Of a stretch of DNA of 64,000 nucleotides, positions 1-64,000 are shown one piece after another. This stretch comes from Gammaproteobacteria bacterium (GTDB taxonomy: Bacteria; Pseudomonadota; Gammaproteobacteria; SZUA-140): the NCBI GenBank assembly GCA_021648525.1, contig JAKISP010000008.1, positions 13,744 to 77,743 of the forward strand. Reading direction: 5' to 3'. The translations under genes were made by a program, and so were the position numbers. Position 1 is the first letter of the stretch; the number at the start of each line of letters is the position of its first letter. The notes beneath the pieces were generated by a model. That model had not been told where the DNA came from, ran no database searches, and saw only the letters and a program-made list of their open reading frames with translations.

Positions 1-384
1 CAGCGCAGACTCAATCGAAGGATTGCCATAGCGCATGCCAAGCGCGGAAACCACCGGGCCAGGGTATTGATCATTAAGATAGGCCTGTAGCGCCGCTGCC
101 TGCTTTTGCGCGGTCAACAACAACGGCGATCCTTCATTATCCCAGATACGCAGATAATTCCTCGCGGAACGCCTGGGGCGAAATGGCAACACTAGGCCAC
201 GCAAAATGAACCACCATGCCAAGCGGGGAATTTCGACCACACGAGAATCCCATAGAAATTCACCAAGATACTTGCGTAACGCTTCGCTTGTCGGTGCATC
301 GGGCGTGCCTAAATTGGTAATCAGAACCCCTGTCGGGCTCTCTTTGCCATGCGTATACGACTTCTCCCCTTTCTCCATCACCAT
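1..384 (-). CDS. hemH: Ferrochelatase, N-terminal portion; the gene continues beyond the window start and has no stop codon in the window
   Basis: Manual minus-strand translation from the ATG at 384..382 gives MVMEKGEKSYTHGKESPTGVLITNLGTPDAPTSEALRKYLGEFLWDSRVVEIPRLAWWFILRGLVLPFRPRRSARNYLRIWDNEGSPLLL. This matches the ferrochelatase N-terminal signature (GVLLxNLGTPDxPTxxAxRxYLxEFLxDxRVVEIPR, SAxxYxxIW, GSPL). It is absent from the ORF track because it is truncated. Confidence 0.75.
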   Translation of the reverse strand, partial: MVMEKGEKSYTHGKESPTGVLITNLGTPDAPTSEALRKYLGEFLWDSRVVEIPRLAWWFILRGLVLPFRPRRSARNYLRIWDNEGSPLLLTAQKQAAALQAYLNDQYPGPVVSALGMRYGNPSIESAL

Positions 385-598
385 TCCAGAATTCTACCTA
401 ATTTAATATATTGATAAAAATAAAAACAAACGGGCATCATTTGCCCGCGTAGTATTACGACTAAAAAGCAACGTAAACATACCCCAGTATGCCACTCTTA
501 ATGAAGGCTTGCTGCTAACAATAACCTACCCATGGCCTAAATATCACCCACCAATATCGATATTTAAATAAATTTGCCTCATGTAACACCATGAGAAT

Positions 599-1516
599 AT
601 GATGGTTACAGGATTAAGTAGCCGCTCTATGTTGCTTGAGACACCATATAGAATCAATAAACAGCTCGAAGTACAAACAGGAAGTTTAAAGAAGATGTCA
701 ATCGATCTATCTCAACTCGCACTACCCTCTATTTCACCGGAGGGGCTTAAAGTCCTCGATATCATCGCCAGTCCAGAGCCCGACATCAAGCGGCTGGAAA
801 AAACAATTCTAAGCGATCCCACCCTGGCAAGCACTTTAATTAAGTACGCTAACTCGCCGCTCTACCGACGTACCAATCAGGTATCAAACGTGCCCACCGC
901 CATCCGTATTCTGGGGCTAAAAAGCATCCGCAGCGCAGTTGCCATGGCCACCATGCGCGCCATGGCAGAACCTGAAACAGCCGTATCACGTGCCATCCTC
1001 AATCACAGTCTTGATATCGCCTTGCTCAGCAAATTAATTGCTCAAAAAACCCACCCAGAGCTGGCGGACGACCTGGAGTTCCTCGGTTTAATCCATGACA
1101 TGGGGATGTTAATCCTCAATCAGAGCTTTCCAGAGGAGTACCAGACACTCTTTACTCGCTCAATTAATGACAATGTTTCGATCACTGCACTAGAAGAAAA
1201 GCAGTTTGAGCTCACCCATGACATCATCATGGCCGCTATTTCTGAGCGTTTCAGACTACCTGAGCCTTATGTTGATACACTCGCTAATTTTCACATCCAT
1301 AAACCCAGCACCAGCCTGGAACAACGCACTGGTCACTATTTCTGCATTCTCGATCTCGCTCACCATCTGTGGCCGATCGTTATCGGTGAAGACGAATGTT
1401 TTAGCGAAGTCATCATCGACTCGCAAGAGCGACTGGGTATTTTACTGGATCTCAATGAGAGCCAGTTACAGGAGATCATCGAAGAGGCGCGTGCAAAAAA
1501 ACAGCAAGCAGATTAG
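599..1516 (+). CDS. HDOD-domain signalling protein; the true start may be the internal Met near 692
   Basis: The 305-aa ORF contains SISPEGLKVLDIIASPEPDIKRLEKTILSDPTLASTLIKYANSPLYRRTNQVSNV and a later HD-like segment (LIHDMGMLILNQ). This is typical of HDOD domains. Confidence 0.55.
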   Translation: MMVTGLSSRSMLLETPYRINKQLEVQTGSLKKMSIDLSQLALPSISPEGLKVLDIIASPEPDIKRLEKTILSDPTLASTLIKYANSPLYRRTNQVSNVPTAIRILGLKSIRSAVAMATMRAMAEPETAVSRAILNHSLDIALLSKLIAQKTHPELADDLEFLGLIHDMGMLILNQSFPEEYQTLFTRSINDNVSITALEEKQFELTHDIIMAAISERFRLPEPYVDTLANFHIHKPSTSLEQRTGHYFCILDLAHHLWPIVIGEDECFSEVIIDSQERLGILLDLNESQLQEIIEEARAKKQQAD

Positions 1517-1669
1517 CCATTCAAAAGAAAGGGGTTTAACCCACCATCAATCAATAGCATGCTCTTTAAAGTAAAGGCGACTATGCTGCTCCATCCGTTT
1601 TGGTCTAGAATTGACGCCTTTGTCGAGTACACCTCGGCTTAATCAGGGCAAACAGACAGAACTCGACAC

Positions 1670-3241
1670 GTGAACAATCAAAATATCACAACCGACAATC
1701 GCATCCTCGGTGAAATACCGCCTTGTCCGGTCGCACCCGATGCACTGCACGGCATTCCACGCCAACAGACCAACCCGGAACGCTGGCAAGGCGAACAATG
1801 GCAGACATTTGTTGACGCCCTTGAGCAGGCCGGGGTTGATGTACGCCTCGCCCAGCATAGCATTGGTACCTATGTCACCGATGCAGGCGGGCTCGCCTAC
1901 GGCAAACCGCACGGCGTGGTGGTCGCACGTAGTGCCAGCCAGATTTCAACCCTGATGCAACTCGCACAACAGTACCAGGTTCCCGTCACCACGCGCGGTG
2001 GCGGCCTCACCACCGAAGGTGAATCGGTTGCCTATGGTGGCATACTTCTCGACATGACCGGCATGAGCCGCGTACAACACATCGACAAAAAGGCGCTGAC
2101 GGTGCGTACCGAAGGCGGCATCTTCTGGCACCTGCTTGCCGAAGCACTGCGCCGAGAAGGGTTAGACTATCTCTCTGCACCACTCAATCTCACCTCTTCA
2201 GTGGGCGGCACACTTGGCGTCGGTGGGATTGATGTCAACTCATCAAAATCAGGCTGTAGTGCAGACCAGGCGATTGCACTGCAGGTGGTTACCCCCACAG
2301 GTGAGATCGTTGAATGTTCAGATGAAGAAAATACAGCACTATTTCAACGCGTGATCCTTGGCTACGGTCAGTTTGGCATCATCACCGAAGCAACGTTACG
2401 TATACGCCCATACACCCCTTTGCGGATGCATTACTATTACTACGCTTCGCTACGCGATGCGGTAGAGGATTTAATCCGCATCGACAGGACACAAGCCTGC
2501 GATTACAGCGGCATCCTGACCATGATGGATAAGGCAATCACACTACTGGTCGCCTTCGACAGTGATGAACACGAAGCTGAATTCCTCAAACATCACCGTA
2601 AAACCCTGCGTGGCTACGGGGAACTGCCCTTTGCAATACGCACAGCCATCCATTATGCACTACGACCATGGCGCCTCAAGGAGGCTCTGTATCTCTATCA
2701 ACGCAAGCGAGAACTCTTCCCAGACCTGCAACCTGCACATCATATGCAAGGCGGACAGATGATCGACCGCACCGTAGTCTTTTCACGTGCGGTGTGGAAG
2801 CACTGGGGTGGACGCCAGATGGTAATTCCCGACATCTCCAGCAGCGTCGACAAGTTTGTCGAGTCGGTTGAGCGCGGCAATGCCGTTTGCAAAAAATATT
2901 TCCCGCATTACACACTCTACTGTGTCGGCATAAAACTTCGCGCAGAACACAAGCCACATTACGAACTGTCCTGCATTCCACCCGATGCCGAAGAATGGGC
3001 CTACGGCTGTGAATTTGAACCGATGATCGGTGATAACAGCTATAGCCGCGATCAACTACAATCTTTTAAAAATGAGATCTATGACATAGGCGTCGACCTT
3101 GGCACCAGTTATTACCGTTTTGGCGGCATGATGAAAGGCTATATCCGTCGCGCACTTGGCGACGAGGTAGTCGACAAACATCTCGCAATGAAACGCCAGG
3201 CAGACCCAGCCATGATCCTTAACCGTAACGTCATTTTCTAA
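1670..3241 (+). CDS. FAD-binding oxidase/dehydrogenase, PCMH-type (GlcD/D-lactate dehydrogenase-like)
   Basis: A 523-aa ORF with an FAD-binding PCMH signature (VTTRGGGLTTEGESVAYGGILLDMTGMSRV, VTPTGEIVE). Its stop overlaps the start of the downstream Fe-S ORF (TAATG at 3238..3243). Confidence 0.6.
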   Translation: MNNQNITTDNRILGEIPPCPVAPDALHGIPRQQTNPERWQGEQWQTFVDALEQAGVDVRLAQHSIGTYVTDAGGLAYGKPHGVVVARSASQISTLMQLAQQYQVPVTTRGGGLTTEGESVAYGGILLDMTGMSRVQHIDKKALTVRTEGGIFWHLLAEALRREGLDYLSAPLNLTSSVGGTLGVGGIDVNSSKSGCSADQAIALQVVTPTGEIVECSDEENTALFQRVILGYGQFGIITEATLRIRPYTPLRMHYYYYASLRDAVEDLIRIDRTQACDYSGILTMMDKAITLLVAFDSDEHEAEFLKHHRKTLRGYGELPFAIRTAIHYALRPWRLKEALYLYQRKRELFPDLQPAHHMQGGQMIDRTVVFSRAVWKHWGGRQMVIPDISSSVDKFVESVERGNAVCKKYFPHYTLYCVGIKLRAEHKPHYELSCIPPDAEEWAYGCEFEPMIGDNSYSRDQLQSFKNEIYDIGVDLGTSYYRFGGMMKGYIRRALGDEVVDKHLAMKRQADPAMILNRNVIF

Positions 3242-4194
3242 TGTCACATGCCAACTGCCATGGCTGTAGCCTGTGCCTGCTCTCTTGCCCGATGTGGCAA
3301 CAACATCGTGATGTGCAGTACAGCCCACAAGGTATCTTCAAGGCGCTGCAACACAATGCCTCGTATGATGACATTTCGTCCGCGCTCTTTAGCTGCCTGC
3401 TGTGCGGTGCGTGCGACATCCTCTGCCCAGAGAATATCGATATTACAGCAACCATTAAAACGCTCAGAAAAGAGAGCTTTTCTCGCGGCATTGAGGCTCA
3501 ACTCAACAAAAAAGTTACCTCGTTACTCGCACAACCATCATCCAGGGTGGAAATAGAAAAGAAAAACACCATCATTCTGCCCGGAAAAGCACTACGTTCA
3601 AACCCAGTGAGACTGATAAAGATTCAGTCATTACTCTCAAACGAGACAGATGCCTCGCTGTCGCTTGATGATGGTGATGATATTGCGCTAGCACTTGAAG
3701 TGGGTGTCGAAATCCCCGAGCATCGCCTGCATCGTTTTCTTGAACCGCTACAGGGAGCCAAACGACTCTACGTTAGTAATGGCCATCTGCTTAAATCGCT
3801 ACGTCAATGGTTGCCAGCAAGCGAACTCCTGGCACCTGGCCATCGCCTGAGCCAGTTAAGTAAACTAACAAAGAAATTAAATAAAAATGATCTCTACCTG
3901 ATCGAAGCACGTTCCTTTCATCATGATCATCAACAGAAAGTCACACACTATGACCAACTGCGCCATCAACAAGGCTGTCAGATGAATCTTGATTTACAAC
4001 GCAATGCAATTCCTACCGCAGCAGGTGGCCTTAATGCAATTAAGCCAATGCTCAACAGCAAAGAACAGCTGCGCTGGATACTCAGCGGCCGCAATATACA
4101 GCGTATTATTGTTGAATGCGCCGAAGATGAAGTGGTGATGTCACAAATCAGTGACCTGCCCATTCTTCATATTGCCGATTTAATGGAAGCTTAA
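3241..4194 (+). CDS. 4Fe-4S dicluster protein, a GlcF-like Fe-S subunit lacking the C-terminal CCG cysteine-rich domains
   Basis: Two CxxCxxCxxxCP motifs near the N-terminus (CHGCSLCLLSCP and CLLCGACDILCP). The remaining ~200 aa are cysteine-poor. It is translationally coupled to the upstream FAD oxidase. Confidence 0.45.
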   Translation: MSHANCHGCSLCLLSCPMWQQHRDVQYSPQGIFKALQHNASYDDISSALFSCLLCGACDILCPENIDITATIKTLRKESFSRGIEAQLNKKVTSLLAQPSSRVEIEKKNTIILPGKALRSNPVRLIKIQSLLSNETDASLSLDDGDDIALALEVGVEIPEHRLHRFLEPLQGAKRLYVSNGHLLKSLRQWLPASELLAPGHRLSQLSKLTKKLNKNDLYLIEARSFHHDHQQKVTHYDQLRHQQGCQMNLDLQRNAIPTAAGGLNAIKPMLNSKEQLRWILSGRNIQRIIVECAEDEVVMSQISDLPILHIADLMEA

Positions 4195-4198
4195 AACG

Positions 4199-5425
4199 AT
4201 GTCCAACAATACACGCACCGTTGATGTCATCATCGTTGGCGCTAGTCTTGCCGCTGCCGCCGCTGCCAAACGGCTTTATGATGCAGGATTCGAAACACTG
4301 ATCATCGAAAAGCGAGAACTGCCGCGCCACAAGATATGCAGCGGGATACTCTCACCACGCGGCCACCGTTTTATATTAGAGAATTTCGGTCCGATTCCGC
4401 AGCAAGCGCTGCATGCCCCGACCGCCTGCCGCGGTGTTACCTTTCATTTCCCCTCAATGGTTTCAATGTCGATGGACTTTTTTGGTGGCACCACACCACA
4501 TCTGCATCGTAAATATGCCGATCACTGGGCAATCAAGTCGTGCGGGGCGGAAGTGCAGGATCAGACCTCTTTTATCCGCATGCAACCGCAAGGTGACAAC
4601 CAGCTCGTTACGACGCGTAAAAAAGGGGGGACGGAGGTTCAGTTCAAATGCCGTTATGTGATTGGGGCTGATGGCCCAGTCTCACCCGTTCTACGCGCAC
4701 TCTACCCCGACTACCCACAGCAAATCCCGTGGTTTTTTGTGGGACAGAAATTTCATGAGATTATCGACTGCCCACTGGATGAAGCGTATTTTCATTTCTG
4801 GTTCCACCCGGCGCTAGGACACTATACCTGGAGCCACGCACGCGATGGCAGGCAGATTGTCGGCGTTGGCTTTAAACGTGGTGATAATTTTCATCAACGC
4901 CACCAATATGTCGCCAACTACCTGCGGGACAAACACGGAGTCCGCCTTAAACCTGCTGATGAAGATCACGAGGGGTGTGCTGAAAATTTTGGTCCATCGC
5001 TGATCAATCGCTACGTCTTTGGCAAGGGCAACGTATTGATCACCGGACAGGCAGCCGGCTTTCTCAACATGATTGGCGAAGGAATGAGCTGCGCACTACA
5101 TTCCGGTGCCATTGCGGGTGAGGCGATCATCGAATCAGCGATTCATAACCGAGAACTACAACCACTCTATCGCGCAATGATTTCAACTGAAGTACGGCGC
5201 ACCACTGATCAGTGGAATCCACTTAAGATCGCCTTTGCCAGACCGCATGAAGCAGACTTTCCAGCTGCCTTAATGGCACTCCCGCTAAAGGATCGTCTCA
5301 AAGTATTGCGAGATATGTGGCGCTTTGCCTGTCTCTATAAAGAGTTTAAATGGGGGCGAGAAATCATGCGTGAAAGCATTGCAAGAATCAAACATGGCCA
5401 TTATCCCGGCGAACGCTGGCTTTAA
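4199..5425 (+). CDS. FAD-dependent oxidoreductase (geranylgeranyl reductase/halogenase-like fold)
   Basis: N-terminal dinucleotide-binding motif VDVIIVGASLAAAAAAKRL...LIIEKR, 408 aa. It starts 5 nt after the previous ORF. Confidence 0.5.
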   Translation: MSNNTRTVDVIIVGASLAAAAAAKRLYDAGFETLIIEKRELPRHKICSGILSPRGHRFILENFGPIPQQALHAPTACRGVTFHFPSMVSMSMDFFGGTTPHLHRKYADHWAIKSCGAEVQDQTSFIRMQPQGDNQLVTTRKKGGTEVQFKCRYVIGADGPVSPVLRALYPDYPQQIPWFFVGQKFHEIIDCPLDEAYFHFWFHPALGHYTWSHARDGRQIVGVGFKRGDNFHQRHQYVANYLRDKHGVRLKPADEDHEGCAENFGPSLINRYVFGKGNVLITGQAAGFLNMIGEGMSCALHSGAIAGEAIIESAIHNRELQPLYRAMISTEVRRTTDQWNPLKIAFARPHEADFPAALMALPLKDRLKVLRDMWRFACLYKEFKWGREIMRESIARIKHGHYPGERWL

Positions 5426-5487
5426 ATCAGTCCTTTGCACGATTGCTCTTTTGCCCTATTAACGATGTTATAAACGTACTCAACTGA

Positions 5488-7752
5488 TCATCTATATTGC
5501 GATGCCTCAGCCAATACTGGGCGATACGCACCACAAAACTCAATCACTTTATTCGCGGGCATCGGTCTTGCAAAATAATATCCCTGAAAATTGTCACAAC
5601 CATTTTCAAGTAAAAACTCCATCTCTTCTTTTGTTTCGACCCCTTCAGCAATCAATTCAAGCCCCAGGTTATGGGACATACCAATAATCGTTTTCACAAT
5701 ATGGGCATCATTAATATTCGTTGTGATATCGCTAACAAAAGATTTATCGATTTTAAGCCGATCAAGCGGTAACTTTTTCAAATAGGCCATTGAAGAATAA
5801 CCGGTACCAAAATCATCAATTGAAAAAAGCACACCAACCGCTTTTAACGTCTCAATCTTACTCACTGTTTCAGCCGTTTGATCTAACAAAATGTTCTCTG
5901 TCAATTCCAGTTCAAGTACATCACCACTCATTTCCATCTCATTTAATAGCCCTTTAACATATTCAACAAAGCTATCTTGATGAAACTGCTTAGGGCTCAC
6001 ATTAATCGCCAGCGTACCGAGCGCCAACCCTTCCGCCTGCCATTGTTTAAACTGCGCCAAACCATGCTGTAGCACCCACTCTCCCATCGGAATAATCAGC
6101 GCACTCTCTTCTGCAATCTCAATAAAGTCACCCGGAAAGACCATCCCTTTAACCGGATGATTCCAGCGAATAAGTGCCTCAACACCCGTTACTCCGCTTA
6201 TTGCATTAATTTGCGGCTGATAATGTAGCTCTAATTCATTGTTTTCAATTGCATGCCTCAATTCTGTCTGAGTACGTAAGCGCTGCTCTACTTCTTGCTG
6301 CATACTCGGCATAAAAAAACGAATCGCATTACGTCCAGCATCCTTTGCACGGTACATCGCAGTATCAGCGTGTTTCAGCACATCATCCGCCGTCTGCTCT
6401 TCCTGAGGAAACAGACTCACACCAACACTCGGCGTTAAATAATGTAGCTGTCCGGTAACCTCGTAAGGCTCTAACAACACATCCTTAAGTTTTTCCGCCA
6501 GACTTTGCGCCCGCTCAGCCGCCACCCGCTGATCGTTACCAATATTAACCGCCATCACAACAAACTCATCACCACCGAGGCGAGCCACCTCATCTTCCTC
6601 GCGGATACTTCGACTAAGGCGGGCCCCTATCTCTTTTAAAATTTCATCACCTATTTGATGCCCAAGCGAATCATTAATTGCCTTGAAGTGATCACAATCA
6701 AAAAAGAATAACGCACCGTAGTTGTTTTGACGTTGAGCGAGCATAAATGTCTTTCGCAATTGATCAACAAAATAGTTACGATTATAAAGCCCGGTCAGAC
6801 CGTCGTGGTGTGCCAGAAATTTTAAATTTTCTTCTGCTATTTTGCGTTGCGTGATATCGGTGCTCAGTCCAATCAAACCGCTCACAACGCCATCACTATT
6901 TGTCAATCTTATTTTTCTTATTTCAAAATCGTGTAAACGACCATCAGAAAACGTCAGTGTCTCGTACGAATGGTGCGCCCCTTCCTGTCCTAGTGCGGTC
7001 TCATCTGAAGCAAGAAAACCGAGCACAGAGTTCTCTTCATCTGGGTAAATTTCAGCATAGTGATCAACTGAAAGAAACTCCTCTTCCGACATATCAAGCG
7101 CATCACAGGTTGCCTTATTAACAAACAGCAATCGACCACAACTATCCTGTAACCAGATCCCCATTGGCGCATTATCAAGAATCAATTGCAGGATGCGTTT
7201 TTTCTCCATCAAATCTAGTTCTGATATTTTTCTTGTGGTCACATCCTGGCAAACACCCATCACAAATTCTGGCTGACCAGCTGCATCACGAAACACCTCA
7301 GCTCGCTGCTCAACCCACAGTGTTTCGCCTTTGCGAGTAAAGATTCGATGCTCCATCGAGCCAACTGAATGTCGCTTAAGCACTCTCTTAAGTGCTTTTT
7401 CTACCCTGAGACGATCATCAGGATAGATGCAGCTCATGTAAAATTCACGGTCCATCTCAAACGAGCCAGGCTCATAACCCAGCATCTCAAATATCTCGTC
7501 ACTCCACTCGACCCTGTCTTGCTCAACATGCCAGACCCATGGTGCTGTTTTAGAGATGCGTCGATAGTTTGAGATAAGGTCCAGTTTTTCCTGCGACATT
7601 TTTTGCAGCTGATTTAACATCTGCATATTTTTCGAAAGACGGTACAGACACACCAGTAGTGACACGATGACAATAAGGCTTACACCTATAATCGTCATAA
7701 TGAACATGAGGCTAGAGCACTGATCAATAAGGTGCTGACTAGAAAGCAGCAC
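5488..7752 (-). CDS. Membrane-anchored PAS/PAC-GGDEF-EAL c-di-GMP signalling protein
   Basis: A 754-aa ORF with an N-terminal TM segment, PAS-like regions, a GGDEF motif (RLGGDEFVV) and EAL-domain motifs (ELELTENIL, QGYYFARP). Confidence 0.8.
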   Translation of the reverse strand: MLLSSQHLIDQCSSLMFIMTIIGVSLIVIVSLLVCLYRLSKNMQMLNQLQKMSQEKLDLISNYRRISKTAPWVWHVEQDRVEWSDEIFEMLGYEPGSFEMDREFYMSCIYPDDRLRVEKALKRVLKRHSVGSMEHRIFTRKGETLWVEQRAEVFRDAAGQPEFVMGVCQDVTTRKISELDLMEKKRILQLILDNAPMGIWLQDSCGRLLFVNKATCDALDMSEEEFLSVDHYAEIYPDEENSVLGFLASDETALGQEGAHHSYETLTFSDGRLHDFEIRKIRLTNSDGVVSGLIGLSTDITQRKIAEENLKFLAHHDGLTGLYNRNYFVDQLRKTFMLAQRQNNYGALFFFDCDHFKAINDSLGHQIGDEILKEIGARLSRSIREEDEVARLGGDEFVVMAVNIGNDQRVAAERAQSLAEKLKDVLLEPYEVTGQLHYLTPSVGVSLFPQEEQTADDVLKHADTAMYRAKDAGRNAIRFFMPSMQQEVEQRLRTQTELRHAIENNELELHYQPQINAISGVTGVEALIRWNHPVKGMVFPGDFIEIAEESALIIPMGEWVLQHGLAQFKQWQAEGLALGTLAINVSPKQFHQDSFVEYVKGLLNEMEMSGDVLELELTENILLDQTAETVSKIETLKAVGVLFSIDDFGTGYSSMAYLKKLPLDRLKIDKSFVSDITTNINDAHIVKTIIGMSHNLGLELIAEGVETKEEMEFLLENGCDNFQGYYFARPMPANKVIEFCGAYRPVLAEASQYR

Positions 7753-8097
7753 AAAAAAGCAGCCAACAATCGCATCAAATTCTGCAACGCAGGATTATCT
7801 TCCAACACCATTAACCATGCAAAATAAGTGCCTTTTATTTTATTCAGATATAATAATATTCCACTCTAATTGATAGCGTGAGTCCGACGAAAATCTATAG
7901 GGTACCTCTATTCATAATCAGCCGAATCCATAGCTACTTCAAAATTATAGGTAAGATAGATGGAAAATCAGGCAGAACCAGTCATCACAACAGTCCAGAT
8001 CAAAAAAGAACACCCTCAGTAGTTCCAACCCTCCCACTATTTTGTTAGCATTCCCTTCAATTTCGAAGTACCCCCAACCATACAAAGTGAGGATAAG

Positions 8098-8436
8098 ATG
8101 AAACCCCTGACCATGCTGAGCGCAGCCACCATCATTGCAGCCATAACAGGCTGCTCTGTCTCCAACGACTTCACCCCGGTTGCCGGTAATTCCGGTGAAG
8201 AGATTTTTAGTAATGCCTGTATTGACTGCCACACACCTGAAAATGGCTATATTTATGACCTTTCGCCAGAGAGGGCCAATGTTGAAACCATCGCAACGAT
8301 CATCAGCAAAGGCGAAATGGTGATGCCTGCATTTCCTAATATTCAGGGTGCTGAACTCACCGCGATCAGTGAGTTTGTACTAGCGAAGAATAAACCTGTT
8401 AAATCTGAAGAAGAGACAGAAACAGCGAGCGAATAA
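8098..8436 (+). CDS. Mono-haem c-type cytochrome, probable lipoprotein
   Basis: 112 aa, with a signal peptide and lipobox (AAITGCSV), a single CIDCH haem-binding motif, and a downstream Met (MVMPAF) as a possible sixth ligand. Confidence 0.6.
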   Translation: MKPLTMLSAATIIAAITGCSVSNDFTPVAGNSGEEIFSNACIDCHTPENGYIYDLSPERANVETIATIISKGEMVMPAFPNIQGAELTAISEFVLAKNKPVKSEEETETASE

Positions 8437-8455
8437 TAGCGACAAAAAGCACTCA

Positions 8456-8484
8456 AATGGGCGTCACTCCGACGCCCATTTTAC
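8456..8484 (+). terminator. Rho-independent terminator hairpin after the cytochrome c gene
   Basis: Inverted repeat aaatgggcgtc-actcc-gacgcccattt followed by tt. Confidence 0.5.
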
Positions 8485-8718
8485 CTCCTGCCTCACCGCT
8501 CCAGATACTGCCCCCCCCATTCAATTACGCAAAATATTCAACACGCCGCGTAACACCATTCCATAGCACCAAAATAAACCCCTGATTTAACAATTAGTTA
8601 TTAAACGTATTCATCCACTGGTATTGTTAATGCTTTAACTGGCAGAAGCACACCAACTGGTCGATATATACTAGTATCGTCCATACAAAGCGCATAAACT
8701 TAACGTTAGCGAGGTGGC

Positions 8719-9774
8719 ATGATGCAAAATGCAGATAATCCAATGGGAACCGATGGCTTTGAGTTCATCGAATATACCGCCCCTGACACCCGTGCGCTTG
8801 AAGCACTCTTCACCCAGTTGGGTTTCACCCCGGTGGCACAACACCGCTCCAAAGATGTGGTGCTCTATCGCCAGGGCAGCATCAACTTCATTATCAATCA
8901 CGAACCGGACAGCTTTGCACAAAGCTTTGCAACGGTACATGGGCCGTCCTGTTGCGCCTTTGCGATCCGCGTTGAAGATGCCGCCTTTGCCTACAGTCGC
9001 GCGATTGAACTCGGTGCCGAACCATTCAAAGGTAAAGTCGGCCCAATGGAGCTTAATATCCCTGCGATTCGTGGTGTCGGTCGCAGCGTGCTCTATCTGA
9101 TAGACCGTTATGAAGGCCGATCGATCTACGACGTTGATTTTGTGCCAATCGAAGGGGTCGATTCCAACCCCAGTGGGGCAGGGCTACTGGAGGTCGACCA
9201 CCTAACGCATAATGTTCACAACGGTCGGATGGATGAATGGGCTCATTTTTACGAAAAACTGTTCGGTTTCCGCGAAATCCGTTATTTTGATATCAGCGGT
9301 CAAAAGACAGGACTCAAGTCACGTGCCATGACCAGCCCATGCGGCAAAATCCGCATCCCCATCAATGAACCGTCCGATGACAAATCACAGATTCAGGAGT
9401 ACCTCAACGCCTATCATGGCGAAGGGATTCAGCACATCGCGCTCACCAGTGACAACATCTACCAAAGCGTCGACCTGCTCAAGGCTAACGGCATCGAACT
9501 CCTTGATGCACCCGACACCTATTATGCAATGGTCGATGAACGACTACCAGGCCACGGCGAACCGCTTGAAGAACTAAAAAAGCGCCGTATCCTGATCGAT
9601 GGTGACCTTGAAAATAAAAAAGGGATGTTGCTGCAGATCTTCACCCAAACCGTGATCGGCCCAATCTTTTTTGAGATCATCCAGCGCAAAGGCAACGATG
9701 GGTTTGGCGAAGGCAACTTTCGCGCCCTGTTTGAATCGATTGAGCGGGATCAGATCAAACGAGGGGTGATTTAA
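8719..9774 (+). CDS. hppD: 4-hydroxyphenylpyruvate dioxygenase
   Basis: [12 protein letters not shown]-terminal motif and the characteristic C-terminus [19 protein letters not shown], 351 aa. Confidence 0.9.
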
Positions 9775-10896
9775 ATGCCCACCTGGATCACATTACCACG
9801 TAGCGAAGGCGAAACCTCGCGCCAGGCACATACTGACCTGCCAGCCAACAGCTTCGAACGTGAACTCGGCAAAGAGGGCTTTTTTGGCCCTGCCACGCAG
9901 ATGTATCACAAACATGCACCCACTGGCTGGAGTGAATTTAAGGGCGCGTTGAAACCACGTGCCTTTGACTGCACAAAACTTGATCAGCTTTCAGCCACAC
10001 CATGGGATGCAACGCAATTGCTCGGCAACGATCACACCAGGATTCGCTTCTGGCGCACCAATCAGAACATGGATCAGCTGGTACGTAACGCCGACGGCGA
10101 CGAACTGCTCTTTATCCACCAGGGTGAAGCAGAACTTTTTTGTGACTACGGTCACCTCTCGATTCGTGAAGGAGACTATGTGATGCTACCACGAGGCACC
10201 ATGTGGCGCATCGAAACCAGGGCCGAACTCAGCATGTTGATGATCGAGGCAACCAATGACAGCTTTACCCTGCCAGAAAAGGGAATCGTCGGACATCACG
10301 CCATCTTTGACCCAGCGGTACTCGACACCCCTGAAATTAACGACCTCTTTCGCGCACAACAGGACGAAACAGCATGGCGCGTCGCCGTTAAACGACGTAA
10401 TCAATTTTCAGCGATCACCTACCCCTTTAATCCACTCGATGCGATTGGCTGGCATGGCACCTTAATGCCACTGCGAGTTAACTGGCGTGACATCCGCCCA
10501 CTGATGAGCCACCGCTATCACCTGCCACCGTCGGCACATGCCACCTTTGTCAGCTCACGCTTTCTGGTCTGCACCTTCTGCCCGCGTCCGATGGAGAGCG
10601 ATCCCGGCGCACTCAAGGTGCCGTTTTTTCACAGCAATGATGACTACGACGAAGTACTCTTCTATCACATGGGTGAATTCTTTTCGCGTGACAACATCCA
10701 TCCGGGTATGATGAGTTTTCACCCCAGTGGTTTTCCACATGGACCGCACCCAAAAGCACTCGCGGCCGGGGTCAAAACGAAACGTAAATCAACCGATGAG
10801 GTTGCCGTGATGATCGACACACGCGATGCACTTTCAGTCGCCCCACAGGCTGAGGAGGTAGAATGGCTAGCCTATGTCGATTCATGGAAAGAGTAG
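9775..10896 (+). CDS. hmgA: Homogentisate 1,2-dioxygenase, short form (373 aa)
   Basis: Immediately follows hppD (stop/start abut). HmgA-like cupin core (FHSNDDYDEVLFYHMGEF, HPSGFPHGPHP) and the N-terminal SFERELGKEGFFGP motif. Confidence 0.7.
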   Translation: MPTWITLPRSEGETSRQAHTDLPANSFERELGKEGFFGPATQMYHKHAPTGWSEFKGALKPRAFDCTKLDQLSATPWDATQLLGNDHTRIRFWRTNQNMDQLVRNADGDELLFIHQGEAELFCDYGHLSIREGDYVMLPRGTMWRIETRAELSMLMIEATNDSFTLPEKGIVGHHAIFDPAVLDTPEINDLFRAQQDETAWRVAVKRRNQFSAITYPFNPLDAIGWHGTLMPLRVNWRDIRPLMSHRYHLPPSAHATFVSSRFLVCTFCPRPMESDPGALKVPFFHSNDDYDEVLFYHMGEFFSRDNIHPGMMSFHPSGFPHGPHPKALAAGVKTKRKSTDEVAVMIDTRDALSVAPQAEEVEWLAYVDSWKE

Positions 10897-10917
10897 CAAA
10901 GAGAGAGGTAACAGACG

Positions 10918-20776: not shown

Positions 20777-21658
20777 TCAACCACTACCCTTCACCTGATG
20801 CCGCGCGGCATACCACCCGGCCAACACAATCAACAGACCACCAAACCACTCATTAAGCATCACATGCTCATCGGTAAGCAATTGCGCAGAGACTGCGCCG
20901 ACCACCAGTTCAAACAGCAGGATCACCGCTGAGCGATGGGCGGGCATATGGGTTACGCCGTAAAGCACCACCAGCGTCATCACCACCATACCGATCGCAC
21001 CCAGCGACAACGCACCCACCACCACTTCACTTTCAACTTCCGGCAGCGGGATACCGGCAATTAAAATCCATACCGTGGCGAGCGTCACTGCGCCACACCA
21101 GGTTGAAACGGTCTTCACCCAGATTTCGACGTCGTGCATCTTGCGTATCAACACATTAGCTAGCGCAAAGGCAAAACCAGAGGAAAGCGCCAGCCAGTCC
21201 GCCTCTCCCTGCGGCCACGGCACCCCCATCTCACTATCCCATAACATAACCAGCGCACCCACCAGTGCCAATAGCAACGTGATGCGAGCAGAACGGGTCA
21301 ACGGCTCGTCAAGCAGTAGTTTACTGAGAATCACTGTCCACAACGGCGAGAGAAAAAAGAGCAGCGTCACCCGCACTACATTCCCCTCCAGGATCGCGAG
21401 AATAAAAGCGATATTGCACCACGCGCTCACAAAGGCGAGCACCAGTAGTATCCCCGGGCGCACCAGCGGATAGCGCCGCTTCAAAACCACCGGCAACCCG
21501 ACCATCAACGCTGCGCCGTAGATCAGCAGTGTGGCCCACAACCCCACCAGGCCATTCTGTTCCAGTAAACGCAGCGGATACCAGAATACGCCCCACAGGG
21601 TCGCGCCGAGTAGTAATGCTAAAACGGGTAAGATAATGTGGCTCTGTTTGGACGGCAT
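20777..21658 (-). CDS. DMT superfamily (EamA-type) transporter
   Basis: 293-aa polytopic membrane protein with the EamA duplicated architecture. Confidence 0.7.
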   Translation of the reverse strand: MPSKQSHIILPVLALLLGATLWGVFWYPLRLLEQNGLVGLWATLLIYGAALMVGLPVVLKRRYPLVRPGILLVLAFVSAWCNIAFILAILEGNVVRVTLLFFLSPLWTVILSKLLLDEPLTRSARITLLLALVGALVMLWDSEMGVPWPQGEADWLALSSGFAFALANVLIRKMHDVEIWVKTVSTWCGAVTLATVWILIAGIPLPEVESEVVVGALSLGAIGMVVMTLVVLYGVTHMPAHRSAVILLFELVVGAVSAQLLTDEHVMLNEWFGGLLIVLAGWYAARHQVKGSG

Positions 21659-21749
21659 ATGGCTGAATGACTTATACTAGATGGCTATTTGGCAGATATT
21701 TTGAATTTTGCCTACCATAACATGACGTATCATATCCGACTAAACACGT

Positions 21750-22964
21750 ATGAACCCTGATTTATCCAGACTACAGCCCTACCCCTTTGAAAAGCTTGCA
21801 CAACTTAAAGCGGGCATCACGCCAGACAAGGGGTACCACCACGCAATCAACCTAGCGATTGGCGAACCCAAACATAGCCCACCTGGCTTTGTGACCGAGG
21901 AAGTGCTCACTCACCTGCATGGCCTGGCCAACTACCCCATCACAAAAGGGGTACCTGCGCTGCGCGAGGCGATTGCCGACTGGCTGATTAAGCGCTTTTC
22001 ACTGCCCGGCAACAGCATTGATGTCGAACGCCACGTTTTACCGGTAAATGGCACCCGCGAGGCGCTGTTCGCATTTGCACAGACAGTGGTTGACCGTACT
22101 CAGCCAGCCCCGCTAGTGATGTGCCCCAACCCGTTTTACCAGATCTACGAGGGGGCGGCCTATCTCGCCGGGGCTGAGCCGTGGTTTATCAATACCACAA
22201 CAGAGAGTGACTGGTTGCCAGACTTCAATAGTGTGCCAGATGAGGCGTGGCAGCGCTGTCAGCTGCTCTATCTCTGCTCACCGAGCAATCCGACTGGCGC
22301 GGTCATTGGTAAAGAGACGCTAACACGTCTGATAAAACTGGCTGAAAAATTCGATTTTGTGATCGCCTCTGATGAATGTTACTCAGAGATCTATTTCGAC
22401 GAGACCAACCCACCGGTTGGACTACTTGAGACCGCCGCCGAAATTGGCAACACAGACTACAGACGCTGCATGGTATTTCACAGCCTCTCCAAACGTTCTA
22501 ATTTACCCGGAATGCGTTCCGGCTTTGTTGCAGGTGATGCAGAATTGATCAAACAGTTCCTGCTCTACCGCACCTATCATGGTAGCGCCATGGCCCCCTA
22601 TGCACAACATGCCAGCATCAAGGCGTGGCGCGATGAGCAACATGTGGTGAAAAACCGCGCTTATTACCGTGAAAAATTTGCCGCCGTCATCGGTATACTA
22701 GCTGACGTAACCGAAGTGTCGCACCCGGCCGCCAGTTTTTACCTGTGGTTAAAGACACCGCCTGCACTGAATAATAACGACGCGGAATTTGCGCTACAGC
22801 TATACCAGCAGAAACATATTAACCTGCTGCCCGGCAGTTACCTCTCGCGTGAGGCAAACGGCATCAATCCCGGCCGTGGTTACGTGCGTATCGCGCTGGT
22901 CGCACCGCTTGATGAATGTATTGAGGCGGCAGAACGAATCAAAGATTTCATTATTAATCTTTAA
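21750..22964 (+). CDS. dapC: N-succinyldiaminopimelate aminotransferase (class I PLP aminotransferase)
   Basis: 404-aa class I/II aminotransferase (NPTGAV, SLSKRSNLPGMRSGF with the Lys-containing motif). It lies immediately upstream of dapD, as in Bordetella/Pseudomonas dapC-dapD. N-terminus MNPDLSRLQPYPFEKL. Confidence 0.7.
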   Translation: MNPDLSRLQPYPFEKLAQLKAGITPDKGYHHAINLAIGEPKHSPPGFVTEEVLTHLHGLANYPITKGVPALREAIADWLIKRFSLPGNSIDVERHVLPVNGTREALFAFAQTVVDRTQPAPLVMCPNPFYQIYEGAAYLAGAEPWFINTTTESDWLPDFNSVPDEAWQRCQLLYLCSPSNPTGAVIGKETLTRLIKLAEKFDFVIASDECYSEIYFDETNPPVGLLETAAEIGNTDYRRCMVFHSLSKRSNLPGMRSGFVAGDAELIKQFLLYRTYHGSAMAPYAQHASIKAWRDEQHVVKNRAYYREKFAAVIGILADVTEVSHPAASFYLWLKTPPALNNNDAEFALQLYQQKHINLLPGSYLSREANGINPGRGYVRIALVAPLDECIEAAERIKDFIINL

Positions 22965-23030
22965 CCTATATACCCGTTCAAACCAGATACCAGCTAACTT
23001 AATTTTAATTGATTAACGGAGAAAAACACC

Positions 23031-23852
23031 ATGAGTGACTTGCAGGCCATCATCGAAAAAGCCTTTGAAAACCGCGCAGAGATCAACCCACGCAACGTCG
23101 ACACCCACGTTAAAGAAGCAGTGCTAAACGCACTCGCACAACTGGATAACGGCAGCCTGCGTGTGGCTGAAAAGAAAGATGGCGACTGGGTCGTTAATCA
23201 ATGGCTAAAAAAAGCGGTACTTCTATCGTTCCGCATCGAAGACAACGAATTTATGAAAGGTGGTTTCACCAACTACTACGACAAAGTGCAGTCTAAATTT
23301 GCTGACTACAACTCGCGTGATTTCCGCGAAGCAGGCGTTCGTGTCGTCCCACCCGCAACTGCACGTCGTGGTTCATACATCGCACCCAACACGGTGTTGA
23401 TGCCGTCATACGTTAACATCGGTGCATACGTGGATAGCGGCACCATGGTTGATGCCTGGGCAACTGTTGGCTCCTGTGCGCAGATCGGTAAAAACGTCCA
23501 TCTCTCTGGTGGCGTCGGCATCGGTGGTGTTTTAGAACCACTCCAGGCCAACCCAACCATCATCGAAGATAACTGCTTTATCGGTGCCCGTTCTGAGATC
23601 GTTGAAGGGGTGATCGTTGAAGAGAACGCAGTGATCTCAATGGGCGTTTACATCGGCCAGAGCACCAAGATTTACAACCGTATGACGGGCGAAATCACCT
23701 TTGGTCGCGTACCAACCGGTGCCGTGGTTGTGCCAGGTAATCTACCCGCCAAAGATGGTTCTCACAGCCTTTACTGCGCCGTGATTATTAAACAGGTTGA
23801 TGAAAAAACCCGCAGCAAGGTTGGTATCAACGAACTACTACGCGAAGCGTAA
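23031..23852 (+). CDS. dapD: 2,3,4,5-tetrahydropyridine-2,6-dicarboxylate N-succinyltransferase
   Basis: 273 aa, N-terminus [18 protein letters not shown], with hexapeptide repeats ([25 protein letters not shown]). Confidence 0.9.
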
Positions 23853-23855
23853 GCA

Positions 23856-25345
<1,490 letters not shown>

Positions 25346-25383
25346 ATTTAATACAAGTGGATAACCGGTAAGGAAAGATCATC

Positions 25384-25755
25384 ATGAGCGATTCTTCAAA
25401 CAACAAACGTCGCTTTAGCCGTGTCGATTTCAATACCGCCACCACGATCAGTCGTGGCAACCATCACTGGCAGAGCCATCTGGTCGATATTTCACTGAAA
25501 GGCGCCCTGATTAACCGGCCTGAAGGGTGGGACGGCAACATTGGTGATGAGTATAAAGTCGCAGTGATTTTAAAAGAAGATGAAGTCGCGATCAATATGA
25601 CAGCATCAGTCGTCCATATCCAGGATAACCACATTGGTTTCCGTTGCGAGCATATCGATTCCAATAGCATCACACACCTACGACGCCTGATGGAACTCAA
25701 CCTGGGTGATGCCGAACTGGTAAACCGAGAGCTATCGATGCTCGATCACGCTTAA
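25384..25755 (+). CDS. PilZ-domain protein
   Basis: RRFSRVDF ... DISLKGALI matches the PilZ RxxxR and DxSxxG motifs. 123 aa. Confidence 0.6.
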   Translation: MSDSSNNKRRFSRVDFNTATTISRGNHHWQSHLVDISLKGALINRPEGWDGNIGDEYKVAVILKEDEVAINMTASVVHIQDNHIGFRCEHIDSNSITHLRRLMELNLGDAELVNRELSMLDHA

Positions 25756-25773
25756 TAAACTTCAGCACAAATA

Positions 25774-26439
25774 TTATTGCGATGAAAAAAAGATATCACC
25801 ATAACGCGCCCTGACCTGACCACCACTATTATCACTATCACTATCACTCATGATCGCCACCGCATCGATTTGATCAATATCGCGACCAAATAAACGCCTG
25901 AAATCCTCTTGTACATTGCGTTTTTCGCTCACCCATTGCCCACTCTGCTCCACACCTGAACGTACCGCCACCATCGCAGCACGGCGGGTATAGGCATTGG
26001 GCCAATGGCTATCGATCGGCTGACTATTAGACCAGACATAGTTGATGGCGCGTGTACGCCAGAAAAAGAACCCACCCGAGACCACCACATAAATCCGTAC
26101 CGGATAATCATCACCCGATTTAAGCTTTTCATCATTGCCCTGTAAAACATCATCAACCCACCACGACCAGTTAAGGTAGGGCGTTTTATTGAGATCGATG
26201 GTGATTTCACGGAATAGCCCTGAAGCCGTGCCGTTGGCGGTCGCTTCAAGCGACTGACGGCCCGCATCCGTCACGAATTGATAATGGGTATTACCCACAA
26301 AAGACTTCTCCTGCCACTCGTACAGCGAGCCACCAGAGAAATGAGCGACCAGACGCTCTTCCGCTTTTCCCGACATTGCCACCATCAACAGCGTAATGGC
26401 GAGTATCGCCCGCCATCTATTCACATTTGAAACCACCAC
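25774..26439 (-). CDS. Hypothetical secreted/periplasmic protein
   Basis: 221 aa with an N-terminal signal peptide (AILAITLLMVAMSGKAEE). No recognisable motif. Confidence 0.5.
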   Translation of the reverse strand: MVVSNVNRWRAILAITLLMVAMSGKAEERLVAHFSGGSLYEWQEKSFVGNTHYQFVTDAGRQSLEATANGTASGLFREITIDLNKTPYLNWSWWVDDVLQGNDEKLKSGDDYPVRIYVVVSGGFFFWRTRAINYVWSNSQPIDSHWPNAYTRRAAMVAVRSGVEQSGQWVSEKRNVQEDFRRLFGRDIDQIDAVAIMSDSDSDNSGGQVRARYGDIFFSSQ

Positions 26440-26550
26440 ACCAACCCCCAGGGAAAGTCATCACGACTGATGACAAAAACTAACGCCGCATGCGATGATG
26501 ACACCGTCTGCACACGACTCGCATTATAATAACGGATCAATGACTATAAA

Positions 26551-28095
26551 ATGAAGATCAGGCCTCAAAAAAGCGGGCTGCTTAACTGGGTTGAACAGAC
26601 AGGCAATCGCCTGCCCCACCCCGCCACGCTTTTCTTTTTCGCCACCCTGATCGTGATGGTACTCTCTCAAATTGCCGCCCTGCTAGGCTGGCAAGTGAGC
26701 AAAAATGTGACCGGTAGTGATGGTGTGCAACAGCAAGTTGAGGTTGTTGCCATCGGGCTACTCGATAGCGACGGCCTGTGGTGGGTGCTCAACAACATGG
26801 TCGATAATTTTATGTCATTTCCACCGCTAGGACTTGTGCTGGTCGCCATGCTCGGCATTGGTGTCGCAGAGCGCAGCGGTCTGATCGCAGCGCTGCTTCA
26901 AGTATCGGCCAACAAAACCCCGGCATCGCTGCTCACCCCGATGGTCTTTTTTCTTGGCATCATGTCATCAATGGCACTCGATGCCGGTTACGTGGTACTG
27001 CCACCGCTTGCCGCCGCACTCTACCTTGCGCTGGGACGCTCACCTTTAGTCGGTATTGCAACCGCCTTTGCGGGTGTCTCTGCCGGTTTTAGTGCCAACC
27101 TTTTCATTACGGCGATTGACCCCATGATGGCCGGTTTTTCTCAGGCAAGCGCACAGCTAATCGATGAGCGTTATATGGTCAGTGCCACCGCCAACTGGTG
27201 GTTTATGATCGCCTCAACCTTTATGCTAACGCTAGTTGGCTGGTGGGTCACCGCACGCTGGGTCGAACCACGCCTGGCAACAACCCCATATGAAAGCAAT
27301 TTTAGTAATGAGGCCACCGCCAGTAACCTTGAAAGCGGCAGCAATACACAACGCGGCCTGCGCTGGGCGATGATCGCACTCGGCACCGCGCTTGTCATCA
27401 TCATCGCACTGATATTCATCCCTGGTGCGCCACTATACGGCGTGGGTAACCGTTTTGAGCGCTGGATCGAGGCGATGGTACCGCTGATCCTGATCTTCTT
27501 TTTACTACCCGGCATCGCCTACGGCTTCGGCGCACGCACCCTTAAAAGTGAAAAAGATATCGCGCGTTTAATGGCTGAAACCATGGCAAGTCTCGGCCCT
27601 TATATCGTACTCGCTTTTTTTGCAGCGCAGTTTATCGCCTTTTTTAACTATTCAAACCTGGGAGAGATGACCGCCATCGTCGGCGGCCAGGCGTTGGCAC
27701 AAGCGAGCTTTGCGCCGGAATTACTGATCGTCGCCTTTATCTTTGTGGTGATGGCAGGCAACCTGTTTATCGGCTCCGCCTCCGCCAAGTTCGCCTTCTT
27801 TGCACCGGTCTTTATTCCGATGTTTATGCAGGTCGGCATCAGCCCAGAATTGACTCAGGTCGCCTACCGTATTGGTGATTCGGTCACCAATGTGATCACC
27901 CCATTAAACCCTTATATGGTGATCGTGCTCGCCTTTATGCAACGCTACGCACCACGGGCAGGCATCGGCACCCTGGTGGCAATGATGTTGCCCTACGCGA
28001 TCGCGTTTGCAGTGATCTGGACAGTAATGATAGTGGTCTGGATGATGATCGGTATTCCACTCGGCCCAGAAGGTGGCCTCTGGTATACCCAATAA
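26551..28095 (+). CDS. abgT: AbgT family transporter (p-aminobenzoyl-glutamate/antimetabolite transporter family)
   Basis: N-terminus LLNWVEQTGNRLPHPATLFFF is typical of AbgT. 514-aa polytopic protein. Confidence 0.8.
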   Translation: MKIRPQKSGLLNWVEQTGNRLPHPATLFFFATLIVMVLSQIAALLGWQVSKNVTGSDGVQQQVEVVAIGLLDSDGLWWVLNNMVDNFMSFPPLGLVLVAMLGIGVAERSGLIAALLQVSANKTPASLLTPMVFFLGIMSSMALDAGYVVLPPLAAALYLALGRSPLVGIATAFAGVSAGFSANLFITAIDPMMAGFSQASAQLIDERYMVSATANWWFMIASTFMLTLVGWWVTARWVEPRLATTPYESNFSNEATASNLESGSNTQRGLRWAMIALGTALVIIIALIFIPGAPLYGVGNRFERWIEAMVPLILIFFLLPGIAYGFGARTLKSEKDIARLMAETMASLGPYIVLAFFAAQFIAFFNYSNLGEMTAIVGGQALAQASFAPELLIVAFIFVVMAGNLFIGSASAKFAFFAPVFIPMFMQVGISPELTQVAYRIGDSVTNVITPLNPYMVIVLAFMQRYAPRAGIGTLVAMMLPYAIAFAVIWTVMIVVWMMIGIPLGPEGGLWYTQ

Positions 28096-28119
28096 GCTAA
28101 ATGTAAATGAGCAGGAAAG

Positions 28120-28584
28120 TTACCCGGCTAGCTCTTCCTCGACACGATGACGCGCTTTAATAAAATTCTCGTGCGAGACATGAATCAAATCTGAAATTTT
28201 ACGCACCAGATACTCTTCTTCGTGATCTTTATGCGCATCGGAAAAGGCAACACGCCATAACATCTCAACCACCCGCTGCTTCTGTGGCTGAGTGAAAGAT
28301 TGATCCACCATTTTGGTAAAATCAAACAGACATGCGGCATTATCGACCTCCGCCGCCGCTAGTTTAGCCAGCGTTTTCGCCTCCTCTTCACTGATAGCAA
28401 ACAGCTCCTGCAACACACCATCAACAGCCTGACGTTCTTCGTCTGTCACTTCATCATCAGCACGTGTCATTTCGATCATCAATGCAGCCGTGGCAAGCCG
28501 TAGCGACTGTTCTTCCGAGTCACTTTCATCATTCATTACAGACTGAATTCGCTCTTCAAAAAACTGCTTCATATTTTTAAACAT
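28120..28584 (-). CDS. TerB-like (tellurite-resistance/DjlA N-terminal domain family) protein
   Basis: 154-aa acidic helical protein (ATAALMIEMTRADDEVTDEERQAV). The family assignment is tentative. Confidence 0.4.
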   Translation of the reverse strand: MFKNMKQFFEERIQSVMNDESDSEEQSLRLATAALMIEMTRADDEVTDEERQAVDGVLQELFAISEEEAKTLAKLAAAEVDNAACLFDFTKMVDQSFTQPQKQRVVEMLWRVAFSDAHKDHEEEYLVRKISDLIHVSHENFIKARHRVEEELAG

Positions 28585-29315
28585 TACAAAATCGCCTTTT
28601 CAATACCCGCTTCAAACTGCCGCCACACACAACTACCGCCCTGTTTTTCAATCGCGGCAAGCCGCTCCTCATGTGCAAGCAGTTCATCCTTAGTGGCATG
28701 CATCACTTTAAGCTGACCAGCAGCCAGCTGTACTGGTCTAATCACCTGCGCTTTCGAGCCACTCTCAGTCTCCTCGCCACCCAGCAAAAGCTTCCGCTGG
28801 CCGCCCGTCATCATCAGATAAACATCGGCAAGAATCTCCGCATCCAGTAATGCGCCATGCAGCGTACGTTGTGCGTTATCAACATCGTAACGTTTACATA
28901 ACGCATCAAGACTATTACGCTGTCCTGGATGTAATTTACGCGCCATCGCGAGGGTATCTAATACCCCACAAAGTTCGTCCACTAAATCATGCGTTCGACT
29001 GAGCAGGCGAAATTCGTGATTAATAAAACCAACATCAAATGGTGCGTTGTGAATGACTAGCTCAGCGCCTTTAATAAATTCAATAAAGTCTTCAGCAACA
29101 TCACTAAAGCGCGGCTTATCGACCAGGAACTCGTTGGTAATGCCATGCACTTCAATCGCACCGTCATCAATTTCACGATCCGGCTGCAGGTATTGATGAT
29201 AATGACGCCCGGTAAGGCGACGATCGATCACCTCAACACAACCGATCTCAATAATACGGTGGCCTAATTTAGGCTCAAGACCGGTAGTTTCTGTATCCAG
29301 GATTATTTGACGCAT
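28584..29315 (-). CDS. dnaQ: DNA polymerase III epsilon subunit (3'-5' exonuclease)
   Basis: Exo motifs I (ILDTETTGL), II and III (YDVDNAQRTLHGALLDAEILADVY). 243 aa. Divergent from rnhA, as in E. coli. Confidence 0.9.
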   Translation of the reverse strand: MRQIILDTETTGLEPKLGHRIIEIGCVEVIDRRLTGRHYHQYLQPDREIDDGAIEVHGITNEFLVDKPRFSDVAEDFIEFIKGAELVIHNAPFDVGFINHEFRLLSRTHDLVDELCGVLDTLAMARKLHPGQRNSLDALCKRYDVDNAQRTLHGALLDAEILADVYLMMTGGQRKLLLGGEETESGSKAQVIRPVQLAAGQLKVMHATKDELLAHEERLAAIEKQGGSCVWRQFEAGIEKAIL

Positions 29316-29349
29316 CTATAAAAATCTCTGCTATGACTTGTTTTTATGG

Positions 29350-29805
29350 TTAACCATTGGCCTGCATTTCATCGATTGCACGGTTGGCCAGTTCATCCGC
29401 CATCTCATTTTCACGATGCCCCGTATGTCCACGCACCCAATGCCACTCCACCTCATGAACGGCGCAGATAGCGTCCAGCTCACGCCATAGATCATCATTT
29501 TTCACCGGTTTTTTCGCCGCCGTCTTCCAGCCGCGCTTCTTCCAGTTGGTAATCCACTCGGTAATGCCCTTCCTCACGTATTGTGAATCTGTGGTCAGGC
29601 TCACACGAGATGGGTGCTTCAACGCCTGCAGTGACTTAATCGCTGCCATCAATTCCATACGGTTATTAGTGGTATGCGGTTCAGCGCCGTAAAGGCTCTT
29701 TTCATTACCCTGAGAACGCATCAATGCCCCCCAGCCACCCGGCCCAGGGTTACCACGACACGCACCATCGGTAAAAATTTCGGTTACATCAGACAAACTA
29801 TTCAC
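29350..29805 (-). CDS. rnhA: Ribonuclease HI
   Basis: [17 protein letters not shown]... 151 aa. Confidence 0.9.
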
Positions 29806-30664
29806 TCTCTTTTTTCGTTATGACTCGCCGCTCACCCTGTTTTCTCACAGAAGGGCTACGCGGCGATGAATTCGTGGCGGAAGATGAAGGCTTAACGATA
29901 CGCGGATCGATCAGGCTGCCAGTCGGCCGCCAGCGCGGTTTAATCTGGGTACCCGTAAAGACCCGCTTTTTTCCCACCACCAAAAAGCCGCCGCCCCAAA
30001 AGGGCCACCAGCGCTCACCCGCCCGCTCCAACACCTCAAGGCGACGCATTATCCCCTCATTTTGCACTGGCGGGCGAAAAAAATACCAGCGCGAGAGCTC
30101 GTGATCAAATCCCAGCAGTGAAAGCCAGTCTCGCATCCGCCATGCGCTTCTAAAATGGCCACACCACGGCGGACTGCGCCGTCGGCTCAGGAAGCGACGA
30201 AAACCCCACCAGCTCCATGGGTTAAACCCCAGAATGACCACGTGGCCCTCTGGCACCAAGATACGTACAACCTCACGCAGCACTTCATGCGGGTTAACTT
30301 CAAACTCCAGGGTATGGTGTAACACCACCACATCGATGCTATCAGATTCAATCGGTAACGCATCCGGCACGCCGTACATCGCGACCAGCGTGGCGGTCTC
30401 TTCAGGATCACCATCCACCACCACACGGTGCAGGATACGGCTAGCACTCGTCATGTCTTCATTTAATAGACACCCGACCTGCAGCAGATGAAATCCAAAC
30501 AGATTGACCAGCACCTTATCTAGCTCTTCCCTTTCTCGCGCGGCTAAACGCTGCCCCAGGGGGAGCTTAAACCAGTCTCGCAGGCGGTCACGCTCGGTAC
30601 AGACCATGCGGCCGTTACAGTCCTGCTCCATCGCTTTACGCTTCCTCCCCATGGCATTAAGCAT
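29798..30664 (-). CDS. Class I SAM-dependent methyltransferase
   Basis: 288 aa with a methyltransferase-fold region ([37 protein letters not shown]). Its stop overlaps the rnhA start. Confidence 0.6.
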
Positions 30665-30733
30665 ACCTTGCTAAAAGCCTTCAATCTAGTGGCGTAGTTT
30701 GAATAAAATGAAGATTCAAATCAGCCAGTCATA

Positions 30734-31555
30734 TTGACGCCAGGTCTGATTCCTGCCAGCATCGGCTGGATGAATAATGCCACTGCGATCCCTGCTTTCA
30801 AAGACAATTACATCTGGCTGATAGCCACTGAAAGCAACCATGTCATCATTGTTGATCCAGGTGATGAGCGACCTGTTTTAAAATACCTGCAGGATAATCA
30901 GCTGATTCCTGTCGCAATCGTTGTCACACATCAGTGTTATGACCATGTGGATGGCATCGTAATGATCCTGCAACAGTTCGATATACCTGTTTATGGCCCT
31001 GCAAGCGAGACTATCCCCGGCATGACGCAGCGCGTCAAACAGGATGATCTGATTACCATCAATGACACATACCAGCTCAAGATACTCGACGTACCAGGGC
31101 ACACTGCAGGTCATGTCGCCTATTACCAACCAGGATCAACGGGCAAGCTTTTCTGCGGCGACACGCTCTTCGGTGCCGGCTGTGGCCGGCTACATACAGG
31201 GCTTTACGATGAGATGTTTCATTCATTGCAAAAGATCGCAGCCCTGCCCGATAACACTCAGATCTACTGCGCCCATGAATATACCCAGGCCAATCTCAAA
31301 TTTGCATGCCACCTGGAACCTGAGAATCAGGCCATTCACGCACGCATCGAACGTACCGACGCAATGCGCGCACGTGGTGAAATCACCATTCCATTACAAC
31401 TGAATGACGAAAAAAACACCAATCCATTTTTACGCTGCCATACACCCGCCATTTTTACCGCCGCCAAACGTTACGCCGATGACAACGGCCTACCCTTACC
31501 GACAGACCCAATCTCAACATTTCGCACCATCCGTTACTGGAAAAATCACTTTTAA
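30734..31555 (+). CDS. gloB: Hydroxyacylglutathione hydrolase (glyoxalase II); the true start is probably the internal Met near 30770
   Basis: MBL-fold motifs PAFKDNYIWLI, THQCYDHVDG (a variant of THHHxDH) and GHTAGHVAYY, plus the C-terminal CAHEYT. The functional size is ~260 aa. Confidence 0.8.
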   Translation: MTPGLIPASIGWMNNATAIPAFKDNYIWLIATESNHVIIVDPGDERPVLKYLQDNQLIPVAIVVTHQCYDHVDGIVMILQQFDIPVYGPASETIPGMTQRVKQDDLITINDTYQLKILDVPGHTAGHVAYYQPGSTGKLFCGDTLFGAGCGRLHTGLYDEMFHSLQKIAALPDNTQIYCAHEYTQANLKFACHLEPENQAIHARIERTDAMRARGEITIPLQLNDEKNTNPFLRCHTPAIFTAAKRYADDNGLPLPTDPISTFRTIRYWKNHF

Positions 31556-31695
31556 ACAACCACTGTGCGAGCTTCGTCACGCATTGACGATCAACACGAC
31601 TATGGCGCTCGCTTTTCAACACCCATCTCAAGAACTCCCCTATAATGGCCGATTGATTTACATCCGATCTACACTCAAGGACTTCAGAATTTTTC

Positions 31696-33471
31696 ATGGC
31701 AATGCATCAGAATTTTAGACTGTTTCATTTAAATGCAGGAATAGCAGCCGCGCTGCTGCTCAGCGGTTGTGCTGTCACACCAGTAGCATCACTATCGACA
31801 ACCAGTACGAAACAGACCAGCGTCACCATCACACCATTAGCCACAGAAGCTGAACCGGTCGAGCTGTGGCAAACAGCAGAAATTGCCGTACCACTTGATC
31901 CTGAACACACAACGCTTAGCATCACACCCAACGAGACAGCTGACACTGCACTGGCCAATGCCATCATCGCCCTGCCCGACACCCCCATTGCGACTGCAAA
32001 GCTGACCACGCACGACCTTAACCAGCAGTTTGCTGCCCATCGTCCAGATGATCTATGGCAACGCATTCGTGATGGCTTCTCACTGCCTCACAGCGAACAT
32101 GCGCGTACTGTCTCTGAACGCCGCTGGTATGCACGCCACCAGGAATATATTGATCGCACCAGCGCACGCGCACAACCCTACCTGCATTTTATTGTCGAAG
32201 AAGCGGCACGACGCAATATTCCAATGGAACTGGCACTGCTGCCCATCGTAGAAAGCGCCTTCCAGCCTTTTGCCTACTCTCACGGCCGCGCATCAGGTAT
32301 CTGGCAGTTTATTCCTGGCACCGGTCGTATGTACGGCCTGAAACAGAACTGGTGGTACGACGGCCGCCGCGACATCACCGCTTCAACCCTGGCCGCTTTT
32401 GATTATCTCGAATCGCTCAACAAACGTTTCAAAGGTGACTGGTTGCTGGCACTGGCGGCTTATAACTCTGGCGGTGGTACCGTTAGCAAAGCGATCCGTA
32501 AAAACAGACGCCTTGGTAAACCGACTGACTTCTGGTCACTCAAGCTACCGCGCGAGACCCGCGCCTATGTACCCAAACTGCTGGCGATTCGCGATATTGT
32601 CGCCAACCCAGAGAAACACAACATCATCATGACCTCGCTGGCTGATGAACCTTATTTTGAAAAGGTCGCTACTGAATCACAGATTGATCTTGCCAGAGCC
32701 GCTGAACTGGCAGAGATGCCACTCAAACAACTCTACCGTCTTAACCCAGCCTTTAACCGCTGGGCTACTGATCCAGATGGCCCACATCACCTGCTAATCC
32801 CGCTGGATAAATCAGCACAGTTCAAACAGAACCTCGCGGCACTACCTAAGGAACAGCGGGTAAAATGGACACGCCACCGCATTCGTAACGGCGAAACACT
32901 CGGCCATATTGCCAGGCGCTACAAAACAACGGTTGCGGTAATCAAAGACGTCAATAAAGTCAAAGGACATATGATCCGCGCCGGTAAAAACCTGATCATT
33001 CCCGTCGCCGCGAGGTCACCGGATAGCTACAGCCTAAGTGCCACTCAACGTGCTCAAAGCATCAAAAACAGGCCAAAGAAAGGGACCCGGCTCACCTACA
33101 AAGTACAGCGTGGCGATACCCTGTGGGACATTTCGCGCGCACATAATGTTGGTGTTCGTCAGCTCGCACGCTGGAATGCGATGGCACCACGCGATACCTT
33201 ACGCCCCGGCCAGCAACTGGTTATCTGGCAATCATCGTCAAAGGTCGCCAAAGACACCGTACCTGACATCACACCAGCGCTAAATGAAATCACTCAACGC
33301 ATACGCTACACCGTACGCAGAGGTGACTCGTTATCGCGTATTTCACAGCGTTTCAACGTGAGTATCAATAAGCTAAAAAGCTGGAACCCCAGGGCGCGTG
33401 GAAAATACCTGCAGCCAGGACAACGACTCACTCTGTTTGTCGATATCACCAATCAATCCGGCAGCATCTAA
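31696..33471 (+). CDS. mltD: Membrane-bound lytic murein transglycosylase D with C-terminal LysM repeats
   Basis: Lipoprotein signal (LLLSGCAV), an SLT catalytic region (LPIVESAFQPFAYSHGRASGIWQF) and three LysM motifs (YTVRRGDSLSRISQRF etc.). Confidence 0.85.
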   Translation: MAMHQNFRLFHLNAGIAAALLLSGCAVTPVASLSTTSTKQTSVTITPLATEAEPVELWQTAEIAVPLDPEHTTLSITPNETADTALANAIIALPDTPIATAKLTTHDLNQQFAAHRPDDLWQRIRDGFSLPHSEHARTVSERRWYARHQEYIDRTSARAQPYLHFIVEEAARRNIPMELALLPIVESAFQPFAYSHGRASGIWQFIPGTGRMYGLKQNWWYDGRRDITASTLAAFDYLESLNKRFKGDWLLALAAYNSGGGTVSKAIRKNRRLGKPTDFWSLKLPRETRAYVPKLLAIRDIVANPEKHNIIMTSLADEPYFEKVATESQIDLARAAELAEMPLKQLYRLNPAFNRWATDPDGPHHLLIPLDKSAQFKQNLAALPKEQRVKWTRHRIRNGETLGHIARRYKTTVAVIKDVNKVKGHMIRAGKNLIIPVAARSPDSYSLSATQRAQSIKNRPKKGTRLTYKVQRGDTLWDISRAHNVGVRQLARWNAMAPRDTLRPGQQLVIWQSSSKVAKDTVPDITPALNEITQRIRYTVRRGDSLSRISQRFNVSINKLKSWNPRARGKYLQPGQRLTLFVDITNQSGSI

Positions 33472-33481
33472 ATAACATTAT

Positions 33482-34210
33482 TTAAACTGTTAACAACATC
33501 TTTGCACCCGCGATCACTAGCACAACACCCAGTAGCTGACGCAGTACTGGCGGTGCCAATCTTCGTACCGCCAGCTCAGAGCCCACGACAGCCCCCACCA
33601 GCGCTGCTATCACATACCAACCGATGTCATCGGGCCAGGTATTTACCGTCACCATATGCCCCGCTAAGCCCGCTGCTGAGTTCACCAGAATAAAAGCAGC
33701 AGCAATCGCGGCATTGGTACGCATCTGCGTCCAACGTAACCATAAGAGCAGCGGACTGAGGTAAATCCCCCCACCGACACCAGTCAACCCAGAGATAAAC
33801 CCAAGCACGCCGCCCACTGGTAATGACACAGAGAGCGTTGGCTCAACACATTCACGCTCATTACTAACCCTGATAAAGAAAGAGAATGAAGCAAGCATTA
33901 ACGCTGCGCCCATGATGTACTGGAACAGACTGTCACCCGGTGTCAGGGTCCCGCCCCAGAATGCCATTGGCATCGAGGCGATTGCGATGGGCAGGAATAT
34001 CCGCCACGAAAAATAGTCAGCACGATAAAGACGGACGAGTACGAGCGAGGCAACAAATAAATTCATCGTTAAGGCGGCTGGCTTCATCACCTCAGGGGCA
34101 AGACCAAACAGCGCCATCGCCGCCAGATACCCCGAAGCCCCACCATGTCCAACAGAGGAATAAAGCATCGCCATCACACAGATCATCAACAGTAATACAA
34201 AATATTCCAT
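33482..34210 (-). CDS. TSUP (TauE/SafE) family sulfite/anion exporter
   Basis: 242-aa polytopic protein with repeated Gly-rich TM motifs (GHGGASGYLAAMALFGL, TGVGGGIY). Confidence 0.7.
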   Translation of the reverse strand: MEYFVLLLMICVMAMLYSSVGHGGASGYLAAMALFGLAPEVMKPAALTMNLFVASLVLVRLYRADYFSWRIFLPIAIASMPMAFWGGTLTPGDSLFQYIMGAALMLASFSFFIRVSNERECVEPTLSVSLPVGGVLGFISGLTGVGGGIYLSPLLLWLRWTQMRTNAAIAAAFILVNSAAGLAGHMVTVNTWPDDIGWYVIAALVGAVVGSELAVRRLAPPVLRQLLGVVLVIAGAKMLLTV

Positions 34211-34480
34211 TCAGAACACGCCATCGTCATTTAAACTAAAAAAATAAGATCAGGATCACATTATTCAAAAAAGAGTGCGAGGATAATGATAAATCACCTA
34301 CAAAAAAGATAGAAAAGTAATACTTATTCACTTTCAATAAAATGTAATGTCTAATGTATGTCAATGATGTTGTTAATAGTTTCTGGAAACACGCTAATTT
34401 TAAACAAGCATTAAAACGCATCTTTAACTCTCAGCGCAATTTGTAAGAAAAACTTACTACAAGGAATGGAGTAAACATTA

Positions 34481-34954
34481 ATGCAGCTAACCCTGTATAC
34501 GGACTATTCGTTTAGAGTGCTGCTCTACCTCGGCGTCAATCGAGACAGACTATGCACCATAGCGGAAATATCCGAACGTTGCGCTGCCACTCAGAACCAC
34601 CTGGTAAAGGTGGTACACAATCTTGGACGCGAAGGCTATATCCAGACAATGCGCGGCCGTACGGGTGGCATCAGGCTAAAAAAAGAGCCTGAAGAAATCA
34701 ACCTCACTGAGATTATCCGCTGCACCGAAGTTAATCTAAATATCGCTGAATGCCTACGTGAAAATAACACTTGCCACATCACTGAGGTTTGCAAAATAAA
34801 AAATATTTTTAAAGAAGCACAAAGCCAGTTTATCCAGACATTAGACCGCTATACCGTAGCAGACCTGTTAAAAGACAAAGAACAATTAAGCGAAATTTTT
34901 GATGACAAAATCATTCGCAGGATCGACCTTAGTACCGGCACAGACGGCATTTAA
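34481..34954 (+). CDS. Rrf2-family transcriptional regulator (NsrR/IscR-like, three-Cys cluster ligand set)
   Basis: N-terminal wHTH (TDYSFRVLLYLG) and three clustered cysteines, CLRENNTCHITEVC. 157 aa. Confidence 0.75.
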   Translation: MQLTLYTDYSFRVLLYLGVNRDRLCTIAEISERCAATQNHLVKVVHNLGREGYIQTMRGRTGGIRLKKEPEEINLTEIIRCTEVNLNIAECLRENNTCHITEVCKIKNIFKEAQSQFIQTLDRYTVADLLKDKEQLSEIFDDKIIRRIDLSTGTDGI

Positions 34955-35396
34955 AGACGACTGATGCTATCAAGCAGCCCTCGTCATTCCGGTACACACG
35001 AGCCACCGTTAGCTCCCATCTTAAATGCCTTCCCAATACCATCAGTGTTAACCAGGTTTTGATCTTTAATCGTGCGGCTGATCGTATTTAGCCCTACTGG
35101 AAAACAGCCACACACCATCCGTCCAACAGCCTCTTGCCCTTGCGGTGCCACCGTTAGCAGGCTTGCGATGACTGCGCTCAACGTCTCTTAATCGCGCTAA
35201 ACCAGCTACGGCATTCGGCAGCTTCCAGCGCGATAAAGAGACCGCTATCAACCCGGCCACCTAACATACGAGAGCCCCACGATAGCATTGCAATTTATCG
35301 CAATAGAACCACGATTCCCCCTCATCGAGCCTTGTCAGTATGAAAAATGTCTCAGAATCATGCTGATTCAGGTAATTAACACCCCGCACCCCGAGG

Positions 35397-37373
35397 TCAT
35401 GGTGTGCGAGACAGGGCGTCCTGCAGGCGCTCCTTCACATTACCCACCAGTAGCTTAAGACTCGTCCTCACGCCCAGTTGCTTAAGCTTGAGCAGGTCTT
35501 CCTTTATCTCACGTTTGGCTCGCGCCATGTGCTCATGGTGGTAGTTAGTCTTCGCTAATACACCGACCTGCGGCATCTCCGCCAATCCTGAATCGCGAGC
35601 ATGCTCCTGAAAACCCTGGTTCTGCCAGAAAAAGGCACCCGGCATCGTCGTTGGTACCACCAGCACATAAAAAAGTGCACGTCCTACCAACGAAGTTGCA
35701 GTGATTAGCCCCATCACCACCAACCACGCCATCAATCCAAGGCCGCCATCTATGCCACTGGCAGCAAGCAATACGAGCAGTGCGACGCTGAGTGCAAGCG
35801 CCCCATTACGACTATGATAGGTATAACCAAAGGTGGTGCGCTGCTCAAGATGCGCCGCCGCCCCTTCGCCACCCTTTCGATCAAGATCGCGCCCATGGGC
35901 ATAGAGACCGATCGCTTCAAGAATCAAACCCAATGCCATCGGCCACGCCAGCACCGCCATCAAACCACTAAAGCTTTCGCCCTGCAGCACCAGACTGATT
36001 GCAAAGATCACCGCCACCAATACCGAACCCAAGGTCAACATGCTACCGTAAAAACTAGTCAACACCTGCCAATGGTTCCAGTACGGGCGAGCCTCAATGC
36101 GATAGATTTTATGCATCGCATAGATAAACAACGCGCCGGTTACCAACGCACCCAGCCCACAGACGTAACGCAACCCTTCTGTGAAGCCCTCAGGCACAAA
36201 CGGAACCGAGATAAAGCCCAGTACAATATAGCCAACAAATAGTCCAAAAAAGAGCGACAGTGATGCCACTTCGCGACTCACCGGTGAATACTTCAGATTA
36301 TTAAAGGCGCGGTAAAAACGGTGTGGCTTTCCAAGGTGCATGGTCGAGATTACCAGTGCGAAGCCTTGCAGACCCAGCATCGCCATCAACGTCATCGTCA
36401 CAGTAGCAGCGTTAGTCCCTTCGGATAACACTCCCAGTCCCAGTAGTGGCCCAAGAAACAACAAAAAGAATGCCCCCACCACCGCCTGTGAAATCAGGGT
36501 AAAGAGCACCAACGGGTCTTCACGTGAACGCAGCTTATTCAGACTCCATTGCTGTTTTTTCGCCGTTAACACTGCCTTCGGTTTGTACTCCCCTTCACCC
36601 TGCTCATCACGCTGATAACGTAACGGAGCGGTATCGGGGCGCGTCATTTCACGTGGCAGTGAACGCGTCTGTTGAAAGCGAATATTGGGATTGGTGATCT
36701 CAGGCGTTGGAAAACCGGGGATCTGGCTTTTCATCTGCTCACGATTTTCGGGTGCCGTTTCGATCAAACCAAAATCGAGCGCACCACCAAGACAGGCCGC
36801 TGCACAGGCAGGCTTTAACCCCTCTTCCAGGCGATCAACACACATATTACATTTAGAGACCTGGCCTTCAACAGGGTCGAGTTGTGGCGCATTATAAGGG
36901 CAAACCCAGGTACAGTAACCGCAGCCAAAACAGATTTCAGGATCCTGCAGTACCGCCCCATATTCAGCAAATTTTGTATAAGCACGGGTTGGGCAACCTT
37001 TGAGGCAGACCGGATCATCACAATGGTTACAGGCCATCGAGATATTCATCCGACTGTAGGCTGGATAGCTGCCACCCTCTACATAACCGACCGAGCGAAA
37101 ACTGATATGCGCTGGCAGTTGATTTTTTTCACTACAGGCGGCCTCACAGGCGTGACAGGCGATACAGTTATCCGAGGTAAAATGAAAACCGTGCTGTTTA
37201 TAACGATTAGGGTTTTCGCCCACAGAATCGTCACCATTAATGTTTAAACTTTCCCCAACCAGCGGGCTATTTTCATCCACTAATTCAATCGATTTCCCAT
37301 AACGATTTTGCTCCGGTGTTTTAACATCGGGAATAAAGGCGTAATCGGGTTCATCTTTACGTGTTTCAAACAT
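35397..37373 (-). CDS. Fusion protein: N-terminal four-cluster [4Fe-4S] ferredoxin (DmsB/PsrB-like) plus a C-terminal polytopic DmsC/NrfD-like membrane anchor
   Basis: Four Cys clusters (CIACHACEAAC, CNHCDDPVCLKGCP, CFGCGYCTWVCP, CNMCVDRLEEGLKPACAAAC), then ~8 TM helices. No signal peptide. Last gene of the nirB-nirD-nasA operon. Confidence 0.7.
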   Translation of the reverse strand: MFETRKDEPDYAFIPDVKTPEQNRYGKSIELVDENSPLVGESLNINGDDSVGENPNRYKQHGFHFTSDNCIACHACEAACSEKNQLPAHISFRSVGYVEGGSYPAYSRMNISMACNHCDDPVCLKGCPTRAYTKFAEYGAVLQDPEICFGCGYCTWVCPYNAPQLDPVEGQVSKCNMCVDRLEEGLKPACAAACLGGALDFGLIETAPENREQMKSQIPGFPTPEITNPNIRFQQTRSLPREMTRPDTAPLRYQRDEQGEGEYKPKAVLTAKKQQWSLNKLRSREDPLVLFTLISQAVVGAFFLLFLGPLLGLGVLSEGTNAATVTMTLMAMLGLQGFALVISTMHLGKPHRFYRAFNNLKYSPVSREVASLSLFFGLFVGYIVLGFISVPFVPEGFTEGLRYVCGLGALVTGALFIYAMHKIYRIEARPYWNHWQVLTSFYGSMLTLGSVLVAVIFAISLVLQGESFSGLMAVLAWPMALGLILEAIGLYAHGRDLDRKGGEGAAAHLEQRTTFGYTYHSRNGALALSVALLVLLAASGIDGGLGLMAWLVVMGLITATSLVGRALFYVLVVPTTMPGAFFWQNQGFQEHARDSGLAEMPQVGVLAKTNYHHEHMARAKREIKEDLLKLKQLGVRTSLKLLVGNVKERLQDALSRTP

Positions 37374-37382
37374 AGTGGTTCC

Positions 37383-39563
37383 TTAAAATGTCCTTGCCGC
37401 TTTGTTGATAACCGCTGCCGCTTCCTGCTGTGCCACCGGCTCTATCTTAATCGCACATTGCTTAAACGCAGGTTGACGTGAATGCGGATCCAGCAGGCCA
37501 AGACTGACGCGATTGACACATTCATGAAAATGAAACGGGACAAACACCGCATTAGGGGCAACACGGTGTGTCAATTGCACCAGCACCACGGCGTCACCAC
37601 GGCGTGAAATCAATCGCGCATAGGTCATATGTTCAATCCCTAACGCCGCTGCCGCATCCGGGTTCATTTCCATATAGGGGGTTGGGCTGTACTTGTTCTG
37701 ATTACCGATCTTACCGGTACGCGTACGAGTATGAAAATGCTCCACCACCCGGCCACTGTTTAACCAGAATGGAAAATCATCACACGGCACTTCATTGTTA
37801 TCAATAAACGGTAACGGGATCAATTTGGCACGCCCATCGGGATAATTAAACTTGCCATCACAATAGACACGCGCACTACCACTTTCATCATTAGCGCCCA
37901 TCGGCCACTGAAGACCACGAGCTTGCTCGATTTTTTCATGGTTCATACCCGAGATATCAAGAAAACGTCCCTTTGATAACTCACCCATCTCATCAAAAAC
38001 ATCAGAGGCATTTTCAGGAAATTTAATCTTTTGACCATTATCAAAACGTTTTGCCATCTGATTAAAAATCCACAGATCGGGCTTTGATTCACCCGGGGGA
38101 TTCACCACCTTGCTAATCAGGTTAACCCGCCGCTCAGTGTTGGTCATCACACCATTTTTCTCTGCCCACAGGCCTGCCGGAAAAAAGACATGTGCATATT
38201 CAGTCGTCTCAACATCGCGGTAGGCATCCTGCACTACCATAAACTCCAGCCGTTCAAGTGTCTTGCGAATACGAGCGGTATTCGGCATTGAGGTCATCGG
38301 GTTAGTACCGATGATCCACAGCCCTTTAATCTGACCGGTCTCGATCGCCGGAAAGATATCGGTCTGGAACATACCGCGCTTTTTTGGGAAAAATTCAGGA
38401 TCGATCCCCCAGAATTTGGCAATATCTTTTCGGTCCTGCTCTTTCTCCAGCGCACGGTAACCCGGCAGGCCAGAACAGGAAGACCACTCACGGGTACCCA
38501 TCGCATTACACTGCCCGGTGATCGATAGACTAGTCCCCCCCGGCTTACCGATGTTACCGGTAATCAGGTTCAGGCTATTAATGGCCACCACACCATCAGA
38601 ACCGTGGGTACTCTGGTTAATCCCCATGGTCCAGATGCTCATCGCCGCATTCGAATTGGCATAGAGTCGCGCCACATTACGGATGGTATCTTCATCGATG
38701 CCACAGATTTTTGATGCAGTAACCGGATCATACTCTGCCACCAGTTTCTCAAACGCATCAAAACCCGAGGTATGCGCCTTGATGTAATCGCGATCTTCAA
38801 GTCCCTCAGCCAGGATCACATGTGCCAGTGCATTCAACAGCACCAGATCGGTGCCTGGGGTAATCGCCAGATGCATATCAGCAAACTGCGCCAGCATCGT
38901 CACGCGCGGATCAACCACGATCAACGGGAAATTACGTTTTTCACGCGCCTCACGCATGCGCCAGTAGATGATCGGGTGCTGCTCTGGCAGATTGGAACCA
39001 AACGCGATCAGACAGTCGGTGTGGTTAAAATCGTCATAACAACCGGGTGGGCCGTCTGAACCAAAGCTGCGTTTATAACCCGAAACCGCCGAGGCCATGC
39101 AGAGCGTGGTATTACCGTCGTAGTTATTAGTACCAATACAGCCACGTACCAGTTTACCTAAGGTATAAAACTCTTCCGTCAGAATCTGCCCGGTCGAAAC
39201 CACTGCAAAAGCGTCCGGGCCATACTGTTGCTGGATACGTTTGATCTCGGCTGCCGTCTTATCCATTGCCGCATCCCAACTAGTCTCCTGATAGTCATCA
39301 AAGATTCTATCGCGCACTAACGGTTTATCACCACGACCTGCGGAATGAAATAGCTCATGTTCAAAGATCCCCTTAATACAGAGCTTGCCCTGATTAACAT
39401 CGGCACCGCCAACACCCCGTCCAGTGACCGCCCTGCCATCTTTGTCCAGCCCCACTTCAATTGAACACCCCGTCGAACAGTAACCACAAGTGGTGTATTT
39501 CCACTCGACAACATCCTGCACCGGCATTTTTATCGGATTTTTTATTGCGCGACCAAATAGCAT
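37383..39563 (-). CDS. nasA: Assimilatory-type (cytoplasmic, NasA/NarB family) molybdopterin nitrate reductase catalytic subunit
   Basis: N-terminal [4Fe-4S] motif CGYCSTGCS, bis-MGD oxidoreductase motifs and TGRVVEHFHTRTRTGKIG. No twin-arginine signal. 726 aa. Adjacent to nirBD. Confidence 0.8.
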   Translation of the reverse strand: MLFGRAIKNPIKMPVQDVVEWKYTTCGYCSTGCSIEVGLDKDGRAVTGRGVGGADVNQGKLCIKGIFEHELFHSAGRGDKPLVRDRIFDDYQETSWDAAMDKTAAEIKRIQQQYGPDAFAVVSTGQILTEEFYTLGKLVRGCIGTNNYDGNTTLCMASAVSGYKRSFGSDGPPGCYDDFNHTDCLIAFGSNLPEQHPIIYWRMREAREKRNFPLIVVDPRVTMLAQFADMHLAITPGTDLVLLNALAHVILAEGLEDRDYIKAHTSGFDAFEKLVAEYDPVTASKICGIDEDTIRNVARLYANSNAAMSIWTMGINQSTHGSDGVVAINSLNLITGNIGKPGGTSLSITGQCNAMGTREWSSCSGLPGYRALEKEQDRKDIAKFWGIDPEFFPKKRGMFQTDIFPAIETGQIKGLWIIGTNPMTSMPNTARIRKTLERLEFMVVQDAYRDVETTEYAHVFFPAGLWAEKNGVMTNTERRVNLISKVVNPPGESKPDLWIFNQMAKRFDNGQKIKFPENASDVFDEMGELSKGRFLDISGMNHEKIEQARGLQWPMGANDESGSARVYCDGKFNYPDGRAKLIPLPFIDNNEVPCDDFPFWLNSGRVVEHFHTRTRTGKIGNQNKYSPTPYMEMNPDAAAALGIEHMTYARLISRRGDAVVLVQLTHRVAPNAVFVPFHFHECVNRVSLGLLDPHSRQPAFKQCAIKIEPVAQQEAAAVINKAARTF

Positions 39564-39781
39564 CGTATCTCTCCTGACAATCTAACGGTTCACATCAGCC
39601 ACGCCATTGTTATGGCATCGCCTCGATGTGCCTGTTATGTTTCGATTTCTAATTCCGGCCACAAATTAGACCACCCTCGATCCGGAACTTATCCTCAACA
39701 GTCCATCCTTCAACTTTCTTAAATTCACTCATTTAACGCTGCCCTGAAGCAGCATAATTATTGTTACATGGTAACCAACTA

Positions 39782-40165
39782 CTATTTCAGCTCTACGCTG
39801 ATACGGCCGCTATCGACCTTCACTTCATAGCGTCCAGTACAGCCTTCATCAGGCCCCTGCGCCTCGCCACTCTCAAGTGAAATCTTCCAGTTGTGCAATG
39901 GGCAAGTCACGGTATAACCATGCACAATCCCCTGTGATAACGGCCCATCTTTATGCGGGCAGCTATCCCGCAGTGCAAAGATGGTGTCATCGGCGGCACG
40001 GAAAATAGCCACGTCGCCATCGGCAGTCTGTAATACACGCGAACCCAGCCTGGGGATATCGTCAACTGCCCCTACTTCTACCCAATTACTCATGATTGCA
40101 ATACCTCTCATAAAACCGTTGTGTCGCTGCTCGACGCCTGGAGGGCTGCGTGTTGCCTGACCCAC
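39782..40165 (-). CDS. nirD: Nitrite reductase [NAD(P)H] small subunit (Rieske-like)
   Basis: 127 aa with CPHKDGPLSQG...CPLHNW. Immediately downstream of nirB. Confidence 0.85.
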   Translation of the reverse strand: MGQATRSPPGVEQRHNGFMRGIAIMSNWVEVGAVDDIPRLGSRVLQTADGDVAIFRAADDTIFALRDSCPHKDGPLSQGIVHGYTVTCPLHNWKISLESGEAQGPDEGCTGRYEVKVDSGRISVELK

Positions 40166-40184
40166 CCTGCATTTATTTCATTCT

Positions 40185-42626
40185 TTAACCAGGAATCACT
40201 TTCAACGGAGTAAATTCGTTGGGTGCCGATTTACCGCTCACACGCTCAGCCCATGGATCGCTCTGTGAATACTTCTGTGATTCGATAAAACGCTCATTTA
40301 GCATCTGACGACTAGCCGCATCATCAACCACTTTCTCTTTCACATAACTCAACCCAACACGCTCAATCCACGGCGCGGTACGATCCAGGTAATGCGCCTC
40401 TTCGCGGTAAAGCTGAATAAAAGCACCGCAGTACTCTTTAACCTCTTCTTCAGTTTTAACCTTACATAACAGATCCGTTGCACGCACTTTGATGCCACCG
40501 TTACCGGCCACATGCAGCTCATAACCTGAGTCAACACAGACTACTCCAAAATCTTTAATGGTCGCTTCCGCACAGTTACGCGGACAACCAGAGACCGCAA
40601 TCTTAAACTTATGCGGCATATTGGAACCCCAGGTCAATTTCTCTAGCTGTACCCCAAGGCCGGTTGAATCCTGCGTACCAAAACGGCACCACTCAGAACC
40701 GACACAGGTCTTAACGGTACGCAATGTTTTGCCATAGGCATGTCCCGATACCATACCGGCATCGTTAAGGTCACTCCAGACCGCGGGCAAGTCTTCCTTT
40801 TTGATACCGAATAGATCGATACGCTGCCCACCCGTTACCTTCACCATCGGCACTTCAAACTTGTCTGCCACATCAGCAATCGCACGCAGTTCATTTGGCG
40901 TCGTCAGACCACCCCACATACGCGGCACCACGGAGTAGGAACCATCTTTTTGAATATTGGCGTGCACACGCTCATTAACAAAACGCGACTGTGGATCATC
41001 GACCGCTTCCGCAGGCCAGGCCGCCAGCACATAAAAGTTCAATGCCGGGCGACAGGCAGCACAACCATCCGGCTCGCGCCATTCCAGGTGTTCACGCACC
41101 GCTTGAATTGAGATCAGGTGATTATCCTTGATTGCCGCACGTACGGTGTCATGACAGTGGTCGGTACATTTGCACATCGGGGTCGCTTTGGTCGATGCCG
41201 AGTAATCACCCACTGTCGATGCCAGCAGCTGTTCCACCAGACCCGTACAAGAACCACATGAGGCTGATGCCTTGGTATGCGCACGCACTTCATCAAGGGT
41301 AAACAACCCCTCGTTGGTGATCGCCTTCACCACGCATCCTTTAGTCACGCCGTTACAACCACAGACCTCCATCTCATCACTCATCGCCGCGGCAGCATTT
41401 TCACCGCTATGGCCTGAGTCACCTAAATGCGCTTGTCCAAACATCAACGACGCACGGAAATCACTCACATCGGTCTGGTCGCGTAGCAACTGAAAGTACC
41501 ACGCACCGTCGACCGTGTCGCCGTACATCACCGCGCCACTGATCTTGTTATCCTTCAATATCAGTTTTTTGTAGACGCCGTTGGCAGCATCTTTCATCAC
41601 AATCTCTTCGGTGCTCTCATTTCCGATAAAGTCACCCGCAGAGAAAAGATCGACCCCCGTTACCTTCAATTTAGTTGAGGTCACTGAGCCTTCATAAAGA
41701 CCGATGCCATATTCAGCCAGATGATTCGCACACACCCTGGCCTGTTCGAACAATGGAGCAACCAGACCGTAAGTCTCGCCACGATGCTGTACACATTCAC
41801 CCACTGAATAGATTTTAGGGTCAAAGGTCTGCATCGTGTCATTGACAATAATACCGCGCTCGGCATGCAGACCGATACGCTCAGCCAGTTCGATATTGGG
41901 ACGAATCCCGGCAGCCATCACCACCAGATCAGCAGAAATTTCTGAGCCATCTTTAAAACGCACACCACTCACGCGATCACCACCGAGAATCTCCGCCGTC
42001 TGTGCTTCCATCAAAAAGTTCAGGCCTTTCGTTTCCAGCTCCAGCTTTAACATATCGCCCGAAACAGGATCCATCTGACGCTCCATCAAGGTATCCATTA
42101 AATGAACCACGGTGACTGTCATCCCTTGCAACATCAAACCATTAGCTGCTTCAAGCCCTAGCAGACCACCGCCAATCACAACCGCGCTTTTATGGCTTTT
42201 AGCGCACTCAAGCATCGTATCAACATCATGGATATCACGAAAACCGATCACGCCCGTTTTATCATGGCCCGGTACTGGAATAATAAAAGGGTTAGAACCG
42301 GTCGCAAGTAGCAAGCGGTCATAGGACGCTTCACTGCCATCATCCGCTATCACCTTGCGGGCTTTACGGTCAACATTAACGATTTTTTTGCCCGTATGTA
42401 GCGTAATGTTATTCTCTTCATACCACTGCCGATCATTCAGCATGATCTCATCAATGGTTTTTTCACCCGCGAGCACCGGTGAAAGCAGTATACGGTTGTA
42501 GTTACCATATGGCTCTGCGCCAAATACAGTGATGTCATATTTCTCTGGTGCGATCTTCAGCAACTCTTCAAGCGTGCGCACACCGGCCATGCCGTTTCCA
42601 ACTAGAACTAATTTTTCTTTCATCAC
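40185..42626 (-). CDS. nirB: Nitrite reductase [NAD(P)H] large subunit
   Basis: 813 aa. FAD/NAD-binding N-terminus (LVLVGNGMAG), a BFD-like [2Fe-2S] region and the sirohaem/[4Fe-4S] domain (CVGSEWCRFG, GCPRNCAE). Confidence 0.9.
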   Translation of the reverse strand: MMKEKLVLVGNGMAGVRTLEELLKIAPEKYDITVFGAEPYGNYNRILLSPVLAGEKTIDEIMLNDRQWYEENNITLHTGKKIVNVDRKARKVIADDGSEASYDRLLLATGSNPFIIPVPGHDKTGVIGFRDIHDVDTMLECAKSHKSAVVIGGGLLGLEAANGLMLQGMTVTVVHLMDTLMERQMDPVSGDMLKLELETKGLNFLMEAQTAEILGGDRVSGVRFKDGSEISADLVVMAAGIRPNIELAERIGLHAERGIIVNDTMQTFDPKIYSVGECVQHRGETYGLVAPLFEQARVCANHLAEYGIGLYEGSVTSTKLKVTGVDLFSAGDFIGNESTEEIVMKDAANGVYKKLILKDNKISGAVMYGDTVDGAWYFQLLRDQTDVSDFRASLMFGQAHLGDSGHSGENAAAAMSDEMEVCGCNGVTKGCVVKAITNEGLFTLDEVRAHTKASASCGSCTGLVEQLLASTVGDYSASTKATPMCKCTDHCHDTVRAAIKDNHLISIQAVREHLEWREPDGCAACRPALNFYVLAAWPAEAVDDPQSRFVNERVHANIQKDGSYSVVPRMWGGLTTPNELRAIADVADKFEVPMVKVTGGQRIDLFGIKKEDLPAVWSDLNDAGMVSGHAYGKTLRTVKTCVGSEWCRFGTQDSTGLGVQLEKLTWGSNMPHKFKIAVSGCPRNCAEATIKDFGVVCVDSGYELHVAGNGGIKVRATDLLCKVKTEEEVKEYCGAFIQLYREEAHYLDRTAPWIERVGLSYVKEKVVDDAASRQMLNERFIESQKYSQSDPWAERVSGKSAPNEFTPLKVIPG

Positions 42627-42889
42627 CCATGATCCCTGAATACAAAAGCTATACAGCGCATTAGCAATTACCGTACCAATGCCAACAGGCTATTTAACTG
42701 ATTGTTTTTTATAAAAAATAATAAATAAAACTAGTCATACAACCATTCCATTGCAGCGACTCCGCGCCAATCAAGTGCATTAAACAAGACTATGCGCCAT
42801 TTCTGCACAAGAAAAAACATAGCAGATAACCCGACAGTGATAATGCGCTAGAATGGCAACTCTAAAACAGCCACAACAACAAGCAGTTA

Positions 42890-45061
42890 TTGAATATGAC
42901 ATCGCCAGACAAACCCACTACAGCCGAATTCACACCAGCCAGTACCAGCAAAAATAAAAAAAACCAGTTAGCCAGGCTATTCATCGCACTGCTCTTCACC
43001 CTGATTCTCCTGCTAATCGCCGCCCCGGCTGTGATCAAAATTGGCCTTCAGCAGTGGCTTAGCGAACAAACACAGAGTCACGTTACGGTCGCCGAGGTGA
43101 AACTCAATATTTTTAGTGGCAAGCTCTTTTTACGGCAGTTACATATCCCACATCAAAATAAAATGGCGCCAGCATCATCACTGGAATATGCCAGCATTAC
43201 CATCGATATGAAGGCACTCTTCCAACAGCAGATTGTGGTGAATGAGATAACCCTTAGCCACGCCAATATCATCATAGAACAAACCACCGATCAACTGCGC
43301 ATTGCCGGTATCGCACTACCACAGTCTGCCGACTCAACAGTAGAACCAGCACCTGACACTAATACCAGCAACCCGCTTGCTGTCACCATCCACACAATCA
43401 TACTGGAATCTATCGCACTTCATTATCAAAGTGATGCAATCAACAACAGGGTTGTGATCGATAGCGAGATTAAAAACATCAAAACAGCCGAACCAGACGA
43501 AGCAACACAGCTGACACTCAGCCTCAACATCGATAAAGGTGAGATTCGCTATCAGGGCGTGCTACATCCCTTTGCAACAACACCCGCCTTTGATGGTGAA
43601 CTAACCATCAATGAGCTGAACCTCGCAACATTTGCCTCGCTTATACCACAAAGTGATTTTATCATTAACCAACTCACGCTCAACCACCAAAGCAACATCA
43701 ACGGTGCATTCGCCAACGATGGCGCACCTCAGTTCAATCTGAAGGGTGATACCATCCTGCATAACATCGACGTTACTGCAACGCTAAATAACGAGACCTA
43801 TCTAAAAACAACATCAATCGCCATTAACAACATTGATGTGCAATACCCAGCCTCCGTTTCAATGGGTGAAATCATCATCAATGACCTTGATGCAGCCCTG
43901 CTTAAAGATAGTGAAGGCAATCTATTGACCAGAGCAAAACCAGCAGACGCTGAACCAGCAACAGCCAGCAAAAACACCTCCTCGCAGAAAAAACAGAGCC
44001 CCGCACTCATATATAGCATTGATCGTCTCTCGGTCGAAGGCAATAGCGCGCTGGCCTTTAGCGATGCATCCGTCTCACCTCAATTCCATACCAGGCTGCA
44101 ACCACTTTCGTTCACACTCGGCCGCATTGACAGTGCAAATCCCGCCGCTAAAACCGCACTTTCACTAGATGCCATTATCAATGAAATCGGTACAACAAAA
44201 TTGACCGGGTATATCTCACCACTCGCAGATGAATTAACGATCAACCTCAATAACACACTCACCGAACTGGAGCTGCCGGTCATATCCCCATACACAGAGC
44301 AAGCGATCGGTTATCAACTGCGCCGTGGTCGCCTCTCCGCCAAAACAGCACTGGAGATCAAAGGTGAGCTTTTGCAGGTTACCAATAAACTGACACTGGC
44401 CAAACTCAGCATTAAAGAGAGCGATCCAGAAAAAGCGCAGGGTCTAATCGAACAGTTAGAGATGCCACTTGATAGCGCACTTAACCTACTACGAGACGGT
44501 GATGACAACATCGTTTTCGATCTACCCATAAACGGCAGCCTCAATGACCCTCAATTTAAGCTGAGTGGCGTAGTCAAACTTGCGATCGGTAAAGGGATGA
44601 AGATGGCAGCAATGAAGTACCTGACAAATGCACTGCAACCACTGGGCACCCTCTTACTCGCCAAAGATATTATTGGCATCATTGCTAAACCTCGCTTCAA
44701 ACCGCTCAGTTTTGCAGCGGGACAATCTGAGCTGAACAACGACACCGCCGCCTACCTTGATAAGCTTGGCGAGCTACTGTCGAACCGCCCCAAACTGACC
44801 ATTTCATTATGTGGCATCGCCAACCAGGATGATCAGGCAGTGCTCAGTTCAACAGAACAGCAGACTGAAGAAACTGAATCAGCCCCTACAACAGCCAAAG
44901 AGCAACTACATGCGCTCGCCTCTGCACGTACCGAGAACGCCCGCGCTCACCTTAGCCAACAGGGCATCGGCAACAACCAGCTATTCGCATGCAATCCTGA
45001 AATAAGCCCAGAACGTGGTGATAGTCCCAGCATCGTCGAAGGGGTCGATATCATCCTGTAA
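42890..45061 (+). CDS. AsmA-like / DUF748-type large envelope protein with an N-terminal membrane anchor
   Basis: 723 aa with an N-terminal TM helix (LFIALLFTLILLLIAAPAVI) followed by a long beta-rich periplasmic region. The family assignment is tentative. Confidence 0.45.
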   Translation: MNMTSPDKPTTAEFTPASTSKNKKNQLARLFIALLFTLILLLIAAPAVIKIGLQQWLSEQTQSHVTVAEVKLNIFSGKLFLRQLHIPHQNKMAPASSLEYASITIDMKALFQQQIVVNEITLSHANIIIEQTTDQLRIAGIALPQSADSTVEPAPDTNTSNPLAVTIHTIILESIALHYQSDAINNRVVIDSEIKNIKTAEPDEATQLTLSLNIDKGEIRYQGVLHPFATTPAFDGELTINELNLATFASLIPQSDFIINQLTLNHQSNINGAFANDGAPQFNLKGDTILHNIDVTATLNNETYLKTTSIAINNIDVQYPASVSMGEIIINDLDAALLKDSEGNLLTRAKPADAEPATASKNTSSQKKQSPALIYSIDRLSVEGNSALAFSDASVSPQFHTRLQPLSFTLGRIDSANPAAKTALSLDAIINEIGTTKLTGYISPLADELTINLNNTLTELELPVISPYTEQAIGYQLRRGRLSAKTALEIKGELLQVTNKLTLAKLSIKESDPEKAQGLIEQLEMPLDSALNLLRDGDDNIVFDLPINGSLNDPQFKLSGVVKLAIGKGMKMAAMKYLTNALQPLGTLLLAKDIIGIIAKPRFKPLSFAAGQSELNNDTAAYLDKLGELLSNRPKLTISLCGIANQDDQAVLSSTEQQTEETESAPTTAKEQLHALASARTENARAHLSQQGIGNNQLFACNPEISPERGDSPSIVEGVDIIL

Positions 45062-45160
45062 TCATCATAATTAAGCCCTGAAAAGCGGGGCTGGATGGTG
45101 TTTGAGCATATAGCGAATGCGCAGCCGCTCAAACCATCTCATGGTAACGTCAAGCTGGCG

Positions 45161-45643
45161 TTATTTAAGCTTTTTGATTTTTTCCAGTACAAGCGGCGCA
45201 TGGCCACCCGAAGCCGTGCCATACTCAACACTGCTTAACAGCCCCTTTTTATCGATGATAAAGGTTGAACGTACAATACCCATTTTGGTCACACCCTTTT
45301 TCGTCTTCTCCTGCCACACCCCATAACGCTCACATAATTCACCCTCGGTATCGGCCAGCAGCTCTATCTTTAAACTGTATTTATCGATAAAAGATTGATG
45401 GCTCTTGCAGGAGTCTTTGCTCACCCCAATCACTATTGTTTGCAGGCGTGCAAACTCACCTGAGAGATTGGTGAATTCTGATGCCTCAAGGGTACAACCC
45501 GTGGTGTCATCTCGCGGATAAAAATATAAAACAACATTCTTTTTCCCTTTAAAATCAGACAGGCTAATCTCTGTTTTGCTCGCATTGAGTAGCGTAAAAC
45601 CAGGGGCGATCTCTTTCTTTTTTAACATAGCGTCAATCATCAA
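45161..45643 (-). CDS. bcp: Peroxiredoxin (Bcp/PrxQ-like thiol peroxidase)
   Basis: 160 aa. YFYPRDDTTGCTLEA contains the peroxidatic Cys in a TxxC context. Confidence 0.7.
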   Translation of the reverse strand: MMIDAMLKKKEIAPGFTLLNASKTEISLSDFKGKKNVVLYFYPRDDTTGCTLEASEFTNLSGEFARLQTIVIGVSKDSCKSHQSFIDKYSLKIELLADTEGELCERYGVWQEKTKKGVTKMGIVRSTFIIDKKGLLSSVEYGTASGGHAPLVLEKIKKLK

Positions 45644-45829
45644 CCTATTATCATGTAAGCCTTAATTATACGGTTTATTGCCGATCAGGTCAGGAATATT
45701 ACTTTTCAGGTTCGCCTGACCACTACGATAGTAGACTTATCTAATTCAAGGGTATATCTTCCAGGTATAGCGATACCACTAATGAATGCCTCATTAAGTT
45801 TGTTTCATCGCTACTTGAAGGAGCCGCCC

Positions 45830-46066
45830 ATGCTAGAACATCACCATGACCTATCCAGGGAATTCCCTGAATTCAAAACGCGTATCCACGAATTCAAACA
45901 GAATGACCGTCATCTCATCAAACTATACGATCAGTATCAAGAGATTGATAAAGAACTGTTCCGCATCGAAGAAGGGATCGAAACCCCTTCAGATGAATAC
46001 ACCGAGACGCTTAAAAAGAGACGTCTGAAAATTAAAGATGAGCTTTATGCGATGTTAAGCAAATAA
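45830..46066 (+). CDS. YdcH/DUF465 family small protein (start taken at MLEHHHDL inside the longer 45782 ORF)
   Basis: HHHDLSREFPEFKTRIHEFKQNDRHLIKLYDQYQEIDKELFRIEEG is typical of DUF465. Confidence 0.5.
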   Translation: MLEHHHDLSREFPEFKTRIHEFKQNDRHLIKLYDQYQEIDKELFRIEEGIETPSDEYTETLKKRRLKIKDELYAMLSK

Positions 46067-46239
46067 CAGCCATAAAGAACCCGATGCTATTCAAACCAGG
46101 TTTTCCGCCACCACACGAAAAACCTGCCCCCGTTCCTCTAACACTTTCATTCACTTTCGGCCCAGTTCGACTAGAGGCATAACCATCTCTGCTTTATAAT
46201 CAGCACTATTCTTACATAACGCAAAGCCCTTAGTATCTG

Positions 46240-47163
46240 ATGTCAAATCCTGTCAGCCAGGCTGAAAATGAACGCCTGCTCAAACTAGCAACACGCGCCT
46301 CAGTGACTACTGCGGTGATCCTGATCATTGCCAAGTTGATCGCTTACTGGCAGACCGATTCTGTCAGCATCCTCGCCTCGCTGGTTGATTCATTAATGGA
46401 TGCCGCCGCCTCGATCATTAACCTGCTCGCCGTCGCCTATGCGCTTGCACCACCCGATGAAGAACATCGCTTTGGCCACGGCAAAGCGGAATCATTAGCG
46501 GGCATGGCACAGGCCACTTTTATTGCTGGCTCCGGGCTTTTTCTGATTGTGGAAGCGATTCAGCGCCTGATGAATCCACAACCGATTGAGGCCTTTAACA
46601 TTGGCATGGGGGTGATGATTTTCTCAATCATCGCCACACTTATTCTGCTTTCCATCCAGCGCCATGTGATCGCCAGAACAAACTCCACCGCGATTCGCGC
46701 CGATGCACTGCACTATAAAACGGACCTATTCACCAATGCAGCCATCATCATCGCATTACTCCTGTCACAGTTTGGCTGGCTCGGCATCGACCCTCTATTT
46801 GCACTCGCGATAGCCGCCTATATTCTCTACAGCTCATGGGAGATCGGCAGTGAAGCAGTCCATGACCTGCTAGACCGCGAACTACCCGAAGAGAAACGTC
46901 AGCAGATTGTCGATATCGCGAAAAGTCATCCAGAAGTTCGCGGTATGCACGACCTTCGTACCCGCCTCTCTGGACGCACTGAATTTATCCAGATGCACAT
47001 TGAACTGGACGATGAACTACCGTTGATCGAAGCACACGAAATCGCAGATCAGGTAGAAGACAAGATCATCAAGGCAATCCCAACCGCTGATGTGGTGATT
47101 CACCTTGACCCCGTGAGTACGGTCGATTTAGAGACACTGCCGCTGTTTAAGCGCAATGATTAA
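46240..47163 (+). CDS. fieF: Cation diffusion facilitator (CDF) family metal efflux transporter
   Basis: 307 aa with six TM helices, metal-site residues (HYKTDLFTN, DSLMDAAAS) and a cytoplasmic C-terminal domain. Confidence 0.8.
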   Translation: MSNPVSQAENERLLKLATRASVTTAVILIIAKLIAYWQTDSVSILASLVDSLMDAAASIINLLAVAYALAPPDEEHRFGHGKAESLAGMAQATFIAGSGLFLIVEAIQRLMNPQPIEAFNIGMGVMIFSIIATLILLSIQRHVIARTNSTAIRADALHYKTDLFTNAAIIIALLLSQFGWLGIDPLFALAIAAYILYSSWEIGSEAVHDLLDRELPEEKRQQIVDIAKSHPEVRGMHDLRTRLSGRTEFIQMHIELDDELPLIEAHEIADQVEDKIIKAIPTADVVIHLDPVSTVDLETLPLFKRND

Positions 47164-47426
47164 GATCATCATGATGGCTAAAAGGCTCCGTTAACCCAAC
47201 CTGTTAGCTCAATTTTCCTTTCTAACACATAGGCACGTATATAAGATATCTGCGAAATGATCGTAAGAATTTTTCGCAACGCAGGCTGCAATAATTAAAT
47301 AACGGGCATTTATTGGGCAGTAAAGGTTCCCGCGTTTTACAAGTTTCCGTCTCTTGTTTAAAGTTCATTTCTATGTTAGTTATAAAAAGTTCAGTCAGCA
47401 AATTAACTTAAGGAAAGGATATCCGA

Positions 47427-48614
47427 ATGAATAATTTAACTAAAGCAGTCGTTGGCATTTGCATCTTTCACCCTGTCGTGGCATTTTCTGCATCCGCACA
47501 AAAAGATGTAAGCCTAGAATCATATTTAAAAGACTACCACCCAGAAACCTACAGCGCAGCTAAAAGCAGTAATACTGATCTTAATTCACTTGAATTTTCT
47601 GCTTCAAATATCAATAATGATGATGCTGCTATGGTGGGTGCTAAATCAGCTTTAGCACTGTCACCGATACTACCACGCCCCTCACCAGGGTCGGCACGTA
47701 AGTACTGTGAGAAGGGTGGGACAGTGGGCGGTATATTTCTTGAAAATAACTTTGTGGCCACCTGTGTTAGTGAAGATGGTACTTTTGGCAATGGCTTTGC
47801 ACCGCTGGGAATGACATTTAACCCGGCTGGAACAGGCACGGTTAATGCACCAGATTATTTGCGGCCTGGCAGTCCCCATGAATATTTTTCAGTTACTTTC
47901 AATAAGCAATTATTTACCAATAACAATCGAAATGGACCCACGATGACGGGGTCTGATAATATTCCGACAAAAATTCGACGACTGGATCGATACCCTGCAC
48001 TTCAGGAAGGCGGGGTAATGGTTAGCTCAAGTATTACGGGTGAAAATCATGCTCAACTGAATATTAAACAAAAATATACTCTGGATCCAAATTCCAGAGA
48101 AATTATTGTCAGAGTAGAAATGCAAAATACAGGGTATGGCATGCTTCAAGGTATATCGTATGCCCGTGGAATAGATCCGGACCAGGACATACCCACCACC
48201 TATCATACGGTTAACCGGAAAGGTCATAGCTATTTTTTTCCAGGCAGCCCTGTTCATGTAAAACCGGCTAACATGGTTTGGGCTTCGGGAAAGTATAGCA
48301 AGCTCTCAATTGCACTTTATTCGGTTGACCCGGTCGGCCATGATACTTGTGTTAGTCGTACCTGGACAACAGACCCTATTGATATCCTGTCGCAAAATTG
48401 TGGTGATCCACAGCCTGTTTTTGATATCCCTGCCGGATTATATGGTTTTGATTATTCTGATTCGACAATTAATATTGCATTTAAGGTAGGAAAGCTGGCT
48501 CCAAAAGAGAAAAAAGTATTTTCGTTTAAATATCTTTTTGATAAGGAAAGAAAATACGTTATCCCTTATCCAAAACCTGTATTACCAATCCCCATCGATT
48601 CAGTGGACAAATAA
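47427..48614 (+). CDS. Hypothetical secreted protein in an AT-rich segment
   Basis: 395 aa with a signal peptide (VVGICIFHPVVAFSASAQ). AT-rich codon usage unlike its neighbours. No recognisable domain. Confidence 0.5.
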   Translation: MNNLTKAVVGICIFHPVVAFSASAQKDVSLESYLKDYHPETYSAAKSSNTDLNSLEFSASNINNDDAAMVGAKSALALSPILPRPSPGSARKYCEKGGTVGGIFLENNFVATCVSEDGTFGNGFAPLGMTFNPAGTGTVNAPDYLRPGSPHEYFSVTFNKQLFTNNNRNGPTMTGSDNIPTKIRRLDRYPALQEGGVMVSSSITGENHAQLNIKQKYTLDPNSREIIVRVEMQNTGYGMLQGISYARGIDPDQDIPTTYHTVNRKGHSYFFPGSPVHVKPANMVWASGKYSKLSIALYSVDPVGHDTCVSRTWTTDPIDILSQNCGDPQPVFDIPAGLYGFDYSDSTINIAFKVGKLAPKEKKVFSFKYLFDKERKYVIPYPKPVLPIPIDSVDK

Positions 48615-48618
48615 AAAC

Positions 48619-48652
48619 AGGGTCAGGCTTGATACGTTAATCAAGCCTGACC
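48619..48652. terminator. Strong hairpin between the convergent hypothetical gene and mutL; acts as a rho-independent terminator for mutL (U-tract on the minus strand)
   Basis: agggtcaggcttga-tacgttaa-tcaagcctgacc. The minus-strand side is followed by TTTTTAT. Confidence 0.55.
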
Positions 48653-48694
48653 TTAACACATCAACATCGCGTGCCTTCTCAAAAAGCAAGATTA

Positions 48695-50587
48695 CTAGCG
48701 ACCACGTAAAAACAGTTTATCCAGTTCAACCATACTCATTTGAGTCCAGGTGGGTCGCCCATGGTTACACTGCCCACTGCGCTCGGTACGTTCCATGTCA
48801 CGCAGTAGTGCGTTCATCTCCGGCAAGGTCAGGATACGGTTTGCACGCACAGAACCGTGACAGGCCATTGTCGCCAACACCTCATTGAGTCGTTCCTGTA
48901 CCCGCACACTTGCACCGTAGGTGTTGATATCCGACAGCACATCACGCACCAGCGTCTCAATATCGGCATCACTCAACAGCGTCGGCACCTCACGCACCAC
49001 GATTGTTTCGGGCGCAATGCGCTGAATATCAAACCCCAGTGAGGCAAAGACTTCGCTAAACTCCTCGGCTAATGCTGCCTCTTTTTGATTCACCGCAATC
49101 GACAACGGCACCAACAACGGCTGAGATTTGATGCCACCATCACTGAAGGTCTGTTTCATCCATTCATATGTGATCCGCTCATGTGCGGCGTGCATATCCA
49201 CCAGCACCAGTCCCGCTTCATTCTGAGCCAGAATATAGACCCCATGCAGCTGCGCGATGGCAAAGCCGAGTGGCGGCACTTCCGAGGCATCTTGATCAGA
49301 GACATAACCATCAACCAGCGGCTGCGCCACCGTGCTCTCTGCAAGCACCTTATAGACATCGTTCAACGGCTCATTCGTCCTTAACGAGATGTTTGACTGT
49401 CGCGTGTAGGCGGCAGCGCCAGCACGACCAACTGGCTGAGGGGTCGTTAACGGCATCACCGCTGCACCCTGAGAAGGCAGAGGATTAGCCCCCATCGTTG
49501 GCATTGATGGTGCCGTCGCGCCTTCATTTTCAGCATCACCCGGCCGCACATCCGCCAGTGAACGGTGGATTGCACTAAAAATAAAGTCGTGAGCCAGACG
49601 CCCTTCACGAAAACGTACTTCATGTTTAGCTGGATGGACATTCACATCCACCTGTTCAGGGGACATCTCAAGGTTCAGCACAAAAGCAGGGTGACGCCCG
49701 TGATAAAGCACATCACGGTAGGCCTGGCGAATGGCATGGCTCACCAGTTTGTCGCGAATCACACGGCCATTAACAAAGAAATACTGCATATCTGCCTGAC
49801 TGCGTGAAAATGCCGGTAATGCCACCCAGCCCCATAGGCGCAGACCGGCAGCTTCATACTCGATCGCCAGTGCATTGTCTCTAAATGGCTTGCCACAGAT
49901 CGCCTCGACCCGCTCAATGTATTGATCTGTGCTGGTCGCTGGGCGCAGTGACAACACAACTCTTTGATTGTGCTTCAGTTGAAAACCCACCTCAAAATGA
50001 CTCAATGCAATCCGCTTGACCACCTCTTCCAGATGCCCAAACTCAGTCTTCTCTTTACGCAGAAATTTACGCCGTGCAGGGGTATTAAAAAAGAGGTCTC
50101 GAATTTCGACTGTCGTGCCCAGCGGGTGCGCACACGGTGCGGCATCTTCCTCTGGCGCATACCCCTCACTGCTCACCCGCCAACCGCTCTCATCCCCCTG
50201 TTGCCGCGATATCAGGCTCATCCTTGCAATAGAGGCGATACTGGGCAACGCCTCGCCACGAAAACCCAGTGTGACGATACCATCCAGATCACCCGCATTA
50301 ATAATTTTACTGGTTGCATGGCGGTTTAGCGCTAAAAGAAGATCCTCACGGTGAATCCCGACGCCGTTGTCTCTCACCCGAATCAGGCGCGCACCACCCT
50401 GTTCAACGTCGATCTCTATCTGAGTCGCACCCGCATCCAGACTGTTTTCCAGCAACTCCTTTACCACCGAAGCCGGTCTTTCTACCACCTCACCCGCGGC
50501 AATTTGATTCGCCAATTGAGCGGTAAGATGATGGATACGTCTGGCAGGCGTATGTTGTATCTCAGAGACGGAATTTGAATTAGACAT
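48695..50587 (-). CDS. mutL: DNA mismatch repair protein MutL
   Basis: GHKL ATPase motifs (ELLENSLDAGAT, DNGVGI), the transducer domain, and C-terminal dimerisation motifs (QLHGVYIL). 630 aa. Confidence 0.9.
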   Translation of the reverse strand: MSNSNSVSEIQHTPARRIHHLTAQLANQIAAGEVVERPASVVKELLENSLDAGATQIEIDVEQGGARLIRVRDNGVGIHREDLLLALNRHATSKIINAGDLDGIVTLGFRGEALPSIASIARMSLISRQQGDESGWRVSSEGYAPEEDAAPCAHPLGTTVEIRDLFFNTPARRKFLRKEKTEFGHLEEVVKRIALSHFEVGFQLKHNQRVVLSLRPATSTDQYIERVEAICGKPFRDNALAIEYEAAGLRLWGWVALPAFSRSQADMQYFFVNGRVIRDKLVSHAIRQAYRDVLYHGRHPAFVLNLEMSPEQVDVNVHPAKHEVRFREGRLAHDFIFSAIHRSLADVRPGDAENEGATAPSMPTMGANPLPSQGAAVMPLTTPQPVGRAGAAAYTRQSNISLRTNEPLNDVYKVLAESTVAQPLVDGYVSDQDASEVPPLGFAIAQLHGVYILAQNEAGLVLVDMHAAHERITYEWMKQTFSDGGIKSQPLLVPLSIAVNQKEAALAEEFSEVFASLGFDIQRIAPETIVVREVPTLLSDADIETLVRDVLSDINTYGASVRVQERLNEVLATMACHGSVRANRILTLPEMNALLRDMERTERSGQCNHGRPTWTQMSMVELDKLFLRGR

Positions 50588-50832
50588 CGATATTTTTTCA
50601 CCACATTTTCAATGCTGCCATTATAAACAAATCACCCAGAAAATATCTTTTTCTCTCGCTCTGGCCTGGTCAAAGGGTTCATTGCACCTGGGATGCATCA
50701 AAAAGCTAGCAACTCTTTAATTTTTATTAAGCATGATTTAGAGCCTGGAACAGGTCATTGTCCATCAGGCCAAGATGATAGATAAATTAAAATGCGCTGT
50801 CGCTTAACGATAAACGGATAATATTCGATTTA

Positions 50833-51339
50833 TTATCGGTAACTTATGTGGACGCCCTTCACTCCTGCTAGTGCACTAACACCACCTGCCACAGTCAGAA
50901 TGATCAGTCCTGGACCAAGGAATATAGTAGCAAGACCCGCCCCAAAGATTCCAATTGCTAACGCCCCATACTCCTCATACGCCACTTTCTCTGCATTCTC
51001 TCCCGCAGCCGCGGCATTTTTCACTTTCTGCCCGGCGAATGTCGCATCAATCACAATCGCACCCACCGCACTCACGCTGGCGATCTTCAGAAAACGTTTC
51101 AGGCGCAGGACCTCACTGAGGCGGGTGAGATCAATGCTGTGTTTACGACTGCGCAGCGCTCGCATACCGCGCCTGGTGCTTTTCAGGACGACGTTGCTAC
51201 GAGCCATGCTGCTGACTTCACTTTTGTAGACTTTGCTCAGTTTTTCGTGGGCCGGTTGCATTTTATCAATTTTGATTTTTCTTTGTTCTCGCGCAGGGAT
51301 CAGAAATTGATTCCTTGAGTCAGTCAGGTTGATATTCAT
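50833..51339 (-). CDS. Paralog 3 (168 aa) of the glycine-zipper membrane-domain family: an orphan C-terminal module
   Basis: Shares RKIKIDKxQPAHEKLSxVYKSEV...KRFLKIAxVSAVGAIVIDATFAGQKVKNAAAAGENAEKVAYEEYGAL with the 334-aa protein. It ends in the hydrophobic GxxxG-rich segment IGIFGAGLATIFLGPGLIILTVAGGVSALAGV. Its start overlaps the upstream ORF stop by ATGA. Confidence 0.6.
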   Translation of the reverse strand: MNINLTDSRNQFLIPAREQRKIKIDKMQPAHEKLSKVYKSEVSSMARSNVVLKSTRRGMRALRSRKHSIDLTRLSEVLRLKRFLKIASVSAVGAIVIDATFAGQKVKNAAAAGENAEKVAYEEYGALAIGIFGAGLATIFLGPGLIILTVAGGVSALAGVKGVHISYR

Positions 51340-51740
51340 AACTTGACACCGAGTACTTTGGTGAGAAAAAATAAAGCAATCAGACTTCCCACCGTTAAAA
51401 AGCCAATAAACAGATATAAATAACTTAAAATAATATCGAGTAGCGGGGCATTGCCACGAAAATTATAACCATTAGTGACATCGTGTATGACATGATGGCG
51501 TTTGCTGTGGATAAGATTTTTAAACACAATAAGCCCAGAATAGTAACCGGTTCGAACTACCGTTCCCATGAGTAATGGCAATGGTATGATGCGATCATAT
51601 TCAGGGAACATTGCATCATATTTTCGTGTTAGCCTAAAATACAGAAAGAGAAGCAAAATCATACCGACCAAACAACCAAAACCAAAACCAAGCGCAAGTA
51701 TCGACGCAAGCCATTCTTTAGTTACGGGCGACATTCCCAT
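51336..51740 (-). CDS. Small two-TM membrane protein (134 aa), paralog of 52194..52592; candidate immunity/partner protein
   Basis: TM1 LASILALGFGFGCLVGMILLLFLYF and TM2 LYLFIGFLTVGSLIALFFLTKVLG. About 50% identical to the 132-aa paralog (shared YFRLTRKYDxMFP, YxFRGNAxLxDIIL). Confidence 0.6.
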   Translation of the reverse strand: MGMSPVTKEWLASILALGFGFGCLVGMILLLFLYFRLTRKYDAMFPEYDRIIPLPLLMGTVVRTGYYSGLIVFKNLIHSKRHHVIHDVTNGYNFRGNAPLLDIILSYLYLFIGFLTVGSLIALFFLTKVLGVKL

Positions 51741-51772
51741 GCTTAACTCCCACTGTTACCTTTACAATATGC

Positions 51773-52132
51773 TCACTGTACTTCTGACAGGAGTTGTTTT
51801 TTCCGTTCAGCGGGCAGCGCTAGCTCGTAGGCTGAGATCTGTTCGTAGAGTGACTTGCCAAATTCACGTCCACCTTCGGCACCCAATAGCGCACTAACAC
51901 CACCTACGACAGTAAGAAGGATCAGTCCTAGGCCAATAAAAGTAATAGCAGCAAAGGTCACAAAAGTGGCTGCTCCGATACCCACAATCAACGCTCCATA
52001 CTCCTCATATGCCACCTTCTCCGCATTCTCCGCATTCTCCGCATTCTCCGCATTCTCGCCCGCAGCACGGGCATTTTTCACTTTCTGCCCGGCGAATGTC
52101 GCATCAATCACAATCGCTCCCACCGCACTCAC
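51773..52132 (-). CDS. Paralog 2 (119 aa): N-terminally truncated orphan copy of the glycine-zipper module carrying an (ENA)n repeat expansion. It may be an untranslated fragment.
   Basis: Homology to the other copies begins at LKIARVSAVGAIVIDATFAGQKVKNA. The upstream frame is open but non-homologous. The C-terminus is GIGAATFVTFAAITFIGLGLILLTVVGGVSALLGAEGGREFGKSLYEQISAYE. Confidence 0.45.
   Translation of the reverse strand: MSAVGAIVIDATFAGQKVKNARAAGENAENAENAENAEKVAYEEYGALIVGIGAATFVTFAAITFIGLGLILLTVVGGVSALLGAEGGREFGKSLYEQISAYELALPAERKKQLLSEVQ
52016..52060. repeat. In-frame 9-bp tandem repeat (ttctccgca x4 plus one degenerate unit) encoding ENAENAENAENAE
   Basis: Seen directly in the sequence. 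The other two paralogs carry a single unit (GENAEK). Confidence 0.85.
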
Positions 52133-52193
52133 TCTGGCGATTTTCAGAAAATATTGGGGACGCTGGGCATCGTTGCATCGGGCAGATTGGCAC

Positions 52194-52592
52194 TCATAAG
52201 TCGATGCCTAATATTTTCGTGAGAATAAAAAATGTAACTGCACTGACCAACATAACTGAGCCGAAAAAAAGCGTCGAATAGCATAAAATAATATCGAACA
52301 GCGATGCATTGCCACGAAAATCATATCCTCCCGTTATATGACGAATGCGCTCATTACGCTGACTGAGGTTTTTACAAATAATGCACCACATATAGCGTCC
52401 GGCACGGTTAATCTCCCCCTGTATCCCGATGCCATCAGTAAGATTAGCATGACCGGGAAACATCGGATCGTATTTCCGGGTCAGTCGAAAATACATAACA
52501 GGGAGTAGAATCATTCCCATCATCCCACCAATACCACCTCCCAAAACAAGCAGCCCCCCCAGCAGCTCTTTCATTTCTAATGACCATGCCAT
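52194..52592 (-). CDS. Small two-TM membrane protein (132 aa); candidate immunity/partner protein
   Basis: TM1 LLGGLLVLGGGIGGMMGMILLPVMYF and TM2 LCYSTLFFGSVMLVSAVTFFILTKILG. Paralog of 51336..51740. Confidence 0.6.
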   Translation of the reverse strand: MAWSLEMKELLGGLLVLGGGIGGMMGMILLPVMYFRLTRKYDPMFPGHANLTDGIGIQGEINRAGRYMWCIICKNLSQRNERIRHITGGYDFRGNASLFDIILCYSTLFFGSVMLVSAVTFFILTKILGIDL

Positions 52593-52621
52593 ATCTAATC
52601 ACTTACTCACTGTTTTTAAGC

Positions 52622-53626
52622 TTACAGCACGCTCAAGGTTGCCTCGGACAATAATTGTTTCTTCCGTTTGGATGGCATGGCCGCCTCGTAGGTCGAGATT
52701 TGATCATATAACTGTTTACCAATCTCTCGGCCAAGTTCTGCGCCTACCAATGCACCAATGCCCCCGGCGACAGCAAGAATGATTAATCCAGGACCAAGAA
52801 ATGCAGTGGCAAAGCCCGCACCCAATATTCCAAGCACTAACGCCCCATACTCCTCATACGCCACTTTCTCCGCATTCTCACCCGCAGCCGCGGCATTTTT
52901 CACTTTCTGCCCGGCGAATGTCGCATCAATCACAATCGCTCCCACCGCACTCACTCTGGCGATTTTCAGGAAACGTTTCAGACGCTGAACATCATCGGTA
53001 TTGGTAAGGTCAATGCTCTGTTTGCGGCTGCGCAGCGCTCGCATGCCGCGTTTTGTGCTTTTCAGGGCGGCGCTGTTATGAGCCATGCTCCTGACTTCGC
53101 TTTTGTAGACGTTGCTGAGTTTTTCGTGGGCCGGTTGCACTTTGTCAATTTTGATTTTGTTGCGCTGTTTCTTTGGTGCATTTTTCCATTCCACCAGGCT
53201 GTCGTTGTACACTTGCAGCGCCTGAATATACCCCTTGCCGCGCGACCTGGAGGCTCCCAGTAGCCCGCCGGCAAAGGCTTTGAGGGTATCGTCATTTTGC
53301 GGCAATGTATCGACAAGGGTGCTGAGGGCGAGGATTTCATCGCCGTTGTATTGTTGTAGCAGTTTATTCAGGACATCCGCTTCCTGTGGGGTAAACCGTG
53401 GCCCGATGTTGACCTGCGGTACCTTGCGTTTGAGTTGTTGCTCCAGGTTATCGGGAATCATCAGGCATTCATTCGGAAACAGGGGGCGATTGGGGTAGTG
53501 TCCGTTGTATTTTGCCAGTATCTTGCAGATGGAAGCCTGCTCTGCAGCGGGTGCTTCATGGCAATGTCGGGCGACGAAATCAGGTAATGTTTCGGATTGA
53601 TTATCGGTGACATACAGTGTCGGCAT
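52622..53626 (-). CDS. Full-length member (334 aa) of the glycine-zipper membrane-domain family: unknown N-terminal ~200-aa domain, a conserved linker, and a C-terminal Gly-zipper TM segment
   Basis: The C-terminus VLGILGAGFATAFLGPGLIILAVAGGIGALVGAELGREIGKQLYDQISTYE is preceded by the linker shared with the two downstream orphan copies. No signal peptide. Confidence 0.6.
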   Translation of the reverse strand: MPTLYVTDNQSETLPDFVARHCHEAPAAEQASICKILAKYNGHYPNRPLFPNECLMIPDNLEQQLKRKVPQVNIGPRFTPQEADVLNKLLQQYNGDEILALSTLVDTLPQNDDTLKAFAGGLLGASRSRGKGYIQALQVYNDSLVEWKNAPKKQRNKIKIDKVQPAHEKLSNVYKSEVRSMAHNSAALKSTKRGMRALRSRKQSIDLTNTDDVQRLKRFLKIARVSAVGAIVIDATFAGQKVKNAAAAGENAEKVAYEEYGALVLGILGAGFATAFLGPGLIILAVAGGIGALVGAELGREIGKQLYDQISTYEAAMPSKRKKQLLSEATLSVL

Positions 53627-53811
53627 GACGCTTTTCCTTACGCTGAAATGAAACGGCCTTAAACAAGGCTGTAAAATGACTAAAATAGTAGCACGAAACC
53701 GTTAACCTGGAAAACGCAGTTGCGCGTAAAAATTCACAAGCAACTGATATTAATAGTAATTTTTAAAAACAGGCAGTCACTTTGCTAGTAATGAGTGATT
53801 TTCCAGATACG

Positions 53812-53978
53812 CTAGGAGCCTGTCGGACTTAGGTGATCGTCGCGAGAGAAAGCCATTTTGAGACCATTTTTTCGATCATTTGAGGCGAATATTGAGCATA
53901 TTTAACGAAATTGATCGGAAAAATGGACCGAAATGGCTTTTTCGCAGTAGATTCATCCTAAGTCCGACAGGCTCCTAG
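53812..53978. mobile_element. 167-bp near-perfect palindromic element with 22-bp terminal inverted repeats (MITE/REP-like)
   Basis: Left end ctaggagcctgtcggacttagg (53812..53833). Right end cctaagtccgacaggctcctag (53957..53978). Internal arms are also self-complementary (gccattttgagacc / ggaccgaaatggc, tcgatca / tgatcga). It lies in the amiB to cassette intergenic region. Confidence 0.6.
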
Positions 53979-53997
53979 TACATGATCAAGGCTAATG

Positions 53998-55371
53998 CTA
54001 ACCACCGCCAAAAGCTGGGATTTTTAACACCTGCCCAATCCGCACTCTGTCACCAGGCAGTTTATTTTCTGAACGAATACTCGCAATACTGACATGATAA
54101 CGTTGCGCAATCTCTGAAAGCGTATCACCACTGGCGATGGTATGCTGACGCGCTTTAATCGCATAAAGTGTTCCTGGTGGCGCGTTCTTAATAAAGTACT
54201 CACGCACACCATTCAACAGCGCCTTAGCCAACACACGCTGATGCCGCTTATTTCTCAATTTTTTTTCTTCAGTGGGATTAGAGATAAAAGCGGCTTCCAC
54301 CAATATAGAGGGTATATCCGGCGACTTCAGCACCGCAAATGCGGCTTGCTGAACCTCTTTTTTATGCAGTTTACCCAGCGGCTTCAGCTCCCGCAACATC
54401 TCTCTACCCGCTTCATAACTAGCTTGCTTGGTGGCAGTCTGCGAAAGATCAAGCAGCACTCGCGCTAACATGTTGTCTTTGTCATCCAGACTAACGCCGC
54501 CAATCAGGTCGGATGCATTTTCTTTTTCTGCTAACCACCGGGCGGCTTCACTAGAGGCACCATTTTCAGATAAAATATAGACCGATGAGCCATAAACACG
54601 TTTATCCTGAAAGGCATCCGCATGGATTGAGATAAACATATCAGCTCGATTATCACGCGCCTTTTGAGTACGCTGACGTAAACTCAAAAAATAATCACCA
54701 TCACGAATCAACAATGGCCGCATCCCTTTCTCTTTCTCGATTAACGCCGCCAGTTTTTTCGCGATCGCAAAAACAACGTCTTTTTCATGTGTACCACGTG
54801 GCCCCAACGCGCCAGGGTCTTCACCACCGTGACCCGCATCAATCGCAATAACGAGATCTCTTAATTCAGGTTCAACACGTAGAGAACGTGCTTTTGTACT
54901 GTTTTTTGACACGACTGGCTTGCCAGCAGCAGACTTTGATTCATTTTTTTGACGCCCGCCATGCAACAGATCAACCACCAGGCGGTGCCCATACTTCTTA
55001 TAAGGCTTGAGCAGAAAACTTTTGAATTTAGTTTTATCGTGCAGGTCGAGCACCACCCGTAAATCTTTATTAGGTCGAACCGCGCTGCGAATATTTTTCA
55101 GAATAATGTCTTTGCCAGCGGGCTTCACCATCTTGCCGCTCAGACGCGTATTTTTGAAATCGATCACCAGACGAGGCGGATTGAAGAGTTTAAACACCTT
55201 ATATTCAGCGCTTGCACTACTCACATCGAACACTACTCGGGTGTTATCGGGTGCTTGCCAGGTGCGCACGCCATCGACCTGAGTACTCGCTGCAGAGCAG
55301 ACCCAGGGTAGTGCTAACAAGAATATGAGACTCAGTTTTTTTATCACGCTTGAGACCTGTCTTTTTTTCAC
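53998..55371 (-). CDS. amiB: N-acetylmuramoyl-L-alanine amidase (AmiB/AmiC-type) with an AMIN domain and a C-terminal LysM
   Basis: Amidase_3 motifs (IAIDAGHGGEDPGA, ISIHADAF), N-terminal signal peptide and AMIN domain, C-terminal LysM (HTIASGDTLSEIAQRYHVS). 457 aa. Confidence 0.85.
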   Translation of the reverse strand: MKKRQVSSVIKKLSLIFLLALPWVCSAASTQVDGVRTWQAPDNTRVVFDVSSASAEYKVFKLFNPPRLVIDFKNTRLSGKMVKPAGKDIILKNIRSAVRPNKDLRVVLDLHDKTKFKSFLLKPYKKYGHRLVVDLLHGGRQKNESKSAAGKPVVSKNSTKARSLRVEPELRDLVIAIDAGHGGEDPGALGPRGTHEKDVVFAIAKKLAALIEKEKGMRPLLIRDGDYFLSLRQRTQKARDNRADMFISIHADAFQDKRVYGSSVYILSENGASSEAARWLAEKENASDLIGGVSLDDKDNMLARVLLDLSQTATKQASYEAGREMLRELKPLGKLHKKEVQQAAFAVLKSPDIPSILVEAAFISNPTEEKKLRNKRHQRVLAKALLNGVREYFIKNAPPGTLYAIKARQHTIASGDTLSEIAQRYHVSIASIRSENKLPGDRVRIGQVLKIPAFGGG

Positions 55372-55478
55372 ATAAATACTTTTAATACATTAAAACATAA
55401 ATTGCAATATTTTTAATGAGATAGATTGCATAGTTACTTTTAAACATCACTTAATTAGCAACAATATAACCGCCAGAC

Positions 55479-55949
55479 TCACTGCATCTGCTGGATGATT
55501 TTACGCCCTTTTGCACTAGCGGCACACACTGACAGCTCACGCGCACTGCCACAATAAGACAATGTTAATTCGATATCTGCCTTTCCAATCGCACCCGCGC
55601 CACGCTCAGGCCACTCCACCAGACAGAGCATGTCGTCAGAAAAGTAATCACGAATCCCCATATACTCAAGCTCCTCCGGATCGCCAAGACGATACAGATC
55701 AAAGTGATGCAGCAGACCATCGACTAGTGGATATGACTCCACCAGCGTGTAAGTCGGACTTTTAACCGCCCCCGTATAACCACGCGCATGCAAGAACCCT
55801 CGCACCCATGTCGTCTTTCCCGCTCCCAATGGGCCATGCAAAAAAATCACGCCGCCGCCTGTAATAACAGAAGCAAAAGTTGCGCCAAGTGCCTCCATCT
55901 GTTCAGCAGTGGCAATATGCCAGCTTTTTTTTATCTCAGACACCCTCAA
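55479..55949 (-). CDS. tsaE: tRNA threonylcarbamoyladenosine biosynthesis protein TsaE
   Basis: P-loop GPLGAGKTT plus the SPTYTLVESY and HFDLYRL motifs. 156 aa. Overlaps the nnr stop. Confidence 0.85.
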   Translation of the reverse strand: MRVSEIKKSWHIATAEQMEALGATFASVITGGGVIFLHGPLGAGKTTWVRGFLHARGYTGAVKSPTYTLVESYPLVDGLLHHFDLYRLGDPEELEYMGIRDYFSDDMLCLVEWPERGAGAIGKADIELTLSYCGSARELSVCAASAKGRKIIQQMQ

Positions 55950-57427
55950 AGCCCATTCACTATCGCACGTAGATGCGGCATCAAATCACTCGCCAGCAAA
56001 CCTCGTTCACCCGCCAGGGCTGCGCGGTCAGCGACACTCGCGTGCAGCCAGGCGCCAGACGTTGCCGCGTCAGACAGATTCAGCCCCTGAGCCATCAGGG
56101 CAGCGATCACGCCCGTTAGCACATCGCCCATGCCGCCACTGGCCATGCCGGGATTACCCGCATCACACAACGATACGGTGCCATTTTGATCGATCACCAG
56201 CGTACCGGCCCCCTTCAATACCACCACGCCACCATATTGCCGCTGCAATGCATCAGCGGCACAAAAGCGGTCTGCCTGTATCTGACTCGTCGACATATTT
56301 AACAGCCGTGCTGCCTCCCCCGGATGCGGCGTCAACACCCAGTCATCACGCATAAACGGTTCGCGTGCCAGCAGATTTAACGCATCGGCATCAACCACCA
56401 ATGGCACATCACTCGTCAGCACCGTGTCGAACATTGCCATTCCCCACGCGGCGGTGCTGAGCCCAGGCCCAATCGCAATCACATCTGCACGCTTCATCAA
56501 TGAACGTAGTGCAGCAGCGTCCGCCACCGCATGCATCATCAATTCAGGCTGCGATTGATTGAGCACGGCGGCGTGTTCACCCGCGGTGGCGATTGAAACC
56601 CGCCCGGCCCCACAACGCAGCGCAGCCTCCCCTGCCAACTGAATCGCACCACTCATCCCCGGCGCGCCGCCAATCAGCAGCACATGACCACAATCACCCT
56701 TATGGGCGGAACGTACTCGGCGCGGCAACAAAACCGATAGCCGACCCGAATCGATTCGACTCGCCGCAGGCGCTACCTTTTCATACACCGCCTGTGGTAC
56801 TTCGAGGTCATCAAATAAAATATCACCGCAGCACTCAGGCCCACCCGCCGTTAACATTCCCTGCTTCAAACCAATAAAGCTGATCGTTACCGCTGCCTGC
56901 ACCACCACACCCATCGCAGCACCACTATTCGCATCCAGGCCCGATGGAATATCAATTGCCAGCACCGGAACAGATGCCGCATTAAGTGCCACAATCGTAT
57001 CCTGCCAATGCCCTTTCACATCACGGTTTAACCCACTGCCCAGCATTGCATCCACTATGACATCGCTGTTATCCAACAAACCAGCACGCATTGGCTGCAC
57101 CTCAATATCCACCGTAACCATCGCCTCATACGCAAGCCTGGCATCACCTTTCAGCGAGTTAACATCCACTAGCAGTGCAACGGACACTTCACGCCCAGCT
57201 GCCTGCGCCAGCCGTGCAATCACGAAGCCATCACCGCCATTATTGCCGCCACCACAAATCACGGCGATGCGCCGTGCCTGCGGCCAACGTGAGGACAAAA
57301 CAGCAAAGGCAGCCGCACCGGCACGCGTCATCAATTCAATCCCGGGAATAGAAAATTCTTCGATTGCGATGCGATCAAGCTCGCGCACGTCAGCAGCGCG
57401 GTACAATGTGTGTGGTAACAAACTCAT
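55946..57427 (-). CDS. nnr: Bifunctional NAD(P)H-hydrate repair enzyme Nnr (epimerase + ADP-dependent dehydratase). The start is taken at MSLLPHTLYRAADVREL; the ORF-track N-terminal extension to 57565 is probably not translated.
   Basis: YjeF-N motif CGGGNNGGDG and the C-terminal carbohydrate-kinase-like domain (GPGLS, GDVLTG). Operon order nnr-tsaE-amiB as in E. coli yjeF-yjeE-amiB. Confidence 0.85.
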   Translation of the reverse strand: MSLLPHTLYRAADVRELDRIAIEEFSIPGIELMTRAGAAAFAVLSSRWPQARRIAVICGGGNNGGDGFVIARLAQAAGREVSVALLVDVNSLKGDARLAYEAMVTVDIEVQPMRAGLLDNSDVIVDAMLGSGLNRDVKGHWQDTIVALNAASVPVLAIDIPSGLDANSGAAMGVVVQAAVTISFIGLKQGMLTAGGPECCGDILFDDLEVPQAVYEKVAPAASRIDSGRLSVLLPRRVRSAHKGDCGHVLLIGGAPGMSGAIQLAGEAALRCGAGRVSIATAGEHAAVLNQSQPELMMHAVADAAALRSLMKRADVIAIGPGLSTAAWGMAMFDTVLTSDVPLVVDADALNLLAREPFMRDDWVLTPHPGEAARLLNMSTSQIQADRFCAADALQRQYGGVVVLKGAGTLVIDQNGTVSLCDAGNPGMASGGMGDVLTGVIAALMAQGLNLSDAATSGAWLHASVADRAALAGERGLLASDLMPHLRAIVNGL

Positions 57428-57446
57428 ACGCGCTATCATAGCGCTT

Positions 57447-58565
57447 ATGCAAGACGCAAAAAACCCACCGACCACTTTATCCGCCAAAGCACTCGCAGAA
57501 CTGGCCGACAAAATCCGCGCCTGGAGTAAGGCACTTGGTTTTGAGGCGATGAGCATCAGCGACACCGATCTTGCAGAGGATGAGACTCACCTGCTCAACT
57601 GGCTTGATGCTGGCCACCATGGCGAAATGGAGTACATGGCACGCCACGGCACCAAACGCAGCCGTCCGGCCGAGCTGGAACCCGGCACTTTGCGGGTGAT
57701 TTCGGTACGGATGGATTATCTGGTCAATGATCAACATCAGGCAGAAGATTGCCTTAACGACCCGACACTCGGCTACGTATCACGCTATGCAATGGGGCGC
57801 GACTACCACAAGGTGTTGCGCCAACGGCTGCAAAAACTCGCCACAAAAATTGAAGAAGCAGTCGGGCCATTTTCTTATCGTGCCTTTACCGATAGCGCAC
57901 CGGTACTGGAAAAGGCACTGGCACAGAAGTCCGGCATGGGGTGGATCGGTAAACACACCAACCTGATCAACCAGCAGGCAGGCTCGTGGTTTTTCCTGGG
58001 TGAACTCTATACCGATCTACCGCTGCCGATCGACCCACCTGGCGGAAACCACTGCGGCACCTGCAACGCCTGTATCGATGTCTGCCCCACCGCTGCAATC
58101 ATCGCACCGTATAAACTCGATGCACGTCGCTGTATCTCATATCTCACCATCGAACTGCACGGCAGCATCCCGCTGGAATTTCGCCCATTGATTGGCAATC
58201 GCATTTATGGCTGCGATGACTGCCAGCTATTTTGCCCATGGAATCGCTTTGCACAACTGACACGCGAGCAAGATTTTCAGGTGCGGCATCAACTTGATAG
58301 CAGCACGCTGATAGAACTATTTGAGTGGGATGAACAGCAGTTTATTGATAACACAGCAGGCTCTGCCATTCGCCGCATTGGACATGAGCGCTGGCTGCGC
58401 AACATCGCAATCGCACTGGGCAATACACCGACACAACCTGAGATCATCGCAGCACTAAAGCAGCGCCGCGATGATTCATCAGAGATGGTACGTGAACATA
58501 TTGAGTGGGCGCTGGAACAGCACCCACAACAACCGAACACCTCACCATCCCGGAATGATATCTGA
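57447..58565 (+). CDS. queG: Epoxyqueuosine reductase. The start is taken at MQDAKNPP; the ORF-track extension from 57057 overlaps nnr on the opposite strand.
   Basis: Two ferredoxin-type motifs (CGTCNACIDVCPT, CDDCQLFCPWN), a C-terminal HEAT-like region, and the N-terminus LAELADKIRAWSKALGFEAMSISDTDL. Divergent from nnr as in E. coli. Confidence 0.8.
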   Translation: MQDAKNPPTTLSAKALAELADKIRAWSKALGFEAMSISDTDLAEDETHLLNWLDAGHHGEMEYMARHGTKRSRPAELEPGTLRVISVRMDYLVNDQHQAEDCLNDPTLGYVSRYAMGRDYHKVLRQRLQKLATKIEEAVGPFSYRAFTDSAPVLEKALAQKSGMGWIGKHTNLINQQAGSWFFLGELYTDLPLPIDPPGGNHCGTCNACIDVCPTAAIIAPYKLDARRCISYLTIELHGSIPLEFRPLIGNRIYGCDDCQLFCPWNRFAQLTREQDFQVRHQLDSSTLIELFEWDEQQFIDNTAGSAIRRIGHERWLRNIAIALGNTPTQPEIIAALKQRRDDSSEMVREHIEWALEQHPQQPNTSPSRNDI

Positions 58566-58609
58566 ACTTATTAGACCACTACGCTTTTTCGCCCCTCTTT
58601 TCGCTGCGC

Positions 58610-61600
58610 TCAAGCCACATTCTGCCATGCAGCTGCAATCACAGGTTGAAGTCCTGTCTGTAAATCAGGTGAAAGCGTCAGTTCACCCAGTGCAGGTGGG
58701 TTAAATGCCGCCATCGCACTGACTAATTGATCGACCTGGGTATCAAGCAGGTAAGCACCATCAGCCACTTCAAAACGATCTACTTGATAAGCATCATCAC
58801 CATACCAATTTGAAACAACCAGTTGATCGGCGGTGCCAATCACACTCACATTCAGGTTATCGCCATTTCTGCTGAACCATAATTGCTCTGTCGATATATC
58901 CGCACCAAAAAGTGCCATATCTTCCGTTGCGCCATAAACAGCCGGTTGTGCATCCTGTGCGTTATAATCGTTGACTACATCACTGCCATCGCCCCTTCCA
59001 AAGATATAAACATCGCTGCCCGCTCCACCACTCAGGGTGTCGTTGCCAGACCCACCAACCAGTGTGTCGTTGCCGGTTGAGCCAGTCAGACTATCGTTAC
59101 CAGCCATGCCGTAGATCGCAGCGATATTCACCAGCGTCGTACCACTAAAGTCGAGCGTGTTGCTGTAGTTATTGTTCTGAATGATGTTGCTGCCAGCGCC
59201 GCCATCGATTACTTCGACGGTGTTGCTACCTGAGAAGGTGCTCAGTCCAATAGTGTCATCGCCTGCGCTACCTTGCAGGGTATCAATGCCATCACCACCG
59301 TTAACCCGGTCAAAACCATCGCCTTCAGTATAGAGAAACAGGTCATCACCTGCTTCACCATAAAGCTGGTCATCATCGCGGCCGCCGTAGATCTGGTCGT
59401 TGCCGCCACCGCCAAAAATAGCGTCATTACCGTCACCGCCGAAGAGGATGTCGTCACCCACTTCAGTCACGGCAACATCCTGGGTTTGATTGAGAGCCAG
59501 CACGCTCTCAGTATATGTCCAATAGGCATTGGCAGGAAAAAAACCAACGGCTTCATTCGCACCGTCCCATGTCGCAATCACCCCGCTTTCGGTATCACCA
59601 AAAAGTGTGTCATTGCCAGTCCCACCCACCAGGGTGTCGATCCCGGCACCGCCGTATAACCAGTCATTACCGGCACTGCCATACAGATAGTCCTGACCAT
59701 CTTCGCCAAAAAGCAGGTCGTTCCCGTCCATTCCCAGCAGGATGTCTTCTGCACCACCACCATCGAGGTAGTCGTGACCGAGGCCACCCACCAGCCAGTC
59801 AACCCGCGATGAGCCCACCAGGGTGTCATTGCCACCTTCACCATAGAGGTAGGCACCTTCTGCACCGGCAACCGCTGAATCTGTTTGAGAGGAAGCGGAG
59901 AGGGTGTCATTGCCTTCACCACCGTAGAGCTGAATGCCCGGGTTGTTGGCAATATCCAGCACATTAACAAAATCGTTTTGGTCACCGACATAAACAGCAT
60001 CAATATTGCTGGCGAGGGTGATCTGGTTCGGGGTGAGCGGGTCGGCTCCCGCCAGGTCTGCGTTAAAGTTTGAGGCTGTCATGCCATCGATCTGTAAAGC
60101 GTCTTCGTTACCAATAAAGGTGGTGATCGTGGTGGTTGCTACCGGTTCGGGGGTCTCGATCAGGTTAATCCCGAGGTCGCCGTTGTTAAAGTTTTCAACA
60201 GAGACAACACCATCCACGCCGATAATCTGCAGGAAGTTGCCGTTGAGGCGGTAGGTTAATGAGCCGTCGTCGTTCTGGTATTCATTGGCGGTGGCGGTCT
60301 CAAGGCCACCGATCAATACGTTGCCGTCATAGATGATCTGGCCGAGGCCATCTGTATCGCGAATCAGGTCTGAACCGTCACCGCTGTTGAAGATGTAGGT
60401 ATCCATGCCGGTGCCACCTTCGAGTACATCGGCAACATTGTCACCAGCACCGCCGATCAGAATGTCGTCACCCGCACCGCCATAGAGGCGGTCGGTACCG
60501 CCGCCGCCATTGAGAACGTCGTTGTCGTTACCGCCGTAGAGGTTGTCATCGTTGGCATCACCGCTGAGGATATCGTCACCGGTGCCACCCAGCAGGGTGT
60601 CATTGCCAGCGCCGCCTAGCAGGGTGTCTGTACCGGCGTTGCCTTCAATATAATCAGCACCTGCATTTCCCGAAATGATGTCGTTACCGGCACCGCCGTA
60701 GAGGTAATCGCCCTGATTGCCACCGTTGATTGTGTCTGGGTTTTCATCACCAAAGGTGTAGCGAACTGCACTTGGTAAAATTGTAGATCCGAAATCAAAG
60801 GTTCCTGCCTGTATATTTGAACCTTGATCGTCATAGTATTCAATCCTGCCATCTGTTGTTGGTACCAAATAATGGTCAATACTATTTCTGCTTATTAACT
60901 GGTTAAGTACGTAGGCCTTATCTAGCAAAAATTGCTCGGTAAAATTATCAGCGCCCCATTCACTGGATAAATAGAGACCTGCATTCCCGGTAATCGCGAA
61001 AGGGTTGAGGTTAACCAGTGCATAGCGGTAGGCATACCCTGCCGCTGAGTTATCCATCGCAGCATTGGCCAGGCTATTAACATCTACGATGCTGACAGCA
61101 CCGACGGAATTCGTAAACAGGCCGCTTGCCTCTATGGCTTGTATCTGTGTGTAGAGGGCATCACGGTCGTCGATTGCCACGTTTCCAGTCACACCAAAAA
61201 TACCACTGAGCATATCGATGGTGGTTTCCAGGCTATTGGCGTTAATATAGGTGCTGTTTTCTATAAAGCTGGTAATGGTGTTGATGCCGTTGGGGTCGGT
61301 GTTGAGATTGGAGTCCAATGTGGCGAAGAGGTTGTAGACGGCGAGGGAGTCGGTCATTGCGACTATATCATGAGAATCGAGCGGCCCTTGATTATTACTC
61401 TCTGAAAAAATAATACCGCTAATTCCAGGCACATCACCTATCAAATGAACAAGATCACTTTCTACATTCGTATTGACACCACTGGTATTCCAATCAGTAC
61501 CGATGCTACCAGTAAGTGGCACTGGAACGCTGTTAAATAAATCAAAGAACCCTGAGCTAGTTGGATCTGTTCCAAACACATCGAATCCGGGTGAATTGTA

Positions 61601-64000: not shown

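Follow-up and report, generated by a model that had tools for sequence, protein, structure and literature searches.

Two adjacent genes on the minus strand of the 64-kb stretch of DNA analysed here (the window) encode, in the reading that we favour with moderate confidence, a membrane-bound quinol:nitrate oxidoreductase of two polypeptides and three modules, with its catalytic side in the cytoplasm and serving nitrate assimilation. The catalytic subunit (NasA-726, 726 residues, 37383..39563) would be a Mo-bisPGD nitrate reductase, predicted to be cytoplasmic, from a Nas-type clade of its own, and its partner is a fused electron-transfer and anchor subunit of 658 residues (35397..37373) whose gene starts 9 nt after that of NasA-726. 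A preliminary description had already proposed a cytoplasm-facing Nas-type enzyme wired to a fused ferredoxin/DmsC-like anchor; synteny, co-inheritance, the separate clade, the topology, the quinol site and the PsrB- and PsrC-like fold all agree with it, and the dependence on quinol is inferred. A full-text literature search found no description of a membrane-anchored, quinol-linked assimilatory nitrate reductase, and the phylogeny of Wells et al. 2020 states that no member of the Nas clade has a four-cluster/anchor partner (PMC7331816).

In the proposed mechanism, quinol would be oxidised at a DmsC-type site (Ser343, His346, Ser363 and Glu368) at the cytoplasmic face of the anchor, which is predicted to be inverted and to have eight helices. 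The four [4Fe-4S] clusters in the DmsB-like part of the fusion would carry the electrons to NasA-726, docked on the Fe-S domain, where they would enter through the N-terminal [4Fe-4S] cluster and go on to the Mo-bisPGD centre. Nitrate would be reduced to nitrite in the cytoplasm, and nitrite to ammonium by NirBD with NAD(P)H, NirBD coming from the same sigma-54/NtrC-type transcript. With quinol oxidation and nitrate reduction on one and the same membrane side, no redox loop would form, and the step is expected to be electroneutral. The two electrons for nitrate would then come straight from the quinone pool and not from NAD(P)H or ferredoxin, which would be cheap for organisms that make these carriers by reverse electron flow, and through this module membrane quinol would probably serve many bacteria as the donor for nitrate reduction.

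Operon layout and promoter

The operon reads, on the minus strand, nirB, nirD, NasA-726 and fusion gene. The first gene, nirB (40185..42623), encodes the large subunit of NAD(P)H-nitrite reductase (TIGR02374, 958 bits against a cut-off of 578) with the Pfam domains Pyr_redox_2, Fer2_BFD, NIR_SIR_ferr and NIR_SIR, and its ATG at 42623 is preceded by an AGGGA ribosome-binding site. The Rieske-type small subunit NirD (39782..40093; TIGR02378, 95 bits against a cut-off of 74.65) probably starts at Met25 of the listed open reading frame, the alternative being Met19 at 40111; its match to TIGR02378 aligns from residue 27. An AGGAG ribosome-binding site is placed 8 nt before the ATG of NasA-726. No nitrate transporter was found within the window, and no nar- or nap-type accessory genes near the operon.

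A sigma-54 type -24/-12 element, TGGTACGGTAATTGCT (42663..42678, minus strand), lies 40 nt upstream of the nirB ATG and fits TGGCAC-N5-TTGCW at 10 of the 11 specified positions. Elements matching at least 9 of the 11, mostly 46–93 nt before nirB, were seen in 30 of 44 upstream regions (43 related loci and the window), against about one expected from shuffled sequences. Two palindromes on the same strand upstream of this promoter (42763..42809), TGTGCAGAAATGGCGCA (42793-42809) and TGCACTTGATTGGCGCG (42763-42779), are putative NtrC sites, named for their likeness to the NtrC consensus TGCACCA-N3-TGGTGCA. In the comparison with the close relative L002, the sigma-54 element and both palindromes stand out as conserved islands in a spacer that has otherwise diverged.

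The catalytic subunit

NasA-726 contains the Molybdop_Fe4S4, Molybdopterin and Molydop_binding domains. As described previously, it carries the CGYCSTGC motif (residues 26–33), which together with Cys62 forms the [4Fe-4S] (FS0) motif, and it has no Tat signal; an upstream extension of the open reading frame is impossible, and in none of 63 family members does a twin-arginine motif precede the first cluster. In a neighbour-joining tree computed without cyanobacterial NarB, the fusion-linked catalytic subunits are monophyletic (bootstrap 100/100), being at least 53% identical to each other and at most 43% to the rest, and form a clade of their own.

NasA-726 does not reach the cut-off of any NCBIfam equivalog (NasC 501 against 1100, haloarchaeal NasA 464 against 1000, NapA 427 against 904 and Fdh-alpha 570 against 666 bits), so its substrate is assigned from motifs and context. 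That it acts on formate, chlorate, selenate, arsenite or another oxyanion, its association with nirBD being incidental, is very improbable. The top NCBIfam match is indeed Fdh-alpha, with the scores under all nitrate reductase cut-offs, and among PDB sequences an FdhF matches best, but the score is also under the Fdh cut-off, and the Mo-ligand cysteine, within LCMASAV, belongs to a Cys-Met pair that aligns with Cys140-Met141 of Desulfovibrio desulfuricans NapA and not to the Cys/Sec-His of formate dehydrogenases (Cys-His in the aligned FdhF). The MGINQ motif is conserved as well, among annotated proteins it is most closely related to assimilatory nitrate reductases (at most 40% identity), and linkage to nitrite reductase, nitrate transporter and P-II genes recurs in several phyla.

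With the classical NasA/NasC enzymes (served by a NasB/NasG or NasC reductase) and the ferredoxin-dependent NarB, NasA-726 shares a predicted cytoplasmic Mo-bisPGD centre, an N-terminal [4Fe-4S] cluster, a cysteine Mo ligand and an association with nirBD, nitrate transporter genes and nitrogen-regulated promoters; its size matches NarB and Bacillus subtilis NasC. Unlike NADH-linked NasA and NasC, it lacks a C-terminal [2Fe-2S] domain and is always partnered with the four-cluster/anchor protein. Its identity to BFD-type NasA, Paracoccus NasC and a Brevibacillus NasC-like enzyme does not exceed 43%, and it stands in a clade apart from them.

The fused iron-sulfur and anchor subunit

The 658-residue protein consists of a conserved N-terminal extension (residues 1–59), a DmsB/PsrB-like four-cluster ferredoxin domain (residues 60–205; 36759..37196), a linker, an eight-helix DmsC/NrfD-like membrane domain (residues 286–576; 35646..36518) and a C-terminal tail predicted to be cytoplasmic; distant homologues begin directly at the Fe-S domain. 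Pfam matches are Fer4_11 (residues 112–202) and DmsC (PF04976, residues 285–571, E 5e-23), and the best NCBIfam match is DmsB (TIGR02951, 154.6 bits, below the cut-off of 214.1). The 16 cysteines, in four groups (70–80, 115–127, 148–158 and 175–194), are invariant in 96 homologues, and eight hydrophobic helices could be placed between residues 286 and 576, in agreement with the domain composition first proposed. In a structure model of high confidence (pLDDT 88, pTM 0.86) the two halves match PsrB and PsrC/ActC.

The first 60 residues show neither a twin-arginine motif nor a hydrophobic stretch. The loops of the anchor hold on average 22.9 Lys+Arg on the Fe-S side against 0.4 on the opposite side (44 members), a charge bias that is the reverse of that of Escherichia coli DmsC and indicates an inverted anchor; the Fe-S domain is therefore predicted, from this bias, to be cytoplasmic, as the preliminary description had it.

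The quinone-binding site of E. coli DmsC is listed as four residues, Ser62, His65, Ser82 and Glu87 (PMC8076601). All four have a counterpart in the fusion (Ser343, His346, Ser363 and Glu368, respectively), invariant in 96 sequences, and this putative quinol site flanks the loop that joins helices 2 and 3 on the cytoplasmic side. Across several phyla, no part of the membrane domain is better conserved than these residues and their surrounding loops, which argues against a fusion that merely tethers and wires the enzyme. Under that alternative, which we regard as distinctly unlikely, the Fe-S domain would relay electrons from NirB/NirD, ferredoxin or flavodoxin without any quinol chemistry and the membrane domain would only localise the enzyme, for instance beside a nitrate transporter. 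NirD/NirB or a soluble ferredoxin could be the donors instead of quinol: nirB and nirD belong to the same operon, and in Paracoccus a NirD-like Rieske protein, NasG, provides the precedent by feeding NasC. Known Nas enzymes likewise take NADH-linked or ferredoxin-type donors (PMC7331816), but NasA-726 lacks the C-terminal [2Fe-2S] domain of the NADH-linked ones, and at one locus (L089) the pair occurs with a ferredoxin-type NirA-like nitrite reductase and without NirBD.

For the proposed quinol-linked complex, SoeABC, the sulfite:quinone oxidoreductase of Allochromatium vinosum and Aquifex aeolicus, is the closest topological analogue: both combine a cytoplasm-facing Mo-bisPGD subunit with a four-cluster Fe-S module and an anchor of the NrfD family that is inverted and free of heme, and neither has a subunit with a Tat signal. 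SoeABC is listed as the only N-side complex in a review of the NrfD family (PMC8076601). It differs in that its catalytic subunit belongs to the Psr/Soe group, NasA-726 falling in the Nap/Nas/Fdh clade, in that the window has a DmsC-type anchor with the B and C modules fused in one protein, and in the direction of the reaction, from substrate to quinone, whereas a reductase in a nitrogen-assimilation context would run from quinol to substrate. The Fe-S domain is closest to DmsB of the E. coli DmsABC/YnfFGH DMSO-selenate reductases; a tblastn search with the fusion spans adjacent dmsB-dmsC genes at about 32% identity, with the four quinone-site residues conserved. In contrast to these systems, the fusion has no Tat export, a predicted inverted membrane orientation and joined B and C modules, and NasA-726 is not DmsA-like (137.9 against a cut-off of 777.7 bits). 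PsrABC polysulfide reductase of Thermus thermophilus (PDB 2VPW) is periplasmic, Tat-exported and built of three separate subunits, with another catalytic lineage and substrate.

Pairing across genomes and physiological role

In 61 of the 61 related loci with enough DNA, a NasA-726 homologue (criterion, at least 60% identity; observed, 69–97%) lies directly upstream of the fusion gene on the same strand, with a median gap of 35 nt, which is a pairing far beyond chance. The identities of both proteins to the window versions co-vary across loci (r = 0.86), and fusions only 40–50% identical keep the partner in Nitrospirota, Leptospirillia and other lineages. As NasA-726 is also the one molybdoenzyme found in the window, the fusion does not appear as the anchor of an unrelated molybdoenzyme, the outcome that would have spoken against the first proposal. 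The distant pairs lie in clusters with P-II, MFS transporter, NirBD or NirA-like reductase, MobA, MoeA and Moa genes; in relatives the clusters include genes for P-II, for an MFS nitrate transporter and for the molybdenum cofactor, and an MFS transporter and a PP2C/Ser-Thr kinase are adjacent. The same transporter and kinase pair occurs in Pseudomonas nas clusters.

Downstream of the fusion gene, at about 34951..35270 on the minus strand, lies a degraded remnant of a second, classical 884-residue NasA, namely its last ~110 codons with the BFD-like [2Fe-2S] domain. It is 68% identical over 72 residues to the protein of the close relative L001 (tblastn) and carries a frameshift, in-frame stops and a CGSC to GGSC change; blastn breakpoints show that ~2.3 kb is deleted relative to L001. 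Both L001 and L002 keep the gene for this enzyme with its BFD-type [2Fe-2S] tail. The lineage of the window has thus lost this NasA in a recent deletion and kept the NasA-726/fusion module intact, and the earlier statement that the anchor replaces an NAD(P)H module holds for the window only because of that deletion.

An additional classical NasA beside the module was seen in 14 of 86 sequences scanned, which raises the question of why a genome would hold two assimilatory enzymes, suggests differing roles and leaves room for a non-assimilatory one. In this scenario the complex would be a respiratory or redox-balancing functional analogue of NarGHI made from Nas and DmsBC parts, which would pass quinol electrons to nitrate to gain energy or keep redox poise and might move protons through its NrfD-like anchor, the nitrite going to NirBD (DNRA-like) or to denitrification and assimilation being secondary or shared. 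A membrane and quinol link is a hallmark of respiratory enzymes, and NarGHI too is a cytoplasm-facing, membrane-bound, quinol-oxidising nitrate reductase with a chain of four Fe-S clusters, as predicted here. Yet NarG is of another DMSO-reductase lineage (NasA-726 scores 42 bits against a cut-off of 1084), NarH is much larger, and in NarI, a di-heme b anchor, quinol is oxidised on the periplasmic side, which gives a proton-motive redox loop, whereas the heme-free fusion has its predicted quinol site on the cytoplasmic face, like the nitrate site. NrfD-like subunits have been proposed as ion conductors, but the ion channels are poorly defined in DmsC-type anchors (PMC8076601). According to a citation in PMC7240106, the 'single-subunit' Nas-like nitrate reductase Mmol_1648 of Methylotenera mobilis, only a candidate relative, serves both assimilation and denitrification. 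The sigma-54/NtrC-type elements enriched upstream of the operon, the shared operon with nirBD, the P-II, nitrate transporter and cofactor genes of the relatives and the lack of nar- or nap-type accessory genes nearby make a respiratory role rather unlikely, and the DNRA-like or redox-balancing function suggested at first less likely than plain assimilation. The nitrosative-stress context read from an adjacent Rrf2 regulator and TSUP exporter is not supported: the Rrf2 protein falls under the NsrR cut-off (124.9 against 182), and Rrf2 and TauE are adjacent only in the two closest relatives.

Operon organization and the catalytic subunit

Four genes lie in a single direction on the minus strand (35397–42623), in the order nirB (40185–42623; TIGR02374, 958 bits), nirD (39782 to ~40093; TIGR02378, 95 bits), a gene for a 726-residue molybdopterin oxidoreductase (37383–39563) and a 658-residue open reading frame (35397–37373) in which a DmsB-like four-cluster domain is fused to a DmsC/NrfD-like anchor, and whose start is placed 9 nt past the stop of the preceding gene. 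The preliminary description of this gene pair proved right in every structural detail (open reading frames, domains and motifs). The spacer between nirD and nasA (39564–39781, minus strand) is unusually long (218 nt), with a predicted RNA structure of z = -2.7. It was found in the window and, shortened, in L001, one of the two most closely related genome loci, and is missing in the other (L002) and in the related locus L004; it was rejected as a conserved element on these grounds and may be an insertion specific to this lineage or may have an internal regulatory function. An Rfam search of the region 33–46 kb gave no real match, and scans for sigma-70 promoters and terminators stayed at background level.

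The 726-residue protein (NasA-726) contains all three Pfam domains of the Mo-bisPGD enzymes (Molybdop_Fe4S4, Molybdopterin and Molydop_binding). The ligands of its [4Fe-4S] cluster (FS0) are found in the motif CGYCSTGC (residues 26–33) and at Cys62, within KLCIKG. Its segment LCMASAV aligns with the same segment of D. desulfuricans NapA (Cys140-Met141), where FdhF has LCHAPTV with a Cys-His pair; MGINQ (Met308) is also kept, and CMAS/A is present in at least 42 of 63 family members. No RRxF is seen in NasA-726 and the reading frame is not extendable; since CGYCSTGC begins at residue 26, with the first cluster cysteine, there is no space for a Tat signal. In none of the 63 family members does a twin-arginine motif precede the first cluster.

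NasA-726 falls under all the curated NCBIfam equivalog cut-offs, including those for Fdh-alpha (570 bits, cut-off 666), NasC (501.4, cut-off 1100), haloarchaeal NasA (NasA_Halo; 464.4, cut-off 1000), dmsA_ynfE (137.9, cut-off 777.7) and NarG (42.2, cut-off 1084). NapA differs by its Tat signal and its NapB/NapC or NapGH partners, whereas the module formed by NasA-726 and the fusion lacks a Tat signal and reaches a NapA score of 426.8 bits (cut-off 904); no nap genes were found in the window. In the plasmid/chromid collection the closest annotated relatives, with at most 40% identity, are assimilatory nitrate reductases, and no member of the family is included there, its matches being true DmsB/DmsC proteins and other Nas enzymes at the same level of identity. 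From the motifs and the gene context we infer that nitrate is the probable substrate of NasA-726; another substrate, for an enzyme whose highest score is with Fdh-alpha but whose LCMASAV segment is that of NapA, seems very improbable. Two family members bear the database name ‘nitrate reductase (quinol-dependent) catalytic subunit’ (JGI/UniRef), others being annotated as ‘assimilatory nitrate reductase catalytic subunit’ or ‘YjgC’. The first of these names was set aside as evidence, as it is a probable by-product of EC renumbering.

A neighbour-joining tree was calculated with BFD-type NasA from the same loci, Paracoccus yeei NasC (from a nasB-nasG-nasH-nasC-like cluster), a Brevibacillus NasC-like enzyme, a Hymenobacter nitrate reductase and E. 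coli NapA and FdhF as references. In this tree, which includes no cyanobacterial NarB, the fusion-linked enzymes, including those of Nitrospirota and Leptospirillia, form one clade (bootstrap 100/100) separate from the BFD-type NasA and NasC references. Identity is at least 53% inside this clade and at most 43% to other enzymes. The C-terminal Fer2_BFD [2Fe-2S] domain, seen in the 884–934-residue NasA of some of the same loci, is absent from the clade of NasA-726.

Domains and predicted orientation of the fusion protein

The fusion protein comprises a Fer4_11 four-cluster region, with 16 cysteines in four groups as expected for four [4Fe-4S] clusters, and eight hydrophobic helices of a heme-free DmsC-type anchor (PF04976, residues 285–571, E 5e-23). 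Its top curated match is DmsB (TIGR02951, 154.6 bits, under the cut-off of 214). Both modules form a single reading frame in the window and likewise in all the homologues listed, and residues 1–60 are hydrophilic and lack a twin-arginine motif. The AlphaFold2 model obtained with an alignment of 96 sequences (mean pLDDT 88, pTM 0.86) matches a single complex of solved structure, polysulfide reductase, one half corresponding to its B subunit and the other to its C subunit; with 44 close homologues only, the Fe-S domain was modeled at a pLDDT of ~25–30, which the more diverse alignment resolved.

The distribution of positive charges on the anchor is strongly asymmetric. Among 44 family members, the linker before helix 1, loops 2–3, 4–5 and 6–7 and the C-terminal tail hold a mean of 22.9 Lys+Arg residues, versus 0.4 in loops 1–2, 3–4, 5–6 and 7–8. 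E. coli DmsC, which is exported with DmsAB via the Tat pathway and has periplasmic termini, shows few positive charges, placed on loops 1–2 and 3–4. By the positive-inside rule, the charge bias therefore predicts an N-in/C-in topology for the fusion family, that is, an inverted anchor with its Fe-S domain in the cytoplasm.

The quinone-binding site of E. coli DmsC consists of S62, H65, S82 and E87 (NrfD-family review, PMC8076601), and these residues align with S343, H346, S363 and E368 of the fusion. All four are invariant in 96 sequences over several phyla, and so are the 16 cysteines and a number of positions in the cytoplasmic loops. As they flank the positively charged loop 2–3, the predicted quinol site would lie on the cytoplasmic side, as the Fe-S domain does. 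The conserved partner of NasA-726 is a module of the putative quinol type, and the Fer2_BFD tail of NADH-linked NasA is absent. A role of the anchor as a tether or relay free of quinol chemistry seems improbable for a protein in which the residues of the DmsC quinone site are invariant.

Two further regions of the fusion are candidates for a role in docking of the catalytic partner. The N-terminal extension (residues 1–59; 37197–37373) has R5, Y11, A12, L43, N46 and R57–G62 invariant in Proteobacteria and is missing from the Nitrospirota homologues, and the motif PTTMPGAFFW-N-GF-EHAR that follows helix 8 (residues 574–610; 35544–35652) is common to several phyla. Two Proteus mirabilis entries of PLSDB (NZ_OL790811.1 and NZ_OL790812.1) gave a single-piece tblastn match to residues 59–477 with 29% identity, which suggests another fused DmsB-DmsC gene, outside the Nas-linked family.

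Conservation of the gene pair and loss of a second NasA

Homologues of the fusion number in the thousands and the module is not rare, with at least 120 protein clusters. The best 120 match the fusion with 62% identity or more, along no less than 91% of its length, and the best 80 species-representative loci all carry full-length fusions (56–95% identity in the best aligned segment). The module occurs in Gamma- and Betaproteobacteria, with distant versions in Nitrospirota and Leptospirillia. Lineages represented among the 80 loci include Chromatiaceae, Ectothiorhodospiraceae, Thioalkalispiraceae, Acidiferrobacterales, Thiobacillaceae, Gallionellaceae, Nitrosomonadales, Methylocaldum and Methylococcaceae, and cultured carriers include Thiogranum longum, Sulfuriflexus mobilis and Sulfurirhabdus autotrophica.

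In each of the 61 loci where the DNA upstream of the fusion gene extends to 2.4 kb or more, the gene immediately preceding it on the same strand encodes a homologue of NasA-726 (60% identity or more). The median gap between both genes is 35 nt, NirB is found in 48 of these 61 loci, and the identities of both proteins to those of the window co-vary among loci (r = 0.86). The gene pair is a conserved module and not an accidental neighbourhood. That the fusion might instead serve as the anchor of an unrelated molybdoenzyme, as the preliminary description had considered, was rejected on this synteny and because there is no second molybdoenzyme in the 64-kb window. When the 50%-identity representatives were searched exhaustively, more distant fused proteins (40–50% identity) were retrieved, in which the Fe-S domain forms the very N-terminus and no signal peptide precedes it. 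At the four such loci inspected (Nitrospirota, Leptospirillia and two lineages with no assignment) a Nas-type molybdoenzyme gene is present in the same cluster, directly upstream of the fusion in three; at the related locus L089 it is placed ~3.8 kb from the fusion, on the opposite strand. These distant clusters also carry genes for P-II, an MFS transporter, NirBD or a NirA-like nitrite reductase, a PP2C/Ser-Thr kinase, MobA, MoeA and Moa proteins.

Past the stop codon of the fusion, and before the convergent Rrf2 gene is reached, the window retains a remnant of a NasA pseudogene (~320 nt, ~34951–35270, minus strand) that corresponds to the last ~110 codons, with the C-terminal BFD-like [2Fe-2S] domain. 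In L001, where the fusion is 95% identical, the intact gene is seen at 6126–8780 and encodes an 884-residue NasA that ends in a BFD-type [2Fe-2S] domain. With respect to L001, ~2.3 kb are gone from the window, and the remnant shows a frameshift, in-frame stops and the loss of one cluster cysteine. Since the classical NasA is degraded, the anchored enzyme is now, as far as this locus is concerned, the only nitrate reductase on which this lineage depends. Thus, the view that the anchor stands in place of an NAD(P)H module describes the window as it is today but not its history, in which a classical NasA was present and then lost. Among 86 sequences scanned, a second NasA accompanies the module in 14, mostly directly downstream of the fusion, and most loci hold the module alone. 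In the Thiogranum longum locus (L083, 14203–14947) a gene for a 122-residue hypothetical protein and a DsrC/TusE-like gene are placed between the fusion and the second NasA.

Probable assimilatory context and proposed electron path

A sigma-54-type element (TGGTACGGTAATTGCT, 42663–42678, minus strand) is located 40 nt upstream of the nirB ATG. Matches of at least 9/11 to TGGCAC-N5-TTGCW were found in 30 of 44 nirB upstream regions (43 related loci plus the window), mostly 46–93 nt from the nirB start, compared with about one in shuffled sequences. Further upstream, on the same strand, there are two palindromes (42793–42809 and 42763–42779), which we tentatively take to be NtrC-like by comparison with the NtrC consensus. 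In the comparison with the 86%-identical L002, the sigma-54 element and both palindromes stand as conserved islands in a diverged spacer, where a further block (GCCATTCTAGCGCATTA, ~42840–42856, minus strand) is also kept. NtrC/sigma-54 control is typical for nitrate assimilation in the nas operons of Klebsiella, Azotobacter and Pseudomonas. In relatives, an MFS transporter and Ser/Thr kinase pair, reminiscent of the Pseudomonas aeruginosa nas cluster, adjoins the operon, and P-II genes are present in some clusters; no homologues of NarK, NrtA, P-II or the nas-associated kinase were found in the 64-kb window.

Regulation and context point to assimilation. The core of the interpretation put forward in the preliminary description, a quinol-linked Nas enzyme facing the cytoplasm, is supported; the DNRA-like role attached to it has to be corrected in favour of assimilation, on account of the promoter and the gene context. 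The same applies to the nitrosative-stress setting read from the neighbouring genes. The Rrf2-family regulator (34481–34954, plus strand) scores under the NsrR, RirA and IscR cut-offs (124.9 versus 182 for NsrR), and its adjacency, like that of the TauE/TSUP membrane protein next to the operon (33482–34210, minus strand), is restricted to L001 and L002. Its identity as NsrR and as a part of the system was therefore rejected.

We consider, with moderate confidence, that the module is a cytoplasm-facing quinol:nitrate oxidoreductase serving assimilation. Quinol would be oxidized at the DmsC-type pocket on the cytoplasmic face, as the conserved residues and the topology suggest, and the electrons would pass through the four [4Fe-4S] clusters, whose ligands are observed, following the paradigm of PsrABC and DmsABC. 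They would then reach FS0 and the molybdenum centre of NasA-726, putatively docked on the Fe-S domain (synteny and co-variation are the basis for this docking), where nitrate would be reduced to nitrite in the cytoplasm, nitrite being presumably converted into ammonium by NirBD. The gain would be that quinol, in place of NAD(P)H or ferredoxin, supplies the two electrons for an acceptor of +420 mV. In the loci as sampled, the module is prevalent among lineages that are designated sulfur-, iron- and methane-oxidisers, which fits such an energy gain but does not prove it.

The NrfD-like nature of the anchor also leaves room for respiration or redox balancing as the role of the module, perhaps with protons moving across the membrane through the anchor. 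With both half-reactions predicted on the N side no redox loop is expected, and we regard this role as unlikely. The study of Mmol_1648, a Methylotenera mobilis gene, is reportedly that of Mustakhimov (2013). Its ‘single-subunit’ nitrate reductase is described, in the citation made by PMC7240106, as acting in both assimilation and denitrification. A broader version of the respiratory reading, which we find distinctly doubtful, would make the module a widespread, unrecognised class of nitrate reductase, with a Nas-type enzyme in the respiratory chain, an inverted NrfD-like anchor coupling quinol oxidation to proton movement, and a single enzyme for assimilation and energy-conserving nitrate respiration or denitrification where Nar and Nap are missing. 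Methylotrophs, sulfur oxidisers and iron oxidisers scored as ‘assimilatory only’ by nasA would be possible examples.

Returning to the assimilatory quinol:nitrate oxidoreductase, its closest counterpart in architecture is SoeABC, which has in common with the module the lack of signal peptides, an inverted anchor and an N-side quinone site (the last two predicted here), and differs in the lineage of the catalytic subunit, in its substrate and in the direction that the electrons take. NasA-726 is unlikely to be of the SoeA type, its top matches being NapA, Fdh and Nas enzymes, so that the likeness appears to be architectural only. The electron-transfer and anchor modules are closest in sequence to DmsB and DmsC, but they are fused, not exported and inverted. 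DmsABC-type complexes share the four-cluster subunit and the heme-free eight-helix anchor with quinol-site residues, whereas Tat export, periplasmic catalytic and Fe-S subunits, DmsA and separate B and C subunits are not found here. NarGHI catalyses the same overall reaction as that proposed here with an unrelated catalytic lineage (the NarH model scores 46.2, cut-off 524) and a heme-b anchor (NarI) in place of the DmsC type. The textbook assimilatory nitrate reductases of bacteria are soluble and take electrons from NAD(P)H or from ferredoxin/flavodoxin. The Nas/NarB enzymes are closest in catalytic chemistry and gene context, but NasA-726 forms a separate clade with another partner.

According to Wells et al. 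(2020), no enzyme of the Nas/Nap/Aio/Fdh clade has canonical four-cluster or anchor subunits, and NasA/NasC are solely assimilatory (PMC7331816); the module contradicts this generalisation on the clade. SoeABC is the sole N-side complex in the 2021 review of the NrfD family, which lists no nitrate reductase (PMC8076601), and a Gallionellaceae pangenome (2023) reports nasA beside nirBD with no mention of the anchor (PMC10734462). A search of full-text literature, most subscription journals being outside its scope, gave no description of a Nas enzyme with a DmsBC-type partner. All the parts belong to known families; their combination, orientation and implied donor are without description in the literature searched. 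If driven by quinol, the module would be the second cytoplasm-facing complex of the NrfD family after SoeABC, would alter what nitrate assimilation costs in energy to sulfur-, iron- and methane-oxidisers that obtain NAD(P)H at the expense of reverse electron flow, and would imply that nasA matches in metagenomes no longer stand for one physiological type. This hypothesis is open to direct test in the three cultured carriers.

Elsewhere in the window, two RTX calcium-binding repeat proteins are encoded at 58610–62170 and 62896–63987 (minus strand), and a cluster for tyrosine/homogentisate catabolism (8719–12545, plus strand) comprises HPPD, an HgmA-like protein, an FAA hydrolase and a GST-type isomerase. 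Since the organism encodes tyrosine catabolism, strict lithoautotrophy is not implied.

Follow-up and report, generated by a model that had tools for sequence, protein, structure and literature searches.

Two questions arise from the spacing of amiB and mutL at this locus: how the DNA between them came to be there, and what the genes it carries might do. The window, by which we mean the whole 64,000-nt stretch of DNA analyzed, comes from a contig of a metagenome-assembled genome (MAG). Its minus strand carries nnr, tsaE, amiB, a gap of 3410 nt, and mutL, in that order, and Pfam confirms the four housekeeping genes.

55946-57427/57565, minus strand: nnr (Pfam)
55479-55949, minus strand: tsaE (Pfam)
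53998..55371, minus strand: amiB, with AMIN, Amidase_3, and LysM domains, the upstream flank (Pfam; blastn against the relative L217, described below)
48695..50587, minus strand: mutL, intact, 630 aa, the downstream flank (Pfam; homologues)

The initial annotation described a gene pair that is normally contiguous in gammaproteobacteria and is split here by 3.4 kb. Both statements hold: the coordinates confirm the split, and of 80 gammaproteobacterial loci, 66 have amiB as the immediate upstream neighbor of mutL in the same orientation. Since the two genes are 400 nt or less apart in 63 of these 66 loci (median, 88 nt), a gap of 3.4 kb is exceptional. It contains five same-strand ORFs, E, D, C, B, and A, together with a 167-nt palindrome. 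The ORFs, reported as having no housekeeping function, are present as described and match nothing in Pfam, NCBIfam, or PADLOC; no PADLOC protein model was matched by E, D, B, or A at an E value of ≤1.

An alignment with a close relative, as had been proposed, illuminates the earlier state of the locus. The Thiotrichales MAG GCA_002401265.1 (L217), whose MutL is 89% identical, has colinear flanks and lacks the cassette according to blastn. Both flanks of the insert are colinear with one L217 contig over 17 kb on each side. Colinearity ends exactly at the amiB stop codon and restarts at the 3' end of a response-regulator gene, and again over the 75 nt that precede mutL. In L217, this regulator gene is intact (163 aa) and lies on the opposite strand between amiB and mutL. 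Two stretches in the window correspond to this region.

50728..50806, plus strand: response-regulator remnant of 26 codons from the 3' end of the gene, interrupted by a stop (blastn; translation compared with the L217 regulator)
50588..50663, minus strand: stretch next to mutL on its upstream side, also conserved in the relative; TATAAT box at 50620-50625 (blastn against L217)

Thus, although L217 has no cassette, amiB and mutL are not adjacent there either, and the insertion did not break their contiguity: the regulator gene already stood between them. We propose that approximately 3.19 kb (roughly 50809-53997) was added in the short spacer across which the stop codons of amiB and the regulator gene face each other, and that the latter would have lost about 640 bp afterwards.

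The cassette had also been thought to cut mutL off from its native promoters. This is unsupported, given that the regulator remnant is kept and that the 75 nt upstream of mutL, TATAAT box included, are common to the window and L217. Because the two genes are already separated in L217 and this leader is conserved, the uncoupling of mutL from the amiB promoters predates the cassette. Judging from the sequence, the proximal promoter region of mutL looks intact, and the insert probably leaves mutL expression undisturbed. With mutL already split from amiB in the lineage and its leader intact, a mutator effect is therefore not to be assumed; the outcome is reassuring, not alarming. As for the missing miaA-hfq downstream of mutL, also attributed to the insertion, the absence is real: the order mutL-miaA-hfq-hflX is seen in many of the compared gammaproteobacterial loci, and the entire 64-kb window contains no homologue of miaA or hflX. 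However, L217 also lacks miaA-hfq after mutL, so the absence is a lineage trait that lies outside the insertion event.

The added DNA would consist of two independent parts, a palindromic repeat of 167 nt and a five-gene array derived from one two-gene module. The repeat lies on the amiB side.

53812..53978, no strand assigned: palindromic MITE-like element, 167 nt, 19 nt after the amiB stop codon

The palindrome, correctly recognized in the initial annotation, ends in perfect 22-nt inverted repeats, CTAGGAGCCTGTCGGACTTAGG, at 53812-53833 and 53957-53978, and folds with an energy of -84.7 kcal/mol (z = -11.6 versus shuffled sequences). In metagenomes, the repeat core is matched exactly more than 120 times; 78 of these matches are paired elements less than 260 nt apart (mostly 161 to 163 nt). 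Compensatory changes affect 34 of 61 stem pairs, and the hairpin interior is kept across genomes of 41 to 65% GC, while the 22-nt ends do not vary even between genomes that differ greatly in base composition. One copy is present in the window and one on a Pseudomonas megaplasmid; Rfam gave no match. The palindrome does not mark the boundary of the cassette, as had been supposed, but belongs to an independent repeat family, and no other E-D locus contains it. It is a separate, non-autonomous element of a widespread MITE-like family.

The palindrome shares with MITEs of the IS630/Tc1-mariner type its short, non-coding nature, its perfect terminal inverted repeats, and its many dispersed intergenic copies. 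It differs from them in that its hairpin interior is kept by compensatory changes, beyond what a simple deletion derivative would need. A CTAG/TA target pattern is known for IS630. The ends of the palindrome lie mostly in a C-TA...TA-G setting, and 45 of 75 copies are flanked by TA at each end, a pattern that a 22-nt repeat including CTAG would mimic. No autonomous partner with the same ends was found; four repeat pairs are long-range, and in L098 the two repeat ends flank a pcnB-like gene. With its constant 22-nt ends and an interior changing by compensatory substitutions, the element constitutes a lead of its own.

The second part, the array, has the following features.

53627..53704, minus strand: conserved leader preceding E, with about 78 nt common to both E copies of locus L086 (alignment)
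52622..53626, minus strand: E, full-length gene, 334 aa (ORF list, sequence analysis, structure model)
52194..52592, minus strand: D, 132 aa, two predicted membrane helices, putative cognate immunity partner of E
51773..52182, minus strand: C, putatively displaced E-like C-terminal fragment, homologous to E from about residue 208 through its C-terminus
51336..51740, minus strand: B, 134 aa, 48% identical to its paralogue D and putatively the immunity partner of C
50833..51339, minus strand: A, putatively displaced E-like fragment, corresponding to E residues ~150-295
52843..53004 (in E), 52021-52182 (in C), and 50964-51125 (in A), minus strand: homology block in three copies (repeat family D1; sliding identity)

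The leader of E marks where the cassette proper begins on the amiB side. Residues 1 to 60 of E form a LysM-like beta-alpha-alpha-beta head, which is followed by a helical middle, a single hydrophobic hairpin (residues 260 to 300, a 41-residue stretch), and a basic tail. Inside the hydrophobic stretch, at residues 287 to 299, lies the glycine zipper AGGIGALVGAELG, a GxxxGxxxG motif. The structure model is moderate overall (pLDDT, 70.9) and better in the head (pLDDT, 85 to 93). With regard to the LysM likeness, family member P0040 reaches 20.2 bits where the Pfam LysM cutoff is 20.9, and the head of P0048 weakly matches the LysM modules of phage baseplate hubs (phrog_46; E value, 0.0055). Fold searches with the model of E retrieved generic helical bundles only, with no colicin among the top matches. 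A profile search against PDB sequences gave the colicin Ib pore domain (residues 134 to 191; E value of 0.47, not significant), and the C-terminus of the T6SS effector BTH_I2691 in NCBIfam was matched by fragment A only, not by E (E value of 0.065, not significant). Both are faint hints that would agree with a pore former. E has neither a signal peptide nor an N-terminal hydrophobic segment, and Pfam and NCBIfam revealed no PAAR, Rhs, VENN, LXG, or MIX delivery marker across E and ten distant family members.

D starts 29 nt after E. Its first helix contains a zipper, GGGIGGMMG, and is linked to the second by a basic loop of about 60 aa. The positive charges in this loop and after the hairpin of E suggest that both proteins would face the producer's own cytoplasm. 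The ORF called mechanically for C spans 51773-52132, starting at a GTG at 52132, and the homology reaches 52182; C also shows in-frame expansion of a 9-nt repeat, and four residues are inserted in its hairpin. A, which begins with an ATG overlapping the B stop codon, ends inside the second hairpin helix and is followed by no immunity gene. The core of the homology block (~120 nt, E residues ~218-260) is 97 to 100% identical at the DNA level among E, C, and A, whereas the hairpin that it adjoins on the upstream side is only 60 to 77% identical. This block is a likely recombination substrate.

The same pair of genes recurs elsewhere, as a small unannotated family. E-like genes of 310 to 360 aa are always followed, at 20 to 90 nt, by a gene for a protein of 115 to 134 aa with two predicted membrane helices, even in members that are 21 to 27% identical. 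Clustered at 50% identity, the family yields at least 114 groups, none of which is matched by a Pfam, NCBIfam, or PADLOC model. All 114 full-length representatives share size and architecture and align over the same C-terminal region, so that the variation lies within one family. No two relatives have their E-D pairs at the same chromosomal site, and similar remnants often accompany them; their contexts include DUF188/PrcB_C, queF/smc, a neighboring Y1 transposase, CHASE2 cyclase/FecR, EVE/HipA, and coaBC/radC. Locus L086 encodes a series of 334, 134, 154, 132, 103, 125, 338, and 134 aa plus a terminal stub, and in L082, L083, L084, L087, and L090, E fragments follow directly after D, starting at about residue 150 to 165 or 201 to 211. 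The E hairpin and the partner D of the window are each 92% identical to an L086 orphan module. Variation is concentrated in the hairpin and in the helices of the partner, the distances of the two are correlated (Mantel r = 0.38, p = 4.5e-4, 13 pairs), and hairpins with the 4-residue insertion pair with a B-type partner. This co-variation could come from physical linkage alone.

Could the gap be an artefact of assembly or binning, in which repeats of E-like sequence led to a chimeric join? The contig comes from a MAG, it has three block copies that are 97 to 100% identical over ~120 nt, and the same MAG holds further E paralogues (P0010 and P0013). Yet both flanks follow a single L217 contig for 17 kb, the regulator remnant and the conserved mutL leader stand in the expected order, and similar arrays occur in the independent assemblies L086, L087, and L090. 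A mis-join within the array could alter its copy number but not the presence of an insert, and we consider an artefact very improbable.

An accessory insertion is thus favored by the absence of the cassette from the colinear L217 locus and by the occurrence of E-D modules at unrelated sites in relatives. Against the idea of an integrated island, the ORF list and Pfam reveal no integrase or recombinase in the cassette, and no direct repeats flank it, the sole similarity between the flanks being 13 of 14 nt (E value, 0.15). The foreign composition that a GC and k-mer comparison was expected to uncover did not appear: cassette GC is 46.6% versus 49.0% for the window, and although its tetranucleotide distance falls in the 96th percentile, that of the core nnr region is higher. 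The composition is only mildly unusual. Hence, the locus resembles a classical genomic island in its absence from a relative, but not in the possession of an integrase, direct repeats or a tRNA site, or foreign composition.

We lean towards the view that a polymorphic membrane-toxin/immunity array with orphan modules was added, along with the MITE-like palindrome, at the spacer between amiB and the regulator gene. In this scenario, E would be anchored in the inner membrane via its C-terminal glycine-zipper helical hairpin and, as we infer from its sequence, would permeabilize (depolarize) the membrane, while D would neutralize its own E variant through helix-helix contacts within the bilayer. 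C-B and A would be older C-terminal-plus-immunity modules, displaced by incoming ones via the near-identical ~120-nt block. The retained immunity genes would protect the cell against relatives still making those variants. Speaking against a toxin array are the uniform architecture of the 114 representatives, the lack of an export signal and of adjacent secretion machinery, a charge pattern suggesting that both proteins face the producer's cytoplasm, a likeness to pore formers that is not significant, and a moderate structure model with generic fold matches.

Two other readings of the pair were weighed. E and D might form a non-toxic, lineage-specific membrane pair, for example an envelope or peptidoglycan scaffold acting through the LysM-like head, that was duplicated in tandem and is decaying here. 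The LysM-like N-terminus, the lack of significant homology to any toxin family, and a cassette composition near that of the host agree with this. However, the head would be cytoplasmic, and thus away from peptidoglycan, because E has no signal peptide; moreover, the pair is patchily distributed, occurs in several copies, and sits at a different place in each genome. Since neither module exchange between genomes nor a near-identical block beside a fast-diverging hairpin is expected of a structural housekeeping pair, we judge this reading improbable.

Alternatively, E-D may act only in the producer cell as a membrane toxin-antitoxin (addiction) or abortive-infection pair, in which an undelivered E would collapse the membrane potential upon loss of D or sensing of phage and the fragments would be by-products of recombination between paralogues. 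The charge pattern, which places the soluble parts of E and D in the cytoplasm, fits such a cell-internal pair equally well, and the absence of an export signal or secretion marker in E and the uniform architecture point the same way. Some neighbors are defense or toxin-antitoxin genes, namely, a HipA/HTH pair with EVE (L088), a type IIG-like methyltransferase (L211), and SymE (L087). In contrast, PADLOC gave no match, and most E-D contexts are plain housekeeping genes. Intact immunity-type genes repeatedly kept behind 5'-truncated E copies are the hallmark of competition loci rather than of toxin-antitoxin or defense systems, as is variation focused in the hairpin and the partner helices. Overall, action confined to the producer seems rather unlikely.

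If E-D is a toxin-immunity pair of the kind we favor, an unannotated family would join the membrane-depolarizing toxins, and orphan-module diversification would extend to poorly studied sulfur-oxidizing, vent-associated Thiotrichales-like bacteria. Tentatively, it may represent an undescribed family of competition toxins: small and stand-alone, with a LysM-like head, a glycine-zipper pore hairpin, and dedicated two-helix immunity, diversifying by displacement of hairpin-plus-immunity cassettes, and delivered without T6SS, T7SS, CDI, or colicin markers. The lack of a recognizable secretion marker raises the question of how such proteins would reach a target. One possibility is that the LysM-like head loads the toxin on a contractile injection particle or docks on target peptidoglycan.

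Among known systems, the pore-forming colicins Ia, Ib, and E1 are likewise helical proteins with a buried hydrophobic hairpin that enters the inner membrane, although the profile match noted above (E value of 0.47) is not significant. Their immunity proteins are integral membrane proteins thought to recognize the hairpin within the bilayer. E-D differs from them in lacking receptor-binding and translocation domains and a lysis gene, and in being chromosomal and multi-copy. Another comparison is with the glycine-zipper effectors. Tse4 and Ssp6 of the T6SS are membrane-depolarizing effectors of this type. TelE (10.1101/2022.09.07.506920) and EsxX (PMC12744356) are glycine-zipper depolarizing toxins with a membrane immunity protein. 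Like these effectors, including EsxX/TspA and TelE of the T7SS, E has a C-terminal hydrophobic region with GxxxGxxxG and a small membrane protein, presumed to confer immunity, encoded right downstream. Unlike them, it has a LysM-like N-terminal head, and it shows no detectable sequence homology to them, no LXG domain, and no T6SS association.

The organization of the locus also recalls the orphan arrays of CdiA-CT/CdiI, Rhs, and neisserial MafB. E, at only 334 aa, is without VENN, PAAR, Rhs, DUF1020, or any other delivery domain; its C-termini all belong to one fold family, whereas classical polymorphic toxins shuffle unrelated toxin domains. Also unlike those arrays, E-D loci have no two-partner, T6SS, or other secretion genes nearby, none (T7SS included) being found among the called or Pfam-annotated neighbors of the window region or of related loci. 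In common with them, a full-length gene is paired with a small gene that would encode immunity, and 5'-truncated toxin-like fragments follow downstream, each with an immunity gene in the known arrays and here with one for C (B) but none for A. As in those systems, a conserved stretch of homology stands right before the variable C-terminus, and one C-terminus/immunity module can be the main one in one genome and an orphan in another.

The initial annotation held that accessory DNA splits amiB from mutL. All four genes of the minus-strand series nnr, tsaE, amiB (53998-55371) and mutL (48695-50587) were identified by Pfam, and a gap of 3,410 nt separates the last two. In 66 of 80 gammaproteobacterial loci fetched via MutL (50-60% identity), mutL directly follows amiB, both in the same orientation; the gap is at most 400 nt in 63 of these, with a median of 88 nt, and none of the loci carries an E or D homologue. 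The split is therefore borne out, the window having five same-strand ORFs at this position.

Features between amiB and mutL in the window
53812-53978, palindromic element, 167 nt, whose 22-nt ends (53812-53833 and 53957-53978) are perfect inverted repeats
52622-53626, minus strand, E, 334 aa
52194-52592, minus strand, D, 132 aa
51773-52132, minus strand, C, 119 aa
51336-51740, minus strand, B, 134 aa
50833-51339, minus strand, A, 168 aa
50728-50806, plus strand, response-regulator remnant comprising the final 26 codons, interrupted by a stop codon; in the closest relative the intact gene lies between amiB and mutL

No close relative was found among GTDB species representatives (best MutL identity, 60%). 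A protein-cluster search recovered MutL proteins 88-91% identical to that of the window, including one from the Thiotrichales MAG GCA_002401265.1, which is colinear with the window for ~17 kb on either side and lacks the cassette, confirming that the insert is accessory DNA. Its gene order is RTX protein, queG, nnr, tsaE, amiB, an oppositely oriented gene for a response regulator of 163 aa and mutL, followed by copper-oxidase fragments, a cation-efflux gene, an AhpC/TSA gene, an M90 peptidase and a DUF748 gene; the stop codons of amiB and the regulator are only 33 nt apart. By blastn, a first match to this genome spans 59386 down to 53998, ending exactly at the amiB stop codon, a second (50806-50728) covers the 3'-terminal part of the regulator gene, and a third starts 75 nt before mutL, at 50663. 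The plus-strand translation of 50728-50806 reads SMI-stop-SLEQVIVHQAKMIDKLKCAVA-stop, and the regulator of the relative ends ...SMIQSQEQIISHQAREIDRLKYSVA-stop. It follows from these breakpoints, the remnant and the 33-nt spacer that the ancestor of the lineage already had amiB and mutL parted by an oppositely oriented gene, with miaA-hfq already missing behind mutL. The window gained ~3.19 kb within the convergent spacer, and the regulator gene lost ~640 bp. Since the regulator is a remnant in the window and intact in the relative, the amiB-mutL junction has been remodelled at least twice.

This history bears on two points linked to the insertion. The order mutL-miaA-hfq-hflX is seen in many of the 80 fetched loci, and neither miaA nor hflX occurs anywhere within the 64-kb window. 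The absence of miaA-hfq after mutL is thus real but not tied to the insert, since the relative lacks them as well. The proposal that the insert uncouples mutL from its promoters is not supported, because the 75 nt before mutL, with a TATAAT box at 50620-50625, are conserved in both genomes. Promoter and terminator scans of 50300-54300 gave counts no higher than those of shuffled sequence and were not used as evidence. The insertion is a smaller event than first proposed, with less consequence for mutL. After mutL, a 395-aa ORF (47427-48614, plus strand) is strongly AT-rich (GC3 of 0.32 versus 0.50-0.57 in its neighbours), has an N-terminus resembling a signal peptide and belongs to no Pfam or NCBIfam family; copper-oxidase gene fragments occupy its position in the relative, which adds a second variable site next to mutL. 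The window also has two RTX proteins with calcium-binding repeats (58610-62170 and 62896-63987, minus strand) next to queG; the presence of RTX-repeat proteins at the same position in the relative indicates that these genes are conserved backbone rather than insert.

The cassette region is mildly deviant in GC (46.6% versus 49.0% for the window) and tetranucleotide distance (96th percentile), but this lends little support to a foreign origin, as the core nnr region has a higher tetranucleotide distance; the GC3 of E is host-like (0.57) and is lower only in B and D. The ~78 nt upstream of E are common to both E copies of L086, a locus from a Thiotrichaceae MAG, which places the cassette edge near 53704. 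Neither a recombinase within the module nor repeats at its edges were found. The sole edge similarity that could represent a target-site duplication or shared ends of the cassette (13/14 nt, E = 0.15) was taken as chance, and an Rfam scan of 50400-54200 at E <= 1 gave no match.

The palindromic element, initially considered the boundary of the cassette, proved to be independent of it: no copy is present at any other E-D locus examined, and a link to the modules was rejected. Its 19-nt core has at least 120 exact matches in metagenome contigs, with an inverted second end within 260 nt in 78 of 120 contigs among the matches listed. Most of the measured elements span 161-163 nt (family, ~162 nt), and GC ranges from 41% to 65% across them and the genomes carrying them. 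They combine identical 22-nt ends (CTAGGAGCCTGTCGGACTTAGG) with diverging interiors, and compensatory double changes in 34 of 61 predicted stem pairs keep the hairpin. As RNA, the element is predicted to fold into a hairpin (-84.7 kcal/mol) that would lie between amiB and the cassette. Besides the window copy, others were found at L096, L109, L112, L123, L136 and ~70 other metagenome loci, and at L224 (4001-4167); one copy lies unannotated on a Pseudomonas megaplasmid. Most are set in C-TA...TA-G, the target pattern known for IS630; no transposase partner was identified among the copies examined. The family had no match in Rfam, and a literature search for the repeat sequence found no mention. 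In the unrelated metagenome contig L127, which stops within the element, a copy at 66-84 directly precedes a mutL gene (193-1976) with 66-68% nucleotide identity to that of the window.

As for the cassette itself, the alignments indicate that all five ORFs derive from one two-gene module. C matches the E sequence from residue ~208 to the C-terminus, A aligns with E residues ~150-295 and is broken off inside the second hairpin helix, and B and D are paralogues (48% identity). A DNA block corresponding to E residues ~218-260 is 97-100% identical among E, C and A, and the hairpin region flanking it only 60-77%. In fragment C, and there only, an in-frame 9-nt tandem repeat at 52017-52057 (GAGAATGCG, minus-strand reading) expands an ENAEK motif to ENAENAENAENAEK. 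The single hydrophobic stretch of E (41 residues, 260-300) is interrupted by a Gly-Pro turn; the glycine zipper AGGIGALVGAELG lies within it, and a basic tail comes after it. In D, a basic loop of ~60 residues connects two hydrophobic helices, the first of which carries the zipper GGGIGGMMG. A first AlphaFold model of E, from 21 close homologues, was too poor for use (pLDDT, 53). The second, built on 36 sequences of the family, reached a mean pLDDT of 70.9 and has a beta-alpha-alpha-beta head (residues 1-60, pLDDT 85-93) followed by long helices. One distant family member scores 20.2 bits on Pfam LysM (cut-off, 20.9), and fold searches returned generic helical bundles only.

E has no match in Pfam, NCBIfam or PADLOC and only sub-threshold matches in PHROGs. 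A word-indexed search returned 30 E-like proteins from MAGs labelled Gammaproteobacteria or Thiotrichaceae, two of them further paralogues (P0010 and P0013) from the window's own MAG, and a full profile search gave 114 cluster representatives; those of full length are all 310-360 aa and share the same layout. At all loci fetched, a protein that aligns with D, 115-134 aa long and with two predicted membrane helices, is encoded 20-90 nt after the E-like gene, a pairing that holds even at 21-27% E identity. Every genomic context differs, most being housekeeping (DUF188/PrcB_C; queF/smc; beside a Y1 transposase; CHASE2 cyclase/FecR; EVE and HipA; coaBC/radC with a methyltransferase), which indicates that the module moves. 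Between coaBC and radC (L211, 8001-15335), a distant module is accompanied by a type IIG-like N6 methyltransferase and a duplicated radC 5' fragment, the region resembling a separate small island within another conserved gene cluster. Some members (L088, 10001-10927; L089, 6333-7259) carry a proline/glycine-rich N-terminus (MVGSRIPGPLGIGP...PLPGPLGIG) in place of the LysM-like head, so the N-terminus is also exchangeable.

On balance, we favor the reading that E is a membrane-permeabilising toxin acting through its glycine-zipper hairpin and that D confers variant-specific immunity, countering its own E variant by helix-helix contact within the membrane; C-B and A would be older modules, displaced. 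Matches to NCBIfam BTH_I2691 (E = 0.065) and colicin Ib (E = 0.47) point in the same direction as a pore-former and are not significant. Tse4, Ssp6 and the pore-forming colicins are analogues by mechanism. So are TelE and EsxX (10.1101/2022.09.07.506920; PMC12744356). Delivery is the main weakness of the toxin reading: E lacks both a signal peptide and any known secretion marker, no secretion machinery is encoded nearby, and the architecture of E is uniform. Moreover, from the charge distribution, the soluble portions of E and of D are predicted to face the cytoplasm of the producing cell. Together, these features make a purely internal toxin-antitoxin or abortive-infection pair a serious rival, albeit an unlikely one.

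Returning to a toxin with displaced modules, the L086 array consists of a full E with D, two successive fragments each with D, a second full E with D and a terminal stub. E fragments also lie directly after D at five other fetched loci (L082, L083, L084, L087 and L090), beginning at one of two points (residue ~150-165 or ~201-211). The window E hairpin and the window D each match the second, orphan, module of L086 at 92% identity, and the remainder of E is ~79% identical to the full E copies there. Distance matrices of hairpins and partners correlate over 13 pairs (Mantel r = 0.38, p = 4.5e-4), part of which physical linkage alone could explain, and a four-residue hairpin insertion is always paired with a B-type partner. 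That E and D form a non-toxic membrane protein pair is quite unlikely, and an assembly artefact very improbable; both are less likely than either a toxin with immunity or an internal pair. The cassette represents an unannotated two-gene family whose evolution bears the marks of a polymorphic toxin-immunity system, without a recognisable delivery route. The arrays of the window and of the L086 type follow a pattern also known for orphan CdiA-CT/CdiI, Rhs and Maf arrays.

Follow-up and report, generated by a model that had tools for sequence, protein, structure and literature searches.

The tandem array that lies between amiB and mutL in the analysed window (the whole stretch of 64,000 nucleotides) is probably a polymorphic toxin-immunity array, made up of genes for a putative pore-forming protein family (A), membrane genes (M) with a putative immunity role and displaced orphan cassettes. 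The first-pass annotation had already taken the array to be of the toxin-immunity type, and this reading is borne out by the conserved order of A and M genes, by the co-variation of their types and by the homology of A to colicin pore-forming domains. Recurrent breakpoints within A genes, found in several unrelated loci, complete the picture.

On the minus strand, the array starts with A1 (53626..52622), an open reading frame of 334 aa, followed after a gap of 29 nt by the membrane gene M1 (52592..52194, 132 aa) and, 61 nt further on, by the A2 reading frame (GTG at 52132 to 51773, 119 aa). The membrane gene M2 (51740..51336, 134 aa) comes 32 nt after A2, and the ATG of A3 (51339..50833, 168 aa) overlaps the M2 stop codon as ATGA. 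Re-deriving the coordinates on this strand returned the same gene order, sizes, gaps and ATGA overlap as had been noted before. The similarity among the array copies is far above chance in tblastn comparisons (E = 2e-62 for A1 against A3 and 4e-40 for A1 against A2), and M1 and M2 are 47% identical (E = 8e-37). Directly 5' of A1, on the same strand, lies a leader of 78 nt (53627..53704) that includes an AAGGA ribosome-binding site and is 75-78% identical to the sequence 5' of full-length A genes in related loci (L009-L017, L032 and L040); it marks the left edge of the duplicated unit. Rfam, promoter and terminator scans of the array returned nothing informative.

Domain architecture of A1 and candidate routes of delivery

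A1 is identical to the MAG protein L3J89_03860; for P0013 and P0051, at the second locus of the same MAG, exact look-ups returned no record. The N-terminal domain of A1 is LysM-like, a basic helical linker follows, and its C-terminal domain shares homology with the pore-forming domain of colicins. The AlphaFold2 model of A1 has a mean pLDDT of 76.5; a first model, built on a shallow alignment, was poor (pLDDT 54) and was discarded together with its meaningless Foldseek matches. The LysM-like domain (residues 1-60; 53447..53626, minus strand) is identified from the model, in which these residues adopt a beta-alpha-alpha-beta fold with pLDDT > 90, and from weak profile matches. One distant A homologue scores just under the Pfam LysM threshold (20.2 bits against a cut-off of 20.9), matches to this model at E <= 0.1 occur in 2 of 55 superfamily members, and the UniRef title of the Oleiphilus homologue of A is 'LysM domain-containing protein'. 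Aligned with the LysM of the AmiB encoded in the window, the A N-terminus reaches an hhalign probability of only 28%, with the register correct. Pfam and NCBIfam scans of five window proteins, A1, M1 and M2 included, gave no significant match.

The colicin-type pore-forming region of A1 spans residues ~164-302 (52721..53137, minus strand) by hhalign, and contains the single hydrophobic stretch of the protein, a putative helical hairpin of 40 residues (residues 260-300; 52727-52849, minus strand). When the C-terminus of the A superfamily was compared with seven colicin pore domains, hhalign returned a probability of 95.6% (E = 1.2e-8) over 148 columns, mapping onto columns 31-194 of the 200 in the colicin alignment; the native comparison scored 58.6, and no reversed, shuffled or block-shuffled control exceeded 28.2. 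The homology takes in an FSKA..G motif, a TGNW+P motif and the hydrophobic hairpin, which ends in TP.G. In a PDB profile search, pyocin S5 was the best match (E = 0.047), colicin A ranked third and colicins Ib and B came lower, with E up to 2.3, and the Colicin model PF01024 finds a sub-threshold match in 1 of the 55 superfamily members (E = 0.022). A PDB sequence search with a narrow family profile gave no match, structure searches of A found no toxin fold and a third homology search with the superfamily profile yielded no further named relatives. On profile homology, the C-terminus of A can be assigned to the colicin-type pore-forming domain (PF01024 superfamily).

[quoted passage not shown] At none of the loci examined were genes for a T6SS, an adaptor, VgrG, PAAR or lysis found up to 8-10 kb away, nor are there any in the annotated parts of the window. 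The absence of linkage is still compatible with T6SS delivery, because Va03175, an effector of the T6SS2 of Vibrio alginolyticus 12G01 that combines a LysM with a colicin-like pore-forming domain and is neutralised by the immunity proteins Va03180 and Va03170, is secreted by T6SS2 although its gene lies outside the T6SS cluster (Salomon et al. 2015, PMC4549250). Among the alternatives weighed here, the one that survives best, though it is unlikely, keeps the toxin and immunity roles and changes only the route: A would be released as a colicin-like bacteriocin, or carried for instance by outer-membrane vesicles, and its variable N-terminus would act as an uptake module. Besides the missing T6SS genes and the colicin type of the toxin domain, this reading can draw on family members that swap the LysM-like N-terminus for a Gly/Pro-rich, probably disordered one (MVGSRIPGPLGIG..IDDGTLAL), which recalls the translocation domains of colicins. 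However, a lysis or release gene is absent, toxin and immunity genes share a strand, unlike those of the pore-forming colicin loci compared, where they lie on opposite strands, and a protein of 334 aa could hardly accommodate receptor-binding and translocation domains as separate parts. Moreover, the sole characterised protein that has been described as combining LysM and colicin-like pore domains depends on a T6SS for secretion, and its gene is unlinked to the T6SS cluster.

Orphan cassettes and their junctions

The hairpins of A proteins fall into two types, a short one and a long one with four more residues, and the two incomplete copies of the array differ in this respect. A2 corresponds to A1 codons ~211-328 and is of the long type (51773..52207, minus strand, as delimited by tblastn and by its open frame). 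That A2 is a fragment without a start of its own had been noted from the sequence and is confirmed: its first in-frame start codon is the GTG at 52132, which has no Shine-Dalgarno sequence. The open frame upstream of this GTG had also been described correctly, but it is not devoid of homology, which reaches A1 codon ~208-212 (NDAQR.., nt ~52174), some 13 codons 5' of the GTG; the frame itself stays open to 52207, inside the 3' end of M1, and comprises 144 codons. The A2 hairpin carries a 4-residue insertion (TFAAITF) and has Leu in place of Pro279, a residue conserved in at least 90% of sequences across the superfamily. In addition, A2 contains an in-frame tandem expansion of a 9-nt unit (52021..52056, minus strand; GAGAATGCG repeated) that encodes ENAENAENAENAEK where all other copies have a single ENAEK, and whose columns are gaps in 26/26 other family members. 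Its dN/dS against the C-terminal regions of full-length genes is 0.16-0.25. Judged from its sequence, A2 would be a displaced orphan cassette, and the ORF of 119 aa should be marked in annotation as a cassette remnant and not as a gene.

The junction between M1 and A2, which we term class II (52133..52199, minus strand), has a peculiar structure. The M1 stop codon overlaps the ATG (cttATGAgtgcc) of an ORF of 17 codons (MSANLPDATMPSVPNIF, followed by its stop) that is out of frame with A2, and A homology is picked up again at codon ~208-212, in the -1 frame. Compared with A1, the junction DNA scores 46, the shuffle maximum being 38. The same arrangement is found in L009 (twice) and L001, and in decayed form in L002, L016 and L020. 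Rescue of A2 by a programmed frameshift at this junction was considered and rejected, because a -1 shift would be needed, there is no slippery heptamer and the stop context of the short ORF varies among loci. Significant DNA homology to A begins 22-54 nt past the M stop codon. As a side observation, the eight codons after the M stop (MSIDLTDS) resemble A codons 202-209 (QSIDLTNT), a likeness that is only suggestive of derivation.

A3 is a cassette of the short type (50833..51339, minus strand, by tblastn) that corresponds to A1 residues ~138/151-297: it matches residues 138-297 and lacks the last ~35. It is fused in frame to the ATGA start through a class I junction, which the window has in common with L009 and L040. 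Relative to those two loci, the junction in the window shows a 10-nt deletion and CGA instead of TAA. The state of the window is derived, since A1 keeps the 10 nt, and the long in-frame ORF of A3 is the product of these window-specific changes; among the loci compared, A3 is in frame only here. No Shine-Dalgarno sequence is recognisable for A3. As had been remarked in the first-pass annotation, A3 has no partner: searches of the region 3' of it (50588-50832), blastn against all loci included, found neither M nor other homology. A possible fourth A remnant in this direction, 40 nt resembling A1 codons 5-18, was discarded as not significant (score 28, below the shuffle maximum of 30). A3 has been called as gene L3J89_03840 in the MAG annotation; by its sequence it appears to be a displaced orphan cassette of the short type whose C-terminal tail and immunity gene are missing. 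With neither end complete and no immunity gene, the 168-aa ORF is probably a remnant too.

Junctions and fragments of this kind recur well beyond the window. A TTATGA junction follows nearly every M gene, in many loci, and its ATG mostly opens an ORF of 13-21 codons, whose reading frame differs from that of A in L001, L009, L016, L020 and at the M1-to-A2 junction of the window. This pattern contradicts the earlier proposal that the ATGA overlap couples translation of a membrane gene to that of the next module, and suggests that the junction is an inherited scar rather than an adaptation for coupling. Remnants of A lie directly 3' of M in L001, L002, L009, L016, L020 and L034. The fragments begin at two points, A1 codon ~151 (window, L009, L040) and codon ~208-222 (window, L001, L009 twice, L016, L020), and an invariant EKVAYEEY motif is found directly 5' of the variable hairpin. 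The breakpoints are recurrent and fall in the conserved region upstream of the variable part. Sharing of these two start points by orphan fragments from several unrelated loci supports the suggestion, made from the window alone, of repeated recombination in conserved parts of the genes. L009 and L040 both have an A-M pair followed by two fragment-M units, to which L009 adds another full-length A-M pair, so that the window, L009 and L040 all show a full-length gene and, after it, C-terminal cassettes that are truncated at the 5' end and have their own immunity genes. All C-termini nevertheless belong to one domain with two hairpin/tail subtypes, and unrelated C-terminal toxin folds were not found among them.

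The fragments might alternatively be expressed as independent short proteins, such as a hairpin-only toxin, a decoy or a regulator. A3 does have an in-frame ATG and an intact ORF of 168 codons that has been called as a gene, A2 has an open frame of 144 codons, and dN/dS values for the fragments (0.16-0.28) are not near 1, although such pairwise values mostly reflect divergence older than the displacement. We regard expression of either fragment as quite unlikely: A2 lacks a start codon with a ribosome-binding site, has lost the proline at the most conserved hairpin position and carries a unique 27-nt repeat expansion, while in A3 the domain ends ~35 residues early and no Shine-Dalgarno sequence is recognisable. 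The orthologous class I fragments of L009 and L040, moreover, are broken by a stop codon and a frameshift.

Pairing of A and M genes

M1 has hydrophobic segments at residues 10-34 and 96-132 and a characteristic loop (DHANLTDGIGIQGEINR); its dN/dS against orthologues is 0.05-0.11, which points to strong purifying selection. M2 represents a second type (EYDRIIPLP..MGTVVRTG, with 2 extra residues) and shares 66% identity with the M gene downstream of the long-hairpin, full-length A gene of L009. Across some 20 independent related loci, whenever the C-terminus of an A gene or fragment is intact, an M gene lies 21-56 nt 3' of it, on the same strand. Loci with a single pair always have A first and M second, never M upstream, and the same order is kept in distant superfamily members. 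Furthermore, the hairpin type of A agrees with the type of the downstream M in 24/24 units (Fisher p = 5e-7, a value that overstates the significance because the units are not phylogenetically independent): M2-type genes are 3' of long-hairpin A in 10/10 units, and M1-type genes are always 3' of short-hairpin A genes. If each M is instead paired with the A that follows it, the types are mismatched in 2/2 cases in the window and in 2/3 in L009. The pairing of toxin and immunity genes, which from the window alone had seemed ambiguous, is not so once the A-M gene order and the co-variation of hairpin and M types in related genomes are taken into account. M1 would be the cognate partner, and putative immunity gene, of A1, and M2 that of the long-hairpin A2, that is, a putative orphan immunity gene. 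The M family is divided into 77 clusters, against 30 for A, and its genes have a lower GC content (~39% vs ~52%). A comparison of 70 M sequences with five E1-type colicin immunity proteins (Cei, Cki and colicin Ia/Ib immunity among them) gave an hhalign probability of 0.2%.

These data also bear on whether the array is a conflict system at all. A could in principle be a LysM-bearing, peptidoglycan-binding envelope protein anchored in the membrane, with M as its partner and the additional copies as debris of tandem duplication; the adjoining amiB is an envelope gene that itself has a LysM domain, there are no secretion genes nearby and the structure searches gave no toxin fold. We consider this improbable, given that the homology of the C-terminal domain is specifically to colicin pore domains and holds up against the shuffling controls, that genomes have several copies of the A/M family, placed in housekeeping contexts unrelated to one another, that M clusters outnumber A clusters and specificity types co-vary, and that C-terminal cassettes have been displaced at fixed breakpoints. 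Multi-copy insertion, surplus immunity genes, co-varying types and displaced cassettes are hallmarks of polymorphic toxins (Zhang et al. 2012, PMC3482391). Least credible of all is an order with immunity first, in which each M would be coupled through ATGA to the module that follows (M2 to A3 and M1 to A2, leaving A1 partnerless): the ATGA overlap of M2 and A3, the ATG at the M1 stop codon and the protection against Va03175 that its upstream paralogue Va03170 also affords in V. alginolyticus would fit it, but the comparative data already contradict it, for single-pair loci have no upstream M, the succession of M1 and long-hairpin A2 and that of M2 and short-hairpin A3 both break the 24/24 rule, the junction ATG gives an out-of-frame ORF of 13-21 codons in L001, L009, L016, L020 and between M1 and A2, and the in-frame start of A3 is owed to a derived deletion of 10 nt.

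Proposed mechanism and comparison with known systems

Taking the array as one of polymorphic toxins and their immunity genes, we infer that A1 would insert into the inner membrane of a competitor and dissipate its membrane potential, and that M, encoded 21-56 nt downstream, would bind the hairpin inside the membrane and in this way protect the producer, because short and 4-residue-longer hairpins each always precede their own M type. A1 and M1 would then be the pair that is complete and active, with the short/M1 type, A2 and M2 a displaced long/M2 C-terminal cassette with its immunity gene still intact, and A3 a displaced cassette of the short type that lost its tail and immunity gene to a deletion beside mutL. 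Arrays would most likely grow when incoming cassettes, comprising A sequence, an M gene and the start of an A fragment, recombine into a resident gene at the conserved stretches around codons ~151 and ~211, pushing the resident C-terminus and its immunity gene downstream. Such insertions are proposed to be the reason why every M, also in single-pair loci, is followed by a TTATGA junction and an A remnant. The polymorphism of the A C-terminus is modest, amounting to two subtypes of one domain.

A more tentative extension, which we rate as less likely than not, is that the fixed joint of M stop, ATGA and A fragment is more than debris: it would provide a self-propagating cassette with its homology arm on the right-hand side. 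A 3' copy of a conserved A segment (from codon ~151 or ~211 onward) would then be carried by each unit of hairpin and immunity gene; by double crossover the unit could enter whichever A paralogue is resident, and the specificity that it displaces would be stored downstream. M would read the four additional hairpin residues in the bilayer as the determinant of specificity, and the whole might work as a silent-cassette system, comparable to pilS, that switches the membrane-level specificity of a colicin-type toxin.

These results provide a putative function for a family that has no Pfam or NCBIfam model and whose members (~30 A clusters, 77 M clusters and ~60 distant relatives) are all labelled hypothetical. 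With them, the range of colicin-type pore domains that have a LysM-like N-terminus comes to include uncultured Gammaproteobacteria of the sulfur cycle from vents and sediments. The link between hairpin length and immunity type offers a clean natural data set on how M may recognise a hairpin inside the bilayer, and the recognition of hairpins by small membrane proteins is still under study with colicins A and E1.

Among known systems, Va03175 is described in its paper with the architecture that A1 would have, an N-terminal LysM domain and a C-terminal colicin-like pore-forming domain. In both cases a small ORF, which for A1 is a putative immunity gene, lies directly downstream, a second gene paralogous to this ORF adjoins and the pair is encoded outside any secretion-system cluster. 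On the other hand, the extra putative immunity gene of the window comes with a toxin fragment and belongs to the other specificity type, and the hosts are uncultured vent or sediment Gammaproteobacteria. Weak but recurrent C-terminal matches also connect A to the membrane-disrupting T6SS effectors of the VasX/BTH_I2691 group: the BTH_I2691 family model NF041559 finds weak matches in 5 of the 55 superfamily members (best E = 3e-4; E = 0.065 for A3), all of them well under its 150-bit cut-off in a model of 858 positions.

With the pore-forming colicins and pyocin S5 (PF01024) the relationship is one of homology over ~150 columns of the pore domain, and the immunity protein of pore-forming colicins is a small inner-membrane protein, as the putative immunity protein M is likewise a small membrane protein. 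Hairpin length defines two classes of these colicins, the A type and the E1 type, each with its own class of immunity protein, and the short/M1 and long/M2 combinations described here parallel them. Unlike colicin loci, the A/M locus is chromosomal and is without receptor-binding and translocation domains and a lysis gene, M is on the strand of its toxin and not on the opposite one, as in the pore-forming loci compared, and no relationship of M to E1-type immunity proteins was detected.

In its organisation, finally, the array is most reminiscent of CDI (cdiA-CT/cdiI) and Rhs loci, in which a full-length gene is likewise followed by tandem startless C-terminal cassettes with their own immunity genes, breakpoints fall in the conserved region 5' of the variable part and orphan immunity genes are kept. 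It departs from them in that the A gene encodes only 334 aa, with neither a filamentous part nor an Rhs shell, in that its cassettes are variants of a single pore-forming domain instead of unrelated toxin folds, and in that its junction lies exactly at the immunity stop codon and is conserved across loci.

Array layout and assignment of toxin and immunity genes

Between amiB (53998-55371) and mutL (48695-50587), five genes or fragments lie on the minus strand: the full-length toxin gene A1 (53626..52622, 334 aa); the small membrane gene M1 (52592..52194, 132 aa), after a gap of 29 nt; the toxin-gene fragment A2 (52132..51773, a 119-aa ORF from GTG), 61 nt further on; a second membrane gene, M2 (51740..51336, 134 aa), 32 nt after A2; and the fragment A3 (51339..50833, 168 aa), which starts at an ATG sharing the sequence ATGA with the M2 stop. 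The likeness among these copies is far beyond chance (tblastn E = 2e-62 for A1 versus A3 and 4e-40 for A1 versus A2; 47% identity and E = 8e-37 for M1 versus M2), and coordinates, gaps and similarity together bear out the gene order and spacing described in the first-pass annotation. Homology of A2 to A1 starts at A1 codon ~208-212, some 13 codons ahead of the GTG, in a frame open to 52207, and the M1 stop too overlaps an ATG. A3 is also truncated at its 3' end, where the last ~35 residues are absent, and nothing M-like was found downstream of it, so that the last module indeed lacks a following partner. The 245 nt from the A3 stop to mutL (50588-50832) have no homology to any of the fetched loci of related genomes, and hence the array ends on the right at the boundary of a deletion or insertion.

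The pairing of toxin and immunity genes had previously been regarded as ambiguous. Mapping of A and M homology across all fetched loci shows that, wherever an A gene or fragment has its C-terminus preserved, an M gene lies 21-56 nt downstream on the same strand; the order in single-pair loci is always A then M. The hydrophobic hairpin of A occurs in two forms, one of them 4 residues longer, and M is found as an M1 type, with loop DHANLTDGIGIQGEINR, or as an M2 type, which carries EYDRIIPLP..MGTVVRTG plus 2 additional residues. In 24/24 units the two agree, short A preceding M1 type and long A preceding M2 type (Fisher p = 5e-7, an optimistic value, the units being related to one another). The reverse pairing, of M with the following A, generates two mismatches in the window (M1 before long A2, M2 before short A3) and a mismatch in 2/3 cases at the related locus L009. 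Based on the order rule, the agreement of types and these mismatches, the window comprises the units A1-M1 and A2-M2 and A3 alone, which settles the ambiguity.

Several other features lie around these arrays. The amiB-A1 intergenic region contains a perfect 22-nt inverted repeat, CTAGGAGCCTGTCGGACTTAGG (53812-53833 / 53957-53978), around 123 nt; it resembles a MITE or long hairpin, has a single occurrence in the window and none in the 52 fetched loci. Directly beside mutL lies a 395-aa ORF (47427-48614, plus strand) with a signal-peptide-like N-terminus, no Pfam match and a GC content of ~0.40-0.43 versus ~0.52 in its neighbours. At 58610-62170 the minus strand encodes a protein of 1186 aa, presumably a type I secretion substrate, in which RTX calcium-binding repeats occur together with a haemolysin-type calcium-binding domain. 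At the fetched locus L006, a decayed A/M array adjoins three genes on the opposite strand, of 212 aa (Amidase_2), 132 aa and again 212 aa (10217-11961, minus strand), with transposases and a SymE toxin encoded nearby; this group may be a second toxin/immunity island.

Junctions and origin of the array

The ATGA overlap had been read as translational coupling of M to the next module. Nearly every M gene, however, ends in ..GIDL* inside TTATGA, and the ATG of this motif opens merely a 13-21 codon ORF, out of frame with the subsequent A homology, at L001, L009 (three junctions), L016, L020 and the M1-to-A2 junction of the window. Two junction classes recur: in class II the M stop is joined to A codon ~208-222 (window A2, L001, twice in L009, L016, L020), and in class I it is joined, via ~54 nt, to A codon ~151 (window A3, L009, L040). 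The class I ATG frame in L009 and L040 meets a TAA after 16 codons, out of frame with A; in the window, loss of 10 nt and a CGA at the TAA position fuse the ATG to the A frame. Since full-length A1 retains these 10 nt, the in-frame A3 junction is a derived state. Given this, and the recurrence of TTATGA with short out-of-frame ORFs, the overlap is an inherited junction scar and does not argue for coupling of M to the next module, and the absent A2 start is likewise a property of its junction class, not a private lesion. A promoter-like element (GTGGCA, 16 nt, TATTAT) is present in both M genes (52315-52288 and 51457-51430, minus strand), on the coding strand and facing the A fragment that comes next; overall, promoter-like sites are no more numerous in the region than expected from shuffles.

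A2 shows signs of decay: a start codon with a ribosome-binding site is missing, the conserved hairpin proline is replaced by Leu, and an (ENA) repeat expansion of 27 nt is unique to it. The dN/dS of A2 against the C-termini of full-length genes is still 0.16-0.25, a value that reflects mostly history predating displacement. A block of long A, M2-type gene, short A from codon 151 and (M1-type) gene is common to the window, L009 and L040, and hence the window array looks like this block after two changes. An A1-M1 cassette would have inserted at codon ~211 of a resident long-type gene, and a later deletion beside mutL would have taken the A3 tail and its M gene. The array as first described stands, and its reading as recombination and decay is supported, unlike ambiguous pairing and translational coupling. 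To the left of its first A gene, the same A-M-fragment-M-fragment-M array borders on three different flanks in L009/L010/L040 (a CHASE2 guanylate cyclase, nuo genes or glgB), which could denote chimeric assembly at a multi-copy gene or genuine recombination among paralogous A loci.

A putative pore-forming toxin and its relatives

None of the five window proteins has a match in Pfam or NCBIfam. The last 200 residues of the products of seven pore-forming colicin genes from plasmids were aligned, and hhalign of this alignment with the superfamily alignment over A1 residues 130-334 yields a probability of 95.6% (E = 1.2e-8, 148 columns, colicin columns 31-194), against 0.2% for the A N-terminus as control. 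The native score of 58.6 compares with 20.2 for reversed columns and with maxima of 18.2 and 28.2 over 20 column and 20 block shuffles, respectively. Against the PDB, the superfamily profile ranks pyocin S5 first and colicin A third, with colicins Ib and B lower in the list. A1 has a single 40-residue hydrophobic stretch (residues 260-300) with a Pro-Gly turn at least 90% conserved. Structure searches with the AlphaFold2 model of A (alignment deepened by the distant relatives below, mean pLDDT 76.5), in which the hairpin is poorly modelled, retrieved no colicins. Residues 1-60 are modelled as a beta-alpha-alpha-beta domain (pLDDT > 90). In a distant homologue a Pfam LysM match scores 20.2 bits, under the 20.9-bit cut-off, one homologue is named 'LysM domain-containing protein' in UniRef, and hhalign against the LysM of the window AmiB gives the correct register with a probability of just 28%; the evidence for a LysM-like domain is suggestive, not decisive. 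M combines two hydrophobic segments with a basic loop of ~65 residues and shows no similarity to E1-type colicin immunity proteins.

A1 is identical to hypothetical protein L3J89_03860 of a Gammaproteobacteria MAG. The protein clusters (~30 A-like versus 77 M-like) all stem from uncultured Gammaproteobacteria of vents or sediments, under the labels Thiotrichaceae or Chromatiales, with at least 3 loci per genome in several MAGs and unrelated housekeeping genes (e.g. queF/smc, DUF188/PrcB_C, EVE) as contexts. Another ~60 distant full-length relatives (300-360 aa) emerge from a profile search among 1.8 billion cluster representatives; their sources include Oleiphilus messinensis, Aurantivibrio plasticivorans and a Psychromonas MAG. 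Some members (P0018-P0020, P0022, P0024 and P0025 of the protein-family alignment, and L007 8001-8927) bear, instead of the LysM-like N-terminus, a probably disordered Gly/Pro-rich one (MVGSRIPGPLGIGPA..IDDGTLAL..PGPLGIG); because the remaining protein is conserved, this looks like a swap of the N-terminal (trafficking?) module.

Comparison with known toxin systems

Taken together, sequence comparisons point to a previously unannotated member of the polymorphic toxin systems, with a predicted pore-forming toxin of colicin type, immunity genes and orphan cassettes. A1 would be the pore-forming toxin and M1 its membrane immunity protein, with specificity probably read at the hairpin, since hairpin form and M type co-vary. 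A2-M2, of the other specificity type, would be a displaced cassette whose immunity gene is intact, and M2, as we assume by analogy with orphan immunity genes of polymorphic toxin systems, would protect against neighbours making long-hairpin toxins.

No T6SS genes were found near any locus examined. Va03175 of Vibrio alginolyticus, which is secreted by T6SS2, is encoded outside the T6SS cluster, annotated 'LysM, Pore-forming' and colicin-like by HHpred, and neutralised by the downstream Va03180 and by an adjacent paralogue, Va03170, 65% identical (Salomon et al. 2015, PMC4549250); the T6SS effector TseVF likewise has N-terminal LysM domains (PMC12861213). Downstream of two distant superfamily members lie further small ORFs on the same strand, a tandem of 114 and 118 aa in one case (L051 11053-11767) and a single one of 123 aa in the other (L049 11075-11446), which recall the duplicated immunity genes of Va03175. 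The architecture predicted for A matches the published description of Va03175.

Follow-up and report, generated by a model that had tools for sequence, protein, structure and literature searches.

A 167-bp palindrome downstream of amiB as a probable MITE with IS1182-type ends and a strand-biased, covarying core

Introduction

Between amiB and a cassette of five open reading frames in a gammaproteobacterial metagenome-assembled genome (MAG) lies a palindrome of 167 bp, and its place raises the question of whether it took part in the arrival of the cassette, acts on the neighbouring genes or is a mobile element of its own. A sequence-only reading of the window, by which we mean the whole stretch of 64,000 nucleotides that was analysed, had offered three answers: a MITE or REP-like element, an integration scar or recombination site used by the cassette, and a structured RNA or strong bidirectional terminator. 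We conclude that the palindrome is very probably a MITE that is mobilised in trans by ISAzo1-like transposases of the IS1182 family into the tetranucleotide CTAG, and that it is a passenger at this locus. The MITE part of the first answer is thus upheld by the ends of the element, which are those of IS1182-family insertion sequences, by its CTAG flanks, by a family of relatives with near-identical copies and by a pair of filled and empty sites (locus L036) from a sister class.

Results and discussion

Architecture and fold of the element

The element occupies positions 53812–53978, and a profile search found this one copy only in the 64-kb window, scoring 149.9 bits on the + strand versus 50.9 bits on the – strand. 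The perfect 22-nt inverted repeats described in the sequence-only reading are real: CTAGGAGCCTGTCGGACTTAGG at 53812–53833 and CCTAAGTCCGACAGGCTCCTAG at 53957–53978 form arms that are 100% complementary. With up to three mismatches allowed, the 22-mer had no further match in the window and none in 100 dinucleotide shuffles of it. Each repeat is made up of a CTAG (53812–53815 on the left, 53975–53978 on the right), which is either a duplicated target or the outer edge of the repeat itself, and of a terminal inverted repeat proper, which is GAGCCTGTCGGACTTAGG on the left (53816–53833, + strand) and CCTAAGTCCGACAGGCTC in + strand letters on the right (53957–53974, – strand). The two CTAGs enclose 159 bp. 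The inner complementary segments named in the same reading were recovered by the repeat finder as well, and all 167 nt indeed fold into a single long hairpin, with a predicted energy of –95.7 kcal/mol (z = –14.4) for RNA of the + strand and –83.6 kcal/mol for RNA of the – strand; DNA parameters gave –54.2 and –49.8 kcal/mol.

The upper hairpin is formed by an oriented, non-coding core (53834–53956, + strand), in which an alignment of 32 copies revealed variable, covarying stems and conserved internal loops. The left internal-loop motif TCGCGAG (53840–53846, + strand; family consensus TAGCGAG), with its nearly invariant columns G31, C32, G33 and A34, faces the right motif CGCAGTAG (53943–53950, + strand) in the consensus fold, where G133, C134, A135 and G136 are nearly invariant. 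Since the right motif is not an inverted copy of the left one, the element has a polarity. The apical module (53879–53909, + strand) consists of TTTGAGGCGAATAT, the loop TGAGC and ATATTTAACGAA; its ATA/TAT stem columns are invariant, and covariation appears as exchange among GAATAG/CTATTT, GCATAG/CTATGC and CCCCATAG/CTATGGGG. With 167 bp and no open reading frame, the element is as short (MITEs stay below about 300 bp) and as devoid of coding capacity as a MITE should be, and substitutions across the 32 copies follow the structure, as paired covariation, rather than codons.

Ends shared with IS1182-family insertion sequences

The terminal repeats recur at the ends of full transposons. At locus L118, the end CTAGGAGCCTGTCGGACTTAG agrees with the window repeat in 21 of 22 nt and is followed by an IS1182-family transposase gene (301.5 bits on NCBIfam NF033551, cut-off 270). 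Locus L082 holds a 1551-bp insertion sequence with CTAGCAGCCTGTCGGACTT at both ends, encoding a 456-aa transposase with DUF772 and DDE_Tnp_1 domains (355.8 bits on NCBIfam IS1182, cut-off 270). Both the annotated ISAzo1 of Aromatoleum aromaticum (L192) and an IS1182 from a P. aeruginosa plasmid (L193) end in CAGC(C/G)TGTCGGACT and carry CTAG on both flanks, and the window repeat also resembles ends in L040. As a group, these ISAzo1-like elements (A. aromaticum EbN1 plasmid 2, P. aeruginosa plasmids, L082 and L118) share the terminal sequence (C/G)AGsCTGTCsGACT as well as CTAG flanks on both sides, but they measure 1.5 kb and encode the DUF772 and DDE_Tnp_1 transposase, whereas the window element has no open reading frame. 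Beyond the first 20 nt or so, any resemblance of the core to the ends of insertion sequences is weak at best; a profile search of five full-length ones returned a weak right-arm similarity of 13 bits, mostly due to the terminal repeat. An origin of the core by internal deletion of an insertion sequence is therefore conjectural.

No IS1182-family transposase was found in the 64-kb window by tblastn. We infer that an IS1182 transposase catalyses the transposition and that a partner insertion sequence resides in the source genome. The DDE transposase of such an ISAzo1-like element, encoded elsewhere in the genome, would bind both terminal repeats and insert the MITE into the rare CTAG, duplicating either CTAG (4 bp) or its central TA. 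In this manner the element would have come to lie in the spacer, 19 bp behind the end of amiB, without any part in the arrival of the cassette. Read-through from amiB, if any, would add a very stable 3′ hairpin without a terminator T-tract to the transcript, and the element may thereby or otherwise affect amiB expression.

A widespread family of copies

The sequence-only reading had proposed counting copies and had held that an element unique to this site, with no target-site duplication, no relatives and no transcription, would be a plain terminator hairpin. Family members were found readily, and the element is clearly not unique: more than 100 homologous copies occur in public genomes and metagenomes, mostly 166–169 bp long and without exception intergenic. 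Scanning one genome per species with the terminal pattern CTAGGAGSCTGTCSGA yielded at least 120 loci in many phyla, with many matches at contig ends. Pairing of ends gave at least 68 short elements, the dominant class measuring 166–169 bp with the CTAGs counted; at least 37 short elements fell between 155 and 176 bp, again with a mode at 166–169 bp. Thirty-one copies aligned end to end with the window copy (about 67–79% identity; a comparison of full-length homologues gave 70–79%), giving the alignment of 32 copies (A2) used throughout, all of them intergenic. Their hosts are Gammaproteobacteria (Pseudomonadales, Sedimenticola, Methylococcales, Chromatiales, Halomonas, Endozoicomonas), Betaproteobacteria (Nitrosomonas, Burkholderiales) and Desulfuromonadales, and sub-families track host groups; one aligned copy comes from a Bathyarchaeota MAG and may be mis-binned. 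A 22-mer specific to the window picked up another 53 metagenome loci, each with a copy or a derivative, none of which overlapped the window when the window was checked as an empty allele.

Metagenome Ga0316208 contained seven copies on different long contigs with different flanks, 94–99% identical to each other and 85–86% identical to the window copy. Near identity in the face of different flanks points to recent amplification. Two to six copies were also found inside single loci (e.g., L012, L035, L058 and L104). Among 72,556 plasmids, one carried the element, namely pMPC6-328K of Pseudomonas sp. MPC6 (L001), where a full-length copy with 71% identity begins and ends its similarity exactly at CTAG...CTAG and differs in the terminal repeats by compensatory changes. 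On this plasmid (L001:3164–3500) the MITE abuts a truncated IS1182-family element, the junction being a CTAG common to both; the truncated element retains the end CTAGCAGCCTGTCGAACTTGAGC and a 32-aa fragment of the transposase C-terminus. Blastn searches of 5,426 complete E. coli genomes gave no match at the sensitivity of that program, and phage records gave none either.

Length variants were observed as well. Four loci (L132:3091–3292, L152:47–236, L163:1249–1438 and L168:2700–2892) carry an extra segment of 23–35 bp within the core, which is GGGCCTCGGTACCCCCTTGAGGGGTG in L132, L152 and L163; such segments are small hairpins themselves. In L134, L150, L172, L002 and L023 the element is reduced to a hairpin of about 50–90 bp comprising the two ends only. 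Furthermore, a sister class with the same IS1182-type ends and unrelated cores was found in L036, L037, L045, L107, L110, L064, L078 and L119 (141–143 bp between core end motifs, about 147 bp with CTAGs), and other sister classes in L053 (154 bp with CTAGs) and in L019, L024, L091 and L119 (201–215 bp between end motifs). This pairing of shared ends with different cores in several size classes suggests that a single transposase clade gave rise to several MITE families, each independently.

Insertion into CTAG

About 80% of the family copies are bounded by CTA/GGAG...CTCC/TAG (slashes mark the boundaries), and the exceptions resemble point changes. CTAG is the rarest palindromic tetranucleotide of the window, with 75 occurrences where base composition predicts 245. 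In tandem copies a single CTAG serves both neighbours (L035, L119, L043, L045 and L061), and the CTAG of several copies overlaps the TAG stop codon of the neighbouring gene. The clearest trace of insertion is a filled site in L036, ...gaggcc CTAG[GAG..CTC]CTGG tggaat..., the paralogous empty site of which reads ...gaggcc CTAG tggaat.... This pair fits duplication of the 4-bp CTAG or of TA, the two being indistinguishable because the outer bases of the element extend the palindrome. A second, less clean pair was found in L053, with CTAG..CTAG at the filled site and TCAG in the empty paralogue. Both pairs derive from the 147- and 154-bp sister classes, which share only their ends with the 167-bp class, and for copies of the 167-bp class itself no empty site was found, including a search with the flanks of the pMPC6-328K copy.

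The window copy has CTAG on both sides, matching the 4-bp direct repeats documented for the IS1182 family, for instance for ISPse1 (PMC3281130). In the young copies of Ga0316208 the left and right tetranucleotides often differ. More generally, the outermost CTAG is frequently found as CCAG, CTGG, CTAA or CTAT in copies that are otherwise 97–99% identical (element ends in L133, L135, L158, L162, L169, L174 and L145; L036:345–348). Changes from CTAGG to CCAGG at element ends are reminiscent of the outcome of very-short-patch repair (Vsr).

An oriented core conserved in structure

RNAalifold predicted one consensus hairpin of 66 pairs for the 32 copies, 48 of which show changes on both sides. Paired cells amounted to 93.6% versus 72.3% in shuffles, and the covariation score was 0.58 versus 0.20 in shuffles and at most 0.15 with slid partners. 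Conservation of primary sequence is concentrated in asymmetric motifs, which are TAGCGAG on the left, the facing motif on the right and GAG opposite CC, and in the apical module (family form TTTGAGGCGAATAG – loop – CTATTTAACGAA), while the stems between motifs vary. The conserved internal loops are purine-rich and differ between the two arms.

The structure is also biased towards one strand. Among non-Watson–Crick cells, 179 were G:U and 25 were A:C, a roughly sevenfold higher tolerance of G:U(T); when the pairs predicted from both strands were pooled into one union, the counts were 183 and 58. As G:U pairs occur in more than 20 columns, the bias is not a legacy of one or two ancestral positions. 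The consensus energy was –95.9 kcal/mol on the strand corresponding to the window + strand and –57.0 kcal/mol on its complement. This strand folded better in all 32 copies (mean –97.3 versus –79.6 kcal/mol) and, in an independent metagenome set, in 16 of 18 distinct copies. Mutation bias was considered as a source of the G:T excess and rejected: in 35 of 51 copies the better-folding strand coincides with the locally C-rich one (16:35, p = 0.011; copies across L001–L184 plus the window, not all independent), a modest tendency under which replication-linked bias would favour A:C over G:T. The weak orientation bias relative to local GC skew would fit a link to replication.

Strand-specific covariation of this kind implies that the family hairpin has been under selection on one strand as a single-stranded form, RNA or ssDNA, in the lineages that propagate it. 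With respect to flanking genes the orientation is unbiased (upstream 12 same and 18 opposite, downstream 14 and 16), which argues against a simple co-transcribed RNA role at each site. An oriented, covarying and strand-biased core exceeds the needs of simple transposase recognition, and to this extent it counts against the account of the element as a plain MITE. Also weighing against that account are the single copy and the lack of an IS1182-family transposase in the 64-kb window, the fruitless search for an empty site of the 167-bp class and the unequal flanks of young copies. Structural conservation in MITE-like repeats as such is already known, bcr1 and ERIC with their compensatory changes being the precedents (PMC3184786). 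We put forward tentatively, as a possibility somewhat doubtful at present, that purifying selection maintains the 159-bp core as a functional single-stranded structure in several bacterial classes. While propagating, the element may be used in the form of a folded single strand, or the core may encode a mobile structured RNA so far absent from Rfam.

The amiB–mutL locus and its cassette

All genes around the element lie on the – strand. Upstream of it in the direction of transcription are nnr/yjeF (55946–57565), tsaE (55479–55949) and amiB (53998–55371; amidase_3, AMIN and LysM domains by Pfam), the true start of which is probably at 55347, judged by homologues. The AmiB protein is 99.8% identical to MCF6323452.1 over 449 aa (from a Gammaproteobacteria MAG), and close AmiB relatives carry the label Thiotrichales. 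Downstream follow the cassette (50822–53698) and mutL (48695–50587). The five cassette ORFs, which encode proteins of 334, 132, 119, 134 and 168 aa, are located at 52622–53626, 52194–52592, 51773–52132, 51336–51740 and 50833–51339; none of the proteins matched Pfam or PADLOC, and neither resource revealed an integrase or recombinase gene. The sequence-only reading had placed the element exactly between the amiB stop and the start of the cassette. In fact, it abuts neither: 19 bp separate it from the amiB stop codon (53998–54000, – strand), and on the other side 186 bp lie between its end and the first cassette gene, which has its start codon at 53626.

Comparison with the nearest relatives (L122–L131, 78–89% nucleotide identity) delimited the insertion. 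In these relatives the amiB–mutL spacer holds a gene for a 164-aa response regulator on the opposite strand (intact in L122–L127, L129 and L130) or, in L128, other DNA. Homology of the window to the relatives ends at the amiB stop, restarts at 50821–50728 and begins again upstream of mutL, and the stretch 50728–50821 is what remains of the response-regulator gene, namely 94 bp of its 3′ end (82% identity). Insertion of the cassette thus went together with the loss of most of this gene. The homology breaks identify about 3.2 kb (50822–53997) as inserted DNA, with the element beginning 19 bp inside. Other copies of the cassette are homologous to the window as far as 53698, and 113 bp lie between this point and the element. 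The element therefore sits in a spacer of about 300 bp (53699–53997) that is part of neither amiB nor the cassette. An empty site was not found at this locus, the spacer of the relatives L122–L131 not being alignable past the amiB stop.

The cassette has relatives of its own. Its 334-aa protein matches L3J89_03860 of that Gammaproteobacteria MAG at 100% identity, and the MAG also contains two paralogues with 83–85% identity, paralogous cassettes being tagged L3J89_10620 and L3J89_15225; the protein family is seemingly limited to Thiotrichales-like MAGs. Homologues of the 334-aa gene in L185–L190 adjoin, in arrays, genes with TPS domains (two-partner-secretion/CdiA-like), and the cassette may be a polymorphic toxin–immunity or orphan-module array. 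The smaller ORFs partly repeat the 3′ part of the 334-aa gene (50862–51279 and 51601–52171 versus 52644–53129; nucleotide level, 65–78% identity via homologues in L185 and L191), so that the cassette is internally modular and repeated.

Other explanations of the palindrome

If the palindrome were a recombination site or the scar left by integration of the 3.2-kb cassette between amiB and mutL, its position less than about 300 bp from one end of the segment 50822–53997, which is absent from the closest relatives, would be readily explained. However, neither a second copy nor a half-site was found at the far boundary (~50822) or elsewhere in the window, and the seven loci with cassette homologues (L185–L191) are without a copy; the homologous elements instead occupy dozens of unrelated intergenic contexts in many phyla. 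Together with the gap between cassette homology and element and the lack of a recombinase gene in the cassette, this renders the second answer of the sequence-only reading extremely improbable. The third had combined a hairpin, which is real and conserved by covariation, with a terminator, possibly acting in both directions, that would insulate amiB from the cassette. A very stable hairpin so close behind the amiB stop codon would suit such a role, but neither strand has a run of T past the stem (cgtatctg and tacatgat), a terminator scan was blank there, and the element is thus not a canonical intrinsic terminator. The 75-bp stem also lies far beyond the usual geometry of intrinsic terminators, and copies of the family are found in all orientations and contexts, between divergent genes as well. 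We consider a terminator function highly unlikely.

The RNA part of that answer deserves more weight. It takes the palindrome as a structured ncRNA gene or an RNA regulatory hairpin that is only incidentally bounded by transposon ends, for example by stabilising mRNA 3′ ends, as a target of RNase III or as a riboregulator acting on the transposase, and it is compatible with mobilisation as a MITE. The doubly changed stem pairs, the excess of G:U over A:C, the constancy of the better-folding strand and the purine-rich internal loops all speak for it, as do the bcr1 and ERIC precedents. Against it, the window copy and eight other copies had no match in Rfam 15 at E ≤ 1, and the better-folding strand of the window copy is antisense to both amiB and the cassette. 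The family is also without orientation bias relative to flanking genes. In addition, no promoter is conserved, no sigma-70-like promoter was found inside the window element, and a promoter within the element would be unable to transcribe the whole hairpin. Taken by itself, an RNA gene or regulatory hairpin therefore appears unlikely to us, and we retain the reading of the palindrome as a MITE moved by IS1182-type transposases.

Relation to known repeats

A literature search with the terminal sequence returned nothing relevant, and the family was absent from the papers searched. By description, one of the closest known elements is MITEPye1 of Paracoccus yeei (ISfinder; PMC11578231), a 159-bp non-coding, intergenic, long stem-loop with 4-bp direct repeats and terminal repeats of about 18 bp near those of the IS1182 family, reported at 1–3 copies per chromosome. 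Its length is exactly that of the window element between the two CTAGs. The likeness is drawn from its published features, and its host is an alphaproteobacterium, a class that contributed none of the 32 aligned copies. The ISMac2-derived MITEs of Methanosarcina acetivorans (PMC3852290) likewise have an IS1182-family parent, measure 160 and 169 bp, are multicopy and combine inverted repeats of 25–26 bp with a 4-bp direct repeat; they belong to an archaeal host and are again likened by their published features. ERIC/IRU of Enterobacteria and bcr1 of the Bacillus cereus group are 127–155-bp imperfect palindromes that are intergenic, conserved across species and kept as hairpins by compensatory changes (PMC3184786), but they have other ends and target duplications and no known IS1182 partner. 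Homology of the window element to the 127-bp enterobacterial ERIC/IRU consensus gained no support, as the blastn search of the 5,426 complete E. coli genomes had no hit. Correia elements (NEMIS) of Neisseria are MITEs of about 100–155 bp with terminal repeats and a short palindromic TA-containing target, and they form RNA hairpins on co-transcription. They differ in their terminal repeats, their restriction to a single genus and their target TA, and the IHF site and promoters of Correia elements were not evident in the window element.

The alternative of a REP-like element, which the sequence-only reading had coupled to the MITE, did not hold. REP and BIME sequences are palindromes of 20–40 nt with a conserved 5′ GTAG, often clustered and associated with the RAYT Y1 transposase. 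They were rejected as relatives: the element is 167 bp long, has the ends CTAGGAG and occurs as a single copy in the window. Chunjie was rejected on account of its 9-bp direct repeats.

Conclusions

For the amiB–mutL locus, these results make the palindrome an ordinary element and remove the idea that it marks the acquisition of the cassette. The family to which it belongs is a MITE found widely in environmental Gamma- and Betaproteobacteria as well as Desulfuromonadales, with IS1182-type ends and a rare CTAG target, and as many copies at contig ends indicate, the repeat disrupts metagenome assemblies. It offers unusually clear evidence of selection on the hairpin of one strand. Should the selected form be an ssDNA intermediate or a mobile RNA, a further mechanism would be added to a poorly studied family of insertion sequences. 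If the single-strand reading is true, IS1182-type transposition, or else the replication and repair of such elements, would include a single-strand step so far overlooked; if the core encodes a mobile RNA, the family would be a candidate for RNA catalogues.
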